Positions 1-64,000 are shown, numbered from the stretch's first letter. The stretch: DNA of 64,000 nucleotides from Deltaproteobacteria bacterium (GCA_040218735.1 JAVJQW010000046.1:288001-352000), one strand, 5' to 3'. Notes: generated from the sequence alone by a model not told the origin. Translations and numbers: made by a program.

Positions 1-1646
1 GCGTCGTCGTTCGGCTCGGTCTTGCCGACCGTCTGCGAGATCGTGACGGTCTGCTCGGCCATGCCGCCGGCGCTCGTCGCGACGAGGCGGAACGTCGTGC
101 TCGCGCTGACGCTCACCGCGTAGGTGCCCGTCGCGTCGATCGCGGTGGTCGGCGTGCCGACGCCGGGGAAGCTCGAGTCCAGCGCGCCGTCGATGTACAG
201 CTCGAGCGCGAAGGTGTCCGAGACGTCGAAGCTCACCGTCGCGGTGACCGTGCCCTGGAACGTGCCGGGCGCGACCGTGAAGGCGTTGATCGCGGGCGCC
301 GCGTGACCGTTGACCACGAGCATCTGCATCGACGTGCCCGTCGTGTTGGTCGCCTCGAGGAGGTACGCGGTGGTGGCCGTGTTGATCGTCTCGGTGAGCA
401 TGTCGGTGCCCATCGTGCCGGTGTAGATCTCCGTCGCGTTGCGCAGGACACGAACCGAGTCCGCGCCGACGACGTCGAAGCTCACGACCGTCGTCGCGCC
501 GATGCCCACCGGGTTCGGCGTGGCCGAGAAGTCGAGGATCGCGGGCGACGCCGCGTTGACCGTGACGGTCACCATCGCGGGGACGTCCGGGTTGCTGCCG
601 TCCGACGCGGTCAGCGTGTACGTCGTGGTGGTTAGCGGGCGGAGGGCGATCATGCCCATGAGGTCCGTGCTCGTGGTGGTCGTCGCGGCGCCGTCGCTGA
701 TCGTGATCGTCGTGGCGTTGCTGACGTCCCAGCTCAGCGTGGTCTCCTCACCGAGGTTGATCGTCGTCGGGTTCGCCGTGAACGCGTTGATCGCGGGGCC
801 CTGCGGCGGGTTCACGGTCACCATCGCGGTGCCCATCGCCGTGCCGTTCGGGTTGGTCGCGACGAGCGTGTACGTCTCGGTCGCGGCGGGCGAGACCATG
901 ACGTTCGCCATCAGACCGCTGTCGTTGTAGACCTCCGTGCCGTTCGAGTCGGTGACGGTCACGTTGTCCGCGTTGGCGACGTCCCAGGAGAGCGTCGAGC
1001 TGTCGCCCGGGTCGATCGTCGTCGGGCGCGCCATGAAGCTGTTCACGACGGGGTTCGGATCGACGGTGACCGTGACGGTCTGCATCGCCGTGCCGCCCGC
1101 GCCCGTCGCGACGAGCTCGTAGCTGGTGGTGTCCGCCGGCATCACGACCTGCGTGCCGGTGGCGGGACCCGCGTCGACGAGCGTGTTGCCGCCGGCGGTG
1201 ATGGTCACGCTGTCCGCGTTCATCGTGGTCCAGGAGAGGGTCGACGAAGCGCCGGGTGCGATCGTCGCCGGGCTGGCCGAGAACGCGGTGATCATCGGCA
1301 TGTTGTTGTTCGCCATGACGGTGACCATCACGCTGCGGGACACGGGGCCCCCGGGGCCGGCCGCGGTCAGCGTGAACTTCGTGTCGCCGGTGAGCGCCGC
1401 GCTGGTGGCGGAGCCGGTGGCGTCGGTCGTGTTGACCAGCTCACCGCCGGGCTCGGCGGTAATCGTGATCTGCGTCGCGTTGGTGGTAGTCCACGCGAGG
1501 TTGGTGGTTCCGCCAGACGCGACCATGAGCGGCGTGGCGGTGAAGGCCGAAATCGCCACGTCCCCGTCGCTGCCGCCGCTACAGGCGCCCAACGCGAGAA
1601 CGAGCGAGACCGGAACGAGACATGTGCGTGCGTATCGTTTGTTCAT
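1..1646 (-). CDS. Surface lipoprotein with tandem Ig-like beta-sandwich repeats (3' end runs off the window); paralog of 1749-4478
   Basis: Absent from the ORF track because there is no stop in the window. Manual translation from ATG 1646 (GGGGAGA RBS upstream) gives MNKRYARTCLVPVSLVLALGA-C (lipobox), then about six repeats of 'I..F.A.P..I..G...TLSW...NA..V.I...YTL.A', ending in TEPNDDA like the neighbour's EPNDDA. Confidence 0.85.
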   Translation of the reverse strand, partial: MNKRYARTCLVPVSLVLALGACSGGSDGDVAISAFTATPLMVASGGTTNLAWTTTNATQITITAEPGGELVNTTDATGSATSAALTGDTKFTLTAAGPGGPVSRSVMVTVMANNNMPMITAFSASPATIAPGASSTLSWTTMNADSVTITAGGNTLVDAGPATGTQVVMPADTTSYELVATGAGGTAMQTVTVTVDPNPVVNSFMARPTTIDPGDSSTLSWDVANADNVTVTDSNGTEVYNDSGLMANVMVSPAATETYTLVATNPNGTAMGTAMVTVNPPQGPAINAFTANPTTINLGEETTLSWDVSNATTITISDGAATTTTSTDLMGMIALRPLTTTTYTLTASDGSNPDVPAMVTVTVNAASPAILDFSATPNPVGIGATTVVSFDVVGADSVRVLRNATEIYTGTMGTDMLTETINTATTAYLLEATNTTGTSMQMLVVNGHAAPAINAFTVAPGTFQGTVTATVSFDVSDTFALELYIDGALDSSFPGVGTPTTAIDATGTYAVSVSASTTFRLVATSAGGMAEQTVTISQTVGKTEPNDD

Positions 1647-1748
1647 CGAATCTCCCCCGAAAAGTCTCCGGAAGGCGGGAATATAGGGATGGGACCCTAT
1701 GTTGGCTACCCTTTTCCCACCCCCTGGCCCGGGGTCCGGGGGGTGTGA

Positions 1749-4477
1749 TCAGGGGTCGAGTCGGAGCTCGAGGAAGTAGCTCGTCGTCCCGGTGTCCTGC
1801 CAACCCTGCACGCGGATGAAGTACGTCGCGCCGGCCGGTCCGCCGGCCACCAGGACGTCCGTGAGCGCCGAGCACCAGACGTTGTTGGCGTTGTCGACGT
1901 CGTCGTTGAACGCCAGCTCGCCCATCATGGGCCCCGAGACCTCGGTACCCGCGGCCTCCAAGAACAGCCGCGTATCCGTCGTCCCGCTATCGCAGGACAT
2001 CGGCTGCCCCGCCGCCGAATAGGTGCGGGCGTTCAGCCGCAGCGTCGTGTTCGCCGGGACCGTGAAGCTGTAGACGTCGTCGTCGCCCGAGGGGGTGTTC
2101 GCCCCCTCGACGTTCGCCAGTCCAGCCCCGGACAGACCGGAGCTGTTGGCGGTCGCTTGTGTGCCGTTGGGCTCGATCTCGGGGAACAGCCCGCTCTCGA
2201 GCTGGCAGCTCGCATCACAGCCGTCCCCCGCGACCTGGTTGTTGTCGTCGCACTGCTCGCCCGCGAGCGACTCCCGGATCCCGTTGCCACACGACGGATC
2301 ACGCACGTTCACCACGACTTCGACCGGGCCGGTGGCGGCGTTCTCCGAACGCACGAGGATGTAGTGCCGCTCCATCGGGCGGTTCAGCGAGAAGGTGTCG
2401 TTCGGGTAGCGAATCGCGCCGCACGTGCCGGCGGCGCCGGTCGGGCCGCCGCCCGCCGCCGTGCCGACGAGCCCGTCGCTCCCATACAGATCCACGGCCG
2501 TGTCGACCGCATCGCAGGTGTCCCCGGCGCCCGTCGCGCGCGCGGCGATCGCCTGCCCGGCGCGGTCGGGGTCCACCGCAATGACGCCGAAGCCCCCGTT
2601 CAGGTTCACCGTCACGGTGGTCGGCGTCATGTTCGGGGTCACCGCCGGTCCGTGTTCGAACATGCAGCTCGCGTCGCAGCCGTCCCCGCCGATCTGGTTG
2701 CCGTCGTCGCACTGCTCGCCGGCTTCGAGCGAGCCGTCGCCGCAGCTCGGCCCGCGGACCTCGGTGGTCAGCACGTAAGCGCCCATCCCCGCGCCGCCGC
2801 TGTCGACGACGAGGAAGTAGCGCCCCTCGGGGAGCGCCGCGGCGAGCAGGTCCGTCGCCGGGTCGATGCGCGAGCAGGTGTCGAGCCCGTCGTCGTCGTC
2901 GAAGACGAGCGGGGAAGTGCCGTCGGTGTCGAACAGCGTGAGCTGCGTGTCGACGCCGCAGTAGGTCGGCCCGTTGCTCGTCTGCGCGAAGACCGCGCCC
3001 CCCTCCGGCACGTCGACCGCGTAGACGTCGACGTCCGAAGCGTCCGCGAGCGCGGCCGCGACGTCACGACCCGCGAGCACCATCGCGGAGCCCGCGTCGT
3101 CGTTCGGCTCGATCTCCGCCACGCCGTTGACCACGGTCTGGTACGCGCGCACGTCGCCGGCGCCGCTGCTCGCGACCAACGTGTACGTCGTCGTCACCGA
3201 CGCGGTCGCGGTGACCATCCCGGCCGCGTCCGTCGTGGACGTCGTCCGATCGATCGGCGTGAAGCCGGGCACCGGCGCGCCGTTGGCGAGCAGGTCGAGG
3301 CGCGCGACGTCCGTCGTGGCGTAGTCGAGGGTGATGCTCGTGCTCGCCGCAATGAGCTGCGGCGTCGCGGTGAACGTCGTGACCTGCGGCGCGAGGTGTC
3401 CGTACACGTCGACCTGCGCGGTCGCGCTACCGAAGGTGTTGTCGGCGACCAGCGTGAACTGGGTCGCCGTCGCGGTGACGACCACGTCGGTGCTCCCCAT
3501 CCGCGGGCCGTCCGTCTCGTTGAAGACGACGACACCCCGCGCCGAGATCGACAACGCACGCGCCTCGTCGACCTCCCAGGACAACGTCACGCGGTCGCCA
3601 ATCGCGAGCGGGTTCGGGCTCGCCTCGAACCGCACGACGTTCGGCGCGGCCGGCGGCCGAATCGCGATCGACACGGAGGCGGTCGCAGTCCCGGCGTCGT
3701 TGCGGGCGGTGAGGAAGTAGTCGGTGTCGGCGGTCGGCGACACCTGCTGCATCGCCGTGAGCATGGCGCCCGAGTAGATCTCCGCGCCCTCCGCGGTCCG
3801 GATCGTCACGGCATTGGCGTTCAACACCTCCCACGCGAGCCGCGCCGACTCACCGGCGAAGATCGTCTCGGGCCGCGCCTCGAACGTGGAGACCGTCGGC
3901 GGCGTCCCCACGACGATCACGTCCGTGGTCTCCGTGATCTCTCCGCCCGGACCGCGCGCGGTGAGGGTGTACGTCTGCGAGCGCGCCGGCTCGACCGGCA
4001 TCGTGTCGTCGGGCGACCCCGCCTCGACGATCGTGTTGCCGTCGCCGTCGACGATGTCGACCTCGGTCGCGTTGGACGTCGCCCACCTGAGCAGCGTGCG
4101 CTCGCCTTCGTCGATCTCCATCGGCGCCGCCGTGAACTCGTCGACGACGGGCGCCGGAAAGTTCACGCGCACCAGGACACTCGCGCCGATCTCCGCTCCG
4201 TCCAGGCCCGTCGCGCGCAGCACGAACACGGTGTGGTCGTCGATCGCGTTGGTCTCGATCGAACCCTCCGGCTTCGGGCTGTCGGTCAGGAGGTTCGACG
4301 CCCCCTGCGGCGCGATCGAGATCGTCGACACCCGCGCCACGTTCCAGCTGAGCGTCGTCTTCGCGCCGGGTTCGACGAGCAGCTCCGCCGCCGAGAAGTC
4401 CACGATCTCGGGGCCCGTCGGGTCGGAGCCCGACGAACACGCGAAGAGCAGGGCGAAGACAGGTGCGAACCGGCGCA

Positions 4478-4478
<1 letters not shown>
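1749..4478 (-). CDS. Lipoprotein with Ig-like repeats, PPC-like domains and Myxococcus Cys-rich (DUF4215-type) repeats
   Basis: Lipobox LLFA-C; FxAxP..LSW repeats; EPND...DVDVY PPC-like motif; two CGDG/CGNG...GEQCDDxN...GDGCDASC repeats; ATG overlaps the glmS stop (TGATG). Confidence 0.85.
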
Positions 4479-6310
<1,832 letters not shown>

Positions 6311-6325
6311 GTTGTCGCCCTGAAC

Positions 6326-7732
6326 TTACTTCTTCGCGCGCTTCTTGGCATCCGCTCTGAGCGGCGCCGCACGCCCTTGTTTGTTGACCTGACGGGCCCG
6401 CCCGAAGGCGAGGTCGTCCTTGCCGACCGCGTCCGTGATCGTGCTCCCCGCCGCCACGTAGGCCCCCTTGCCGATCTTCACCGGCGCCACGAGCGTCCCG
6501 TTCGAGCCGATGAAGACCCCCTCGCCGATGTCCGTGAGGTGTTTGCCGTACCCATCGTAGTTGCAGGTGATCGTCCCCGCGCCGATGTTGCTCTTCGCGC
6601 CGACCACCGCGTCGCCGAGGTACGCGAGGTGGTTGGCCTTCGCGCCCTTGCCGAGCTTCGTCTTCTTCACCTCGACGAAGTTGCCCACGTGTGCGTCCTC
6701 GCCGATCTCCGCGCCCGGGCGCAGCCGCGAGAACGGGCCGACGATCGCGGCCTTCTTTACGGTCGCATCCTCGAACACGGAGTAGGGTTTGATCGTCACG
6801 CCGTCCGCGACCTTGGAGTCGGTGATCACCGAGCCCACGTCGACGTGGCAGCCCTTGCCGATCACCGTCGCACCCCTCAGGTGCACGCCGGGCTCCACGA
6901 TCGTGTCCTTCCCGATCTTCACGCGCGGCCCGATGTACGTGTTCGCCGGGTCGACGATCGAGACGCCCGCGTCCATGTGCGCGAGGTTCGTGCGCTGCCT
7001 GAGCAACGTGGTGAGCTCCGCGAGCTCGCTGCGGCGGTTGGCGCCGCGGACCTCCTCCGCGTCGGCGAGCACCGAGCCGACGGTGAGCCCGTCGCCGATC
7101 GCAAACGCCACGATGTCGGTGAGGTAGAACTCGTTTTGGGCGTTGTCGCTCTTGAGGCGCTTGAGCGAGCGCGCGAGGAACCCGGCCTCCACGAGGTAGA
7201 TACCCGCGTTCACCTCCGAGATCTTCCGTTGCTCGGGCGTCGCGTCCTTCTCCTCGACGATGTGGATGAGGCGCCCCTGTTTGTCGCGGACGATGCGCCC
7301 GTAGCCGCGGGGGCGATCGAGCTCGGTGGTGATGAGGCCGATCTTCAGCTTCCGGCGCTGCATCTGCTGGCGCATCTTCTGGATGGTCGCCTTGGTCAGG
7401 AGCGGGACGTCCCCATACAGGATCAGGACGTGGCCGCTCTTCGCGTCGAGGCCCTGCATGCCGACCTTCGCGGCGTGGCCGGTCCCCTTCTGCTCGCGCT
7501 GGGTCTGAAACCCGATCCCGTCCCCGAAGCTCTCCCGCACCGCGGAGGCGACCTCGGCGCCGCCGTGGCCCACCACGACCACGGTCTGCTTGGCCTTGAG
7601 GGCCTGGGAGAGGCGGATCGCGTAGAAGACCATCGGCTCGCCGGCCAGTTGGTGCAGGACCTTCGGGCGGTCGGATTTCATGCGGGTGCCCTGTCCCGCG
7701 GCGAGGATGAGGGTGCGGATGTCTTCGGCCAT
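6326..7732 (-). CDS. glmU: Bifunctional UDP-GlcNAc pyrophosphorylase / glucosamine-1-P acetyltransferase
   Basis: LAAGQGTRMKS, YGDVPL, EFYLTD, hexapeptide repeats, GNFVEVK, HLAYLGDA, CNYDG; adjacent to glmS. Confidence 0.98.
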   Translation of the reverse strand: MAEDIRTLILAAGQGTRMKSDRPKVLHQLAGEPMVFYAIRLSQALKAKQTVVVVGHGGAEVASAVRESFGDGIGFQTQREQKGTGHAAKVGMQGLDAKSGHVLILYGDVPLLTKATIQKMRQQMQRRKLKIGLITTELDRPRGYGRIVRDKQGRLIHIVEEKDATPEQRKISEVNAGIYLVEAGFLARSLKRLKSDNAQNEFYLTDIVAFAIGDGLTVGSVLADAEEVRGANRRSELAELTTLLRQRTNLAHMDAGVSIVDPANTYIGPRVKIGKDTIVEPGVHLRGATVIGKGCHVDVGSVITDSKVADGVTIKPYSVFEDATVKKAAIVGPFSRLRPGAEIGEDAHVGNFVEVKKTKLGKGAKANHLAYLGDAVVGAKSNIGAGTITCNYDGYGKHLTDIGEGVFIGSNGTLVAPVKIGKGAYVAAGSTITDAVGKDDLAFGRARQVNKQGRAAPLRADAKKRAKK

Positions 7733-7807
7733 GGGTGCGGCCGGCACGCTTTCAGAAGCCCGGACGCCCGTCAACGATGGGGCGGGCTAGGGGGCTACGG
7801 GGCTCGC

Positions 7808-9178
7808 CTACGCCGAAGCGCGGGTGCGGAGAGCGGCGTTCCGTACGCGCCCCTCCACCTCGCTCGCCAGCCCGAGCCGCGCGGCGTGGCGCTTGGTCGC
7901 GTCGACCTGGATCCACGGCGCGCCCGGCGTGTGGGCGATGACCTCTTCGAAGCGCTCCTGCACGACGTCGTAGTTCGCGGCCGCGACGAAGTCGCCGACG
8001 TCGAGGGTCTCGCGGATCTCTTCGATCCCGGCGAGGCGCTCGGGCGTGAGGAGGCCTTCGCGGTCGAGCTGCTCCGCGAGGCGGTCCGCGATCGCGCGAC
8101 GCGCGAGGCGTTTGCCGAGGGTGCGCGCCTGCTTCTCGGGATCGGCGAACAGCTCGACGCTCAGCATGAGGACGCCTTCGTCCGCGAGGTCGCGCGACAG
8201 GTCGGCGACCTTCGCGCCGACGACGGCCGGTTCGAGCGGGCCGTAGACCGCGTCTCCGGCGGGCCCGCGATCCCAGAAGACGATCTCGCCGTCGCCCGGG
8301 AAGCCGCGCGTGAATCGTTCGAGGGGGGCGCTGCGCTCTTCGGGGTCGGGCGCTCGGAAGTGGATGTGTCGGGGCGCGTAGCCGGCCGCGACGAACGCGT
8401 CCATCACGAGCTTGCCGGTCGACGTCTTCCCGACGGCGTCCGCGCCCGCGATGTAGAGGACGACGCCACGCGGTGCTTCACCGGCGCGTTGGCGCTGCCG
8501 AATCACCTCCGTGAGCCGGGCCTGCATCGCCGCCATCTCGGCGTCCTTCTCCGCGCGGCGCAGCATGCGCTTCGGCGACTCGCCGCGCCGCACCGTGGCC
8601 TTCACCCCTATGAGATCGGTAGGGAGCGCGCGGGCCGGGAGGCCGGCGGTGCCCGCGGTGAACGCCTCGAGCACTTCGACGAACTTGTCTTCGAGCGCCG
8701 CGTAGTGGTCGGGCGCGAACATCGCGCCGCCGAGGGCGACGCCCTCCGCCGTGACGCGACCGCGGCGGGTTCGGCCGCTGAGCTCGACGTGCACCGCGCC
8801 CAGGCTCCCGAGCTGGGACGGCGTGAGCTTCGCGGTCGTGTCGCCGTTCTTCAGGACGCCGCGTCGGGTGCGCCGGAACCCCTGAGCGAGGAGCAGCGCT
8901 TCGAGATCCGCGACCCGGCCCGCGCCGCCGTCGCCCGCGGCGAGCCGCTCGGTCAGGGCGTCGAACGCGGCGACCGGCGTGGTACGGAGGCGGCCGACGA
9001 AGAGCGGAGAGCTCGCGCCGACCGTGCGCTGGTCGAACGTGGCCTGCGCCGCGAGCGCCGGGGGGACCGCGACATCGGGGGCCACGAGGCGGACAGGACG
9101 TGGCGTCGACGCTGCCGAGCTCCGTAGGCTCGCGATCAGTCGCGCCTCTGCGCCCGGGGTCGTGATCTTCAAGGCCAC
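7808..9178 (-). CDS. Divergent polyphosphate kinase 2 (PPK2)-like P-loop protein with long N-terminal extension
   Basis: VVLYIAGADAVGKT (Walker A-like), FRAPDPEER, FPGDGEIVFWDRG and C-terminal TPGAPW..VDA..RH.AR follow the PPK2 motif order; start uncertain (GTG 9178 chosen). Confidence 0.65.
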   Translation of the reverse strand: MALKITTPGAEARLIASLRSSAASTPRPVRLVAPDVAVPPALAAQATFDQRTVGASSPLFVGRLRTTPVAAFDALTERLAAGDGGAGRVADLEALLLAQGFRRTRRGVLKNGDTTAKLTPSQLGSLGAVHVELSGRTRRGRVTAEGVALGGAMFAPDHYAALEDKFVEVLEAFTAGTAGLPARALPTDLIGVKATVRRGESPKRMLRRAEKDAEMAAMQARLTEVIRQRQRAGEAPRGVVLYIAGADAVGKTSTGKLVMDAFVAAGYAPRHIHFRAPDPEERSAPLERFTRGFPGDGEIVFWDRGPAGDAVYGPLEPAVVGAKVADLSRDLADEGVLMLSVELFADPEKQARTLGKRLARRAIADRLAEQLDREGLLTPERLAGIEEIRETLDVGDFVAAANYDVVQERFEEVIAHTPGAPWIQVDATKRHAARLGLASEVEGRVRNAALRTRASA

Positions 9179-9312
9179 GATCGTTATCGCCCCGCCCACC
9201 GCAGGCGTTGCGCGAAGGCGCACGGCGCGCGGCGCACCTTCGTATTCTCGTCGCGGTGGGCCCCGCCGGCCGGAAACTTGCTGGGTATCGGGCCCCGGGT
9301 GACATTTGCGAG

Positions 9313-11055
<1,743 letters not shown>

Positions 11056-11346
11056 GCTCCGCGGCGAGCGCGGCGAGATCCTCGCCAGGACCGCGCGAAG
11101 CACAGCTCGGACCCGCCCACATTTCAGAGGTGAACCGGGGTCCGTCACCTGCGCCCAAATCCCCGGAATCATGACCTCGTGGGAAGTTTCGCCTCAAGCT
11201 GAACCAGCAAAACGCCGACCCTCATCGATGAAGGAAACGTCGCGGCACGATGCCGTGGCGTTCCGGAACACACGCGTCGAATCGAGCTGTCGAGACGGAG
11301 TCCGCCCCGTGACGCACCAGCTCGTCGTGCGGGTGGGGGGACCTCG

Positions 11347-14300
11347 ATGCTCGACTGGACCACACTCTACGCACTGACGGCCGCGCTCACCGCGCAAGCT
11401 ACGTTGCAGCCGGATCAGCTCGATCTCCTCCGCAACACCGACACGACGCCCCAGATTCAGCTCGTCCTCGATTCGTCGGGTTCGATGAGCACGACGATGC
11501 TCCCGACCCCCGCGTGCCCGTACTACGCGGACCTCTTCCTGACGCCTCAGGATCCCGCGTGCGCGCGGTGCTCGAGCTGCATGGCGGACGCGGGCTGCCG
11601 CTTCTCTCGCATGGACATGCTCAAGGCGTCGCTGACCGGCTGCGCAAACGTCGCAGACGGCGTGCTCGACCAGTGGGCGACGCGCGCTCTCTTCGCGATG
11701 CGCGTCTTCGGTACGGGCGGCAACGACGGCCTCACGCCGAACGGAGGCTTCGACACCAGCCGCGGCAATATCGCGGGCCTGAAGAGCGACGTCCTGGCGC
11801 TCACTCCGAACGGGCAGACTCCGCTCGGTCTCCAGTACGCAGCCGCGGGCGCCTACGTCGCCGACGACTCGACTGGGTTCTTCTCCTACGACGGCGACCC
11901 GACGACGCCCCAGTGCTCTCCGACGTCGCCGGGCGGCGCTTGTAACAACACACTCGAGTGCCGTCAGAACTACATCGTCGTGCTGAGCGATGGTGCCTCG
12001 AACGGGCCCCCCAGTACCTACGATTTCGTTGCGGCGAACCCATCGGTGACCGTGAACGATCTATCGGACCCCGCTCCTTACACGGATCTCGCAGCCCGCT
12101 ATATGGTACGGGACGTCGCGAGCCCCGCGGGCGCGCTCATCGATGTGATGGGCAAGGTCGCTGGGTCGCAGCAGATCCGAACCTACAGCATCGCATTCGA
12201 CGCTCCCTCCAACGCCCAGCAGCTACTCAGCGACATGGCGACCGAGGGCGACGGCGCCTATCACGACGCGACCAGCTACGCGGCGCTGAACGACGCGTTC
12301 ATCGACATCTTCACGAGCATCATCGCGCGCTCGAGCGTCGTCTTCTCGGCGGGGACGGTGCAGCCGGAAGGGTTCTTCTCGGGGAACTTCGTTTATGTGA
12401 GCTCGTTTCGGCCATTCGAAGATGGGTACTGGCCGGGCACGACCAAGAAATACTGTGTCGATCCCAACGAACCACCCATCTTGGATCCCGCGAACACCGA
12501 ATGTATGTTCCTCCGGGTCCCCGCGACGCCGACGGGCCAGCTCTTCACGAACCCGGCGCCGGTCGATCGGTGGACGCTCACCGCCCAGGCGTCCGCGACC
12601 GTCGGGGGATCGGGAGCTCGCATCGCCGCCGCCATGGGTGCGAACCCGACGACCCCCTACCAGTTCCCTGGCTCGGCGGGCTGCCCGAGCTGCTCTCCCG
12701 CCGTCGCTCCGCAGCCCGGGAGCCCCTACGGAGGCCGGCGTGTACTCACTTGGGAGCCAGGTAAGAACAACTACCTCGAAATCACGGACTCGACCTTCGC
12801 GCCGCCGTCGTTCTCGAGGAGCTCGGGCGCATGCAATCACGCGCGCCTGATCAACAAACTCTACGGCTACACCGATGAGGTGCGCGGACCCGGATGTTCG
12901 GGGAACGACCTTTGGCCGGCCGCGTACGACGTCTGGCCCGTCGGGGACACGGTGAACGGTTCCGCCACGATGATCGCGTACTCGAATGACTGCGAGACCG
13001 CCGGGAACTGCTACATCGCCGTGAACGCCAACGACGGCGCCATGCACTTCCTCGACGCGGCGACCGGCGACGAGATCAGTATGGTCATCCCAGGGAACTT
13101 CTTCGTGGGTGACCAATCCGTCACGAACGAGATGTCCCAACTCATGGACCAGCCGAACGGTCAGTCGATGCGCCGATATTATTTCGACGGTAAGTCACGC
13201 CTGTACCACGAAGACTCGAACGCCAACGGGTATATCGACGCCAGCGAGACTGCCTATTTCATCGCCGGTCTCGGTCGCGGCGGGAAGATGTATCTGCAGT
13301 GGGATATGAGTATGCCGGGCCAGCGATTCCACGGTGATCCGTTGGGTGGCGCCACGGCGCCCGCGACCGGGAGCCATCCACCCAGCGCGATCATGGTCGA
13401 CTCGAACACCGGCTTCGCCCACCTGCGGGACACTTGGGCCGCACCGTGGGTCGGACAGTTCGTGTCGACCGTCGATCAGGCGGCCCACCGCACCGCGATC
13501 TTCCCGTCGGGCCACACCGGTTCGGACGACGTCCTCCTCGGGACGTTCGCATCGACGCAACCGGGGCTGGGGCTGCCGCCCGACGACAACAACACCTACG
13601 ACGCCAACCCGGTGTGTTCGGACGTCGGCATCGCGCCCGAAGCGTGTGATCCCACGGTCGGGATCAACTCGATCTGCACGGCGTACGGCGTACCGACCTC
13701 GTACTGCGATTTTCAGACCTGCACGCCGGGTTACACGGGCGCGTTGTTCGCGAACAACGATCCCGCTGACAAACCTTGTTACGACGATCCGATCTGGGCG
13801 TCCCTCGCGGGGAGCGGCCCGAATCCGAATCCGCTCTACGGCGCCAACTTCGCACCCGGCTATGCGCGGTCGTTTGGTCCGTACAGCTTTGCGTCCGGAT
13901 CGCAGACCGGGCGCGCGTTCCGCCTCGTCTTCGCACGTCTCGATCTCCAGCCGGGCGATCGGTTCGAAATCCTCGACGACAGCAACACCGTCGTCGAAAC
14001 GTTCGACGGACCGCAGCCGACCGGCACGAGGACGCAGTGGGTTTACGGGAGCTCGTTCTCCTTCCGGTTGGTCACCGACGGTTCGGACTCCGGCCCCGCG
14101 AGCCTGTGGGCGATCGATCGCATCCACGTTCAGCGCACGGCCGCGCCGGGGAACATCACGGCCACGACGGAACCGACGGTGTTCTTCGTCGACCTCGACC
14201 GTGTGGCTTCGTACCCCTTTGCCGCCGTTCCGACCGACGACCGTCAGGGATCGGCGTTGCTCGCGCGCATCACACGCGACTGCTCGGGCACGGCGATCTC

Positions 14301-15255
14301 CGGAACGGAGCACTGCGTCGACCAGACCAGCCAGCCCGACCTGGCGTACATGACCTGTCCAATCTCCGCCCCCATCGCCGTCTACACCGAGGGCGGGCGC
14401 TACCGTACGGGGTACGTCGGCGACGAGTGCGGGCAGATCTGGGCGATCGATCGCAACCCACGCGACGCCGGCGGCGCCGCCGCATGGACGGTTCGAAGAC
14501 TCGTCCACCTGAACAACGTCGACGCCTCGGGACACACGGTGCTCGGAGACTCGGCCGACTTCCGAAAGATCTTCGCGAGGCTCGACCTCGTGATCTCCAC
14601 GTGCACGAACCAACGAGCGATCGGCGTGTACTTCGGTACGGGCGACGTGCAGCGCCCGGCCACGACCGCGGGCGTCCTGCAGGACCCCGCCGTCACGAAC
14701 CCCAACCAGGACACACCGAGCCCGACCTCTCCGCTCGCCTGGCCGGCGATGACCGCGAGCGGCGATCGAAACGTCTTCGGCGTGGTCTGGGACGACACCC
14801 ACAAGCGCAACCTGCGCCTGTCGGACCTCTTTGACGCAACGACCGTGGCGAACACCGACCCCGGCGCGACCAAGACGAAGAACGGCTTCTTCATGCGTCT
14901 TGGGCCCGCCGAGAAGATGCTCCGCGACCCGCTCGTGATCGACGGCGTGGCGTACTTCAAGACGTACCGCCCGACGAAGGCCGCGACCGAGTGTGTGTCG
15001 GCGCGAGGTCTGGACCAGGTCTACGCCTTCGACAACTGCACGGCCGCGCCGACCCAGGGGACGACCGCGTCGGATCGTGAAGTCTGGAGCGGCGAGACCG
15101 AAATCGGCGGTGGCCTCATGCTCTACGCACCCCGCGGCGGACCGCCCGCCGTCCTGCTGGGCGGGACGGGGAGCGACACCCCCGAGCTCGCGGCGCTGCC
15201 AAGCCGCCCCGATCGTCGCGCGCTGCGCCTGTACCTATGGCGACTCGATCAGTAG
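11347..15255 (+). CDS. PilY1/PilC-like type IV pilus tip adhesin (vWA + beta-propeller, with Cys-rich and CUB-like insertions)
   Basis: vWA MIDAS IQLVLDSSGSM, TPL, NYIVVLSDG, IRTYSIAF; PilC-like ANDGAMHFLDAATGDE, GLGRGG, YVGDECGQIW, VYFGTGD, GFFMRL..AEK, GVAYFKTYRP. Confidence 0.8.
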   Translation: MLDWTTLYALTAALTAQATLQPDQLDLLRNTDTTPQIQLVLDSSGSMSTTMLPTPACPYYADLFLTPQDPACARCSSCMADAGCRFSRMDMLKASLTGCANVADGVLDQWATRALFAMRVFGTGGNDGLTPNGGFDTSRGNIAGLKSDVLALTPNGQTPLGLQYAAAGAYVADDSTGFFSYDGDPTTPQCSPTSPGGACNNTLECRQNYIVVLSDGASNGPPSTYDFVAANPSVTVNDLSDPAPYTDLAARYMVRDVASPAGALIDVMGKVAGSQQIRTYSIAFDAPSNAQQLLSDMATEGDGAYHDATSYAALNDAFIDIFTSIIARSSVVFSAGTVQPEGFFSGNFVYVSSFRPFEDGYWPGTTKKYCVDPNEPPILDPANTECMFLRVPATPTGQLFTNPAPVDRWTLTAQASATVGGSGARIAAAMGANPTTPYQFPGSAGCPSCSPAVAPQPGSPYGGRRVLTWEPGKNNYLEITDSTFAPPSFSRSSGACNHARLINKLYGYTDEVRGPGCSGNDLWPAAYDVWPVGDTVNGSATMIAYSNDCETAGNCYIAVNANDGAMHFLDAATGDEISMVIPGNFFVGDQSVTNEMSQLMDQPNGQSMRRYYFDGKSRLYHEDSNANGYIDASETAYFIAGLGRGGKMYLQWDMSMPGQRFHGDPLGGATAPATGSHPPSAIMVDSNTGFAHLRDTWAAPWVGQFVSTVDQAAHRTAIFPSGHTGSDDVLLGTFASTQPGLGLPPDDNNTYDANPVCSDVGIAPEACDPTVGINSICTAYGVPTSYCDFQTCTPGYTGALFANNDPADKPCYDDPIWASLAGSGPNPNPLYGANFAPGYARSFGPYSFASGSQTGRAFRLVFARLDLQPGDRFEILDDSNTVVETFDGPQPTGTRTQWVYGSSFSFRLVTDGSDSGPASLWAIDRIHVQRTAAPGNITATTEPTVFFVDLDRVASYPFAAVPTDDRQGSALLARITRDCSGTAISGTEHCVDQTSQPDLAYMTCPISAPIAVYTEGGRYRTGYVGDECGQIWAIDRNPRDAGGAAAWTVRRLVHLNNVDASGHTVLGDSADFRKIFARLDLVISTCTNQRAIGVYFGTGDVQRPATTAGVLQDPAVTNPNQDTPSPTSPLAWPAMTASGDRNVFGVVWDDTHKRNLRLSDLFDATTVANTDPGATKTKNGFFMRLGPAEKMLRDPLVIDGVAYFKTYRPTKAATECVSARGLDQVYAFDNCTAAPTQGTTASDREVWSGETEIGGGLMLYAPRGGPPAVLLGGTGSDTPELAALPSRPDRRALRLYLWRLDQ

Positions 15256-15283
15256 TCGCCGAGCGCCCCGAAAGGAACACCCG

Positions 15284-15643
15284 ATGCGAATCCTCCTCGT
15301 CGTCTTTGTCCTCCTCGCGATGACATCGCAGGATCTTCGAGCCGCCCCCGGCAAGCCGGGGCGCGCTCGTCACCACCGGGCGAGTCGTTCGAAGTCCCTT
15401 CGTCTCGTTCCCACCACGCAGGCGCGTGAGGTCACGGTGGTGAAGCTCGTCGACGGGCAGGTCCACTTCACCATCGTCGACGAGGCGCAGCTCCCCCCGG
15501 GGACGGTGCCGGCCGTATCTCGAGCCCTCCTAACGCCGGCGACGGAGGTCGCGCTGCTGCGGAAGGTCGGTCAGCGGGTGAAGCTCCACGTGTCCCGCGA
15601 CGCGAAGGGGGTCCCGTACGTCGTTCGGGTCACGCGCCCGTGA
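15284..15643 (+). CDS. Small basic secreted hypothetical protein
   Basis: AAAGGA RBS, hydrophobic signal MRILLVVFVLLA, directly downstream of the pilY1-like gene. Confidence 0.65.
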   Translation: MRILLVVFVLLAMTSQDLRAAPGKPGRARHHRASRSKSLRLVPTTQAREVTVVKLVDGQVHFTIVDEAQLPPGTVPAVSRALLTPATEVALLRKVGQRVKLHVSRDAKGVPYVVRVTRP

Positions 15644-15656
15644 CGGGTCATCGGCG

Positions 15657-16376
15657 TCACGATTCGACTGGTCCGCGGAATGCGCCCCGCAGCGCGCGGG
15701 TCTCCGTCCGGAGCGCCTCCAGCGCGCCGACCAAGTCACTCGCGTCGGTCGGCACGTCGTCCTCGTCGCCGAGGCCCGCGTCCTTGTAGGCCTCCAGTCG
15801 CGCGCGCACGAGATCGCGGATCGCCTCGGCGTTGTCGACGCCGCGGAAGTGCGCGACGTGCATGTCGACGAGCCCGGACTTCTGCGACGGCGTGCCGCCG
15901 CCGGCGGTGCGGACGAGGACGTCTCGCACGCCGAAGATGCGCTGGATGGGGCCCTGTTGGATCGAGATCTCTTGGATGTTGGCGAAGGTCAGCGTCATCT
16001 CGCGCAGCAGGATGACACCTTCGCGGATGCGGAGGCTGCGGTCGGTGACCATGTACCAACGCATCTCGTAGTCGAGGCGGAGCGTCGCGTACCGGAGCGC
16101 AGACACGGCGATGAAGAGCGCCGCCAACACGGCGGCGAAGCCGTAGAGCAGGACCGCGACGCCCCCTCCCGCTTCGTACGCCGCGAGCGACAACCCACCC
16201 GCGGCGATGAGTACGATGGGTACGAACAACAAGGTTCCGAGCAGCCAGACGATGCGTCGGTAGTCGAACCAGCGCCGCGCGGCGCGGAACACTTCGAGCT
16301 GTTCCCCGGTCGGGGGCTCGGGCTCGGGCGGGACGCGGAGGAGGCGGACGACGAGGCCCTTGAACCCGTCATACAT
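15657..16376 (-). CDS. Membrane protein with bacterial PH (bPH_2) domain, YdbS-like
   Basis: Two TM helices then Y.VTDRSLRIREGV...IQEISIQQGPIQRIFG...VRTAGG. Confidence 0.85.
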   Translation of the reverse strand: MYDGFKGLVVRLLRVPPEPEPPTGEQLEVFRAARRWFDYRRIVWLLGTLLFVPIVLIAAGGLSLAAYEAGGGVAVLLYGFAAVLAALFIAVSALRYATLRLDYEMRWYMVTDRSLRIREGVILLREMTLTFANIQEISIQQGPIQRIFGVRDVLVRTAGGGTPSQKSGLVDMHVAHFRGVDNAEAIRDLVRARLEAYKDAGLGDEDDVPTDASDLVGALEALRTETRALRGAFRGPVES

Positions 16377-16863
16377 CGCGGGTCACCGCTTCCCGCACCG
16401 CGCGCACGTCGGCGGCGATGTCCCTGAGCAGCGAGACCGCGACCGTGTTGGCGGCCGGCGCTTCGTCCTTCGTCCCCGCTCCGACGCCGCGCATGCGCGC
16501 GTAGAGGAAGTCGCGGATCATCTCGAACTCCTGCAGGCCCTCGATCGTCACCTCCGCGGCGGAGCTCCCGGACGCGGTCTGCACCTGCACGTCGGCGAGG
16601 CCGAGCCAGCGCTGCACGATCCCGGAGGTGAGGTGGATGTCCTGGATGCGCGCGTACGTCACGTTCACTTCGCGGCGGAACAGGATGCCCCAACGCATGC
16701 CGATGCCTTGGGCGTCGAAGGTGTAGCGCAGCGTCGAGTACCGGAAGAACAGGACCGCCATCATCACGAAGAAGCCGGGGCCAGCGAGGAGGCTGCGGAA
16801 GAAGTAGACCTTGAGGAGGTTCGGGTGAGGGCGTTCGATCGCGAAGATCTTCGAGTCGTCCAC
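16369..16863 (-). CDS. Membrane protein with bacterial PH (bPH_2) domain
   Basis: C-terminal part of ORF 16369..17454: TM segment, LRY.FD..GI.MRWGILFRRE, RIQDIHLTSGIVQRWLGLA...TASG; GTG start inferred; overlaps the next gene. Confidence 0.85.
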   Translation of the reverse strand: MDDSKIFAIERPHPNLLKVYFFRSLLAGPGFFVMMAVLFFRYSTLRYTFDAQGIGMRWGILFRREVNVTYARIQDIHLTSGIVQRWLGLADVQVQTASGSSAAEVTIEGLQEFEMIRDFLYARMRGVGAGTKDEAPAANTVAVSLLRDIAADVRAVREAVTRDV

Positions 16864-16941
16864 GGCGCGCGAGCTTCGCACGACGGGAGGCGGGACCGCG
16901 AGGAGGGTGGCGGGCCTCGCAACCCGCGGTGCGGGTCGGGT

Positions 16942-17919
16942 ATGAAGAGAAGCGTGGAGGAGCGCGCCCTCGTCAAGCACCGCCCGTTGTTGCAGCTCCT
17001 TGCGTTCTTCGGAGCGACGTTCGTCGGCGGAGCGCTCCTCGTCGCGGTTCCGGCCCTCGGGGCGATCGTCCTCGCCGTCACCACCATCGTCGTCGTCACA
17101 GCCGTAGGTGACCGCACGCCTCCAACGCGCGTACGCCGTGGGAAGATCGAGCGCGTCACGCAGCACGCGGGCCTCCGCGTCGACATCTCCCCGCGCAAGC
17201 TGACGGAGGTCGGGATGGAGCGCCGGATCGAGGTCGACCTCGTGAGCTTCACCGCCGTGGAGTCGCGCTCCGCGTCGTGGCGGATCGCGGTCGGTGCCTG
17301 GCTGAGGGCCGAGTGTGACGACCCCGCCGTGCGGAGTGTGCGTGCGTTGCTGGGCTGCGTTCGATTCGACGTCGTGGGTTCGGGGGTCGATCTCCCGCTC
17401 GAGGCGATCGCCCCCGGGCTCACCGCCGTGCAGAGGCTCGTCAAGGAGCCGCACAAGGTGGTCCTCGACATCCTCTGGGACGAGCGGCTCACGATCGCGG
17501 ATCGCATCGCGGCCGCGTCGTGTTGTGAGCCCGCCGACCTCGCACGGCGGGGGAACGTCGAGCAGCTGCCGATCCCGCTCGTGTTGCCGACCGTGCGACG
17601 CATGGGTCCGCGCAAGGAAGCCGCGGAGGCGTTGATGTGCCTCGCCACGAACCCCGAGGCGGATCGAATCGAGCGCGTGGACGCGGTCGAGCTCCTCGAG
17701 CGCTGGGGCGCGGCCGTCGTGCTTCGTCGAATCCTGGACGAGGTGGAGCCGTCGCTGACGCCGGTCGTGCGCAAGGCGCTGCGGAACATTCAGGGCCCCG
17801 GGGGGCAGCTCTCGATCGCGGCGAGCGTCGACGAGGGTGGCCTCGCGTTCGCCGACGAGGCGGGGCCCGGCGCGGTCTCGATCGACGACGACTCGGAGGA
17901 CCTGGATCTGCCGCCCTGA
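16942..17919 (+). CDS. Hypothetical membrane protein with helical (HEAT-like) C-terminal region
   Basis: C-terminal part of ORF 16360..17919; two TM helices; tail 'RKALRNIQGPGGQLSIA...GGLAFA...GAVSI'. Confidence 0.6.
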   Translation: MKRSVEERALVKHRPLLQLLAFFGATFVGGALLVAVPALGAIVLAVTTIVVVTAVGDRTPPTRVRRGKIERVTQHAGLRVDISPRKLTEVGMERRIEVDLVSFTAVESRSASWRIAVGAWLRAECDDPAVRSVRALLGCVRFDVVGSGVDLPLEAIAPGLTAVQRLVKEPHKVVLDILWDERLTIADRIAAASCCEPADLARRGNVEQLPIPLVLPTVRRMGPRKEAAEALMCLATNPEADRIERVDAVELLERWGAAVVLRRILDEVEPSLTPVVRKALRNIQGPGGQLSIAASVDEGGLAFADEAGPGAVSIDDDSEDLDLPP

Positions 17920-18139
17920 AACGGGTCGAGTCCCGACGGCTCACGTCGAAGGAAGATCGCCTCCTCTTCGAGGCGCCCAGGTCTCACGACTGAGGCGCCG
18001 ACCCCTCGACCGCACGATACGTGAACGACGGTTCAACCTCCCGCGCACGGAGGCGGAGCGTCGGATCCGTTCGAATCTCGGCGCGTTGGCGACGATGACG
18101 CGGCCCGGCAGGGCGATGCGCCGTCGTAGGGTGTGTCCG

Positions 18140-18155
18140 CGGAACGGGACTTGCG
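18140..18155 (+). promoter_or_regulatory. Candidate sigma54 (-24/-12) promoter upstream of the metallopeptidase
   Basis: CGGAACGGGACTTGCG has exact GG-N10-GC spacing with TTGC and matches TGGCACG-N4-TTGC. Confidence 0.5.
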
Positions 18156-18167
18156 AAGCAGCACCGC

Positions 18168-20948
18168 GTGGGAATCGGTGCCCGAGCGACGATCACCTCC
18201 TTTGTGTTGGGTCCGCTGCTCATGGCCTTCGCGCCGGCGCCCCGCCCGTGGGCGCCGACGCCCGAGCGGTTCCTTCGGACGGTCTCGGACCACCCGGCGC
18301 CGATCGTGTCGAAGCTGATCGCGGAGCAGGGCTTCGAGGTCTACAGCTACCGCCCGGACGGGACCGTGGCGATCGTCTGGGGCGCGCCGCGGACGGCGCC
18401 CGTGAATCTGTCGCCCGACGGCGCGAGTCAGCTCGCGCTCGAGCTCGCGCAGGCGATGGCGCGCTCGCTCGGGGTGAAGGCCGAGGATCTCTACGTTCGC
18501 GACACACACCCGCTCGAAGGGTGGACCAACGTCGCGATCGGTCAACAGGTCGAAGGCATCGACGTGCCGCAGGGCTTCGTGATGTTCACCTTCCGCGAGG
18601 GGCAGGTGGCCGCGATTCGCAATGAGCTGGTGCGGGTCCGAGTCGATCTCTTACCCACGTTGACGCCCGACGTTGCAACCCAGGTTGCGATCGATGCCGC
18701 GAAGGGGTTCACGTTGAGCACGCTCGTCGCGCCCGCCGCCCTCGAGGTGTGGACGGCCGGGGACCGCGCCGAAGACGTGCGCCTCGCGTACGCGGTGAAG
18801 ACACGCTCCGAGCACCCGGTCAGTCGCTTCACGTTCCACGTCGACGCCCACGACGGGACCATCCTCGCCGCCGACGACGCGGTGCACTTCGCCGAGGGCG
18901 AGGGTCGCGTCCGCATCGTCGTCGACACCGTCACCTCCGGCGGCGCGCAGGACCCGCACACCGCGCTGTTCCTCGGGCTCGACCAGGACACGGACAGCGA
19001 CGGCGAGAGCCAGCTGAGCTCACGCGTCACCGCGACGTACGAGGGGCCGTACGTCCGCATCCGCGACGAGAGCGGGACGCCGGTCGAGCGCTTCGACGTC
19101 GACCTCTCCGGACCCTACGGCGTCTACGACCACACGCCAACGCTGTTCTCCCAGGCCGACCCGTTCGTGCACCTCAACCTGGTGAAGCTCTACACCGCGC
19201 AAATCACTCCGACCCTCGGCTGGATCGGACGGCAACTCACCTCGAACGTGAACATCAACGACAATTGCAACGCGTTCTGGGATGGTCAGACCGTCAATTT
19301 CTTCCGCAGCGGTGGTGGTTGCAACAACACCGGCCGAATCGCGTCGATCATCTATCATGAGTACGGTCACGGCTATCACGGCAACCTCACCGGTCGCGTG
19401 GTGGGTTCGATCGGCGAAGGCTCTGGTGACTTCCTCGCCGGGACGATCCTCGACGACCCGATCGTCGGCCGAGGCTTCGCGACGAACGGCAGCGGCATCC
19501 GCCGCATGGACCAACCGCAGCGCTACCCCGACGACTACACCGGCGAGGTCCATCAAGACGGCCTGATCTGGGCGACCGCGCTCTGGGAGCTGCGCCAGGC
19601 GCTGCTCACCAAACACGGCGCGTGGGCGGGGCAGATGGCGGTCGACGAAGCGTTCGTCCTCGCGCTCACGCAGGGCCCGGGGCTGTCCACCGCGTACCCC
19701 GCGATCCTCTCGGCGGACGACGACGACAACAACCCGAACAACGGCACGCCGAACAGCTGCGAGATCAACGCGATCTTCTCCCGCCACGGGCTGATCGACG
19801 GCGGGCAGATCAACCACGACGCGGTCCCCACCCGCGCGTTCGTTCGCATCACCCACGACGCGCCCGGACGCATCGCCGTCACCGCCGACGGGATGCCGAT
19901 CGCGGCGACGACCGAGAATCGCTCGGACTGCGGAACCTACGACCCGGCCGCGCTCACGCTGCACTACGCGATCGGCGACGGTGCGCCGTTCACCGTCGCG
20001 CCCGACGCAACGCTCATCCCCGGCGCCGTCGAAGGTGACACCGTGCGCTACTACTTCACCCTCGAGGCCGAAGGGGTGACCTACGCGCTCGGCGACGAGA
20101 CTTCACCCTTCGTCGCGCTCGCCGACTTTGCGGACGAGACGATCTTCGAGGAGGGCTTCGAAGGTGACTTCGGCGCCTGGCAGCACGGCACCGTCGGCTC
20201 GGATCTCCACGACGACTGGGAGGTCGGCGCGCCCCTCGGGCTCCGCTTCGATCCGACCGAGGCGCACTCCGGAAACGCGGTCGCGGGGACCGACCTCGGT
20301 GCGGGCGGCGGCGTCGGCGGCACGAACGGCGCGGCGAAGGGCGGGCGCTCCACGTTCCTCGAGTCCGAAGCCATCACCACCGAAGGGATGGAGAACCTCC
20401 GCCTCGAGCTGTGGCACCACTACGTCGTGGATGGCTCGCTTCGTGTCGTCGTCGACGGCGAGACCGTGTTCACCTACGCCAACGACGGGAGCGCGTGGAG
20501 CGGTGGCTGGCGCTACCTCACGTTCGAGCTCCCCGCCGCGACCGCCGACCGCGCCGACGGCTTCACGATTCGCTTCGAGGTCGACACCAACGCCAACAAC
20601 AACCGCGGCGGTTGGACGCTCGACGACATTCGTGTGTCGGGCACCGCGATCCCGCCGCCGCCTCCTCCGCCGCCGCCGGAGGATCCGCCGACGATGAACC
20701 CCGACGATCCGAAGAACCCCGGCACGCCTCCGGCCACCGAGGATCCGAGCATCGATCCGGTGGACCCCGCGGATCCTGCGCAGCCCGACGACGGCACCTT
20801 CCGCGGCTTGCGTCGCGGCGGTCTGTCGGGCGGCTGTGTGTGCGCCGACGCGCCGCGAGACACCCGATTCTCGGGCTGGGCGTGGGTCATGCTCGGCGTG
20901 TTCATGGGTGTGATCCGAAGATCACGAAGATCGCGCCGCCTCCATTGA
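18168..20948 (+). CDS. Secreted zinc metallopeptidase (M4/M36-like) with propeptide, C-terminal beta-sandwich and MYXO-CTERM-like anchor
   Basis: PepSY-like VDAHDGTIL, CNAFWDG, HEYGH zincin motif, GEGSGD third ligand, EVHQDG; Pro-rich linker; GGCVC...hydrophobic helix...RRSRR. Confidence 0.9.
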   Translation: MGIGARATITSFVLGPLLMAFAPAPRPWAPTPERFLRTVSDHPAPIVSKLIAEQGFEVYSYRPDGTVAIVWGAPRTAPVNLSPDGASQLALELAQAMARSLGVKAEDLYVRDTHPLEGWTNVAIGQQVEGIDVPQGFVMFTFREGQVAAIRNELVRVRVDLLPTLTPDVATQVAIDAAKGFTLSTLVAPAALEVWTAGDRAEDVRLAYAVKTRSEHPVSRFTFHVDAHDGTILAADDAVHFAEGEGRVRIVVDTVTSGGAQDPHTALFLGLDQDTDSDGESQLSSRVTATYEGPYVRIRDESGTPVERFDVDLSGPYGVYDHTPTLFSQADPFVHLNLVKLYTAQITPTLGWIGRQLTSNVNINDNCNAFWDGQTVNFFRSGGGCNNTGRIASIIYHEYGHGYHGNLTGRVVGSIGEGSGDFLAGTILDDPIVGRGFATNGSGIRRMDQPQRYPDDYTGEVHQDGLIWATALWELRQALLTKHGAWAGQMAVDEAFVLALTQGPGLSTAYPAILSADDDDNNPNNGTPNSCEINAIFSRHGLIDGGQINHDAVPTRAFVRITHDAPGRIAVTADGMPIAATTENRSDCGTYDPAALTLHYAIGDGAPFTVAPDATLIPGAVEGDTVRYYFTLEAEGVTYALGDETSPFVALADFADETIFEEGFEGDFGAWQHGTVGSDLHDDWEVGAPLGLRFDPTEAHSGNAVAGTDLGAGGGVGGTNGAAKGGRSTFLESEAITTEGMENLRLELWHHYVVDGSLRVVVDGETVFTYANDGSAWSGGWRYLTFELPAATADRADGFTIRFEVDTNANNNRGGWTLDDIRVSGTAIPPPPPPPPPEDPPTMNPDDPKNPGTPPATEDPSIDPVDPADPAQPDDGTFRGLRRGGLSGGCVCADAPRDTRFSGWAWVMLGVFMGVIRRSRRSRRLH

Positions 20949-20984
20949 CGCGCCCCTCGACTTGCCGCACCGTGTCAACTTCGC

Positions 20985-22301
20985 GTGCAGGTCAACGGGG
21001 GAAAGATCGAGCGCATCGAGCTCTTCCACATCGAGGTCCCCCTTCCGACCCCGCTGTTCCCGGTCTGGATCCCCGGCTACCCGCAATACAAACAGTGCGC
21101 GACGCTCCTCGCGGTCACCACGAAGGACGGCTTGACCGGTTACGCGAGCGCGCCGGCGTTCGAGCGCGAGCGCACCAGCCTCGGTGAGTTCATCGGCAAG
21201 TTCCTGCTCGGGCTGGATCCCTACGACCTCGACCTCGTCCGCGAGCGCATCCGACAAGCCGCCTACCTCGGGTGGCGGAACAGCTGGATGGACCTCGCCT
21301 TCTGGGACCTCGCCGCGCAGGCGCGTGGCATCCCGCTGCACGCCCTGATCGCGGAGCGCCTCGGTGCACCCGAGCGCGACGTCGAGGCTCGCGTCCCGGT
21401 CTACGCGTCGTTCCCGGAGCTCCGTCCGCCGCGCGTTCGCGCGGAGGCGGTGGAGCGCGCGCAGTCGCTCGGCTTCGCCGGGGTGAAGATCGCGGTGCAC
21501 TCGTCGCGGGAGTCGGACGACTTCGAGCAGGTCGCGATGTCGCGGAAGGTCGCGGGCGACGACCTCGCGATCATGGTGCACGCACGCCAGGCCTGGAGTG
21601 TCTCGCTCGTGGAGGAGTCGCCGCGGTGGGATCTGGATCGCGCGCGCCGCTTCGCGGGGGTCGCGGAGACGTGCAACGTCCGCTGGCTTCAGGAGCCGCT
21701 GCACGACGAAGCCTGGGAATCGCTCGCGCAGCTCGGCGCCGCGACGCGGATGCCGATCGCCGGCGGTGACATGAGCTTCGGGTTCGCGGCGCTGGACGCG
21801 CTCACGCGCGCGCAGTGTTACCGCATCCTCACCCCGGACGCCGCGTTCTTCGGGCTCGGCAACCAGGTGCGGACGATGAAGTCCTGCCTGGACCGCAAGC
21901 TGTCCTTCGCGCCGTCCTCGAACAGCGACGGCATCGGCCTGGTCGCGAACCTCCACGCCCTCGCGGCGTGGCGTCGGTTCTCGGAGGACGAACACGCGGT
22001 GCTGGAGTTCCCGTGGGAACCCCCCGCGATGATCCCCGAGTACCGCGACGCGCTCCTCGAGCGCCCGCTGCACATCGCGAAGGACAGCACCCTCGAGGTA
22101 CCGACGGCGCCGGGGCTCGGCGTGGCGATCGACCCGGCCGCGCTCAAGCGCTACGGCGAGCGCTTCTATCACGTGACCCCGGTGCGCTTCGCCGTGAAGG
22201 TCGCGCGCAGCGGCGGGTTGCGGACGACGCACGAAGCGGTCGGAAAGCGCCCGCGTCGGCGCCCCGAGAGCACCGTGCGCGACAAGAGCCGACTGGGGTA
22301 G
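20985..22301 (+). CDS. Mandelate racemase/muconate lactonizing enzyme (enolase superfamily) protein with atypical active site
   Basis: TKDGLTGY, MDLAFWDLAAQARGIPLHAL, VPVYAS, WLQEP, VPTAPGLGV. Confidence 0.85.
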   Translation: MQVNGGKIERIELFHIEVPLPTPLFPVWIPGYPQYKQCATLLAVTTKDGLTGYASAPAFERERTSLGEFIGKFLLGLDPYDLDLVRERIRQAAYLGWRNSWMDLAFWDLAAQARGIPLHALIAERLGAPERDVEARVPVYASFPELRPPRVRAEAVERAQSLGFAGVKIAVHSSRESDDFEQVAMSRKVAGDDLAIMVHARQAWSVSLVEESPRWDLDRARRFAGVAETCNVRWLQEPLHDEAWESLAQLGAATRMPIAGGDMSFGFAALDALTRAQCYRILTPDAAFFGLGNQVRTMKSCLDRKLSFAPSSNSDGIGLVANLHALAAWRRFSEDEHAVLEFPWEPPAMIPEYRDALLERPLHIAKDSTLEVPTAPGLGVAIDPAALKRYGERFYHVTPVRFAVKVARSGGLRTTHEAVGKRPRRRPESTVRDKSRLG

Positions 22302-22302
22302 C

Positions 22303-22977
22303 TCAGTCGCCGCAGCGCTCCTGCTCCATGAAGGTGCGCAGACTCGTCTGCTCGTCCGCTTCGAACCTCTCCTTGGTGACGGTGAGCTCCACGATTCGGT
22401 CGGAGCGAAACGTGCGGAAGTCCTCACGCAGCTCGCACCAGCCGGAGACCATCCACCCGTCCGTCAGCGACCAGATCACCAAAGGGCGCACGCGGCGTTC
22501 CGTTTGCGCTCCAGCGCCGTCTTCGTAGGCGATGCGCAAGACACGTTGCGTTCGGATGGCTTCGCGCACCACGCCCGCGTCGAGCCGATGCTCTCGACGA
22601 TGCAGGCTATGGAACGGTGCGTCGGCGAGCGTTCGGTCTTCCGGCCGTGGGAGGCTCGCCTGGAGTTTGGCTCGCACCTCCCGCGCCGCTGACGCCAGCC
22701 CGGGGTCGCCGGTCCGCTCGACGAAGGAGAGCCCGACCGCCAACGCGTCGATCTGGTCGTAGGTGAAGGTCACGTTGGGGAGGTCGAAGCCGGGTCGGAG
22801 CACGTACCCGACGCCGGCTTCCCCTTCGATCGGGAGGCCCGAGCCCTGAAGGTGAGCGATGTCGCGGTAGATCGTGCTGAGGCTGACGCCGAACGTATCG
22901 GCGAGCTCGCTGGCGCGGGTGACACCGCGGCTGCGCATCTCGTTGATCAGCCGGAACAGTCGTTCTGCACGTCGCAT
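22303..22977 (-). CDS. YafY-family HTH-WYL transcriptional regulator
   Basis: MRRAERLF, wHTH VSLSTIYRDI..L..SGLPIEGEAGVGY, WYL-region GWCELREDFRTFRSDRI. Confidence 0.95.
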   Translation of the reverse strand: MRRAERLFRLINEMRSRGVTRASELADTFGVSLSTIYRDIAHLQGSGLPIEGEAGVGYVLRPGFDLPNVTFTYDQIDALAVGLSFVERTGDPGLASAAREVRAKLQASLPRPEDRTLADAPFHSLHRREHRLDAGVVREAIRTQRVLRIAYEDGAGAQTERRVRPLVIWSLTDGWMVSGWCELREDFRTFRSDRIVELTVTKERFEADEQTSLRTFMEQERCGD

Positions 22978-23045
22978 CCTCGAACCTTTGGACGCCTCGG
23001 GTCACGTTGGCGCCTCGTTCACCTATACCACCCGCGACCAGCGGT

Positions 23046-23441
23046 TCAGGCGGCCGCGGTCGCTTCGATCTCGAACATGAGGTCTGGGATCGCCAGGCGC
23101 GTCACGCCGAGCAGCGTCATCGGGGGAGACGCACCCGCCGCCCCGAAACGCTCCCCGAGGAGATCGAAGTTCGCGAGCGCGGCGTCCACGTCCGTGGCGT
23201 AGATGCCGAGGCGGGTGACGTGCGAGAGGTCCATGCCCGCTTCGCGGAGGACCGCTTGGAGGTTGTCGAGCGCCAGCGTGATCTGGTTGCGCATGTCCCC
23301 CGGATGCTGAGGTGCACCATGTTCGTCGACGGACGTCTGGCCTGCGACCGTGAGTTGGCGCCGGGCGCCTTCGAGCGTTTCGCCTTGGTGGTATCCGAGC
23401 TTCGCCGACCAAGACCAGGGGTTGATGGGTGTCTTTTTCAT
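23046..23441 (-). CDS. RidA/YjgF family protein
   Basis: VAGQTS, ALDNLQAVLREAG, PPMTLLGVTRLA.P.LMFEIEA. Confidence 0.92.
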   Translation of the reverse strand: MKKTPINPWSWSAKLGYHQGETLEGARRQLTVAGQTSVDEHGAPQHPGDMRNQITLALDNLQAVLREAGMDLSHVTRLGIYATDVDAALANFDLLGERFGAAGASPPMTLLGVTRLAIPDLMFEIEATAAA

Positions 23442-23536
23442 GCCCTCATGCTTGCCACAGGCCTGTTGTCACCGTGGTGACAGCAGAGGTGGTCGACCGC
23501 GTCGAATGCCCGCCGCGGACCCCTCGTTCCACCGCG

Positions 23537-24664
23537 ATGAGCATGACCACTAGCCACCCCGGCGCAAAAACGTTAACGCCATCCGCTGTGTCGAGCGCCG
23601 TCGCCACCGCCGGGGCGCTGTCCCGGTTGCCGCCGCTGAAGATCGGCCCGCACGCGATCGCTTGCCCGGTGATCCTCGCGCCGATGGCCGGTGTTTCGGA
23701 GGCGCCCTACCGCGTTATCGCCGGCGAGATGGGCGCGGGTCTCGCGCCGACGGAGCTCGTGAGCGCGAAGGGCCTCGAGTACGCCAACGCGCGCACGGAG
23801 AACTACCTCAAACACGACCCGAAGCTCGAGCCGCTGTTGTCGGTGCAGATCTTCGGCGGGGACCCGGCGTCGATGGCGCGCGGCGCGAAGCTCGCGATGG
23901 CGCGCGGCGCGAAGATGCTCGACATCAACATGGGCTGCCCGGTGAAGAAGGTGACGCGCAACGGTGCGGGCTCGGCGCTGATGACCGACCCGGCGCGCGC
24001 CGCGGCGATCGTCGAGCAGATGCGCGCGGCGGTCGACGACGCCATCCCGATCACCGCGAAGATCCGCGCGGGCTGGGACCACGACCACAAAAACGCGGCG
24101 GAGGTCGGCAAGGCGTTGGAGGGCGCGGGGCTCGCGGCGATCGCGATTCACCCGCGCACGCGCACGCAGGGGTATTCGGGGCACGCGGACTGGTCGATCA
24201 CCCGGGGACTCAAGGAAGCGGTCTCCATACCGGTGATCGCGAACGGCGACATCTGGGACGTCGACGCGGCGCACCGCTGCGTGGAAGAGACCGGCTGCGA
24301 CGCGCTGATGATCGGGCGCGCGGCGCTCGGCAACCCGTGGATCTTCCGCGAGCTCGCAGCGGTGCACGCGGGGCGTCCGTGTCCGCCGAAGCCGTCACCC
24401 TCCGAGCGTGTGGCGGTGGTGCTGCGGCACCTGTCGGAGAACATCGAACACATCGGGGACGAGGAGCGGGCGATCAAGAAGTTCCGCCAGCACCTCATCT
24501 GGTACAGCCGCGGGATGCGCGGCGGTGGGCCCTTCCGCGAGAAGGCCATGCAGCTCGAGACGCGGGCGGCGGTGGAGGACACCGTCGCGGCGTACTTCGG
24601 CGGCGCGCAAATGAGCGACCAGGACGAGACCCCGATCTACGACGAGCGCACCGCGTTCGGTTGA
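23537..24664 (+). CDS. dusB: tRNA-dihydrouridine synthase B
   Basis: LAPMAGVS, DINMGCPVKKV, GAGSALM, TAKIRAGWD, IHPRTR, PVIANGDI, MIGRAALGNPWIF; start uncertain. Confidence 0.93.
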   Translation: MSMTTSHPGAKTLTPSAVSSAVATAGALSRLPPLKIGPHAIACPVILAPMAGVSEAPYRVIAGEMGAGLAPTELVSAKGLEYANARTENYLKHDPKLEPLLSVQIFGGDPASMARGAKLAMARGAKMLDINMGCPVKKVTRNGAGSALMTDPARAAAIVEQMRAAVDDAIPITAKIRAGWDHDHKNAAEVGKALEGAGLAAIAIHPRTRTQGYSGHADWSITRGLKEAVSIPVIANGDIWDVDAAHRCVEETGCDALMIGRAALGNPWIFRELAAVHAGRPCPPKPSPSERVAVVLRHLSENIEHIGDEERAIKKFRQHLIWYSRGMRGGGPFREKAMQLETRAAVEDTVAAYFGGAQMSDQDETPIYDERTAFG

Positions 24665-24675
24665 GAGGCGGCTTC

Positions 24676-25077
24676 ATGCCCAAGGTCACGTTCAAGAAGA
24701 ACAGGCTCCTCACCGAGGACCTCAGCTACGACGCCGAGGACGGTTCGACGATCCTCGAGGTCGCGAACGCCCACGGCGTCCCCGTCGGATCCAACTGCGG
24801 CGGCGTATGCGGCTGCTCGACGTGCCACGTCTACGTCGTGAAGGGCGAGGACTCGCTCGAAGAGATGTCCGACAAGGAAGCGGACCGCCTCGACCTCGCG
24901 TTCGACGTCCGCCTCGACTCACGCCTCGGCTGTCAGGCGGAGGTGAACGGCGCCGACCTCACCGTCGCGATCAGCGAGGAGAGCCTCAAGGCGTTCTTCG
25001 ACGAGAACCCGGACATCCGGAAGCACTACGAAGCGACGGGTGAGCTGCTGATGATCCCGCACGCGCACTCGCACTGA
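24676..25077 (+). CDS. fdx: 2Fe-2S ferredoxin (ISC/adrenodoxin type)
   Basis: CGGVCGCSTCHVYV and SRLGCQ; GAGAGG RBS. Confidence 0.93.
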   Translation: MPKVTFKKNRLLTEDLSYDAEDGSTILEVANAHGVPVGSNCGGVCGCSTCHVYVVKGEDSLEEMSDKEADRLDLAFDVRLDSRLGCQAEVNGADLTVAISEESLKAFFDENPDIRKHYEATGELLMIPHAHSH

Positions 25078-25081
25078 GGCG

Positions 25082-26530
25082 ATGACGCTCCCGAACACTG
25101 CCCTGTTCGAAACGTTCTTGGCGTCGTGCACCGTGACCAAGGAGCGCCCCAACGGGCCCAGCGAGAGGCTCCGCGACGGTGCGTTCGACGCGTCCGGCAC
25201 CCTGCAGCTCCCGACGTTGTATCTCGCGTACCCGGACGGCCCGCTCAAGCTCGAGTCCGTGCTCGCGCGCCTCTCGAAGTCGCTCGGAGTCGCGGGTGTC
25301 GACGGCGATCGATCCATCGCGCTCGCAGTGCTGGCCCTCGCGACCGAGACGCGGAGGAGCGAGGGCAGCGTCGTCGACCACGTGAACGAACTTCTCTCGC
25401 GTTCCCTCGACGCGTCGTTCACGATGTGGGCCGTCCTTCCGGCGCGGGCGGCGCCCGGTTACCGAGTTCGAATGGGTCCAACGGAGTTGCGCCCTTTCGA
25501 TCCGCAGAAGCTCCGATACTGGGCGAACAAGATCGGGTGTGCGTACCCATTCGAGCTGAGCGAGCTCGCAGGGATGATGTGCGTCGCTCGCGATCGTCTC
25601 GAGACGCGTATCCTCGACTGGAGCGCGGACGCCGCTGCGCTGCGTCGCCTCTACGCCAAATGGGGTGAGTCGTTCGCGACGATGACGTTGCTCGACGACT
25701 ACTACCACACGGTCTTCGAGTACTTCCTGAGGCAGCTGCCGGAGCAGATCCGAGAAGCGATCATGGTGATCGAGGCGGGCGGGATGCTTCACGTCGATGA
25801 GACGGAGCTCCTGACTCACCTCATGACCCGGACCCTCGGACTGTTTCAGTGGCAGGCGGACGGCAAGACACGAGGTTGGGCGGTCGCAACGAGGCGGGGT
25901 CGCATCACCTCGTCGCACCCGGCACCCGAGGTGTGGGCCGAGGTTCGCGCTTGGCTGCGGGAGCAGTTCGAGCTCGAAGGCGACCTTCCCACGACGCGGT
26001 TGGCGGATTCCGTGCGCGCCTACACCAGCTTCCTCCAGAGGGCGCAACGGCATCGTTGGGGCGGTCGACCGCAGGAGGGCTTCCTGCACTTCGTCATCGC
26101 GCTCGATCTCCTGCTCGGGCTCGAAGGGCAGTCGACGCAGTCCGTGTCTGCGCGCACGGCCACGCTCGTTCATCGCGCCTTCGGGCGAACGCTCGGGGAG
26201 CAGAAGGTGATCCTCAAACGCCTCTACAACTCTCGGAGCAAGTACGTGCACGAGGGCCGGCTCCCGCCCGAGGGGGAGGACGACGAGGTCGAAGCGATCT
26301 GCGTCGAAGTCCTATGGGCGCTGCTCGCGGCTTCGCGAGCGGGAGAGGTCGAGGACGTACACGACTGGATTCGTCAGATCGACTTCGTCACGAGCGCCTT
26401 GGACGCGGGACGCACGCCGTCCGATGACGATCTCTCTCGGATTGGAATCTCGCTCGAGCGCCGGGTCCGCCCGAGCCGCGTCGAAAACCTGAGCTACGAT
26501 CCGTTCGCGGTCCTTCCGCGCGCGGACTGA
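25082..26530 (+). CDS. HEPN-domain protein (Apea-like HEPN, C-terminal)
   Basis: FLHFVIALDLLL...SVSARTATL...LKRLYNSRSKYVHEG, containing the RxxxxH motif in typical Apea-like context. Confidence 0.8.
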   Translation: MTLPNTALFETFLASCTVTKERPNGPSERLRDGAFDASGTLQLPTLYLAYPDGPLKLESVLARLSKSLGVAGVDGDRSIALAVLALATETRRSEGSVVDHVNELLSRSLDASFTMWAVLPARAAPGYRVRMGPTELRPFDPQKLRYWANKIGCAYPFELSELAGMMCVARDRLETRILDWSADAAALRRLYAKWGESFATMTLLDDYYHTVFEYFLRQLPEQIREAIMVIEAGGMLHVDETELLTHLMTRTLGLFQWQADGKTRGWAVATRRGRITSSHPAPEVWAEVRAWLREQFELEGDLPTTRLADSVRAYTSFLQRAQRHRWGGRPQEGFLHFVIALDLLLGLEGQSTQSVSARTATLVHRAFGRTLGEQKVILKRLYNSRSKYVHEGRLPPEGEDDEVEAICVEVLWALLAASRAGEVEDVHDWIRQIDFVTSALDAGRTPSDDDLSRIGISLERRVRPSRVENLSYDPFAVLPRAD

Positions 26531-26552
26531 GCCTCACCCTTCGACGAAGAAG

Positions 26553-27398
26553 TCAGGCGGCGCCTTCGAGCGTCTTGCCCCAGCTGGGCGCCGGGCCGTT
26601 GTTGCGCTCGTAGCGCTCCGCCATCCCCTTCACCTGCGAGGTCAGCATCGTGAACCAGTCCATGCCGGGGAGGGCGTGGATGGTCTTCTCGGCCTCGCGG
26701 AGCGGGGCGCGCTCCGCTTCGGTGCCGAACATCGATGCGGCGATGAAGTCGAGGTTGTCCTGGCCGCCGACGCCCGCGCCGACGACGTGGAAGAAGTTGC
26801 GGAGGATGAACGAGGTGAGCTTCTGCGCGAAGCGGTCGCCCTCGAGGCGCTGCTTCGCCTGTGAGTAGTAGAACGCGAAGTGCTTGCGCTCCTGTTTGAC
26901 GATGCGGCGGAGCAGCTCGGCGAGCACCGGGTTCTTGGTGCGCTCTTCGAGCGACTGGTAGGCGGCGCCGGCGGTCAGCTCGTTGATCGCGCCCCACGTC
27001 ATGTGCGCCGCGATGAATTTCGGGGTGATGTAGACAGTCCCTTGGGAGAGGACCATCTCGATGGCTTCCCAGATGGACGTCTGCTCCGTGACCGTCTTGT
27101 AACGATCCGGATCGGAGTAGCCGCACACCTCGAGGAGCTTGGAGATCGCACGACCATGCCAGAGCTCTTCGTAGACCCACACCGACAAGAACGACGTGAT
27201 CGTCGGATCCTTCGCGCTGTGCCCGGCCAGCAGGTCGCGCATGTACAGGATCGTATGGGTCTCGGTGTCGCCCATGTACAGGAGGACGCGTGCCTCCTCT
27301 TCCGTGATGCCGATTCGCCGGCACTCGTCCCAGTCGAGGTCGTCCAGCTTGACCGCGCCGGACAGACCGATGAACCGATCGATGTCGAAATCCGCCAT
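26553..27398 (-). CDS. Ferritin-like di-iron protein (acyl-ACP desaturase-like)
   Basis: TE...WVYEELWHG...INELT...Y...LAELLRRIVKQERKHFAFY: two ExxH di-iron motifs. Confidence 0.8.
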   Translation of the reverse strand: MADFDIDRFIGLSGAVKLDDLDWDECRRIGITEEEARVLLYMGDTETHTILYMRDLLAGHSAKDPTITSFLSVWVYEELWHGRAISKLLEVCGYSDPDRYKTVTEQTSIWEAIEMVLSQGTVYITPKFIAAHMTWGAINELTAGAAYQSLEERTKNPVLAELLRRIVKQERKHFAFYYSQAKQRLEGDRFAQKLTSFILRNFFHVVGAGVGGQDNLDFIAASMFGTEAERAPLREAEKTIHALPGMDWFTMLTSQVKGMAERYERNNGPAPSWGKTLEGAA

Positions 27399-27564
27399 GA
27401 CTCGTGTACGTGCGAAACCGAAACTCGGACTCGCGGCCGGCACCTAAGCGCGTTCAGTCCAGCAAGACAAGCGATGATGGTTGTCGGCGATCGCGCGCCG
27501 GACGACCCTTGTCCGACGCGGTCCGGCGTTGGTAAGGCAGGGGCGGGTTGAAGCCGTGCGAAGC

Positions 27565-28143
27565 ATGAAGGTCATTGTCGGGTTTTCGGCGGTGCTGACC
27601 GTCGCGGGCGGCCTGTTCGGTGGCGTCGCCGAGGCGGGCAACGCCGCCACGGAGAAGCCGATCAAGCGGTTCGTTAACGCGGTGCGCTACAACAAGGACG
27701 CGCTCGCGCTCAAGCAGGTCGACGGGGACGCCCAGGGGCGGGTCCTGCTCGGCGATGCGTGGGCGAAGGGCTCCAAGGCGCAACAGCAGGAGTTCATCAA
27801 GCTGTTCCACCGCATCTTCTCGGCCTCGGCGTTCCCGCGACTGCGGGACAACCTCTCGAAGATCGAGACGATCGTCTACGCGGATCCGAAGAAGGACGGC
27901 CGCGACGCGACCGTGACGTCGACGCTGGTGCTCCTCCACCCGCTCAAGAAGGAGGAGATCAAGGTCCATTACCTGCTGACGCAGTCGAAGAAGGGCTACC
28001 GGCTGGTGGACGTCACCTTCGAAGGTGACCGCTCCTTGCTCACCAACGTTCGCGAGGACCAGATCAAACCGCTCTTCGCCGAAGGCGGCTGGTCGCACGT
28101 CCTCGAGATGATGCGCGCTCGGGTCAAGCAGCTCGACGGATGA
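27565..28143 (+). CDS. MlaC/HpnM-like periplasmic lipid-binding protein
   Basis: Signal peptide; LG..W...S..QQQEFIKLF; YRLVDVTFEG..SL. Confidence 0.82.
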   Translation: MKVIVGFSAVLTVAGGLFGGVAEAGNAATEKPIKRFVNAVRYNKDALALKQVDGDAQGRVLLGDAWAKGSKAQQQEFIKLFHRIFSASAFPRLRDNLSKIETIVYADPKKDGRDATVTSTLVLLHPLKKEEIKVHYLLTQSKKGYRLVDVTFEGDRSLLTNVREDQIKPLFAEGGWSHVLEMMRARVKQLDG

Positions 28144-30635
28144 AGCGCCCCATCCTCGACGCCTGGGTGCGTGCCCTCACGCATCGACCGGGTGTCACCC
28201 TCAGCGTCGTCCTCGCCTTCTGTGTCGCCGCGGCCGTGGCGGCCTCGACGCTCACGCTCGACACGAACCAGCTGAACCTGCTCGACCCCGATCTGCGGCA
28301 GGTGAAGAACACCCACCGCATCACGGACATGAACGGGGGCGCGGGTTTTCTGATCCTCGCGCTCCGCGGCCGTGACATCGAGCAGCTGAAGGCGGTCGCG
28401 ACCGACGTCGCGACCGAGCTCCGCAAGGACGAGGCGACGATCCTGTCCGCGCGCGAGAAGCTGGACGTCGGCTTCCTGAGGAAGAACGCGGCGCTGTTCA
28501 TGAAGACCGAGGACCTCGAGGAGGTTCGGCGGCGCGTGATGGCGAAGCTGAAGGACGTCGTGAAGCGCGCGAGCCCGTTCTTCTTCGAGATCAAGAAGAC
28601 GGAGCCGGTGAAGCTGGAGCTCGACGACATCCTCGCGAAGTACCAGCTCGGGAACCGGCGGATGGAGGAGGACTACAACGTCAGCGCCGACGGCGAGATG
28701 GCGCTCATCCTCATCAAGCCGACGTGGGACTCGAACGAGCTCGAGAAGACGGCGTCGCTCGTCGAGCAGGTGCGCGAGATGCTCGCCGCGTACGACAAAC
28801 GCGACGTCTCCCTCGTCGAGGACTACGAGCCGACGCCCGCCGAGAAGAAGAGCGTGATCGAGTACGGCTTCACCGGGACGTACAAGACCAACTACGACGA
28901 CAGCAACGAGATGACGTCGTCGCTCGTCCCGGTGAGCGGCGTGGCGTTCCTCGGCGTGGTGTTCGTGCTCGTGCTGTTCTTCCGGCGCCAGCTGTTCCTG
29001 ATCGCGACGGTCATCGTGTCGCTGCTGCTCGGGCTCTTGCTGACGTTCGGCTTCGCGGCGGTCACGGTGGGCCAGCTCAACATCATCACCGGCATCCTCG
29101 GCGGCATCCTGATGGGCTTCGGGATCGACTTCGGCATCCACTTCGCCTTCCGGCTGCGGTGGGAGCTGAAGATCGGCAACTCCCTCCCCAATGCGGTCGA
29201 GAACACCGTGCGCAACGCGGGGCCCGCCTCGTTCGCGGCGGCGTCGGGCGTCGGGGCTGCGTTCCTCTCGCTGTGTTTCTCGGACTTCCGCGGCTTCTCC
29301 GAGTTCGGGCTCCTCGCGGGCGTCGGCACGTTCCTCGTCGGCGGGATGATGTACCTGTTCGTCCCGGCGCTGTTGGTGTGGCTGCACGTGCGGTGGCCGG
29401 CGATGCGTCGGTGGATCGGAACGGAGCACGACGAAGACGCGGAGGCCCCCTCCGGTCACGTGTTGGAGCGCCCGGGGATCGTGCTGGCGGTCGCCTCGCT
29501 GGTCGCGGTGGCCATCGCGGCCTTCGCGCCGCGGATCGGCTTCGAGTACAACTCGCGCGCGCTGATGGTGGAGGGGCAGACGTCCGTGCTGCTCCAGGAC
29601 GAGATTCGGGAGCGCTTCGCGATCTCGTCGGACCCGGTCGCGATCTATTCAAAGGATTTGACCGAAGCGAAGGACGTCTACGACGCCCTCCAGCCGCTCG
29701 ACGAGGACCGCTTCTCGACGGTCGACGCGGTCATCTCGATCTACAGCTTCGTGCCGCCCGAGGCGCAGCAGAAGGCGAACGTGAAGGTGCTCGAAGCGTG
29801 GCGCGAGGAGCTCGCCTCCGTCGTCACGGACGAGTCGCGGATCCCGGCGGAGTTCAAGCCGCGCTACGAACAGATGAAGACGATGCTGTCGGCGGAGCCG
29901 TACGGCGTCGAGGACGTCCCGGAGCACCTCGAGCAGATCGTCACGAACCTCCCGTCCGCGAAGCCCGAGAACCACGGCTACCTCACGCTGGTCTACGCGG
30001 GCGTCGACCTGTGGGACGGCAAGATGATGCTCAAGTTCTCCGACGAGCTGGAGACGATCGTCGCGCCGAGCGGCAAGGAGTACCACGCGGCAGGCATCCC
30101 GATTCTGTTCTCCGTGCTCGCGAAGATCGTGCTCGCGGATGGACGCACGACGGTGATGTTCACCGGGGTCCTGCTCGTGCTGATCCTGCTGATCGAGTTC
30201 CGCTCGCTGCGGGATCTGATCGTCGCGCTGGTGCCGCTGACGTTGGGGATGGCGGTGATGCTCGGGCTGATCGTGTTGTTCGGCGGCGAGCTGAACTTCA
30301 TGAACGTCATCGTCTTCCCGATCATCCTCGGGTACGGCGTCAGCCACGGCGTGTACTTGATCCACCGCTTCAACGAGGGCGTGAGCCCGGCCGAGGCGTT
30401 GCGCTCCGTGGGCGCTGCGGTGACGTGCTCGACGCTCACGTCGCTCGCCGGTTGGGGCGCGCTCCTCACGGCGGCGCACCAGGGGCTGGCGTCGATGGGC
30501 ACGGTCGCGTGTTTCGGGATGGTCGCGACGCTCTGTGTGTCGTTCACGATCATGTTGCCGGTGCTCGAGCTGCTGTACCGGCGCCGGGACGCCGCGCCCG
30601 TATCGACCGTCGAGCAGATGAACGATGCGGCGTGA
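28140..30635 (+). CDS. MMPL/RND family transporter (HpnN-like)
   Basis: Two 1+5 TM repeats with large periplasmic loops, GFGIDFGIH and GYGVSHGVYLIHR; ATGA overlap with the upstream gene. Confidence 0.92.
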   Translation: MKRPILDAWVRALTHRPGVTLSVVLAFCVAAAVAASTLTLDTNQLNLLDPDLRQVKNTHRITDMNGGAGFLILALRGRDIEQLKAVATDVATELRKDEATILSAREKLDVGFLRKNAALFMKTEDLEEVRRRVMAKLKDVVKRASPFFFEIKKTEPVKLELDDILAKYQLGNRRMEEDYNVSADGEMALILIKPTWDSNELEKTASLVEQVREMLAAYDKRDVSLVEDYEPTPAEKKSVIEYGFTGTYKTNYDDSNEMTSSLVPVSGVAFLGVVFVLVLFFRRQLFLIATVIVSLLLGLLLTFGFAAVTVGQLNIITGILGGILMGFGIDFGIHFAFRLRWELKIGNSLPNAVENTVRNAGPASFAAASGVGAAFLSLCFSDFRGFSEFGLLAGVGTFLVGGMMYLFVPALLVWLHVRWPAMRRWIGTEHDEDAEAPSGHVLERPGIVLAVASLVAVAIAAFAPRIGFEYNSRALMVEGQTSVLLQDEIRERFAISSDPVAIYSKDLTEAKDVYDALQPLDEDRFSTVDAVISIYSFVPPEAQQKANVKVLEAWREELASVVTDESRIPAEFKPRYEQMKTMLSAEPYGVEDVPEHLEQIVTNLPSAKPENHGYLTLVYAGVDLWDGKMMLKFSDELETIVAPSGKEYHAAGIPILFSVLAKIVLADGRTTVMFTGVLLVLILLIEFRSLRDLIVALVPLTLGMAVMLGLIVLFGGELNFMNVIVFPIILGYGVSHGVYLIHRFNEGVSPAEALRSVGAAVTCSTLTSLAGWGALLTAAHQGLASMGTVACFGMVATLCVSFTIMLPVLELLYRRRDAAPVSTVEQMNDAA

Positions 30636-31200
30636 GCTCCTGATTGCGCTGGTCGCGCTCACCGGTTGCTCGGTGGTGCAGCACAGCCACGTGCGCCCCG
30701 ACTACGACGCCGAGGACAAGCAGAAGACGGTGCGCCTGATCGCGCTCGCGGTGCCGTCCCCGAACGGCGACGCCGCCCGCGGGCGCCTCGTCGCGAAGAT
30801 CACGCAGCGCTACGCGAACCATCACCGAGACTTCGTGGTGACGACCGCGAGCACCGCAGCGTCGCTCCCCGAGGACCGCTGCGCCGACGACATGCACGGC
30901 GTCCTGAAGGTCGCCGCGAAGTACACGGACGGCGACGAGATCGGCATCGAGGCCGAGGCGGAGATGGTGCGCTGCCGCGACGGCGAGCAGGTCTGGGCCG
31001 CGGGCGGCTCGGGCTCATGGCCGAAGGACGACCCGCAGATCTCCCAGGTCATCAAGCAGTACCGCGAAGAGATCGGCGAGGACGTCGCGCCCTACGTGCC
31101 GGCGACGTTCCACCTGCTGCGCGCGCTGCTCGACACGCTCCCGTACCCCGAGCTCGTCGACGACGACCTGGTGCTCGAGAAGATCGATCTCGAGGATTGA
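30625..31200 (+). CDS. Lipoprotein resembling the MXAN_6521/LA_1396 family
   Basis: Lipobox LTG-C; RPDY...DK...RL...RYAN.HRDF pattern; overlaps the MMPL gene. Confidence 0.7.
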   Translation: MRRELLIALVALTGCSVVQHSHVRPDYDAEDKQKTVRLIALAVPSPNGDAARGRLVAKITQRYANHHRDFVVTTASTAASLPEDRCADDMHGVLKVAAKYTDGDEIGIEAEAEMVRCRDGEQVWAAGGSGSWPKDDPQISQVIKQYREEIGEDVAPYVPATFHLLRALLDTLPYPELVDDDLVLEKIDLED

Positions 31201-31284
31201 GGTCCCCGACCATCGGTACGCCGCATCGGTGACGCCTGCGGGTGGGCCCTTGCCGCGGAGCGCCGGCGCGCGGGTCCAAACGAC

Positions 31285-32943
31285 ATGTGGACCCTCCGGC
31301 GCTCTCGGCTCACCCCTGTCTTGGCTTCGCTGGTGTTCTCGGTCGCGTGTGACTGCGGAGACTCCGCGCTCTACCAGCTCGACGCGACGATCGTGGCGAC
31401 GCCGACGCCGCTCGCGTTCGGGACCGTGCTCGACGTGGCTTCGACGCAGGTGCTGACGGTGGAGAACGTCGGGCGGGCGGAGCTGGAGATCTATTCGATC
31501 GAACGCTCCGAGGATTGGGACGCGCGGTTCTCGTTCGCGGCGGAGCCGATACGGCTCGAGGCCGACGGTCGTGTGGAGTGGGCGGTGACGTTCGACCCGA
31601 CGTTCGAGGGGCCCGCGGGCGGGGCGATTCACATCCACTCGAACGACATCGAGACGCCAGTGCTCGTCGTGCCGCTGGAGGCGCTCGCGGAGCGGACCAC
31701 GCCGCCCGCGCCGCCGCAGCTCGTCGTGTGCGCGGAGCGCGCGGGGGCCGCGGCGACGTGCAGCGCGCCGCACACGATCGACTTCGACACCGTGCCGACG
31801 GGGGAGTCACGCGAAGGGGCGATCGTCCTGGAGAACCGCGGTGGCTCGCCGCTGACGATCGCTTCGGCGTCGGTGGTCGCGGCGTCGTCCGCGGTACAGG
31901 TGCTCCCGTCCTTGGCGGACCTTCGGCTCGCGCCGGGCGCGACGGCGGTGCTCGAGGTCGACTTCGCGCCGACGGACGCGCAGCCGCAGAGCGCGACGGT
32001 GCGCATCACGTCCAACGATCCGCTCGCCCCGACGATCGACGTCACCATCCGTGGTCAGGGCGCGACCGCCGGTTGCGGCGGAATCCAAGGGCGCATCTGC
32101 GACGTCAGCGGCAACGGCCCGGCGGCCGGCGCGCGGGTCTACACCGATGCGAGCGGGCAGCGCTTCGAAGCGACCACGGACATGCAGGGCGACTGGTCGA
32201 TGACGTGTGTGCCGGAGGGGACGTGGAGGTTCACGGCCGAGAACGGTTCGTGGAGCACGTCGTTCACCGCCGACGTGATCGCCGGCGAGCAGACGCAGCT
32301 CACGACCGAGCAGTGCCTGGAGCCGACCTCGGCGCAGGTCGCGGTGGTGTGGGGCGAGTGGGACGAGATGGAGCGCATCCTCGACCGCATGGGGGTGACG
32401 TACACGATGTACCGCGACGTCGAGGACCTGGTGGATCAGCCGTCGGTGTTGAACGGCTACGACATCGTCTTCTTCAACTGCGGCTTCGACGAGTGGCGCG
32501 CGCTGCAGCCCGGGCCGATGGCGAACCTGCGCGCGTTCGTGGAGCAGGGCGGCTCGATCTACGCGTCCGATCTCGGCTACGACATCGTCGAAGTCGGCTG
32601 GCCGGCGTACGTCACCTTCGACGGGAACGACTCGATTCGCGACGATGCGGAGTGGGCGCCGCCGTACGACGGCTACGCCAACGTCGTGAACCCGTCGCTC
32701 GCCGCGGCGCTCGGCGGCGCGACGCAGGTCTACATCGAGAGTCCGGGGGCCGCGATGATCAGCGTGTCGTCGCAGACGACGACGTACCTCGACGGCGACC
32801 GCTTCATGGACGGCGGCAATCACCCGATGATGGTCGGCTTCCGTCCGACGCCGACCTCGGGGCGGGTCTTCTACACCGACTTCCACCAGGAGGGCGCGCA
32901 GCAGGTGGAGCGTGTCTTCGAGTGGTTGATCGCGAACCTCTAG
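31285..32943 (+). CDS. Lipoprotein with two ASH/choice-of-anchor D Ig domains, a carboxypeptidase-regulatory-like domain and a C-terminal alpha/beta (GATase-like) domain
   Basis: SVA-CDC; LAFG...TVENVG.A.LEI...FDP...IHSND twice; GRIC...GARVY...TTD..G; YDIVFFNC...LRAFVEQGGSIYASD...GRVFYT.FH. Confidence 0.75.
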   Translation: MWTLRRSRLTPVLASLVFSVACDCGDSALYQLDATIVATPTPLAFGTVLDVASTQVLTVENVGRAELEIYSIERSEDWDARFSFAAEPIRLEADGRVEWAVTFDPTFEGPAGGAIHIHSNDIETPVLVVPLEALAERTTPPAPPQLVVCAERAGAAATCSAPHTIDFDTVPTGESREGAIVLENRGGSPLTIASASVVAASSAVQVLPSLADLRLAPGATAVLEVDFAPTDAQPQSATVRITSNDPLAPTIDVTIRGQGATAGCGGIQGRICDVSGNGPAAGARVYTDASGQRFEATTDMQGDWSMTCVPEGTWRFTAENGSWSTSFTADVIAGEQTQLTTEQCLEPTSAQVAVVWGEWDEMERILDRMGVTYTMYRDVEDLVDQPSVLNGYDIVFFNCGFDEWRALQPGPMANLRAFVEQGGSIYASDLGYDIVEVGWPAYVTFDGNDSIRDDAEWAPPYDGYANVVNPSLAAALGGATQVYIESPGAAMISVSSQTTTYLDGDRFMDGGNHPMMVGFRPTPTSGRVFYTDFHQEGAQQVERVFEWLIANL

Positions 32944-33749
32944 CGCCTCGACCACACGCGGGCGCCGTGTTCATCGAGCTCGGCGCGTCGCTCCCGGAAC
33001 ACGTCGCCGTACCGGTGAAACGGGATGCGCGGCCAGAGGTGGTGAATCAGGTGGAGGTTGTGACCCATCATCGGGACGCCCAACCCCGCGACGTCGTACA
33101 GCCAGGCGTTCGTCCAGCGACGCCGGTCGCCGAACGGGTGGTGCGGTAGCCACGCGAACAAAAACGCGAGCACGCCGCCCGTGAGGATCGCGGGGAGCAC
33201 CCAGAGCGTGAGCACGGCCCAGCCCAAGCCGAGCCACGTCATCACTGCACTGAAGGTGACGAACGCCGCGACGCCCGCCCATGACTTACGTCGCTCGGCC
33301 GACTGATGTGCACCCGGGACCGCGCCGACGAAGAAGTTCCAGTAGTAGCGCGGGAGGAACGTCAGGCATCCGACCGGCGTCCACACGCCGCGAAACCGCG
33401 CGACCCAGTGGTCCGGGTCGCGGCGATCGTGGTTCACGTTGCCGTGGTGACGAAGGTGCGCGGCGCGGAACAGCGCGAGCGGTGCCAAGAGGATCGCCGC
33501 GGAGCTCCAACCGAACGCCACGTCCATCCACGCGCGCTCGCGCGAGCCCCCGATGTTGCCGTGGCAGGCCTCGTGGAGCGGCGTGAACGCGATGTACCCG
33601 GGCACCATCATCGCGATCGTCCCGGCCGGCGTCGGGAGGTGGCCGCCGAGGACGGCCCACCAGATCGTCGCGGTGAGCAAGTGCGCTGCGACGGACATCG
33701 TCACGGCGGGCCAGCCGGTGCGATGGGCTCCGAAGTCTGCGTCGACCAT
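32940..33749 (-). CDS. Membrane fatty-acid desaturase family protein (desaturase 2)
   Basis: His boxes HEACH, HLRHH, HLIHH; TM segments; TAATG overlap with the upstream desaturase. Confidence 0.9.
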   Translation of the reverse strand: MVDADFGAHRTGWPAVTMSVAAHLLTATIWWAVLGGHLPTPAGTIAMMVPGYIAFTPLHEACHGNIGGSRERAWMDVAFGWSSAAILLAPLALFRAAHLRHHGNVNHDRRDPDHWVARFRGVWTPVGCLTFLPRYYWNFFVGAVPGAHQSAERRKSWAGVAAFVTFSAVMTWLGLGWAVLTLWVLPAILTGGVLAFLFAWLPHHPFGDRRRWTNAWLYDVAGLGVPMMGHNLHLIHHLWPRIPFHRYGDVFRERRAELDEHGARVWSRR

Positions 33750-34807
33750 TACGCACGTCTCCGCGTCGGGACGGAGAGCTCCCCCGCGAGTCGATCGAGG
33801 TCCAGGCGCGAGCGGCCGCGCTGGTCCACGAGGGAGCGGTCGTCGCCGTAGAGGACGGGGGCTTCGAACACGGCGCGCATCGCGGTGCGCCAGGGCAGCG
33901 CCGCGACGGCGTTGGGATCGATCTGTTGTACCTTCTCGCGAAGCAGCGGCGCCCACTTGCAGCTCATGCTCGGGAAGAGGTGGTGCTCTTGGTGGTAGCT
34001 GAACTGGTAGTGCATCGCGTCGACCCAGCGCGGCACTTCGACGCTCAACGTCGTGGCCACCGGATCGTCCGCGTCGACGCGCGGCCGAATCCAGTGTTGC
34101 GTCGAGATGTAGCTCATCAGGATCGTGTTGCCGACCATGAGCGGGAGCACCAACACCCAGAGCGCGTCGAGCGGTCCGAGCACGAACGCCAGCGTGGCCC
34201 ACGCTGCGATCCACAGCGCCGAGGTGAGCATGAGCCAGGGGCGGGACATCTTGACGTTGCCGGCGAGCGGCGCGCGACCGGTCGCGACCCACAGGAAGTA
34301 CTGACCTTCGAGGGTGAACAGGAACGCCGGCGCGACCCACGAAGCCAACGTCCCCGACCCGGGGAAGAGGTTCGTGCGGAACCGATGCGCGAACATCGAC
34401 TCGAAGTGGTCGTGCCCCGACAACATGTCCGGGTCGTACTTCAGCTGGTTCGTTCCGCGGTGGTGCGCGCGCACGTGCCACGCCGTCCACAACCCGGGTG
34501 TGACGAGGAACGGACCGAACCCCACCCAGACGAGCAGTTGCCGCATCAGGGCGCTGCGGAAGATCGCACCGTGCGAGGCCTCGTGCGCGCACAGACCGGT
34601 GGACACGATCGACAGCCCGATCACGATCGACAGCGCTGCGTCGATGGGCCACCAAAGATCCGTCGCAACGACGGCGACCGCGATCGACACGGCGAAGCCG
34701 AAGGTCGCGAACGCCGCGAGGCCTCGAACCGGCACGGGCTCGAACGCCTCGGGGGGCATGAGCTCGCGGAGCCGTTGTCGGAGGTCGCGCGAGCTGATCA
34801 GCGTCAC
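33749..34807 (-). CDS. Membrane fatty-acid desaturase family protein (desaturase 1)
   Basis: His boxes HEASH, HVRAHH, HQEHH plus STQH; GTGA overlap with the PKS stop. Confidence 0.9.
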   Translation of the reverse strand: MTLISSRDLRQRLRELMPPEAFEPVPVRGLAAFATFGFAVSIAVAVVATDLWWPIDAALSIVIGLSIVSTGLCAHEASHGAIFRSALMRQLLVWVGFGPFLVTPGLWTAWHVRAHHRGTNQLKYDPDMLSGHDHFESMFAHRFRTNLFPGSGTLASWVAPAFLFTLEGQYFLWVATGRAPLAGNVKMSRPWLMLTSALWIAAWATLAFVLGPLDALWVLVLPLMVGNTILMSYISTQHWIRPRVDADDPVATTLSVEVPRWVDAMHYQFSYHQEHHLFPSMSCKWAPLLREKVQQIDPNAVAALPWRTAMRAVFEAPVLYGDDRSLVDQRGRSRLDLDRLAGELSVPTRRRA

Positions 34808-37800
34808 GACATCCTCCGCGCGACCGAATCGTCGATGCGCAGGCGCACCACGCCTTCGCCGTCCCGTACCTCGACCCGCGGGCAGCGAAGCAAGGGCCCA
34901 TCGACGGTCGGCGTCGCGGCGTGGATCGACCACCCGGAGCTGTCGTCGGTACGTCCGATCGGCAGCGTGAGGCGGCCCGCGCCGAGCGGGGCGAAGAGCG
35001 CCGTCGTGCCGTCCGCGTACATCCCGGAGAGGCGCCACGCGGCGTCGAGCACGAGCGAGGGGACGACGCCCTGGTCGACGCCCAACACCTCCGGGCCCAG
35101 CGTCGCGCTCCGCCCCGTCGTTCCGATCTCGATGTTGCGCAGGCAGTCGAACGGTCCGGACAGCTCGAGCGCGCTCGCGTCCGCGCAGTACGGATCGAGC
35201 ACCGATCGCCCCGCGTCGACCCGCACCTCGGGTGCGTAGCGCGTGGGCGGGTGACGGGCGATGGCGGCCTCGGCGAAGAGCACGTTGCGTGCGAGCACCA
35301 CGCCCGAGGCGTGGAGGACGTCCCCGACCAGCCGCACGCGTAGGTCGTCGCCGTCCTGCTCGACCACCGCGGTCAGTCGGGGCCCGCGCCCGTCGACGAC
35401 GCGTACGAAGCGGTGGAACTCGAGCGCACGCACCGTGGCTTCGCCGCCGCCGACCACGACTCCGGCGGCGTTCACCATGCGTTCGACGGACCACGCGCCG
35501 GGCACGGTCGGCGTCCCGCGGACGAGGTGATGGGTGAGGCAGGGGAGGTCGTCGACGTCGACCGGGACACGAGCGATCACGGTGCGGACGCCGTAGCGAA
35601 CGCGCTCGGCGTCGGTGAGCGGGAGGTGAATCGCCGCGTTCGTTCGGCCGCGGATCACGTCGAGGAAGAGGCGTTTTCCGTTGGCTTCGTCGACGCCGGA
35701 GAGGCCGCGGAGCTCTTGCAGCGCGCGGTACTCGGTGCCGCGGGTCATGCCGACGCCGTCCCACGCGAGCCAGCCGATGCTCGTCCAGCCGAGGCCCTCG
35801 CGGGAGGCCAGCGCGCAGAGGTGGTCCAGCGTCTCGTTGGCCGCGCCGTAGTCGTGCTGCCCGTCGTTGCCGAACACGCTGTACGCGGACGTCAACGCGT
35901 GGACGGCGACGCGTTGGTCGCGCAGCAGACACGCGCGCACGACGTTGGACAGGCCTTGGACCTTCACGTCGAAGGTCGTTCGGAGCTCCTGCAGCGTTCG
36001 ATCTTCGAGGCGCTTCGACCACTGCACGCCCGCCCCGTGGATCACGGCGTCGATGCGGCCGTGTTCTTCGAGGACGTCGTCGATCGCGGCGTCGACCGCG
36101 TCAGGGTCGGTGACGTCGACCGCGCGATACACGATGCGGCCCACGCGACGGAGACGCTCGACGGTGCGGTGTGCCTCCCATCGCGCACGCTGCGACGCGA
36201 AGCGCGACCGCAGCTGTGCCGGCGACATCCCGGGGTCGGCCTCGATGCACGCGGCATAGAAGCGTGCTTCGGCGTCATCGAGATCGTCGGGGCCGGCTTC
36301 GAGCTCGCTGCGTCCGAGCGCGACGACCGTGCACCCGACGTCTTCGAGCAGCGCCTCCACCAGGACCGCCGTGATCCCGCGGGCGCCGCCGGTGGCGATC
36401 ACGACGGACTGCGCGTCGAGGCGTTGCGCGGGCTCGCGCTCCGCGGGGCCACAGCGTTCGAGGCGGCGGACGAGGCGACCGTCGCCGCAGGACACACGTT
36501 CGACTTCGTCGCAGTCCGTCCCCCATTCGCGGGCGAGGGCTCGCATGCTCGGCTCGAGATCTCGATCCGTCAGCAGCACCCCCACCTGGGCTTCGTCGCG
36601 CTCTCTCGCGATCGCCTTCAACAAACCGCTCAGGGCGCCGGAGGCGGGGAGCGCATCGCCGGCTTCGAAGCCCCCGACGACGAGCCCCCAGAGCGCCACC
36701 GAATCCAACGCGTCGACGAAGTGCCGAGCGACGACGAACATCAGCTCGTGCACGGACCGGTCGTCGAGGGTGGCGTCCAGCGCGGCGTCGATCCCGGTCA
36801 CGCCGGGCTGAATGGCGACCACTGCGTCCGGGGCGAACGCGGTCAGTCGTGCGAGCGCGGCATCGTCGTCGTCGAGGTCGAAGGTGACGACCCGATCGCC
36901 GCGTGTGTCGCCGCGACCCGCGATGGCGATGAGGAAGTCGTCGCAGCAGACGTCGAGGTGCGTGCGCAGCGTGTCCGTCATCGTCGCGGGGCAGATGGCC
37001 ACGAGACGACGCACCCGACGCGGCTCACCGGCGGGACGCGCACCCACCCAGACCGGACGATGCAGCGGGAACACATCGGGCGGCGCTTGACCGACGGCGG
37101 CGTACAGCGCGCGAGGATCCGAACGATCCGCCGGGAGCTCTGAGAGCACCTCGAGGCCGAGCTCGGCCGCACGCGCGGGCGTCGTCACCGCAAAACACAC
37201 CGCGTGCTCCGGGCCAGGGCGGTGTCGATTCGCGTGGATCGAGGTGACGAGCGCGAGGCGCACGCCGTGTTCGGCGTCGCGATCTACGAGCCGCTCCGCC
37301 GCGGCGAACGCGTCCGCGAGGGAGCGCTCGCCCGCGTCCACCACGAAGTTCGGTCCCTTGAGGTTCAGGCGCGACGCCGCCCGTCCGGCGGAGACGTTGG
37401 GCATCATGCACTGGAGCGTGTAGGGGCCCGACGTTCGAGTCCGCGCCGCGGCGTCGGCGAGGCGCTCGGCGTCGGCTGGGTCGAGGTCGCGGCCGATGCG
37501 CGGTGCGAGGACACGCAGGGTCGCGTCGAGACCTCGCTCGGTCTTGCCGGACATCGCCAAGACGACGCTCGTGTCGCGGCGCACGTCGTCGGGGAGCGGC
37601 GCGAGGTCCTCCAACGTTCGGTGGACGATCGCGATCGCGAGGGTCTGCGTCGGGTCCATGTCCTCCGCGAGATCCGGCAAGAGCAGGACCCCCTTGGGGA
37701 GCTCGAGCGTGTCGCGGTCGAAGCGCCCCTCGGGAGGGAACACGCCGTGCGCCGCGACGACGACGAGGGGGGCGCTCTGCGGGTGGCGGGCCTCGACAGG

Positions 37801-40587
37801 GGGGCGTTCGCTCGACGGGAGGTACCGTTCGACGACCAGGTGCGCGTTCGCGCCGCCGAACCCGAAGCCGTCGACGGCGATCCGGCAAGGCCCCTCCGGC
37901 AGCGCGCGAGGTTCACTGGATACACTGAGTGTATCGGAGACGGATCGCAGCGCGGAGCAGGGTTCGTCGTAGTTCGATTGCCCCGGGAGCTCGCCGTTCG
38001 CCAGGGCTTCGCAGGCCGCGATCACCGACGCGGTCCCGGCGGCCCACCCCGCGTGGCCGAGCAGCCCCTTCAGGCTGTGGACGGGGATCGGTGAAGCCGT
38101 GCCTCGGTAGAAGCCGCTGAGGGTCGCGAGCTCGGTGGCGTCGCCGACGGGGGTCGACGTCCCGTGCGCTTCCACGCCGACGATCGTGTCGGGGTCGACG
38201 TCGTAACCCGCGTAGCAGCGCTCGAGCGCGAGCGCTTGGCCGGCCGACTGCGGAACGTTCGCAGAGGGGCTGAGGCCGTCGCTCGACAACCCGGCGCCGC
38301 AGACGACCGCGGCGATTCGATCGCCGTCGCGCTCGGCGTCGGCGAGCCGTCGCAGCAGGACGAAGCTGGCGCCTTCGGAGAAGGCCACGCCGTCGGCGTT
38401 TGCGTCGAACGGACGCAGCGCGTGAGCCGTGAGCCCGCCGAACTGGGAGAACAGACAGTTGTTGCCGGGCCCCGGACAGAAGACCCCGCCCGCGATCACG
38501 GCGTCCGCTTCGCCGCGCTCCAGCGCGCGCATCCCGAGGGCGACGGTGTACAGCGAGGAGGCACAAGCAGCGTCGAGCAACGTGGTCTCGGCGCGCCCGT
38601 CCAGGAGGAGATCGACCACCGAACGTGTGGCGTCGTAGGGCGTTGGCGCGGGCTCGGTCGCGAGGCCGGCGGTGCTCAGCGACGTCGCACGGTCTTGATC
38701 CTCGAACCCGTCCGCGGTCGCGCCGACGAAGCAGAGGATGCGGTCGTCGGCGCGCGCCGCGGTCGTGCAGGGCGTGAGCGCGATGACGAGGAGCTTCTGC
38801 GTTCGCGTGAGGGCATCGAAGGCCGCGGCGTCGAACCCGGGCGGGCAGCGCATCGAATCGACGACGCCGGCCATCGCGGACGTGGAGCGGTCCGGCGTGT
38901 TCGTGGCGGCGTAGAAGTCGCGCTCCCAGCTCGCGTCGATCCCTCGCAGGTCGACGACGCCGGAGCGGCGCTCCTTCAGCGCAGACCAGAGCGCGGCGGG
39001 GCTGTCGGCGCCCGCGGGCAGGCTGCACCCGGCGGCGACGATCACGACCCTGGGCGCGCGAGGCTCGACGTTGCTGGGGGACTCGGGCGTCGCCGTGACT
39101 TCGACGGCTGGGCCCTCGTCGGCGGAGGCGCTCGACACCCGCACGTGATCGGGGGCCGCCGTGGCGATCAGGCGAGCCAGCTTCCCGGTGGTGCTGCAGT
39201 CGACGAAGTGCTCGGCCCCCGCGTCGACGAGATCGCCGATCGCGCCAAAGAGATCGAACGGCCGCAGCAGCTGACTGACCAAGATGGCGCGGACGTCATC
39301 GGTCGGGAGCACGCGCCGCCGACCGATCGGGGAGTAGAGGAGCCGCTCGGGGCCGCGCACGTCGAGCGCGCGGAGCGCTTCGTGCCACGCCACGGCGGCG
39401 GCGCCGAGCGCCGGGTGATGAAAGCTCGTCGGCGACGGGACGACGGTGCTCTGGATGTCACTCGCGCGCAGGATGGCTTGCAGGGATTCGAGCTCGGCGG
39501 TCGGTCCGGAGACGATGGTCTGGGTCCGGTGGTTCCGTCCGGCGATCACCACCGCCTCGCTGCCCAGCTTGGTGATCGCCAGCTCGGTCTCCACCCGGTT
39601 CGCCGCCACCGCCAGCAGTCCGCCTTCGGGCGCATGCCGGGCGAGCGCGGCGACCCGGGCGCAGACGATCTCGACGCCCGTGGCCCAGTCGAAGCAGCCT
39701 GCCACGCACATCGCAGCGATCTCTCCGAAGCTGTGTCCGGCGAGCGCGGCGGGGCGTCCGCTTCGGAGGTGTGCGCCGAGGACACCCTGCAGAAAGATGC
39801 CGACCTGCACGAGATCCCGGCGCTGCCCGACGGCGCGGACGCATCGCTCGAGGTCGCCGCTCAACAGACCGGCGCCGTCTCCGTCCAAGCGCGCCGTGGT
39901 GATCGTCGCGCAGCGGTCGAGCACGGACCGGACGTCCTGCGCGCGGCGGATGCGCTCGCTGAAGGCGACGGGGTCGAACGAGCCTTGGCCGGCGAAGAGC
40001 CAAGCTTCGATCTCGGCGCGCGCGGGTGCGCTTCGGATCAGTCCGGGCGTGGGGTGTCGCGGTCGCAGGTAGTCGATGGCGGCCTGTCGCGCCGCGGCGG
40101 GGAAGAGTCGGTCCTCGACGTCATCACCCGCGAGGACGAGCGCGCGAAAGTCCGTGTCGGTCGGCTCGTCGAGCTCGGTGAGGCGCGCCATGCAGTCGGC
40201 GAGCGGTCCGGGCATCGGCGTCGGGCGCCCGGTCTGCGCCGACACCGAAGTGATCGTTTGGAAGCCGGCGCACACCGGGACGCCTTCGCTGTTCATCACG
40301 CGAAAGCAGAAGCGGAGCTGGACGTCGCCGCGGTCTTCGAGGCTCACGAGGATGACGAGGCGGTCCGCGAGGTGGGCGGGCGCGAGGTTTCGGGCGTAGG
40401 CGTCGGAGGTGAGGAGGCGAATCGATTCGAGCGCTTCGGGCACGCCGTCGATGTCGAAGACGTGCTCGCCGAACAGCAGCGCCTCGCGCGCGGCACACTG
40501 GAGCTTGAAGGCCGTCAGGAAGTGGTGGCTCCCGTACGCCATCGTGTCGTCGAAGTGGATCGTGTAGGGCGTGGCGAACCAGGACAC
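34804..40587 (-). CDS. ACP-less type I PKS/FAS-like protein: hotdog TE - AT - KS - degenerate KS (CLF-like) - KR - DH
   Basis: HFDDT..G..F...Q..RE hotdog; FAGQGS and GHSFG (AT); DAACASS, EAHGTST, KGLLGH (KS); PNVSAGRAA..LNLKGPNFVVDAGERS (KS without Cys); TGGARGI, HGAGV, DYGAAN (KR); HLVRGTPTVPG and LDAAW (DH); GTG start 7 nt after the upstream stop. Confidence 0.9.
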   Translation of the reverse strand: MSWFATPYTIHFDDTMAYGSHHFLTAFKLQCAAREALLFGEHVFDIDGVPEALESIRLLTSDAYARNLAPAHLADRLVILVSLEDRGDVQLRFCFRVMNSEGVPVCAGFQTITSVSAQTGRPTPMPGPLADCMARLTELDEPTDTDFRALVLAGDDVEDRLFPAAARQAAIDYLRPRHPTPGLIRSAPARAEIEAWLFAGQGSFDPVAFSERIRRAQDVRSVLDRCATITTARLDGDGAGLLSGDLERCVRAVGQRRDLVQVGIFLQGVLGAHLRSGRPAALAGHSFGEIAAMCVAGCFDWATGVEIVCARVAALARHAPEGGLLAVAANRVETELAITKLGSEAVVIAGRNHRTQTIVSGPTAELESLQAILRASDIQSTVVPSPTSFHHPALGAAAVAWHEALRALDVRGPERLLYSPIGRRRVLPTDDVRAILVSQLLRPFDLFGAIGDLVDAGAEHFVDCSTTGKLARLIATAAPDHVRVSSASADEGPAVEVTATPESPSNVEPRAPRVVIVAAGCSLPAGADSPAALWSALKERRSGVVDLRGIDASWERDFYAATNTPDRSTSAMAGVVDSMRCPPGFDAAAFDALTRTQKLLVIALTPCTTAARADDRILCFVGATADGFEDQDRATSLSTAGLATEPAPTPYDATRSVVDLLLDGRAETTLLDAACASSLYTVALGMRALERGEADAVIAGGVFCPGPGNNCLFSQFGGLTAHALRPFDANADGVAFSEGASFVLLRRLADAERDGDRIAAVVCGAGLSSDGLSPSANVPQSAGQALALERCYAGYDVDPDTIVGVEAHGTSTPVGDATELATLSGFYRGTASPIPVHSLKGLLGHAGWAAGTASVIAACEALANGELPGQSNYDEPCSALRSVSDTLSVSSEPRALPEGPCRIAVDGFGFGGANAHLVVERYLPSSERPPVEARHPQSAPLVVVAAHGVFPPEGRFDRDTLELPKGVLLLPDLAEDMDPTQTLAIAIVHRTLEDLAPLPDDVRRDTSVVLAMSGKTERGLDATLRVLAPRIGRDLDPADAERLADAAARTRTSGPYTLQCMMPNVSAGRAASRLNLKGPNFVVDAGERSLADAFAAAERLVDRDAEHGVRLALVTSIHANRHRPGPEHAVCFAVTTPARAAELGLEVLSELPADRSDPRALYAAVGQAPPDVFPLHRPVWVGARPAGEPRRVRRLVAICPATMTDTLRTHLDVCCDDFLIAIAGRGDTRGDRVVTFDLDDDDAALARLTAFAPDAVVAIQPGVTGIDAALDATLDDRSVHELMFVVARHFVDALDSVALWGLVVGGFEAGDALPASGALSGLLKAIARERDEAQVGVLLTDRDLEPSMRALAREWGTDCDEVERVSCGDGRLVRRLERCGPAEREPAQRLDAQSVVIATGGARGITAVLVEALLEDVGCTVVALGRSELEAGPDDLDDAEARFYAACIEADPGMSPAQLRSRFASQRARWEAHRTVERLRRVGRIVYRAVDVTDPDAVDAAIDDVLEEHGRIDAVIHGAGVQWSKRLEDRTLQELRTTFDVKVQGLSNVVRACLLRDQRVAVHALTSAYSVFGNDGQHDYGAANETLDHLCALASREGLGWTSIGWLAWDGVGMTRGTEYRALQELRGLSGVDEANGKRLFLDVIRGRTNAAIHLPLTDAERVRYGVRTVIARVPVDVDDLPCLTHHLVRGTPTVPGAWSVERMVNAAGVVVGGGEATVRALEFHRFVRVVDGRGPRLTAVVEQDGDDLRVRLVGDVLHASGVVLARNVLFAEAAIARHPPTRYAPEVRVDAGRSVLDPYCADASALELSGPFDCLRNIEIGTTGRSATLGPEVLGVDQGVVPSLVLDAAWRLSGMYADGTTALFAPLGAGRLTLPIGRTDDSSGWSIHAATPTVDGPLLRCPRVEVRDGEGVVRLRIDDSVARRMS

Positions 40588-40594
40588 GGCGAAC

Positions 40595-41824
40595 CTACTT
40601 TCCGAGGACCGCGAGGCTGTTCGCGGGGAGCCCGTGCGGTTGCAGTCGGCTGTCGGCGTGCGCGGAGAAGCCACGGTCGACGTTCCACACGGCGCCGTTG
40701 ATCGCGCGGGCGCCATCGCTCACGAGGAACGCGATCGTCCGTGCGACGTCGTGCGGGCTGCAGAGCGAACCTCCCGGCGTCATCGACTCCCAGTGGCGCT
40801 GGGACGCGTCGGCCTCCGGGAGTTTGTCGAGGAGCTCTCCGTAGATCGGACCGGCGGCGACACAGTTGGTGCGCACGCCGTACGGCGCGAGCTCACAGGC
40901 GAGGTAGCGGGTGAGGGACTCGACGGCGGCCTTGACCACGCCTTGGCAGCCGAGGCCGCTCACGTACTGGTGCGCGCCGATCGCGGAGAGCGTCGCGATC
41001 GCGCCGCCGCCGCGCGCTTGCATCAGCGGCGCCGCGCGCATCGCGCAGTGGTGATGCCCGCTGACGTTCGTTCGAAACGCCCGGTCCCAGTCTCCACGGT
41101 CGACATCCGCGAACGATCCGACGCGGCCGTCCGAGGCGTTGCACACCAGGATGTCGAGGTAGCCGAAGCGGCGGGAGATCTCGTCGAACATCGCGTCGAC
41201 GTGCTCTTGCTTCGCGACGGAGCCCCACAGGTGCGTCGCGTCCGCACCGTTCGCTTCGAGCTCGCGCACCGCTGCTTCGCCGGCTTCGCGGGAGTGGAAG
41301 GAGTTGAGGAGCACGGTCGCGCCCTGCGACGCGAGCACTTCGGCGATCACGCGGCCAATGCCTCGACCGGAGCCGGTGATCAGCGCGACCCTGCCGTCGA
41401 GCGGTCCGGTCGACGGTGAGGGCTTCGAAGGTCGGGGCTTCGGCGGCGTGGCCGGCTTGGGCGAAGCGGGGACGAGCGCGATCGCCGGAGGCGGCGCGTG
41501 CTCGGTCGGCGGAGGCGGCGCGTTCTCGAAGGTGGGCGCGGACGAACCGAGCAACGACGCGACCCACGCCGTCGCTTCTTCGAGCGTGCGAACGGCGCGG
41601 TCCCGTTCGGCGGGGAGCTCGACGCCGAACTCCTTGCCGAGCGCGGCGATGATCTCGACCTGCTTGACCGAGTCGATCCCGAGGTCGTTGGCGAGGTCCG
41701 CCGTGGGGACGAGGATCTCCTTCGGGAACCGCGTCGTGCGGGCCACACAGGCGACGACCCGCTCTGCGATCTGTTCGTGGCTGTACGTCTTCGCCGTCCC
41801 GTTCGGGTTCGACTGCCCCTTCAT
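40595..41824 (-). CDS. Acyl carrier protein - SDR (FabL-like enoyl reductase) fusion
   Basis: ADLANDLGIDSVKQVEI (Ppant Ser), Pro-rich linker, TGSGRGIG, CNASDG, KAAVESLTRYLACELAP.GVR.N.V.AG. Confidence 0.88.
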   Translation of the reverse strand: MKGQSNPNGTAKTYSHEQIAERVVACVARTTRFPKEILVPTADLANDLGIDSVKQVEIIAALGKEFGVELPAERDRAVRTLEEATAWVASLLGSSAPTFENAPPPPTEHAPPPAIALVPASPKPATPPKPRPSKPSPSTGPLDGRVALITGSGRGIGRVIAEVLASQGATVLLNSFHSREAGEAAVRELEANGADATHLWGSVAKQEHVDAMFDEISRRFGYLDILVCNASDGRVGSFADVDRGDWDRAFRTNVSGHHHCAMRAAPLMQARGGGAIATLSAIGAHQYVSGLGCQGVVKAAVESLTRYLACELAPYGVRTNCVAAGPIYGELLDKLPEADASQRHWESMTPGGSLCSPHDVARTIAFLVSDGARAINGAVWNVDRGFSAHADSRLQPHGLPANSLAVLGK

Positions 41825-41868
41825 GCCGGGTTGGAGACTTCGGCGATGCGGGGTGTAACGAAGAATCG

Positions 41869-42366
41869 TCAGAGACCGACTTCGACGATCGCCTTCTGGT
41901 CGCGGATCGTCACCGACTTCACGAGCATCTTCTCGTGCGGCTTCTTCAGGCGGTGCACGGGCGTGACCTCGAGCTGCGCACGCACGAGGCCGGTCGCGGC
42001 GGCGCGCACTTCGTCGTGGTACTTCGCGGGGAGATCGGGGACATCGAGCTTGGTGACCTCGGCGTTGCGTAGGAACAGCGCCGAGCTGTCTTCGTCGTAC
42101 TCGAGGTCACCGAGGACGCCGAGTCGCCCGGTGTACTTCACGAAGCCGACGCGAATCCCTGCGTCGAGCTCCAGCGCCACGCGGTCGGACCCTTCGGTGA
42201 GGTGGATCGCGGGGGCTTCGAGCACGAGCTTCGCGACGACGACGTCCTTTTCGACGGGGAACTTCTTGTCGACCTTGGCCTGAAGATCAGCCTGCGTCAG
42301 CACGACCGTCGTGCGGAGTGGAGCGCTGCATCCGACGAAGAGGAGCGCGAGGAACACGCGGTACAT
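41869..42366 (-). CDS. DUF1439 (YceB-like) lipoprotein
   Basis: Lipobox FVG-C; LTQADLQAKVDKKFPVEK...G.LEYD...LFL...PVHRL. Confidence 0.75.
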   Translation of the reverse strand: MYRVFLALLFVGCSAPLRTTVVLTQADLQAKVDKKFPVEKDVVVAKLVLEAPAIHLTEGSDRVALELDAGIRVGFVKYTGRLGVLGDLEYDEDSSALFLRNAEVTKLDVPDLPAKYHDEVRAAATGLVRAQLEVTPVHRLKKPHEKMLVKSVTIRDQKAIVEVGL

Positions 42367-42418
42367 GCGTCGCGTCCGTAACACGGGCGCGCGCTCGACG
42401 AGAAAGTGGTGATCGCGA

Positions 42419-42595
42419 TCAGCGCGTCTCGATTTGGGAGCTGGCCATCGAGGGCTCGCGCTTCTTGACCTCGACCTCGCGCTCGGCGACCTCCGGCGGA
42501 GGCAGCGCATCGGCCGGCCTGCTGGGCTCTAGAACACGCCGCGCCTCGGTGTCTCGGCTCGTCTCAGTGATGTCGTTCGTCGTCTCGGCACCCAT
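42419..42595 (-). CDS. Possible small hydrophilic protein (58 aa)
   Basis: ATG 42595 with GGGA upstream; fills the gap on the same strand as its neighbours; no family recognised. Confidence 0.3.
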   Translation of the reverse strand: MGAETTNDITETSRDTEARRVLEPSRPADALPPPEVAEREVEVKKREPSMASSQIETR

Positions 42596-42687
42596 GTCGT
42601 TCGTATCCCAGAACCATGTACACACGGGTGATTTGAAGCTGCAAGGTGTCTTGCGGCCAACCTTGAAACTTACGGACGCCGTTCCTG

Positions 42688-44304
42688 TCACAGATTGCAC
42701 AGAATCTGGTGCGCCACTTTGAGCCCATCGACGGCGGCGCTCATGATGCCGCCGGCGTAACCCGGGCCTTCGCCAGCGACGTACAGGCCCTCGAATCCCT
42801 CGACCGAACAGGTGACGTTGTCCCGTGGAATACGCAGTGGCGATGACGTGCGTGACTCCACGGCGATGAGGTTGGCCTGCTCGGTCGTCGCGTAGCCCCG
42901 AATCCGCCGGTCGAATGTTCCAAGTGCCGTGCGGAGTGACGCCGCGACGAACGGCGGGAGCGCTTCGTCGAGATCGACCGCGGTCAGCCCGGGTCTAAAG
43001 TTCGAGTCCGCCAGTCGACCGGTCGGACGACGGGCGACGAAATCCGAGACCCGCATCGCCGGCGCTCGGTAGTCACCGCCCCCGACCTCGTAGGCCCGGC
43101 GCTCGAGCGCGCGTTGGAAGCGCACGCCGGCGAGTCCGTCGTCGCCGTGGCCTTCCTCGCGGATGCGATCCACGGAGACCTCGACGACGACGCCCGAGTT
43201 CGCGAACGGCGTCGAACGTCGCGCACTCGACATGCCGTTCACCACGACCATCTCGGGTTCGGTCGCGGTGGGGACGATCATCCCGCCCGGGCACATGCAG
43301 AACGAGTAGACGCCGACGCCGTCGACACGTTCCGCGAGCCGGTAGTCGGCCGCCGGCAACGTCGAAGGTCGCGGTGGCTTGCGCAAGTTGTATTGCGCGC
43401 GGTCGATCATCGGTTGCGGATGCTCCGCGCGAACGCCGACCGCGAAGGGCTTTGCGATCATCGGTACGCCCTGCGCGTGGAGCGTTTCGTACGTATCGCG
43501 CGCAGAGTGGCCGATCGCGAGGAGCACGTGGGGCGCGTCGAGCTGGCCGCGCGAGGTGTCGACGCCCGTCACGCGACGGTCCTGGAGTCGGAGCCGCTCG
43601 AGCCGGGTTTCGAAGTGGATGTCGACGCCGCACTCGACCAGCTGGGCGCGTAGCCCCTTGAGCACGCGGAACAGGAGGTTCGTTCCGATGTGCGGCTTCT
43701 TGTCGACGAGGATGCGCTCCGGCGCGCCGACCTCGACGAGGCGCTCGAGCACCTCCTGCACGACGGGATCGTTCTTGCGGCAAGTCAGCTTGCCGTCGCT
43801 GTACGTGCCCGCGCCGCCCTCGCCGAAGCAGAGGTTCGACTCCGGATCGAGGATGCCGCGTCCGCGGAAGCGACCGAAGTCGCGCGCCCGGGTCTCGACG
43901 GGCTTGCCGCGCTCGACCCAGATCACCTTCGCGCCGTGTTCGGCGAGGTGCCACGCGGCGAACGCACCCGCCGGCCCTGCGCCCACCACGACGATCGGAG
44001 GTGCGTCCTTCGGTGCGCGCGGGCTCTCGAGTCGCTGCGACGGAGGCGGCGCCGGTCGCGCCTGGGCGCGCTTCGAGACGTCCTGCGACGTCTCGACCTC
44101 CAGCGTGAGGAGGTAGGTCGGCACCCGTCGCCGCTTGCGAGCGTCGAGCGCCTGGCGCGCGACCCGGACGTTCACGATCGCGCTGGCCGGAACCTGGAGC
44201 GCACGAGAGGCGGCTTGGCGCAGCGCGGCGTCGTCGAAGACGACGTCATGCGGGCGATCGACGTCGACGAGGACCTTCGGCACGACCGCCCGAACATACC
44301 GCAC
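42688..44304 (-). CDS. FAD/NAD(P)-dependent oxidoreductase (COG2509-like)
   Basis: VVGAGPAG, FGEGGAGTYSDGKL, PHIGT, AIGHSARD, YSFCMCPGG, GEGPGYAGGIMSAAVDG; start uncertain. Confidence 0.9.
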   Translation of the reverse strand: MRYVRAVVPKVLVDVDRPHDVVFDDAALRQAASRALQVPASAIVNVRVARQALDARKRRRVPTYLLTLEVETSQDVSKRAQARPAPPPSQRLESPRAPKDAPPIVVVGAGPAGAFAAWHLAEHGAKVIWVERGKPVETRARDFGRFRGRGILDPESNLCFGEGGAGTYSDGKLTCRKNDPVVQEVLERLVEVGAPERILVDKKPHIGTNLLFRVLKGLRAQLVECGVDIHFETRLERLRLQDRRVTGVDTSRGQLDAPHVLLAIGHSARDTYETLHAQGVPMIAKPFAVGVRAEHPQPMIDRAQYNLRKPPRPSTLPAADYRLAERVDGVGVYSFCMCPGGMIVPTATEPEMVVVNGMSSARRSTPFANSGVVVEVSVDRIREEGHGDDGLAGVRFQRALERRAYEVGGGDYRAPAMRVSDFVARRPTGRLADSNFRPGLTAVDLDEALPPFVAASLRTALGTFDRRIRGYATTEQANLIAVESRTSSPLRIPRDNVTCSVEGFEGLYVAGEGPGYAGGIMSAAVDGLKVAHQILCNL

Positions 44305-44463
44305 CGCGTCGTTTTTGCAGTGGGAACGTAGGGTTGCGGCAAGTGCGAACCAAAGTTCGCACCGCGCGTGCAGATACTCACATGACCCCTCAGTCGGAAC
44401 GGGATTCCTCAATGATCTCGATTCACGTGATCGGGTACGCCACTTGAGAGGCGCGGGGACGAC

Positions 44464-44673
44464 ATGCAGACGTCCACCACGACCCCGTCGATTCCGGCCG
44501 CCGCGACCACCAACTCGAGCGCGAAGCCGGCGCGGATCCTCGCCCGCACCATCTTCAAGGACATGAAGGGGTACGGCGTCTCCAACCAGAAGATCCTCGA
44601 GGTCGCCTCCGAGCTCATCGGTCTCGTCACCGACCAGCTCCGCGAAGACGGCGTCGACAAGGGTCGCGCCTAA
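44464..44673 (+). CDS. Small helical hypothetical protein
   Basis: GGGGA RBS; codon usage typical of the genome; ARILARTIFK.MK..G.SN.KI..VASELI.LVT. Confidence 0.75.
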   Translation: MQTSTTTPSIPAAATTNSSAKPARILARTIFKDMKGYGVSNQKILEVASELIGLVTDQLREDGVDKGRA

Positions 44674-44700
44674 CCCATCGCTTGGGCATCATCCGTCGCC

Positions 44701-45897
44701 ATGGCGACGCGCGTTCTCCTCGCTGACAAGCTCGACCCCGGTGCGTTCTCCGATCTGGAGGCGCAGGGCGTGGTCATCGACAGCCGCCCCGAGCTGACGC
44801 AAGCGACCCTCCCCGAACACATCGGTGACGCCAAGGTCTTGGTCGTACGATCGACCAAGGTCGACGCCGCCGCGATCCAAGCCGCCAAGGAGCTCGCGCT
44901 CATCGTTCGCGCGGGCAGCGGCGTCAACAACATCGACGTCGAAGCCGCGAGCCGCGCCGGCATCTACGTCGCCAACTGCCCCGGCAAGAACAGCGTCGCC
45001 GTCGCCGAGCTCGCGATGGGCCTGATCATCGCGCTCGACCGTCGCATCGCCGACAACGTCTCGGACTTGCGCGCCGGCAAGTGGGACAAGGCGGGATACT
45101 CGAAGGCCCGCGGACTCAAGGGCCAGCGCCTCGGCCTCGTCGGGTTCGGCGCCATCGCGCAGGAGGTCGCGCAGCGAGCGCGTGGCTTCGAGCTCGAAAT
45201 CCTCGCCTACGCGCGCACCCTCGACGAAGCGACCGCAAAACGTCACGGCGTCACGCGCGCCGCGTCGCTCGAGCAGCTCTTCCGCGCCTCGGACATCGTC
45301 TCGCTCCACGTCCCGGCCTCCGCAACGACGAAGGGACTCATCACCGGCGAGCTCATGGACCTCCTCCCCGAGGGCGGCATGTTGATCAACACGTCGCGCT
45401 GCGAGGTCGTCGACAACGACGCGCTCATGGAGCGCGCGAAGTCGGGCCGTCTTCGTGTCGGCACCGACGTCTTCGTCGGCGAGCCCGAAGTGAAGTCCGG
45501 GGCGTTCGAGGATCCGCTCGGTCAGCTGCCGCACGTCTACGGCACCCACCACATCGGGGCGTCGACCGAGCAGGCGCAGGACGAGATCGCCGCGGCCGCC
45601 GTGCTCGCAGTGCGCACGTTCCTGGAGAAGGGCGACATCCTCAACGCGGTGAACATCGCGACGCAGCCGCCGGTGCAGGGGACCCTCGTCGTGCGTCACC
45701 ACGATCGCGTGGGTGTCCTCGCGAGCCTCCTCAGCACGCTCCGCGGCGCGGACATCAACGTCGAGACGATGGAGAACGTCGTCTTCGAAGGCGGCCACGC
45801 GGCGTGCGCCCGTATCCGGGTCGCGCAGCGTCCGTCGCAGGCCATCGTCGACGAGCTCGTCGCTCAGGAACACGTCATCGCCGTCGAACTCATCTGA
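44701..45897 (+). CDS. serA: D-3-phosphoglycerate dehydrogenase-like (D-2-hydroxyacid dehydrogenase + ACT)
   Basis: VRAGSGVNNIDV, GLVGFGAI, SLHVP, INTSR, HHIGASTEQAQ, C-terminal ACT HHDRVGVLA. Confidence 0.82.
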   Translation: MATRVLLADKLDPGAFSDLEAQGVVIDSRPELTQATLPEHIGDAKVLVVRSTKVDAAAIQAAKELALIVRAGSGVNNIDVEAASRAGIYVANCPGKNSVAVAELAMGLIIALDRRIADNVSDLRAGKWDKAGYSKARGLKGQRLGLVGFGAIAQEVAQRARGFELEILAYARTLDEATAKRHGVTRAASLEQLFRASDIVSLHVPASATTKGLITGELMDLLPEGGMLINTSRCEVVDNDALMERAKSGRLRVGTDVFVGEPEVKSGAFEDPLGQLPHVYGTHHIGASTEQAQDEIAAAAVLAVRTFLEKGDILNAVNIATQPPVQGTLVVRHHDRVGVLASLLSTLRGADINVETMENVVFEGGHAACARIRVAQRPSQAIVDELVAQEHVIAVELI

Positions 45898-46841
45898 TGT
45901 CCTGGCTCGACGGGTTCCTGCTCCTCTCGCTGTTCTACGTCGGCGTGGGGATCACGGTGCTCGTGAAGTTCGTGAAGAACTTCCGCGCGCTGTTCGACGA
46001 TGACCTCACCGAAGAGGAGGCGCGCCTCGCGGGCCGCGCATCGTTCTTCCTCCTCATCCCGCCGACCGTCGCGCTCCACGAGCTCGGCCACGCCGCGGCG
46101 ATCTGGGCGAACGGGCAAGAGGTGGTCGGCTGGATCTTCTACGGTTACGTCGGCGCGGTCGCGCACTTGCCGTCGACGCCGCTCGCGAACTTCGCCATCG
46201 CGCTCGCCGGCAACGTCGTCACGCTCGCGATCGGAGCCTTCGCGATCGGCTGGGGGATGAAGCGCCCGGGGCACCCGGTCCGCAACATCCTGTGGATCGA
46301 GCTCGGTCGAAACTCGCTCTTCCTCGTGCTCGTCTTCTACCCGGGCCTCTGCCTGTTCTTCGACGGAGACTTCGTCACGATCTACGGCTTCTCCAAGACC
46401 CCGGTCGCCTCCGGCGTGACCGCCCTCGTGCACGCCGCGATCCTCGCGGGCGGCTGGTGGTGGTGGAAGGGCGCGAAGCCTCGTGCCGTTCTGTTGTGCT
46501 CGCCGCTCGCGTTCCACGTGGTCGCCGCGGAGAAGCGGCTCGCGGAGGACGACCGCGACCTTCGCGCGAACCACACGCTCGGGCTCGCCTACGGGCGCCT
46601 CCAGGACTTCACACGCTCCCGTGCGCACCTGGAGGTCGTCGCCGATCGACTCGACGCCGCGGGCCGGCTCGCCTACGGCGAAGCGCTGCTGGAGACCGGT
46701 GCAAGTGAGCTTGCGCTCACCGCGTTCGAGTCCGCCGAAAACGGTTTGCTCGATCCCGAAGCCCGCGCCGCGGCGCGCCGAGGTCGCGTCCGCGCGCTCG
46801 GTCGCCTCGGTCGCGACGATGAAGCACGCCAGCTCTTGTGA
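45897..46841 (+). CDS. Membrane protein with HExxH (M50-like) motif and C-terminal TPR-like repeats
   Basis: C-terminal part of ORF 45081..46841; ALHELGH, IALAG, GDF, multiple TMs, TPR-like helices; TGATG overlap. Confidence 0.7.
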   Translation: MSWLDGFLLLSLFYVGVGITVLVKFVKNFRALFDDDLTEEEARLAGRASFFLLIPPTVALHELGHAAAIWANGQEVVGWIFYGYVGAVAHLPSTPLANFAIALAGNVVTLAIGAFAIGWGMKRPGHPVRNILWIELGRNSLFLVLVFYPGLCLFFDGDFVTIYGFSKTPVASGVTALVHAAILAGGWWWWKGAKPRAVLLCSPLAFHVVAAEKRLAEDDRDLRANHTLGLAYGRLQDFTRSRAHLEVVADRLDAAGRLAYGEALLETGASELALTAFESAENGLLDPEARAAARRGRVRALGRLGRDDEARQLL

Positions 46842-46907
46842 GCGTGCGCGCGACTACACGCGCCCGCGACATTGAATACACGACCGAGCGCTGACACCTT
46901 CGACGGC

Positions 46908-47372
46908 ATGAAAGTCCTCTTCGCTGCCGCGCTCACGATGGCCGTCGCCGCCTGTTCGTCCTCCAACCCCGTCTGCGACGAAGACGTCCGAAACCGCCTC
47001 CTGACCGACTGCAAGATCACCGTCTCGGTCGCCTCCGGCGCGCTCTGCCTGGCTCTCGACGGCGCCCCCGAGGACCCCTCGACGGACGTGCGCCTCGACG
47101 AGCACCGCGCGTCGACCTGTGAGATCGCCGACCCGGACCTCGACGCCGAGTGCCTGAAGACCGTCTCCTGCGATCGCTTCGGCACGGAAGCCAACATCTG
47201 CGGCGACCCGATCAGCACCGCCCGCTCCGCCTGTTTCTCGAGCTGCTACGACACCGAGCTCACCTGCGTGCAGGAGTGCAGCAACAGCAGCGCCGACTTC
47301 GACGCGTGCCTGGTGTGTGAGGTCGCCTGCGCCTCGACCGCCAAGTCGTGCGCCGAGGACTGCCCCGACTGA
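46908..47372 (+). CDS. Cysteine-rich lipoprotein
   Basis: Lipobox VAA-C; 16 further Cys, with CX3C motifs clustered at the C-terminus. Confidence 0.75.
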   Translation: MKVLFAAALTMAVAACSSSNPVCDEDVRNRLLTDCKITVSVASGALCLALDGAPEDPSTDVRLDEHRASTCEIADPDLDAECLKTVSCDRFGTEANICGDPISTARSACFSSCYDTELTCVQECSNSSADFDACLVCEVACASTAKSCAEDCPD

Positions 47373-47411
47373 CCGTCTTGCCCGCGCGACGCGCGCTTGT
47401 TACTTCGACGT

Positions 47412-48650
47412 GTGACCGCGACGCGACGTGCCGTCACCATGCTCGCGCTCATCGTCGCGGGCGAGGCCATCTTCGGGCTCCCCTTTCACCTGATCCGCTT
47501 CTTCCGCCCGACGGTCCTCGCCGTCTTCGGCTTCAGCAACGTCGACATCGGCGAGCTGTTCGCCGCCTACGGCGTCGTCGCGATGATCTCCTACTTCCCC
47601 GGCGGCCCCCTCGCGGACCGCTTCTCCGCGCGACGCCTGATGACCGCGTCGCTGCTGCTCACCGGCCTCTCCGGCTTCTTCTTCGCGACGCTCCCCGCGC
47701 TCGGACCGCTCACCGTCCTCTACGGCTTCTTCGGCGCCACCACGATCCTCTTGTTCTGGGCCGCGATGATCCGCGCCACCCGTGAGCTCGGCGGCACCGA
47801 CAACCAGGGCGTCGCGTTCGGCATCCTCGACGGCGGCCGCGGGCTCTTCGCCGCCGGCCTCGCCTCCATCGCGCTGGTCCCGTTCTCACTCGCCCTCGGC
47901 GACGACCCGACGCAGGCCGACCCCGCCGCGCGCGAAGCGGCGATGCGAAACGTCATCTACCTGTACACCGCCTCCACGCTCGCGGCGGCCGCGCTGGTCT
48001 GGTTCTTCGTCCCCGAATCGAAGGCCGACGCCGACACCCCCGCGTTCCGACCCGCGCAGGTCCTCACCGTCCTGAAGATGCCGTCGATCTGGCTGCAGGC
48101 CGGCCTGCTCGTCTGCGCGTACGTCGCCTACAAGGGCATCGACTACTACTCGCTGTACGCCGTCGACGGCTACGGGCTGAACGAGGTCGAGGGCGCCCGC
48201 GTCAGTGTCATCGGATCCTGGACACGACCCATCGCCGCGGTCGCCGCCGGCTTCTTCGCCGACCGGACGCGACCGACCACCGCCGCCGCGCTATGTTTCG
48301 CCGTGCTGTTCGGCGGGCACCTGTCGTTCGCGTTCGTGCCGCCGTCGTCGGGCACCGCGATCCTCTGGGCGAACGTCGTCGTGACCTGCGCCGTCGCGTT
48401 CGGGTTGCGCGGTGTCTACTTCGCGATCATGGAGGAGGTGAAGATCCCGCACCTCGTCACGGGCACGGCGGTGGGCATCATCTCCGTCGTCGGCTTCACA
48501 CCCGACATCTTCGTCGCACCGGTCGCGGGCGCGTTGATCGACGGCACGCCCGGTGTCGCCGGCTTCCAGCAGTTCTTTGTGTTGCTCGCCGCGTTTTCGT
48601 TCGTCGGCTTGGCGTGCGCCGTCCTGATCCGGCGCTTCGTCTCACAGTGA
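47412..48650 (+). CDS. MFS transporter
   Basis: About 12 TM helices; motif A GGPLADRFSARRL and second AGFFADRT. Confidence 0.92.
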   Translation: MTATRRAVTMLALIVAGEAIFGLPFHLIRFFRPTVLAVFGFSNVDIGELFAAYGVVAMISYFPGGPLADRFSARRLMTASLLLTGLSGFFFATLPALGPLTVLYGFFGATTILLFWAAMIRATRELGGTDNQGVAFGILDGGRGLFAAGLASIALVPFSLALGDDPTQADPAAREAAMRNVIYLYTASTLAAAALVWFFVPESKADADTPAFRPAQVLTVLKMPSIWLQAGLLVCAYVAYKGIDYYSLYAVDGYGLNEVEGARVSVIGSWTRPIAAVAAGFFADRTRPTTAAALCFAVLFGGHLSFAFVPPSSGTAILWANVVVTCAVAFGLRGVYFAIMEEVKIPHLVTGTAVGIISVVGFTPDIFVAPVAGALIDGTPGVAGFQQFFVLLAAFSFVGLACAVLIRRFVSQ

Positions 48651-49811
48651 CGAGACGGACGTCTCGATCGCGATCCCGCGCCGACCGATCTCACGCACGA
48701 ACTCCTGCGCGTTCACCGACGTCTCGAGCGAGACCGCGCCCTTCGGCGTGCGATCCTGCGCCTGCATCGCGGTGACGACCGCCGCCGAGAACGCCGTGGT
48801 GCGCTCCATCGCGGAGAAGCCGGTCTTGTCGTCGTGGCGGTCGACGATCAGCGAACGATGCCGAACGTTCTTGCCGTCCTTCGTCCCTTCGACGTCGACG
48901 CGCAGCACGAGCAGATCCTTCTCCTCGGGCCGGTGCCAGACGCGCTGCATGATCGTGTGGAAGAAGTCGCGCGGGCGCAGGCTGTGCCCGACGACGTCCA
49001 CCGGATCGAGGTCGATGAACCCGAGGTCCTTGAGCAGCTTCATCTGCGCGTAGTGACCGGGGTACCGGATCGTCTTGTAGTCGTAACTCTGCACGCGACC
49101 TTCGAACGTGATCGGACACGTCGAAGTCCCGCCGCTCGTCACGAACGCCTCGACGGGGCCGATCGGCGCCGGCAGCTCGAACGTCTCGAGCTCCTCGAAC
49201 GTCGGGATCTTTTGCACCTTGCCTTCGCGCAGCACGAGCGCCTCGCCGAAGTACTCGTTCGTGAGCCCCTCCATCGCGAACAGCTGCGCGTACCCGAGCG
49301 GCAGCTCCTTGTTCTGCGGGAGGCCGCCGCAGCGCATCTTCACGTGCGACGCGGTGTCGAGGGACTCCATGCCGTACACCGCGAGGGTGTTGGCCATCCC
49401 GGGGGCGACGCCGCAGTCGGGGATGATGCTCACGCCCGCGGCCTTCGCCTCTTTGTCGAGGCCGAGCTCCTGCTGGACGATGTCGGTGTTGCCGCCGAGG
49501 TCGTTGAAGTGACAGCCGGCGTCGATCGCCGCGCGTGCGAGCCCGAGGTTCAGGAAGTACGGCACGGCCGACATGCAGGCGTGCATCCCTTCGAGGACCT
49601 GCGATGCGCTGGTCTTGTCGCTCGCGTTCACGATGCCGCCCTTGGCGACGTCGCGCCCGATCAGCGCGTTGACGCGCTCGGCGGATGCGTTGGCGGCGCG
49701 GTTGTCGATGTCGAGGAGGCGCACTTCGTCGGCGTCCCCGAACATCGCGAGATCGTAGGCGGCGGCGGTGCCTTGCATGCCAGCGCCGATGACTGCGTAT
49801 CGAAAGCCCAT
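48642..49811 (-). CDS. Saccharopine dehydrogenase family (lysine 6-dehydrogenase-like)
   Basis: VIGAGMQG, SAVPYFLN, DLGG, DCGVAPG, CGGLP, EAFVTSGG, YKTIRYPGH, SAMERTT. Confidence 0.9.
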   Translation of the reverse strand: MGFRYAVIGAGMQGTAAAYDLAMFGDADEVRLLDIDNRAANASAERVNALIGRDVAKGGIVNASDKTSASQVLEGMHACMSAVPYFLNLGLARAAIDAGCHFNDLGGNTDIVQQELGLDKEAKAAGVSIIPDCGVAPGMANTLAVYGMESLDTASHVKMRCGGLPQNKELPLGYAQLFAMEGLTNEYFGEALVLREGKVQKIPTFEELETFELPAPIGPVEAFVTSGGTSTCPITFEGRVQSYDYKTIRYPGHYAQMKLLKDLGFIDLDPVDVVGHSLRPRDFFHTIMQRVWHRPEEKDLLVLRVDVEGTKDGKNVRHRSLIVDRHDDKTGFSAMERTTAFSAAVVTAMQAQDRTPKGAVSLETSVNAQEFVREIGRRGIAIETSVSSL

Positions 49812-49894
49812 GACCGGGCTAACCCGTCACGCGTCGCGCGTAGAGTCAACCAAGCGCACGGCGCGGTCACAGGCGTTGTGAATCCGGACCCTGA

Positions 49895-51055
49895 GTGAGA
49901 GCCTGTGGGGAGCGGGTATTTCTCGTGAGCTACTCGGACGGCGAAAACGCGATCAGCCACGGGCCGATGGTTCCGGTCGCCGGTGCGCCCGACCTCGCCG
50001 CCGCGCGCGCCGTGGTCGAGCTCCTCGACGAACACGGCATCCTCGCGATTCACGATCGCGACGTCGTCGGCGCTTACATCCCGCGCGTCGACAACAACAC
50101 GATCAACATCCTCGTGCCGTTGTCGATGCTCGCTTCGGCGCGGCGCGTGTTGGCGTCGAAGCAGTCGTCGGCCTCCTCCACACCCGCGCCGCGCTTCGTC
50201 GTCTCGATGACGTCGACCGCACCCGAGCGAGTGTCCGCCGACTCGTCCGGTCAGCGCACCCGCGCACGTGATCCGCTCGGCGTGCCGCGACCGCCGCGAC
50301 TCGAGGAGTACCGCCGGTACGAGGACGAAGACGAGGACGACGAGACCGCGCCGATCGACGTCATCCTCCCGGAGCCGACGCCGCTCAACCTCCGCCTCTC
50401 CGTCGCCATCGGTAGTATCGCGTTGGGCACCGCAGCGCAGCGGTTGCTCGAGACCTTCTGGCGTGAGGACGTCCGCGCGGCGCTGTCGGCGCAGTGGAGT
50501 CGTCTCGCGGTCGAGCCCTGGCGCCTCGTGACCGCCGGCTTCATCCACGGCGGGCCGAGTCACTTCATCAGCAACGCGTTGTTCGGGGTGTTGATCGGCG
50601 TCGTCCTGTTCGGGACGCACCGCATCGGCGCGACGGCCTTCGTGTGGCTCGTCTCCTCGATGGTCGGCATGTCGGCCGAGGCGTTGTTGTCTCCGGAGGC
50701 GGCGATCGTCGGCGCGAGCGCGGGCAACTACGGGCTCGTCGGGTTGTGGGCGCACGGTCAGCTGCAGCGCTCTCGCGTGAGCGCGTTGCCGAGGCGCGAG
50801 CGCATCCGCACGGTAGGGGTCCTCCTGTTGCTCGTGCCGGGGGCGCTGACCCCCTTCTCTTCGACGGGGTCGAAGATCGCGATCATGGCGCACGCCGCCG
50901 GGTTCGTGGCGGGGTTTGCGTTGGGGTATCCGTTCCTGCGTCGCCTGTTGCCTTCTGAATTCGAGCGGATCGACCAGCGGTCGCGTTGGGCCGGCGTGCT
51001 CGCGATCGTCGTCGTGGTGCTCTGCGTGGCGGCCGCGGCCGTGACGTACGCCTGA
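49895..51055 (+). CDS. Rhomboid family intramembrane serine protease with N-terminal soluble region
   Basis: EPWRLVTAGFIH..HF.SN, GASAG, AHAAG; start uncertain. Confidence 0.85.
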   Translation: MRACGERVFLVSYSDGENAISHGPMVPVAGAPDLAAARAVVELLDEHGILAIHDRDVVGAYIPRVDNNTINILVPLSMLASARRVLASKQSSASSTPAPRFVVSMTSTAPERVSADSSGQRTRARDPLGVPRPPRLEEYRRYEDEDEDDETAPIDVILPEPTPLNLRLSVAIGSIALGTAAQRLLETFWREDVRAALSAQWSRLAVEPWRLVTAGFIHGGPSHFISNALFGVLIGVVLFGTHRIGATAFVWLVSSMVGMSAEALLSPEAAIVGASAGNYGLVGLWAHGQLQRSRVSALPRRERIRTVGVLLLLVPGALTPFSSTGSKIAIMAHAAGFVAGFALGYPFLRRLLPSEFERIDQRSRWAGVLAIVVVVLCVAAAAVTYA

Positions 51056-51110
51056 CATCGAATCATCGTTCGCAGCCGCGCTTTTCGGCTATGCTCCCGG
51101 GCCGAAGGTC

Positions 51111-51752
51111 ATGGAGAAGACCGCCGACATCATCCCTGTGACCTCCTACGAGGCGGAGTACCGCGCGTGGGTCGAGACGACGAGCTCCGAAGCGCGTCAA
51201 AAGGTCGTCGCCGAGCTGCGCGGCGAGCACCACATCATGGACGCCGTGCTCGCGGCGATGGAGCGCGAGACGCGCCGCCTCTCGGTGCACGGCGATCTGC
51301 GCCCCGACTTCTGGGAGCGCGTCGTCGATTACATCGGCAACTTCACGTACCAGATCCACCGCCGCAAGGAAGAGGAGGCGTTGTTCCCGACGCTCTCCAA
51401 GCTCCAGGGCCTCGACAACCGCGCGTCGCTCGCGAAGCTCCTCGAGGAGCACCAGCACACGCGCGACCTGACGATGACCCTCGTCGACGGCGTGTCCGAG
51501 GGCGACTGGGAGAAGGTCCTGCGCGCGGCCCACATGTACCTGCGCGTCGCGCGCGATCACCTCGACCGCGAGGAGTGGGAGGTGTTCGAGCCGCTCGACC
51601 GTCTCCTCGACGCGGACGGAGAGAACGAGCTGCGCGCTTCCTTCGACACGATCGAGGCGGACGCCCTCGGCGATCGTAACCGTCAGCACTACCTCGACTG
51701 CGCCCGTAAGCTCTGCAGCGACGCGGGCCTGACGGACGTCCTCGCGCTTTGA
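51111..51752 (+). CDS. Hemerythrin (HHE) domain protein
   Basis: LRGEH, HRRKEEEALFP, EEH, HLDREE..VF. Confidence 0.88.
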   Translation: MEKTADIIPVTSYEAEYRAWVETTSSEARQKVVAELRGEHHIMDAVLAAMERETRRLSVHGDLRPDFWERVVDYIGNFTYQIHRRKEEEALFPTLSKLQGLDNRASLAKLLEEHQHTRDLTMTLVDGVSEGDWEKVLRAAHMYLRVARDHLDREEWEVFEPLDRLLDADGENELRASFDTIEADALGDRNRQHYLDCARKLCSDAGLTDVLAL

Positions 51753-52303
51753 AGCGCTGGGCGCCGCTCTTACTCCTCCTCGCCGCGGCCTGCGGCTACA
51801 CGACCTCCGCGCGTCGCGCCGACGGCACCGTACACACGATCTTCGTGGAGCCGATCGCCGAACCGGGCCTCGACCTCGACGCGGGCTCCGACGTCGCCCG
51901 CGCGGTGCGCTTGGCCATCGCGCGCACGTCCGGCCTCGCGCTCGCCGACGAGGCGACCGCCGACCACCGCCTCCGCGTCGAGATCCTCGGCGTGCGTTCG
52001 TCGCTCGCCCCCTTTGCCGAGCCCGCGCTGCGCGCCGCGCAGTACGTCGTGCGCATCACCCTCCGCGGCGTGGTGCACGACGCGACCGGCGTGCCCGCCT
52101 GGCAGACGCCCGTCGTCACGGGCGACTCGCGCTTCATGTCGACACCCGGCGGCGTCGAGCAGCTCGACGGCGCGAACCGACGCACGATCGAGCAGGCGTC
52201 CCAAGAAGCGGCCGAGCGCTTGGTGACGATGATCGAGATGCGGTTCGCGGGGCAGGGCCCGGTGCGGACGTCGACCGTCAGCTCTCCAGCTGGTGCTTCT
52301 TGA
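51749..52303 (+). CDS. LptE-like lipoprotein
   Basis: Lipobox AAA-CGY; 'TIFVEPI', AD..L..EI pattern; TTG start overlapping the upstream stop. Confidence 0.65.
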   Translation: MKRWAPLLLLLAAACGYTTSARRADGTVHTIFVEPIAEPGLDLDAGSDVARAVRLAIARTSGLALADEATADHRLRVEILGVRSSLAPFAEPALRAAQYVVRITLRGVVHDATGVPAWQTPVVTGDSRFMSTPGGVEQLDGANRRTIEQASQEAAERLVTMIEMRFAGQGPVRTSTVSSPAGAS

Positions 52304-53582
52304 TCAGCCGGTACAGGTAGTTTCGATCGATCCCCGCGTCGCGTGACGCCGCGGAGATGTTGCCGTCGTGCCGCTCCAGCAAGCGCTTTACGTACGCGCG
52401 CTCGAACGCGACGACGATCTGCTCCTTCGCCTCCTTGAAGGGGAGGTCGGGGGCTTCGCCCGCCGGCTCTTCGGGACGCGACGCCGTCGAGGTCATGGGG
52501 ATGGCGTGCTCGGCGCCGAGGTGGACGGCGCGCTCGATCGCGTTGCGGAGCTCGCGCACGTTGCCGGGCCACTGGTACGCGAGCATCGCGCTCTCGATCG
52601 GGCCGTCGAGCTCCAGGGCGTCCTTCGCGCCGAGCTGCTCGAGGATGTGCTCGGCGATAAGCAGCACGTCTTCGCCGCGGTCGCGGAGCGGGGGCAGCGG
52701 TACCGTCACCACGGCGAGGCGGAAGAAGAGGTCGCGACGGAAGCGACCGGCTTCGACTTCGTCCTGCAGCGCGCGGTGCGTTGCGGCGACGAGGCGGACG
52801 TCGACGGGGCGACGCCCGGTCTCGCCGAGGCGCTGGATCGTCTTGGACTCCACGGCGCGGAGCAACTTGGGTTGCAGGTCGAGCGGGAGCTCGCCGATCT
52901 CGTCGAGGAACAACGTCCCGCCGGAGGCCGCTTCGAACGCGCCGACGCGATCCGCCTGCGCGGAGGTGAACGCGCCGGCCTTGTGGCCGAACAGCTCGCT
53001 CTCGATCAGGTCGTGCGGGATGGCGCCGCAGTCGACGACGACCAACGGGCCGCCGGCGCGCGACGAACGTTCGTGGATGGCCTGCGCGACGAGCTCCTTA
53101 CCGGTGCCGGTCTCGCCGAGCACCAGAATCGTGGCGTTCGAGTCCGCGGTGCGCTCGAGCATCGCGTACACGGAGCGCATCGCGCGCGAGCGTCCGAGCA
53201 GCGGCCCGAAGCGCTCGGCGGAGGAGGGCGCCATCGTCGGTCGCTCGGCGGCGTCGATCGTGAGCTCGAGCCCCGCGGGGCCGCCGACGCGAATCGACGC
53301 ACCCGGCCCCACGCGCACCTCGGTGATGCGACCTCCGCCGAAGAAGGTGCCGTTCTTGGACCCGACGTCGCGGACGAGCACGCGTTGGGCCTCCGCGCGG
53401 ATCTCGAGGTGGTAGCGGGAGACGCCCTGGGCGTCGATGACCACGTCGTTTTCGCCGTGTTTGCCGACGAGGAGCGTCCCGTCGATCGGGATCCGCTCCG
53501 GCCCGGCCTCGCGTGGCACCACGAGCACGAACGACAGAGGACCGCGTCGTCCGGAGGCGCCCAGCTCCACGGTTTCGGTCAC
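52278..53582 (-). CDS. FHA-domain sigma54-dependent transcriptional activator
   Basis: FHA (VGK, VSRYH, DVGSKNGT), GETGTGKE, ESELFGH.AGAFT.A, FLDEIGE, WPGNVREL, Fis HTH. Confidence 0.95.
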   Translation of the reverse strand: MTETVELGASGRRGPLSFVLVVPREAGPERIPIDGTLLVGKHGENDVVIDAQGVSRYHLEIRAEAQRVLVRDVGSKNGTFFGGGRITEVRVGPGASIRVGGPAGLELTIDAAERPTMAPSSAERFGPLLGRSRAMRSVYAMLERTADSNATILVLGETGTGKELVAQAIHERSSRAGGPLVVVDCGAIPHDLIESELFGHKAGAFTSAQADRVGAFEAASGGTLFLDEIGELPLDLQPKLLRAVESKTIQRLGETGRRPVDVRLVAATHRALQDEVEAGRFRRDLFFRLAVVTVPLPPLRDRGEDVLLIAEHILEQLGAKDALELDGPIESAMLAYQWPGNVRELRNAIERAVHLGAEHAIPMTSTASRPEEPAGEAPDLPFKEAKEQIVVAFERAYVKRLLERHDGNISAASRDAGIDRNYLYRLIKKHQLES

Positions 53583-53642
53583 GCTCTACCGTTTAGCATG
53601 GCGGCGTTTACAGCACCCCTCGGGGTGCGTATAGATCCGCTC

Positions 53643-54767
53643 ATGGGCGCCATCTGGGACCGAATCACCTCGCAATTCATCGAAATCATTGAGTGGCTCG
53701 ACGACGACCACGACACGCTCGTCTGGCGCTTCCCCGTCCGCGCCCAAGAGATCAAGAACGGCGCGAAGCTCATCGTCCGCGAAGGACAGTCCGCCTGCTT
53801 CGTGAACGAGGGCAAGCTCGCCGACGTCTTCGGACCCGGCACCTACACCCTCACCACCCAGAACCTCCCCATTCTCGCCACCCTCAAGGGCTGGAAGTAC
53901 GGCTTCAACTCGCCGTTCAAGGCGGAGGTCTACTTCGTCAACACGACGCAGTTCACGGACCTCAAGTGGGGCACGCAGAACCCGATCATGCTGCGGGACC
54001 CCGAGTTCGGGCCGATCCGCTTGCGCGCCTTCGGCATCTTCGCCGCTCGGGTCGGCGACCCGTCGAAGTTCCTGCGCCAGGTCGCGGGCACCGACGGCGA
54101 GTACGAGGTCGACGAGATCCTCGGGCAGCTCAAGCGCACGCTCGTGTCGCGGTTCACGCAGGCGCTCGGCGCCGCGAAGATCGCCGCGCTCGACCTCGCC
54201 GGTAACTACGACGAGATCGGCAAGAAGGTCGTCGGCCCCATCCGCGCGGACTTCGACGACATGGGCATCGAGATCACGAAGTTCATCATCGAGAACATCT
54301 CGCTGCCGCCGGCGGTGGAGAAGGTCCTCGATACGCGCAGCGAGATGGCCATCCTCGGCAACATGAACCAGTACGCGCAGTACCAGATGGCCAACGCCAT
54401 CCCGGACGCCGCGAAGGCGCCCAACAGCATGGCGGGCGCGGGCATGGGCCTCGCGGCCGGCATGGGCATGGGCGGCCAGATGGCGAACATGATGGGCGGC
54501 ATGATGCCCGGACAGCATCAGCAGCACCCGCAGCAGCAGCAGCAGTACATGGGCGCGGGCGTCGGGATGCCCGGCGGGCAGATGATGGGCGGAGTGGTGC
54601 AGCAGGCTCCGCAACAGCCGCCCCCGCAGCAGCAAGCTCCGCAGCAGCAACAGCAGCAGCCTTCGATGGTCGACCGCCTCAAGAAGCTCGACGCGCTCAA
54701 GGCGGCGGGTGTGCTGTCGGACGAGGAGTACGCGAGCAAGCGTGCGGAGATCCTCTCCGAGATCTGA
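53643..54767 (+). CDS. SPFH/band-7 (YdjI-like) protein with Q/G/M-rich linker and SHOCT domain
   Basis: IEIIEW, IKNGAKLIVREGQ, SPFKAEVYF, KWGT.NP, C-terminal RLKKL..LK.AGVLSDEEY..KR.EIL. Confidence 0.92.
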   Translation: MGAIWDRITSQFIEIIEWLDDDHDTLVWRFPVRAQEIKNGAKLIVREGQSACFVNEGKLADVFGPGTYTLTTQNLPILATLKGWKYGFNSPFKAEVYFVNTTQFTDLKWGTQNPIMLRDPEFGPIRLRAFGIFAARVGDPSKFLRQVAGTDGEYEVDEILGQLKRTLVSRFTQALGAAKIAALDLAGNYDEIGKKVVGPIRADFDDMGIEITKFIIENISLPPAVEKVLDTRSEMAILGNMNQYAQYQMANAIPDAAKAPNSMAGAGMGLAAGMGMGGQMANMMGGMMPGQHQQHPQQQQQYMGAGVGMPGGQMMGGVVQQAPQQPPPQQQAPQQQQQQPSMVDRLKKLDALKAAGVLSDEEYASKRAEILSEI

Positions 54768-54768
54768 C

Positions 54769-55461
54769 GTGCGTTACCTCGCGATCGCCGCGCTCACGCT
54801 GACCGCCTGCGGGACGGGGCGCTTCTACGTCGGCGAGCTGGTGACGAACACGCCGATGTCGTCCCAGGGCGGCGTCACCCTCGAGGCCGCGTTCGACGGC
54901 CACTTCCTCGAGCTCACGATTCACAACACGAGCGAAGCCCCAGTCACCCTCGACTGGGCGCAATCGGCCGTGACGCTCGCAGACCCTTGGGACCGCGAGC
55001 ATGTCATGGTGCCGCTCGCGTTTGCGCTCGAGCGCATGGGGGAGGTGCAGGGAACGGAGGGCCGCTCGATGCCGTACGCGGTCGATGTCGAGGTGTCGAT
55101 ACGTCCCATCGCGCCCGAGCGTGTCCCCATCGCGGACCCGCTTCGGGTGGAGGCCGGCGAGCGCGTGGTCGTGAAACTCGCGGACCGTGGCGGTTGGACG
55201 CAAGTCTGCGCGTCTGACAACGGCCAGCATTGCTCGGTGCGGCTCGTCCCGATCGCGCGGCTCGTGAAGCGCGAGGCGGATCAGGTTCGCGGCGCGACCG
55301 GCACTCCGTGGAAGGTCCACGTGCGTTACGCGCCCGGTGAAGTTCGACGGACGCTAGAGGTCGAGGTGACCGAGGTCGCCGTGTACGCCGGGAGGTTCTG
55401 CCCGCTCGCCCGGGTCCGCTTCGATCACTTCTGTCCGATCCGCGGGGAACGCATCCCCTGA
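54769..55461 (+). CDS. Hypothetical lipoprotein
   Basis: GTG 1 nt after the upstream stop; lipobox LTA-C. Confidence 0.65.
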   Translation: MRYLAIAALTLTACGTGRFYVGELVTNTPMSSQGGVTLEAAFDGHFLELTIHNTSEAPVTLDWAQSAVTLADPWDREHVMVPLAFALERMGEVQGTEGRSMPYAVDVEVSIRPIAPERVPIADPLRVEAGERVVVKLADRGGWTQVCASDNGQHCSVRLVPIARLVKREADQVRGATGTPWKVHVRYAPGEVRRTLEVEVTEVAVYAGRFCPLARVRFDHFCPIRGERIP

Positions 55462-55465
55462 CTGG

Positions 55466-56767
55466 TCAGCGCAGCGTCACCGCGGTGACGTTCCGGATTG
55501 CGTGCACGCCGTCGAACGCCTCGGTGGGGACGATCGTTTCGCCGCGGTACGTGAACCTCCCGGAGAAGTCGACGAGGTCCGTGTCGCTCGGGAGGAAGAA
55601 CGCCTCGGCGTCGGAGGCCGCGAAGATCACCCCCGCGAGGGCCGCCGCGGAGTGGAAGTAGTCGCGCGCGACGAAGCCGTTCGCGGTCGGCGCGAGCTCG
55701 CGCCCGCCTTCGTAGAACTGGAAGATCGTGCGGTAGTTGTCGCCCATCATCGTCGCGAGTGACGCGCCGACCGACGGCGTCGGCTCGCCGGACAGATCGA
55801 TGCCGATGTCGATCGTGCGGTGGCAGTGTCCGTTGTGCGCGAGCATCACGATCGGACCGGCGTCGCCGCGCCGTTGGAGGAGGTCCAACATGTTCCGTGT
55901 CATGCCCGGCTCGCGGTAGGTCGCGTTGCCGCCTTCGAAGTCTCCGTCGTAGAAGCGTGCGAGGAAGCGCTGGCCGTCGGCGAGGTTGACGAGGTCGCGC
56001 TCGAGTCTGCGGACGGCGTCTTCGCTGGTCGCGGCCACGTGGGCTGCGCGCCGATCGGCGATCTCGTTCGCCAGCGCGTCGGCGGAGTCCGCGATGCGGT
56101 CCGGCGAGGTGAGGAACGCCCGACGCCAGCGGTCCGTCGTCTCCGGCTCCACCCGGTCGAGGTGATCGAGGATCGACTGGATCGTCGCGGCGGACTGCAC
56201 CGCGACGTCGAAGCCCGTGATGTGGAGGTCCTCGTCGATGTCGATGGTCGCGATGAAACGGAGCAGCGCCTCGCGCTCCTCGGAGGCGCCGAGTGAACCG
56301 GCCATGTCCCTGAAGCCGCGCGCGAGGTCACGTTCGTCGCGGGTGTCGAGGTACAGGTCCCACGCCTCGGTGGTCGCCTCGGTGGCCTCGAACACGATCG
56401 TGCGTGCGCCAAGGTCCTCGATCAGGTGTCGGAGCAACAGCCCGTGGGCGTAGATGCTCTCGGCGACGCCGTGGGAGTCCTCGCCGAGGCAGATCACGTC
56501 CGCGTCTGCGAGCTGTCGTTCGATCGAACGCGCCGCGCACGCGATGTCGTCCGCGGTCGGCGCCGGAGCCAGCAGCGGCGCAGGTGCGACGCCGATCGGC
56601 TCCGCCGGGTCTGCGCAGCGTGGGATCACACCGCCGTCTCTCGATCCGGCGTCCACCTCCACGGCCACCCCTCCGTCGCGCGGCGGTGGCGTCGCCTCTG
56701 GCTCCGTTCCGGCGCAGCCGATGCCGAGCGCACAGGTGACCCACAGCGTGATGGTTGCCGATCGCAC
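55466..56767 (-). CDS. Erythromycin esterase family lipoprotein
   Basis: ICLGEDSHG, IVFE, GFDV, RE..M..N, AHNGH; N-terminal GIG-C lipobox. Confidence 0.82.
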   Translation of the reverse strand: MRSATITLWVTCALGIGCAGTEPEATPPPRDGGVAVEVDAGSRDGGVIPRCADPAEPIGVAPAPLLAPAPTADDIACAARSIERQLADADVICLGEDSHGVAESIYAHGLLLRHLIEDLGARTIVFEATEATTEAWDLYLDTRDERDLARGFRDMAGSLGASEEREALLRFIATIDIDEDLHITGFDVAVQSAATIQSILDHLDRVEPETTDRWRRAFLTSPDRIADSADALANEIADRRAAHVAATSEDAVRRLERDLVNLADGQRFLARFYDGDFEGGNATYREPGMTRNMLDLLQRRGDAGPIVMLAHNGHCHRTIDIGIDLSGEPTPSVGASLATMMGDNYRTIFQFYEGGRELAPTANGFVARDYFHSAAALAGVIFAASDAEAFFLPSDTDLVDFSGRFTYRGETIVPTEAFDGVHAIRNVTAVTLR

Positions 56768-56827
56768 ACTGCCGGTTGGTGCAACCCGCGATCCAACGGT
56801 GGCGTTGGCTTTCGAACGCCGACGCGA

Positions 56828-58825
56828 TCAGGCGGCGAGGAAGACTTCGGGGTGTTTGACGGCGAGCGCGGAGCTCGGGAAGCGGCACACAAACGTCGTG
56901 CCGGCACCGATCTTGGAGTCGACGTCGATCTGTCCGCCGACCGCCTCACACGCTTCGTGCACCGCGGCCAGCCCGACGCCGCGCCCCGAAGTGGAGGTCA
57001 CGTCGTCGCGGGTGCTGAGGCCGTCGTGGAACAGCGCGCGGACGAGGTCGTCGCGGTCTTCCGTGGGGAGGCCCAGCCGCGTCGCCTTCTCGGCGACGCG
57101 CGTCCAATCGATGCCGCGGCCGTCGTCGGTGAGTCGAACGATGAACTCGTCGCCCTCCATGACGGTCTCGAGGCGGATGTGGCCGGAGCCTTCCTTGCCG
57201 AGCGCGCGCCGCTCCTCGATCGACTCGAGCCCGTGGTCGACGGCGTTGCGCAGGAGGTGGATGTACGAGGACCAGAACGGGGCCCACGCCTCTGCGTCCT
57301 GGCGCAGGCCGTGCCCGTCGACTTCGACCGCGATGTTCTGTTTGTCGAGCCGCGCGCCGATGCGGTGCACTTGCGACGCGAGTCGCTCGAGCCGACGCAC
57401 GGTGGGCTCCAGCTTCCACGCCACCATCGACTCGGCGATCTGCTCGCGCGGCGCATTCTCCAGGACCTCGCGGAGGACGTTCTTGAACTGGTCGTCGTCG
57501 ACCTCGATCTTCGAGCTCTCTTCACCCCCGAGGAGCACGTCGAGGCTCTCGCAGAGTCGATCCCAAGCCTGGGCGAGGCTCTCGCGAAGCTCGGCAGACG
57601 GACGTCCACCTTCCTCTTTGAGCGCCTCTTCGATCGCGTGACAGCGGTCCGAGATCCGGTGGATGCCGAACACTGCGGCGTTGCCCTTGAGCGTGTGGAT
57701 GACCCGCTTGAGCAGCGGCATCTGCTCGATCTCGTCGGAGACGATGAGTTGAATCTGGCGCTTCGCCTCTTCGAAGAACTCGAGGAAGCCCGCCTTGTCC
57801 TTGAGGATTCGGTCGAGGATGTACAAGACCTCGCGCTGCTCGCTCTCGAGTCGCTCGTGTTCGAGCTGGCTCGTGATGTCGGACATGACCACGAGGACGC
57901 CCGACCAGTCGTCGGTCGATGCGTCGGACGACATGGGCTGGTAGTCGACCTGGAGCGTGCGGTCCTCGAACTCGATCCGCGAGGGCGCGAGGTCCAGGTT
58001 GCACTCGACGGGCAGAAGGTCTTCTTCGACCTGCTCCCACGCCACACGGAAGTTCTCCGCGAATGCGGGGGCCTTCGCCTCGACGAGGTCGCCCAGGTCC
58101 GCTGCGTCGTCGCCCCCGAACCACCTGGAAACTGCAGCGGAGCGCTCCGCCGCGAGCGCGCCGGAGCGGTCGAGCGTGAGGAAGCCCTGCTGGACGTTGT
58201 CGAGGAGGACGCGCATGTCCTGGTTGCGTTTGTCGAGGGCGGCGGTGCGGCTCTGGACGATCTTCTCCAGGCCGATGACGTTGTCGAAGAAGCTGCGCGC
58301 GATGAAGCAGGTCGCGACGGACTCCAGCACGACGAACGCTGCGTGAATGGCGACCACCCAGATCGGCGCGTCGTAGTTGAAGACACTGGTGGGGAGGTAG
58401 AGCCAGAGCAGCAGGTGGTGCAGCGCCACGGTGACCGCCGCGGTGACGATGACCATGGGGTTGCCGAACATCGCCAGCATGGCGAGGAGCGCGAAGAAGT
58501 AGAAGTGCATTTCGATCTGCACGGGGCCCTGACCGAAGTGGACGAGGAGTCCGCCCATGAGCATCGCGGTGACGCCGTAGGACACGGAGACCAGACGCGG
58601 GCTCTTGAAGGTCTTGTAGGCCAGGACCGGTCCGACGAGGACGAAGGAGGTCAGGGCGACCGCCGACAGCGGACCCGTGTCGTTGAAGAACGCCACGAGT
58701 ACGAACACCGGCAGGTGCGCGACGAAGAACCACAAACCGATTCGGTTCATGCGTGCGAGGTACTGGCGCTCGAAGTCGGTGACCTCACTGGGGAGGCGTA
58801 CGTAGGCGGCGATTCGGGACCACAT
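56828..58825 (-). CDS. Membrane sensor - PAS - HPt - HATPase kinase (CheA-like, no CheW domain)
   Basis: Multi-TM N-domain (IEMHFYFF, HH, IHAAFVVLE), LLDNVQQGFL, IHTLKGNA, HLLRNAVDHGLE, DDGRGID, SGRGVGL. Confidence 0.88.
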   Translation of the reverse strand: MWSRIAAYVRLPSEVTDFERQYLARMNRIGLWFFVAHLPVFVLVAFFNDTGPLSAVALTSFVLVGPVLAYKTFKSPRLVSVSYGVTAMLMGGLLVHFGQGPVQIEMHFYFFALLAMLAMFGNPMVIVTAAVTVALHHLLLWLYLPTSVFNYDAPIWVVAIHAAFVVLESVATCFIARSFFDNVIGLEKIVQSRTAALDKRNQDMRVLLDNVQQGFLTLDRSGALAAERSAAVSRWFGGDDAADLGDLVEAKAPAFAENFRVAWEQVEEDLLPVECNLDLAPSRIEFEDRTLQVDYQPMSSDASTDDWSGVLVVMSDITSQLEHERLESEQREVLYILDRILKDKAGFLEFFEEAKRQIQLIVSDEIEQMPLLKRVIHTLKGNAAVFGIHRISDRCHAIEEALKEEGGRPSAELRESLAQAWDRLCESLDVLLGGEESSKIEVDDDQFKNVLREVLENAPREQIAESMVAWKLEPTVRRLERLASQVHRIGARLDKQNIAVEVDGHGLRQDAEAWAPFWSSYIHLLRNAVDHGLESIEERRALGKEGSGHIRLETVMEGDEFIVRLTDDGRGIDWTRVAEKATRLGLPTEDRDDLVRALFHDGLSTRDDVTSTSGRGVGLAAVHEACEAVGGQIDVDSKIGAGTTFVCRFPSSALAVKHPEVFLAA

Positions 58826-58845
58826 TGCCTGCTATGTTCGGTAGA

Positions 58846-59448
58846 TCAGTATTTGAGCTTGAGCGGATCGAGGATGCTCTGGAGCTCAAAGCTCACCGCG
58901 CATCCAAATAGAGGCAGCTCGATGGTGCGCGCTGCCTCATCGCGGAGCGTTCGAAGTGTTGCGATGTCTCGAATGTCGGCACCCTGCTTTCGCTCGGTGT
59001 ACCCACCGGCGTAGCGAATGCGGTCCGAGGGATCGAGCACGACCATCATCGGGGCGGCCTCGATGCGGTAGTCGGCGGCGAGCGCCTCTGGCGTGACCAC
59101 CACGACGGCGAACCCGGCTGCGCGCGCCCGCGCCTCGAGCGCATCGTCTTCCTCGACGAGCAACACGACCTCTTCGAGATCGTCGGGGCGCTCCGAAGAG
59201 AAGAGGTGGTCCAGCACACGCACCGAGCAGGGGCAGCTCGAGTAGAGGACGTGGACCGCGAACCAACCGCGGTCGCGCCCGGCGGGGCGAAGCGCCTCGA
59301 GCGCCGAGCCGAGCTGCGCGTCGTCCGCGGCGGGTTTCGGCAGCGTGTACCAGTGCCCGACCATCAGCGTGCCGGCGCCGATCGTCGACACACCGAGCCA
59401 GGCGGCGAACGTCAGTCGGACAATCCAGGACGGCATCGGCCGATCCAT
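58846..59448 (-). CDS. Membrane-anchored thioredoxin-fold protein with CxC motif (RedB-like)
   Basis: N-terminal TM, VHVLYSSCPCS, AAP..VVLDP..RIRYAGGY, C-terminal FGCA; start uncertain. Confidence 0.7.
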   Translation of the reverse strand: MDRPMPSWIVRLTFAAWLGVSTIGAGTLMVGHWYTLPKPAADDAQLGSALEALRPAGRDRGWFAVHVLYSSCPCSVRVLDHLFSSERPDDLEEVVLLVEEDDALEARARAAGFAVVVVTPEALAADYRIEAAPMMVVLDPSDRIRYAGGYTERKQGADIRDIATLRTLRDEAARTIELPLFGCAVSFELQSILDPLKLKY

Positions 59449-59524
59449 CGGCCGCACCCGCGTGGGTGATGAGATTGTGTCGAATTACGAGGCACGCGAG
59501 GGCGCGTCGCCCGCGGTTCACCGA

Positions 59525-61618
59525 TCAGAGCGCAGCTTCGGCGTGATCGACCCAGGACTTGAGCGTCGCGACGCGTTTGTCTTCGGGCGACAGCGTCTCG
59601 GCGCGACCGACGATCGCTTTGAGCACGGGGACCTTCCCGCCGGCCTGGTAGCCCGGGTTGTAGTAGATCGCGCGCGCGAGACCGATCAGGTAGACGTGCT
59701 CCTCGGAGCACAGCGCGACCGCGTCTCGGAACGCCTCTTCCGCCGACGCGAAGTTGCCCTGGCCGAGCAACGTGACGCCGCGCTGGAAGTGCTCGCGGGA
59801 CAGGGTGCGCTCCGGCGTCTCCAACGCGGAGCCGTCCGGACCGCGGGGCAGGGGCTTCGCGTAGACGAGCGGGCGCGGGATCATCCCTTCGCCGTTCGTC
59901 GGCGCGGGCATCGGCGGGATCTCTTCGCCGTTCGCGGGCGCCGCCGGTACCGGCGCGCTGCTGCTCGGTGCGGGCTTGGGCGCAAACGTCGGGGACGGCG
60001 TGCTCGGAGGCGGCGGAGGTGGCGTGGTGCCACCCCCCACGGACGCGATACCGCTGCCGCCGATCGCCGACGGCACCGACGAGTTGAAGACACCCGCGCC
60101 ACCCTGCGTGAACGCGGGAGGCTGCTCGGTCGTCGGCTCCGCGGGCGGCGGAGGCGGCGGCTGGGTCATGCCGGGCGACGACGTCGAGGCGGCCGGGATC
60201 TGCGAGGCGCGCGCTTCCAGCTCGCGGGCGCGCTCGCGCTCCTCGCGGATGCGGGACTCGAACTCGTTCACGCCCGGCGTGAACTCCTCGACCTCCTCAC
60301 ACGTGGTGAGGATCGCGAGCAGCTTCTTCGCTTCCACGAGCGCGATGCCCGTGATGTCTGCGGCGTCGGCCACGTTGTACGCGCGACCGCCGAACGCGAG
60401 GAACGCGGGCTCGGTCTCGCGGAGCGGGAAGGTGTTCTGCACCTCGTCGATCGACTTGCGCAGCTTGAAGTAGCGCGCGTCGATGTCGCCGAGGATCTGT
60501 TCGAGCACCGGCTCGTCGGCGTGTTGACGAAGGCCCTCGGCGAGGACGTGCGCGACGTCCAAACGGTACGGCCGCTCGTCGGTCGGGATGGGGCGCTTGC
60601 TGTCGAACTCGAAGGCGCCCTGCCGCGCCTCGAAGCAGCCCGCGATCTGATCGCGTGCGTTCGTCCCCAGCTCGTTGCCAAGCTCCGCCGAGGTGAAGAA
60701 GCCGAGATCGATCAGCGCTTGGCCGAGACGAATGCCGCGTTCGATCGCGCGCTTCGCGCCGTCCGCGTACTGGGCTTCGGTGATGCGGCCACGCGCCACG
60801 AGGGCGCGGCCGAGTTGGTCTCCGGGGATGCTCGACTCGACGTGGACCGGCTGGCCCGACTCGAAGTGGATGGTGAGCGTCTCGTGATCGCGCGCGACGA
60901 TCAGGGCACCGGTCGTTTGCTTCGACCAGCACTGGAACAGCACCTTGGCGAACCGCGCCGGTTCGAGGAGGCCCCCGAGCACCGGTGGCTCGTTCTTCGG
61001 TTGCGGTCGCCGCGAGGGTGGGCTCGCCACTTCGGAGATTTCGTCGATATCGAACGCGTCGCTGAGTTGGTCGTTCAACTGATCGCTCTCGAGCTGGTCC
61101 AAACGGCCAGCGATTTCGTCGAGGCCCGTGACGTCGCTGTACTTCAGCACGTCCTCACCGTCCGTGTCATCGACCAGGTTACCGTGGTCGGTGGCGCGGA
61201 AGTCGTGGGCGGTCGTCTTTTGAGGTGGATTGACGGCGATGTGCGTGAGGTCCTCGTCGTCCGATGCGAAGTCGTCGTCCTCGATGGAGAGGATGTCCGA
61301 CGCGATCCGGTAGATCGCCTGGGTGTCGATCGGATCCGGGATGAGGTGAATGAAATCGGCCGTCACGGTCTGCTGACCGCCGAGTACGATGGTCGGCGGG
61401 ACCTGGAGCCCGGCGTCGAAGCCGGCCAGCATCTCGATGGCGTCCTCTCCGTTCACGCTGCGGGAGAGGATGAGGAGCGAGACGTCCTGCTCGCCGAGTC
61501 GCTCTTGGAGGCGACCGGCTTTGCTGAGGATCTCCACGTCGCACTCGTCCCGCGCCAAGAGGAATCGCACCTTCTTGGCCAAGACGGAGTCTTGAGCGCA
61601 GACGAGGATGTGCTGCAT
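59525..61618 (-). CDS. Pseudo-receiver / DUF4388-like / Pro-rich linker / TPR protein
   Basis: REC-like N-terminus lacking the acidic pocket; TGALIV...TIHFESG.PV..ES...LG..LV..G.IT; G.FEF; C-terminal TPR (FQRGV.LL..GNF..A...FR.A). Confidence 0.75.
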   Translation of the reverse strand: MQHILVCAQDSVLAKKVRFLLARDECDVEILSKAGRLQERLGEQDVSLLILSRSVNGEDAIEMLAGFDAGLQVPPTIVLGGQQTVTADFIHLIPDPIDTQAIYRIASDILSIEDDDFASDDEDLTHIAVNPPQKTTAHDFRATDHGNLVDDTDGEDVLKYSDVTGLDEIAGRLDQLESDQLNDQLSDAFDIDEISEVASPPSRRPQPKNEPPVLGGLLEPARFAKVLFQCWSKQTTGALIVARDHETLTIHFESGQPVHVESSIPGDQLGRALVARGRITEAQYADGAKRAIERGIRLGQALIDLGFFTSAELGNELGTNARDQIAGCFEARQGAFEFDSKRPIPTDERPYRLDVAHVLAEGLRQHADEPVLEQILGDIDARYFKLRKSIDEVQNTFPLRETEPAFLAFGGRAYNVADAADITGIALVEAKKLLAILTTCEEVEEFTPGVNEFESRIREERERARELEARASQIPAASTSSPGMTQPPPPPPAEPTTEQPPAFTQGGAGVFNSSVPSAIGGSGIASVGGGTTPPPPPPSTPSPTFAPKPAPSSSAPVPAAPANGEEIPPMPAPTNGEGMIPRPLVYAKPLPRGPDGSALETPERTLSREHFQRGVTLLGQGNFASAEEAFRDAVALCSEEHVYLIGLARAIYYNPGYQAGGKVPVLKAIVGRAETLSPEDKRVATLKSWVDHAEAAL

Positions 61619-61767
61619 GCCGATCCAATGACCGGGCAAGCCCGATCCGGCCGTACGCTATCGACAAAGGCGAGCACGCTTCAAGTTTTGGGACCTTGAA
61701 AACGGCGGGCGGGTGCGTTTTTCCACCACACGTTGACCCGCTCCGAGCCCGGGGCTACCCGGCGGTC

Positions 61768-62541
61768 ATGAGCACGTCGAGAGGGGCCGCCGTCGTGACG
61801 GGCGCAGGCCGTGGGATCGGGCGATCGATCGCCCTGAAGCTGGCCGAGGCCGGATACCCGGTCGCGGTACAGTCGCGGACCGCGTCGGATCTGGAAGACG
61901 TGGTGTCCGCGATCGAATCGACCGGCGGTCAGGCCATCGCCGTGGCCGGCGACGTCACCCAGCAGGAGGCCGCCGAGGCCCTGCTCGCGGGCGCCGAGGC
62001 GGCGTTCGGGCGCGTGGAGGTCGCGGTGCCGTGCGCGGGGCAGGCGTTCTCCGCGCCGCTCGCGAAGACGGACGCGGACGGGTTTCGACGCCTCTTCGAG
62101 GTGAACACGATGAGTGTCTTCTTCCTCGTGCAGCGCGCGGCGCAGGCGATGAAGGCCGAGGGCGGGCGGATCGTCGTCGTCGCGTCGACGGCGGCGGTGG
62201 CCGGGATGGCCTACACCAGCGCGTACTCGGCGACGAAACACGCCGTGCTCGGGTTGGTGCGGTCCGCGGCGTTGGAGCTCGCGCGGCACCGCATCACGGT
62301 CAACGCGCTGTGCCCGGGGTGGGTCGACACCGAGATGTTCGAGAAGACGTTGGCGAACATCGCGGAGAAGACCGGCTGCACGATCGCCGAGGCGCGCGCG
62401 ACGTTGGAGGGCCGGATTCCGATCGGGAGCGCATTGACCCCCGATGAAGTGGCGGCGATGGCTGTTCACCTCGCGTCGGAGGCTTCGGCGCGGCTGACGG
62501 GCCAGGCGATCGTCCTGGACGGAGGGGAGACCATCGCATGA
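61768..62541 (+). CDS. Short-chain dehydrogenase/reductase
   Basis: TGAGRGIG, VASTA, YSATK, VNALCPGWVDT. Confidence 0.93.
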   Translation: MSTSRGAAVVTGAGRGIGRSIALKLAEAGYPVAVQSRTASDLEDVVSAIESTGGQAIAVAGDVTQQEAAEALLAGAEAAFGRVEVAVPCAGQAFSAPLAKTDADGFRRLFEVNTMSVFFLVQRAAQAMKAEGGRIVVVASTAAVAGMAYTSAYSATKHAVLGLVRSAALELARHRITVNALCPGWVDTEMFEKTLANIAEKTGCTIAEARATLEGRIPIGSALTPDEVAAMAVHLASEASARLTGQAIVLDGGETIA

Positions 62542-62951
62542 GTCGTCACGAGATCATCAACCCGGAGTCGCTCGGCGCGCCGCGCGGGTACAGCAACGGG
62601 ATCCTCGCCGCACCGGGGCGGTTGTTGTTCGTGGCCGGGCAGATCGCCTGGGACGGTGAGCAGAAGCTGGTGTCGGACGACTTCGCGACGCAGTTCGGTC
62701 AGGCGCTCGCGAACGTGGTCGCCGTCGTGAAGGCGGCGGGCGGGACGGTCGAGGACCTGTGCCGGCTGACCGTCTACGTGACCGACAAGCAAGCGTACAT
62801 CGCGGGGATCAAACAGATCGGCGCGCGGTACCGCGAGCTGATGGGACGGCACTACCCGACGATGGCGCTCGTCGAGGTCGCGGACCTCCTCGAAGAGGGC
62901 GCGCAGGTGGAGATCGAGGGGACGGCGGTCGTCCCGACGGAGGCGACATGA
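62538..62951 (+). CDS. RidA/YjgF family protein
   Basis: PRGYSNG, FVAGQI, HYP.MALVEV..L.E....VEIE; ATGA overlap. Confidence 0.92.
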   Translation: MSRHEIINPESLGAPRGYSNGILAAPGRLLFVAGQIAWDGEQKLVSDDFATQFGQALANVVAVVKAAGGTVEDLCRLTVYVTDKQAYIAGIKQIGARYRELMGRHYPTMALVEVADLLEEGAQVEIEGTAVVPTEAT

Positions 62952-63751
62952 ACAAGACGATCGTAGACGGCCTCGACTTCGAGGTGAGCGAGGGGATCGG
63001 CACGTTGACGCTGTCGCGCCCCGACCGGCTCAACAGCCTGACGTTCGAGATGTACCGCGCGCTCGTGAATTTCTTCGCGGACGTTCAGCACGACGACGAC
63101 GTGAAGGTCCTCATCGTGACGGGGACCGGGCGTGGGTTCTGCTCGGGCGGCGACGTGCACGACATCATCGGCAAGCTCGTCTCGTACGGGCCGAAGGACA
63201 TGCTCGGCTTCGCGCGTATGACCGGCGACGTCATCCGGAACATGCGTCGGCTGAAGAAGCCGATCGTCGCGGCGATCAACGGGACCGCGGCGGGAGCGGG
63301 TGCGGTGATCGCGCTGGCTTCGGACATCCGGATCGGATCGGACCAGTCGAAGATCGCGTTTCTGTTCTCGAAGGTCGGCCTCACCGGCGCCGACATGGGC
63401 GCGGCGTATCTGCTGCCACGGGTGATCGGTATGGGGCGCGCTTCGGAGCTGTTGTTCCTCGGTGACTCCGTGCCGGCGGCGAAGGCGAATGAGATCGGGT
63501 TGTTCAACGACGTCGTGCCGCACGACGAGCTGATGACCAAGGCTCGGGAAGTGGCGGGGCGGCTGGCGGCGGGGCCGACGTTCTCGCACGGGATCACGAA
63601 GGACCTCATCAACAACGGGATGTCGATGGATCTGGACTCGGCGCTCGACGCGGAGGCGCGCGCGCAGACGATCTGCATGCTCGCGGACGACTTCAAGGAG
63701 TTCCACGCTTCGTTCGTCGACAAGCGCAAGCCCGAGTTCAAGGGGAGCTGA
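62948..63751 (+). CDS. Enoyl-CoA hydratase/isomerase family
   Basis: RPDRLNSL, FCSGGD, KPIVAAING.AAGAG, ASDIR, VGL.GADMG; ATGA overlap. Confidence 0.93.
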   Translation: MNKTIVDGLDFEVSEGIGTLTLSRPDRLNSLTFEMYRALVNFFADVQHDDDVKVLIVTGTGRGFCSGGDVHDIIGKLVSYGPKDMLGFARMTGDVIRNMRRLKKPIVAAINGTAAGAGAVIALASDIRIGSDQSKIAFLFSKVGLTGADMGAAYLLPRVIGMGRASELLFLGDSVPAAKANEIGLFNDVVPHDELMTKAREVAGRLAAGPTFSHGITKDLINNGMSMDLDSALDAEARAQTICMLADDFKEFHASFVDKRKPEFKGS

Positions 63752-63755
63752 GACC

Positions 63756-64000
63756 ATGGAGAAGCGAGCGATCGCGGAGGCGGCGCGCATCGATTTGGAC
63801 GCGCGCTTGGTGGAGCTCGAAGCGAAGGCACGCGCCGTGGTGGACGAAGCGATCCGCCCGCGCGAGGAGGACGAGTCCGACGACGCCGCGTTCGCGATGA
63901 CGAAGGCGTTGGGCGACGCGGGGCTGTTGGCGTCGTGCACGGCGCTCGACGTGCCGGCGATCTGCGTGCTGCGCGAGGTGGTCGCGTCGTCGAGCGGGCT
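63756..64000 (+). CDS. Probable acyl-CoA dehydrogenase (N-terminal fragment, truncated by the window end)
   Basis: Manual translation MEKRAIAEAARIDLD...ALGDAGLL...DVPAICVLRE.VA..SG matches the ACAD N-domain pattern; operon context. Confidence 0.7.
   Translation, partial: MEKRAIAEAARIDLDARLVELEAKARAVVDEAIRPREEDESDDAAFAMTKALGDAGLLASCTALDVPAICVLREVVASSSG

Follow-up and report, generated by a model that had tools for sequence, protein, structure and literature searches.

A four-gene operon couples a two-protein fatty-acid/polyketide-type synthase of a widespread uncharacterised family to two membrane desaturases

The window, a 64,000-nucleotide stretch of DNA from a Deltaproteobacteria bacterium, contains at positions 32940-41824 a real four-gene operon encoding a compact fatty-acid/polyketide-type synthase and two membrane desaturases. 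The genes and their domains, in order of transcription, are as follows.

40595..41824, minus strand: gene 1, ORF for the ACP-SDR protein (P0003, 409 aa)
about 41603-41764, minus strand: ACP of P0003, residues 21-74 (Pfam PP-binding; Ser in GIDS)
about 40664-41392, minus strand: SDR of P0003, residues 145-387 (Pfam adh_short_C2, 154-387)
34804..40587, minus strand: gene 2, ORF with a GTG start for the synthase (P0001, 1927 aa)
40183..40587, minus strand: hotdog TE, residues 1-135 (4HBT_2, 52-129; near-invariant HFDDTMAYG)
39133..40005, minus strand: AT, residues about 195-485 (Acyl_transf_1, 260-421; mdcH/FabD-type NCBIfam match, 195-485; GHSFGE)
37753..39054, minus strand: KS, residues about 512-945 (ketoacyl-synt N and C, 513-873; KAsynt_C_assoc, 886-945)
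37093..37764, minus strand: truncated CLF-like half domain (KS*), residues about 942-1165 (ketoacyl-synt N-terminal match)
35758..36405, minus strand: KR, residues 1395-1610 (Pfam KR, 93 bits; GGARG and YGAAN)
34807..35571, minus strand: DH, residues about 1673-1927 (PKS_DH_N, 1673-1748; HxxxGxxxxP with conserved His)
33749..34807, minus strand: gene 3, ORF for desaturase 1 (P0002, 352 aa)
32940..33749, minus strand: gene 4, ORF for desaturase 2 (P0004, 269 aa)

The coupling of the four genes described in the earlier note was found at every junction: 7 nt (gttcgcc) separate the TAG stop of gene 1 from the GTG with which the synthase starts, the synthase TGA and the desaturase 1 GTG share a GTGA overlap, and the desaturase 1 TAA and the desaturase 2 ATG share a TAATG overlap. 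The GTG start of the synthase is backed by relatives whose alignments begin at residue 1-3. Positions 32400-42600 (10.2 kb) are covered by one 46,184-bp contig from a separate metagenome study (run X2), with 116 differences, 0 gaps and approximately 99% identity; because this independent contig spans the whole region, the operon is not an assembly artefact. Of 232 strain differences 40 were listed, and those lying within genes amount to 39 codon changes (21 synonymous and 18 non-synonymous); the difference at 33749 disrupts neither the desaturase 1 stop nor the desaturase 2 start.

P0001 follows the order hotdog TE, AT, KS, truncated CLF-like domain, a structural KR part, KR and DH, and Pfam detected no PP-binding domain in it. 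The TE-AT-KS-KS*-KR-DH layout lacking an ACP that had been proposed for this protein holds for the order and for the missing ACP, but KS* amounts to only about half a KS domain. HMM searches recovered the domains claimed for P0001, with the DH marginally under its Pfam cut-off (PKS_DH_N, 25.2 bits; cut-off, 27). In the DH region, relatives of P0001 hold precomputed PF21089 or PF14765, and an NCBIfam search with the DH part of P0001 alone matched no model; with the operon proteins in general, no NCBIfam model reached its own cut-off. The motifs noted for the KS (DAACASS, HGTST, GH), AT (GHSFGE), KR (YGAAN) and DH (HxxxGxxxxP) were conserved among 35 aligned family members.

The KS retains its catalytic Cys (in DAACASS) and both His residues (in HGTST and GH). 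By sequence it scored highest with type I PKS models in NCBIfam and the PDB (type I PKS KS domains, E 4e-54, with MAS as the best match), and VIA structure comparison gave Z values of about 50 to KS structures, the top row being the ishigamide KS (Z, 51.5) with FabF-type structures within 1. The second ketoacyl-synt match, at residues of about 971-1106 (39.1 bits), covers only profile positions 80-194 of 252, and the catalytic Cys position of KS* is a Glu in the window and unconserved in the family. A single-sequence PDB search with KS* returned no match. For the model of KS and KS* together (pLDDT, 88.3; pTM, 0.91), Foldseek ranked the PfaC KS-CLF didomain 6riw first (TMq, 0.74; 747 columns; rmsd, 6.4), all other listed matches having TMq values of 0.50-0.55, and KS-only matches about 0.52; a second comparison of this model in VIA aligned the KS alone. 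Through this one Foldseek row, the model suggests that KS and KS* resemble a PfaC-type KS-CLF, with KS* as half a KS fold.

The N terminus of P0001 has, as judged from its AF2 model (residues 1-190; pLDDT, 91.0), a 4HBT-type thioesterase fold. Foldseek placed at the top thioesterases of the 4HBT/YbgC type, such as 4k00 (TMt, 0.81), together with two enediyne enzymes, CalE7 (rank 4) and SgcE10 (rank 18); the E values of these two, approximately 1e-9 to 1e-8, are level with those of the YbgC-type enzymes. Run alone, the domain matched Pfam 4HBT_2 at 29.5 bits (cut-off, 25.5). The TE thus shares the 4HBT hotdog character of the enediyne-type thioesterases, but is fused to P0001 rather than discrete.

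In P0003, a Pro/Ala-rich linker joins a single ACP to the SDR, and Myxococcaceae relatives carry two tandem ACPs. In both sequence and structure, the SDR is closest to FabL of B. subtilis (3oic/3oid): the top NCBIfam model is FabL (NF005975; 201.5 bits, below the cut-off of 328), the best PDB sequence match is 3oic (E 1e-38), its neighbours among the Atlas structures belong to FabL clusters (TM, 0.85-0.89), and the alignment retains the TGSxRGxG glycine-rich motif and the catalytic Lys. A review (PMC9260719) gives the FabL signature as Asn-Ser-Tyr-x6-Lys. P0003 has the Asn, Ser and Lys, which the family conserves, along with the nucleotide-binding glycine motif, and the SDR is strictly conserved and ACP-fused in the family. 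The Tyr is absent throughout: P0003 has Leu at this position, and each of the 65 aligned sequences has Leu, Met or Phe there. Where classical SDRs have the Tyr of Tyr-x3-Lys, the family has an invariant Gln. The domain thus differs from FabL in its fusion to an ACP, in both Tyr positions and in its score below the NCBIfam cut-off. By these features the fused SDR is FabL-like and so enoyl-reductase-like, but its reductase role is only putative because the catalytic Tyr of FabL is missing family-wide.

Both desaturases matched Pfam FA_desaturase (PF00487; cut-off, 29.7), desaturase 1 at 100.2 bits with the His boxes HEASH, HVRAHH and HQEHH, and desaturase 2 at 104.5 bits with HEACH, HLRHH and HLIHH. 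Their NCBIfam matches were DesB-type (216.8 bits; cut-off, 500) and CrtR-type (118 bits; cut-off, 475), respectively.

Relatives of the synthase with 41-51% identity, collinear over residues 1-1926, occur at many loci. Full-length members are common in Pirellulales and Myxococcota under the database names 'type I polyketide synthase' or 'SDR family oxidoreductase', and according to database records they are found in cultured Myxococcus, Corallococcus, Pyxidicoccus, Archangium, Minicystis, Stieleria and Botrimarina. In 41 of 48 loci an ACP-SDR gene lies upstream of the synthase; in the other seven the contig breaks off where the match has its 5' end or close to it. The pair is present at 46 planctomycete loci. 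Of these planctomycete loci, 24 have 3.8 kb or more of flank on each side, and none of the 24 has a linked desaturase, which argues that desaturation is no inherent function of the synthase. In Myxococcota-type loci (L056-L092), desaturase 1 lies directly 3' of the synthase in 34 of 37, and the other three end at or before the synthase stop; it was also found in loci L028, L033 and L055. This trio is kept across several genera with variable flanks, and its members are the only gene families that 28 or more of the 30 long Myxococcota loci have in common. Desaturase 2 stood beside a synthase in none of the 80 loci retrieved with its closest relative; the linkage was seen only in the window, with a candidate second case in one genome, and a TetR gene precedes the nearest relatives found elsewhere, as it does a paralogue within the window's own genome. 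Desaturase 2 (a desaturase/hydroxylase) is a local addition to the operon in this lineage. Two expectations of the earlier note therefore did not survive: the synthase family is widespread in planctomycetes and myxobacteria instead of being a rare new system, and synteny gives a conserved unit of two genes in the former and three in Myxococcota, not four. The core of the operon is a widespread uncharacterised family with an orphan pathway and not a one-off system.

The suggestion that the operon fits no known architecture stands, as no characterised cluster with this domain order was found in the literature searched. Polyyne/JamABC-type pathways consist of an acyl-ACP ligase, an ACP, membrane desaturases/acetylenases and a thioesterase. 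The operon likewise brings together an ACP, two membrane FA_desaturase-family enzymes and a thioesterase, but its chain would be built de novo by a KS/AT/KR/DH protein and not ligase-loaded, and no AMP-binding domain was found in the four proteins or the flanking ORFs scanned. Enediyne PKSEs have the order KS-AT-ACP-KR-DH-PPTase and work with a discrete hotdog thioesterase (CalE7, SgcE10). P0001 shares with them one KS, AT, KR and DH module and a 4HBT-type hotdog thioesterase, but its TE is fused N-terminally, it has no ACP or PPTase domain, and the operon adds a CLF-like half domain and an SDR, with no cassette genes nearby. Like the highly reducing type II PKS of ishigamide, it pairs KS and CLF, KR and DH for iterative action on a free-standing ACP, whereas in P0001 these parts are fused, AT included, in one type I-like polypeptide. 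Type I FASs and fully reducing (MAS-like) PKSs are ordered KS-AT-DH-ER-KR-ACP; P0001 has another order, no MDR ER and no ACP. The PUFA synthases (PfaABCD) are also iterative multidomain FAS/PKS hybrids with a KS followed in cis by a CLF (PfaC), an enoyl reductase on a separate polypeptide and a patchy spread across phyla. The operon differs from them in its TE-AT-KS-CLF-KR-DH order, in an ACP that sits on another protein fused to an SDR, in a PKS-type instead of a FabA-type DH, in a FabL-like SDR instead of the FMN-dependent PfaD, in a CLF of half a domain and in the lack of tandem ACPs inside P0001. Pfam and NCBIfam searches of the four proteins (E ≤ 0.01) found neither a FabA-type DH/isomerase nor a FabK/PfaD FMN reductase. 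Tandem ACPs, described in the available text of Shulse & Allen 2011 as a hallmark of secondary-lipid synthases, are a further likeness through the Myxococcaceae relatives; none of the type descriptions A-T given there fits the operon.

We give roughly even weight, for and against, to the reading that the operon encodes a self-contained, iterative, PUFA-synthase-like secondary-lipid synthase split over two proteins, which would release a free acyl chain modified by desaturases. HMMs, alignments and models agree with the earlier proposal of a two-protein synthase with intact catalytic motifs and an ACP in trans, followed by membrane desaturases. In the flanking ORFs scanned there was no further domain of the PKS, NRPS, AMP-ligase or PPTase kind, so one module must presumably run all cycles. 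The AT would load malonyl units onto the free-standing ACP of P0003, the KS with its in-cis CLF-like half domain would elongate the chain and set its length, and each beta-keto group would be processed by KR and DH. Enoyl intermediates may then be reduced by the ACP-fused FabL-like SDR, perhaps not in every cycle, and the finished chain would be freed as an acid by the N-terminal 4HBT-type hotdog thioesterase. Desaturase 1 would introduce a double bond, and desaturase 2, probably recruited locally from the TetR-linked stand-alone family, a double bond or a hydroxyl; the substrate of either enzyme could be the ACP-bound chain or a chain already in a lipid. An acyl or polyene product had been envisaged; the FabL-like nature of the fused SDR makes a reduced fatty-acyl chain at least as likely as a polyene. 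Nothing in the analysis speaks for the acetylenic product also suggested. Counting against the reading as a whole are the missing Tyr of the SDR, the FabL and DH scores below their cut-offs, the half-size CLF-like part, the lack of a PPTase in the ORFs scanned and the planctomycete synthases that do without a linked desaturase.

A somewhat unlikely alternative, similar to what the earlier note proposed, is that the SDR is no enoyl reductase and that KS, AT, KR and DH build an ACP-bound conjugated polyene in PKSE-like fashion, which the hotdog thioesterase frees and the desaturases further unsaturate. The family-wide loss of the SDR Tyr, the similar fit of the TE model to CalE7 and SgcE10 and to YbgC-type enzymes, and a domain set (TE, KS, AT, KR, DH and ACP) equal to a PKSE plus its thioesterase are consistent with this route. 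However, the conserved glycine motif, Asn, Ser and Lys of the SDR and its fusion to the ACP speak for catalysis on intermediates carried by the ACP, the enzymes most closely related to it are enoyl reductases, the flanking ORFs scanned contain no enediyne cassette or other tailoring genes, and membrane fatty-acid desaturases usually take saturated or monoenoic chains. A rearranged canonical Pfa synthase making EPA-, DHA- or ARA-type fatty acids anaerobically is highly improbable: the PfaC-like KS-CLF didomain, a partial match to the PfaA model (291.8 bits) and the tandem ACPs of some relatives point that way, but the score of P0001 is far below the PfaA cut-off (TIGR02813; 1010.1 bits), the four proteins lack the FabA- and FabK/PfaD-type domains, this operon has only one ACP, and oxygen-dependent desaturases argue for double bonds added afterwards.

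The desaturases might instead be ordinary bulk-phospholipid enzymes unrelated to the synthase product, a decidedly unlikely reading that concerns mainly desaturase 2. The family of desaturase 1 is general in myxobacteria, the closest relatives of desaturase 2 stand alone, each following a TetR regulator gene, the synthases of planctomycetes lack a linked desaturase, and 7 of the 14 listed strain differences in desaturase 2 alter a residue, the start codon included. Against this stand the position of desaturase 1 directly 3' of the synthase across genera with varying flanks, and the overlapping stop and start codons at both desaturase junctions in the window, one of them preserved despite a strain difference.

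If the two-protein synthase reading is true, the family would represent a minimal iterative lipid synthase of two proteins (three with the desaturase), conserved across two phyla, with a domain order unlike that of any characterised FAS, PKS or PUFA synthase. The operon could also establish a type of FabL-like reductase that lacks the Tyr and is joined to its own carrier protein, and the compact KS-half-CLF pair may serve chain-length engineering. In Pirellulales loci with enough flank, a membrane GGDEF-EAL protein adjoins the two-gene synthase in 21 of 24 and a FadL/TodX-type outer-membrane channel in 13 of 24; by analogy with DSF/BDSF and RpfR, these neighbours suggest a possible circuit from a lipid signal to c-di-GMP. 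On this analogy the product of the family might be a fatty-acid-like signal that is released and diffuses, and not a component of membranes, with its reduction step relying on a new SDR chemistry that has Gln and no Tyr and takes place on a fused carrier protein; we consider this idea rather unlikely. Were it true, the Myxococcota version, including the four-gene operon, would make a desaturated variant of the signal. Because cultured strains carry the family, a new bacterial lipid or signal could be named there.

The four minus-strand genes span 32940-41824, and our reading of the sequence bore out the junctions claimed for them: 7 nt separate the TAG of gene 1 from the GTG of gene 2, and the other genes are joined by a GTGA overlap (genes 2 and 3) and a TAATG overlap (genes 3 and 4). 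ORF and Pfam analysis gave the following products.

40595-41824, minus strand: gene 1 (P0003), carrier protein (ACP) fused to an SDR, 409 aa
34804-40587, minus strand: gene 2 (P0001), large synthase, 1927 aa from GTG
33749-34807, minus strand: gene 3 (P0002), FA_desaturase-family protein (desaturase 1)
32940-33749, minus strand: gene 4 (P0004), FA_desaturase-family protein (desaturase 2)

Relatives of the synthase align from residue 1-3, which supports its GTG start. The locus was compositionally unremarkable (G+C ~68-70% across the window), and promoter and terminator scans gave no signal exceeding shuffles. The same arrangement was carried by metagenome contigs from other studies, namely a 46,184-bp contig (run X2) that aligns without gaps over 32400-42600 and shows 116 differences, and a 5,109-bp contig (run X4, a third study) that contains both desaturase genes and the 3' portion of the synthase gene; it is therefore not an assembly artefact. 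Among the 40 of 232 contig differences listed, those within genes altered 39 codons, 21 synonymously and 18 nonsynonymously. The T>C change at 33749 (runs X2, X3 and X4) converts the stop codon of desaturase 1 from TAA to TAG and, with the same base, the start codon of desaturase 2 from ATG to GTG, so that stop and start are both preserved. In the run X4 contig, a base is missing at 34893 and another is inserted behind 34897, so that close to the synthase 3' end the frame shifts for about one codon and is then restored. DNA nearly identical to 32940-41824 was present in aquatic, sponge, aquaculture, biofloc and biofilm metagenome contigs from several studies; at least half of the sampled words of this interval occurred in four runs, of which one was discounted as the possible source and two others belong to the same study.

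The domain order claimed for the synthase, a thioesterase followed by AT, KS, a second KS-like domain (KS*), KR and DH with no ACP, was recovered with Pfam and NCBIfam profiles, neither of which detected a carrier domain in P0001.

Residues 52-129: 4HBT-type hotdog domain (29.5 bits alone, cut-off 25.5)
Residues ~195-485: AT
Residues 513-873: KS, with a post-KS linker at 886-945
Residues ~971-1106: second KS-like match (KS*), covering profile positions 80-194 of 252 only
Residues 1395-1610: KR
Residues 1673-1748: PKS-type DH, match to its N-terminal half with 25.2 bits (cut-off 27)

An NCBIfam search with the DH part alone returned no matches. When 35 family members were aligned, the AT, KS, KR and DH catalytic motifs proved conserved, as did an N-terminal HFDDTMAYG motif; the Cys position of KS* did not. 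A single-sequence PDB search with the KS* and linker region yielded nothing meaningful (best match GroES, E 0.57), and the KS-like call for this segment comes only from the Pfam profile and the fold. The AlphaFold model of residues 500-1200, built from a 32-row alignment (pLDDT 88.3, pTM 0.91), had as its top Foldseek match the KS/CLF didomain of the PUFA synthase part PfaC (6riw; TMq 0.74 over 747 columns, rmsd 6.4), whereas the remaining listed matches (TMq 0.50-0.55) corresponded to KS alone. This difference places KS*, in the predicted structure, at the chain-length factor position, though it corresponds to only about one half of a domain. A second structure comparison (VIA) of the KS and KS* model aligned KS only (model residues 11-425) and was uninformative on KS*. 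The model of residues 1-190 (pLDDT 91.0) was a hotdog thioesterase, about equally near YbgC/DHNA-CoA-type enzymes and the enediyne thioesterases CalE7 and SgcE10.

The closest relatives of the SDR part of P0003 were FabL-type enoyl-ACP reductases, as indicated by the NCBIfam model NF005975 (201.5 bits, cut-off 328), the PDB entry 3oic (E 1e-38) and, as leads only, structural neighbours from FabL clusters in the Atlas (TM 0.85-0.89). The FabL signature has been described as Asn-Ser-Tyr-x6-Lys in the consulted part of a review (PMC9260719). In the 3oic alignment, FabL has its Tyr seven residues before Lys; the window SDR has Leu there, and Leu, Met or Phe occupied this position in all 65 aligned family SDRs. 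Four residues before Lys, where classical SDRs have their Tyr, the family carries an invariant Gln. An aromatic residue eleven before Lys varied among Tyr, Phe, Trp and His. Since the relatives are of FabL type and the SDR retains Asn, Ser and Lys as well as the Gly-rich nucleotide motif, a putative enoyl-reductase role is the simplest and most economical assignment. Within the SDR part of P0003 (40664-41392), which lacks the catalytic Tyr family-wide, lies the block:

LSAIGAHQYVSGLGCQGVVKAAVE

A Tyr-less SDR could work by an uncommon reductase chemistry, or it could catalyse another reaction. The carrier part of gene 1 also varied: tandem ACPs with two carrier Ser motifs were found in Myxococcaceae loci (L056:8480-9976, L066:8011-9519 and L083:8320-9984), and a single motif in the window, in Minicystis (L092), in a Bdellovibrionales-labelled MAG (L028) and in the two planctomycete loci examined (L026 and L030).

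Scanning species-representative genomes with the synthase identified 48 loci at 41-51% identity, mostly full-length; 46 were planctomycetes by record title, mostly Pirellulales, among them the cultured Botrimarina colliarenosi, Stieleria marina and two Pirellulaceae strains. The ACP-SDR gene lay directly upstream of the synthase in 41 loci; in the other seven, the contig breaks off close to the 5' end of the match or at it. A Myxococcus relative, used as the query of a second scan, brought in 37 further loci of Myxococcota type, from Myxococcus, Corallococcus, Pyxidicoccus, Archangium, Vitiosangium, Hyalangium, Citreicoccus, Minicystis and MAGs. In 34 of these, the gene directly after the synthase encodes a desaturase-1 homologue (36-48% identity), and in the other three the sequence ends at or before the synthase stop. 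When ORFs of the 30 long Myxococcota loci were clustered, the only families present in at least 28 loci were ACP-SDR (29), synthase (29) and desaturase 1 (28), and the next-commonest family that was not an antisense shadow reached 13. No desaturase-1 homologue was detected at E <= 1e-8 in the planctomycete loci, including the 24 with at least 3.8 kb on each side. A protein collection contained many more members than these loci, and its best 119 synthase matches besides the query scored 1242-1871 bits; named matches were labelled "type I polyketide synthase" or "SDR family oxidoreductase", or bore a label taken over from another enzyme, for instance "mycocerosic acid synthase". Among 19 genomes of the window's taxonomic family, a full-length synthase match was found in the window's genome only. 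A FastTree phylogeny of 63 full-length proteins, which omitted those outside 1900-2400 aa (Minicystis is among those absent) and the duplicate L091, separated 33 planctomycete rows, by a fully supported branch, from the window synthase and 26 Myxococcota rows; the exact place of the window synthase is unsure because its branch is long (0.76).

Desaturase 2 (P0004) scored 118 bits against the CrtR model of NCBIfam (cut-off 475). The best matches to the synthase (P0055, 51% identity), desaturase 1 (P0006, 55%) and desaturase 2 (P0174, 53%) all have records pointing to one 11,099,100-bp contig, a candidate for a second four-gene operon, and none of the 80 loci fetched with P0174 had a synthase beside the desaturase. 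Among 20 genomes of the window's class, a desaturase-2 match at E <= 1e-30 was found only in the window's own genome. The closest relatives (L111, L175 and L113) each lie behind a TetR-family gene, as does, directly, a 41% paralogue in the window's genome (G000:C20:16795-17565; L192). Given these TetR-linked stand-alone relatives and no synthase-adjacent locus among those 80, desaturase 2 looks, by sequence comparison, like a stand-alone TetR-linked desaturase of which a copy joined the operon in the window's lineage.

The surroundings of the locus were as follows.

41869-42510, minus strand: DUF1439 lipoprotein gene, upstream, 44 nt from gene 1
Upstream of the operon, minus strand: FAD-dependent protein gene
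27481-31200, plus strand: MlaC-like gene, MMPL transporter gene and unknown 191-aa ORF, downstream and convergent with the operon
31285-32943: Ig-like lipoprotein gene after the 191-aa ORF, downstream and convergent

In other loci, none of these genes was found again beside the synthase. The MlaC-like/MMPL group resembles a lipid-transport set and is not kept there. Neither the MlaC-MMPL pair (27481-30635) nor the DUF1439 gene was accepted as a member of the system, as neither recurs beside the synthase elsewhere. No further PKS, NRPS, ligase or PPTase domains were seen in the window ORFs scanned; the remainder of the window carries housekeeping and regulatory genes, and a 1302-aa ORF (11347-15255, plus strand) has coding-like codon bias and no Pfam family at E <= 1e-5.

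Profile model scores from NCBIfam were used to gauge KS affinity, a rough proxy for a phylogeny with PfaA, PfaC, HglE and PKSE. The nearest way of working to the operon is that of the PUFA-type secondary-lipid synthases, with which it shares a KS-CLF pair, a trans-acting reductase and, in some relatives, tandem ACPs. A true PUFA synthase is nevertheless a less likely reading, as the operon fails the PfaA model cut-off and has neither a FabA-type DH nor a PfaD-type ER. The enzyme set and thioesterase type are those of the enediyne PKSE, but domain order, ACP position and PPTase differ. The domain order of P0001 is absent from the cluster types in the part of Shulse & Allen 2011 consulted. In the consulted parts, a 2025 review refers to nothing beyond "monomodular PKSs" from Rhodopirellula whose product is unknown, and a survey from 2025 of clusters conserved in Myxococcota lists unknown T1PKS clusters with no products. 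A check for a characterised cluster with the same domain order, or any characterised family member, found none in full-text literature outside subscription journals.

The enzyme consists of one module and has no partner synthase, and must therefore act iteratively. In the scheme that we propose, AT would charge the free-standing ACP, KS with the cis CLF-like half domain would extend the chain and limit its length, and KR and DH would process it; enoyl intermediates would then be reduced by the ACP-tethered FabL-like SDR, the free acid would be released by the hotdog thioesterase, and the chain would be modified by desaturase 1 and, in the window, desaturase 2. We give this scheme as a whole about an even chance of being correct. 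The main rival, which we consider rather improbable, is that the SDR performs no enoyl reduction and a polyene is made, as by an enediyne PKSE and its thioesterase; the missing Tyr speaks for it, and the FabL-type relatives and retained nucleotide motif favor the reductase. That the desaturases are functionally unrelated neighbours is also less likely; this reading would apply mainly to desaturase 2 and is favored by the planctomycete synthases, which have no linked desaturase, and the recurrence of desaturase 1 behind the Myxococcota synthases speaks for our scheme. The four-gene observation in the earlier note was confirmed, and its interpretation, a two-protein iterative synthase whose chain the desaturases convert, is partly supported.

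In the 24 Pirellulales loci with at least 3.8 kb on each side, the ACP-SDR and synthase pair was flanked by a membrane GGDEF-EAL protein in 21 and by a FadL/TodX-type outer-membrane protein in 13 (examples: L003:1341-3278 and 11565-12899; L026:16439-20003; L030:16492-20069). The GGDEF-EAL gene was a same-strand upstream neighbour of the pair in 18 loci and an opposite-strand downstream neighbour in 11. Neither neighbour was present in the window or the Myxococcota loci. The placement of the GGDEF-EAL gene in Pirellulales suggests a functional link to c-di-GMP signalling. Collectively, the locus is an orphan, widely conserved, non-canonical iterative synthase, of which the four-gene form is a local elaboration.
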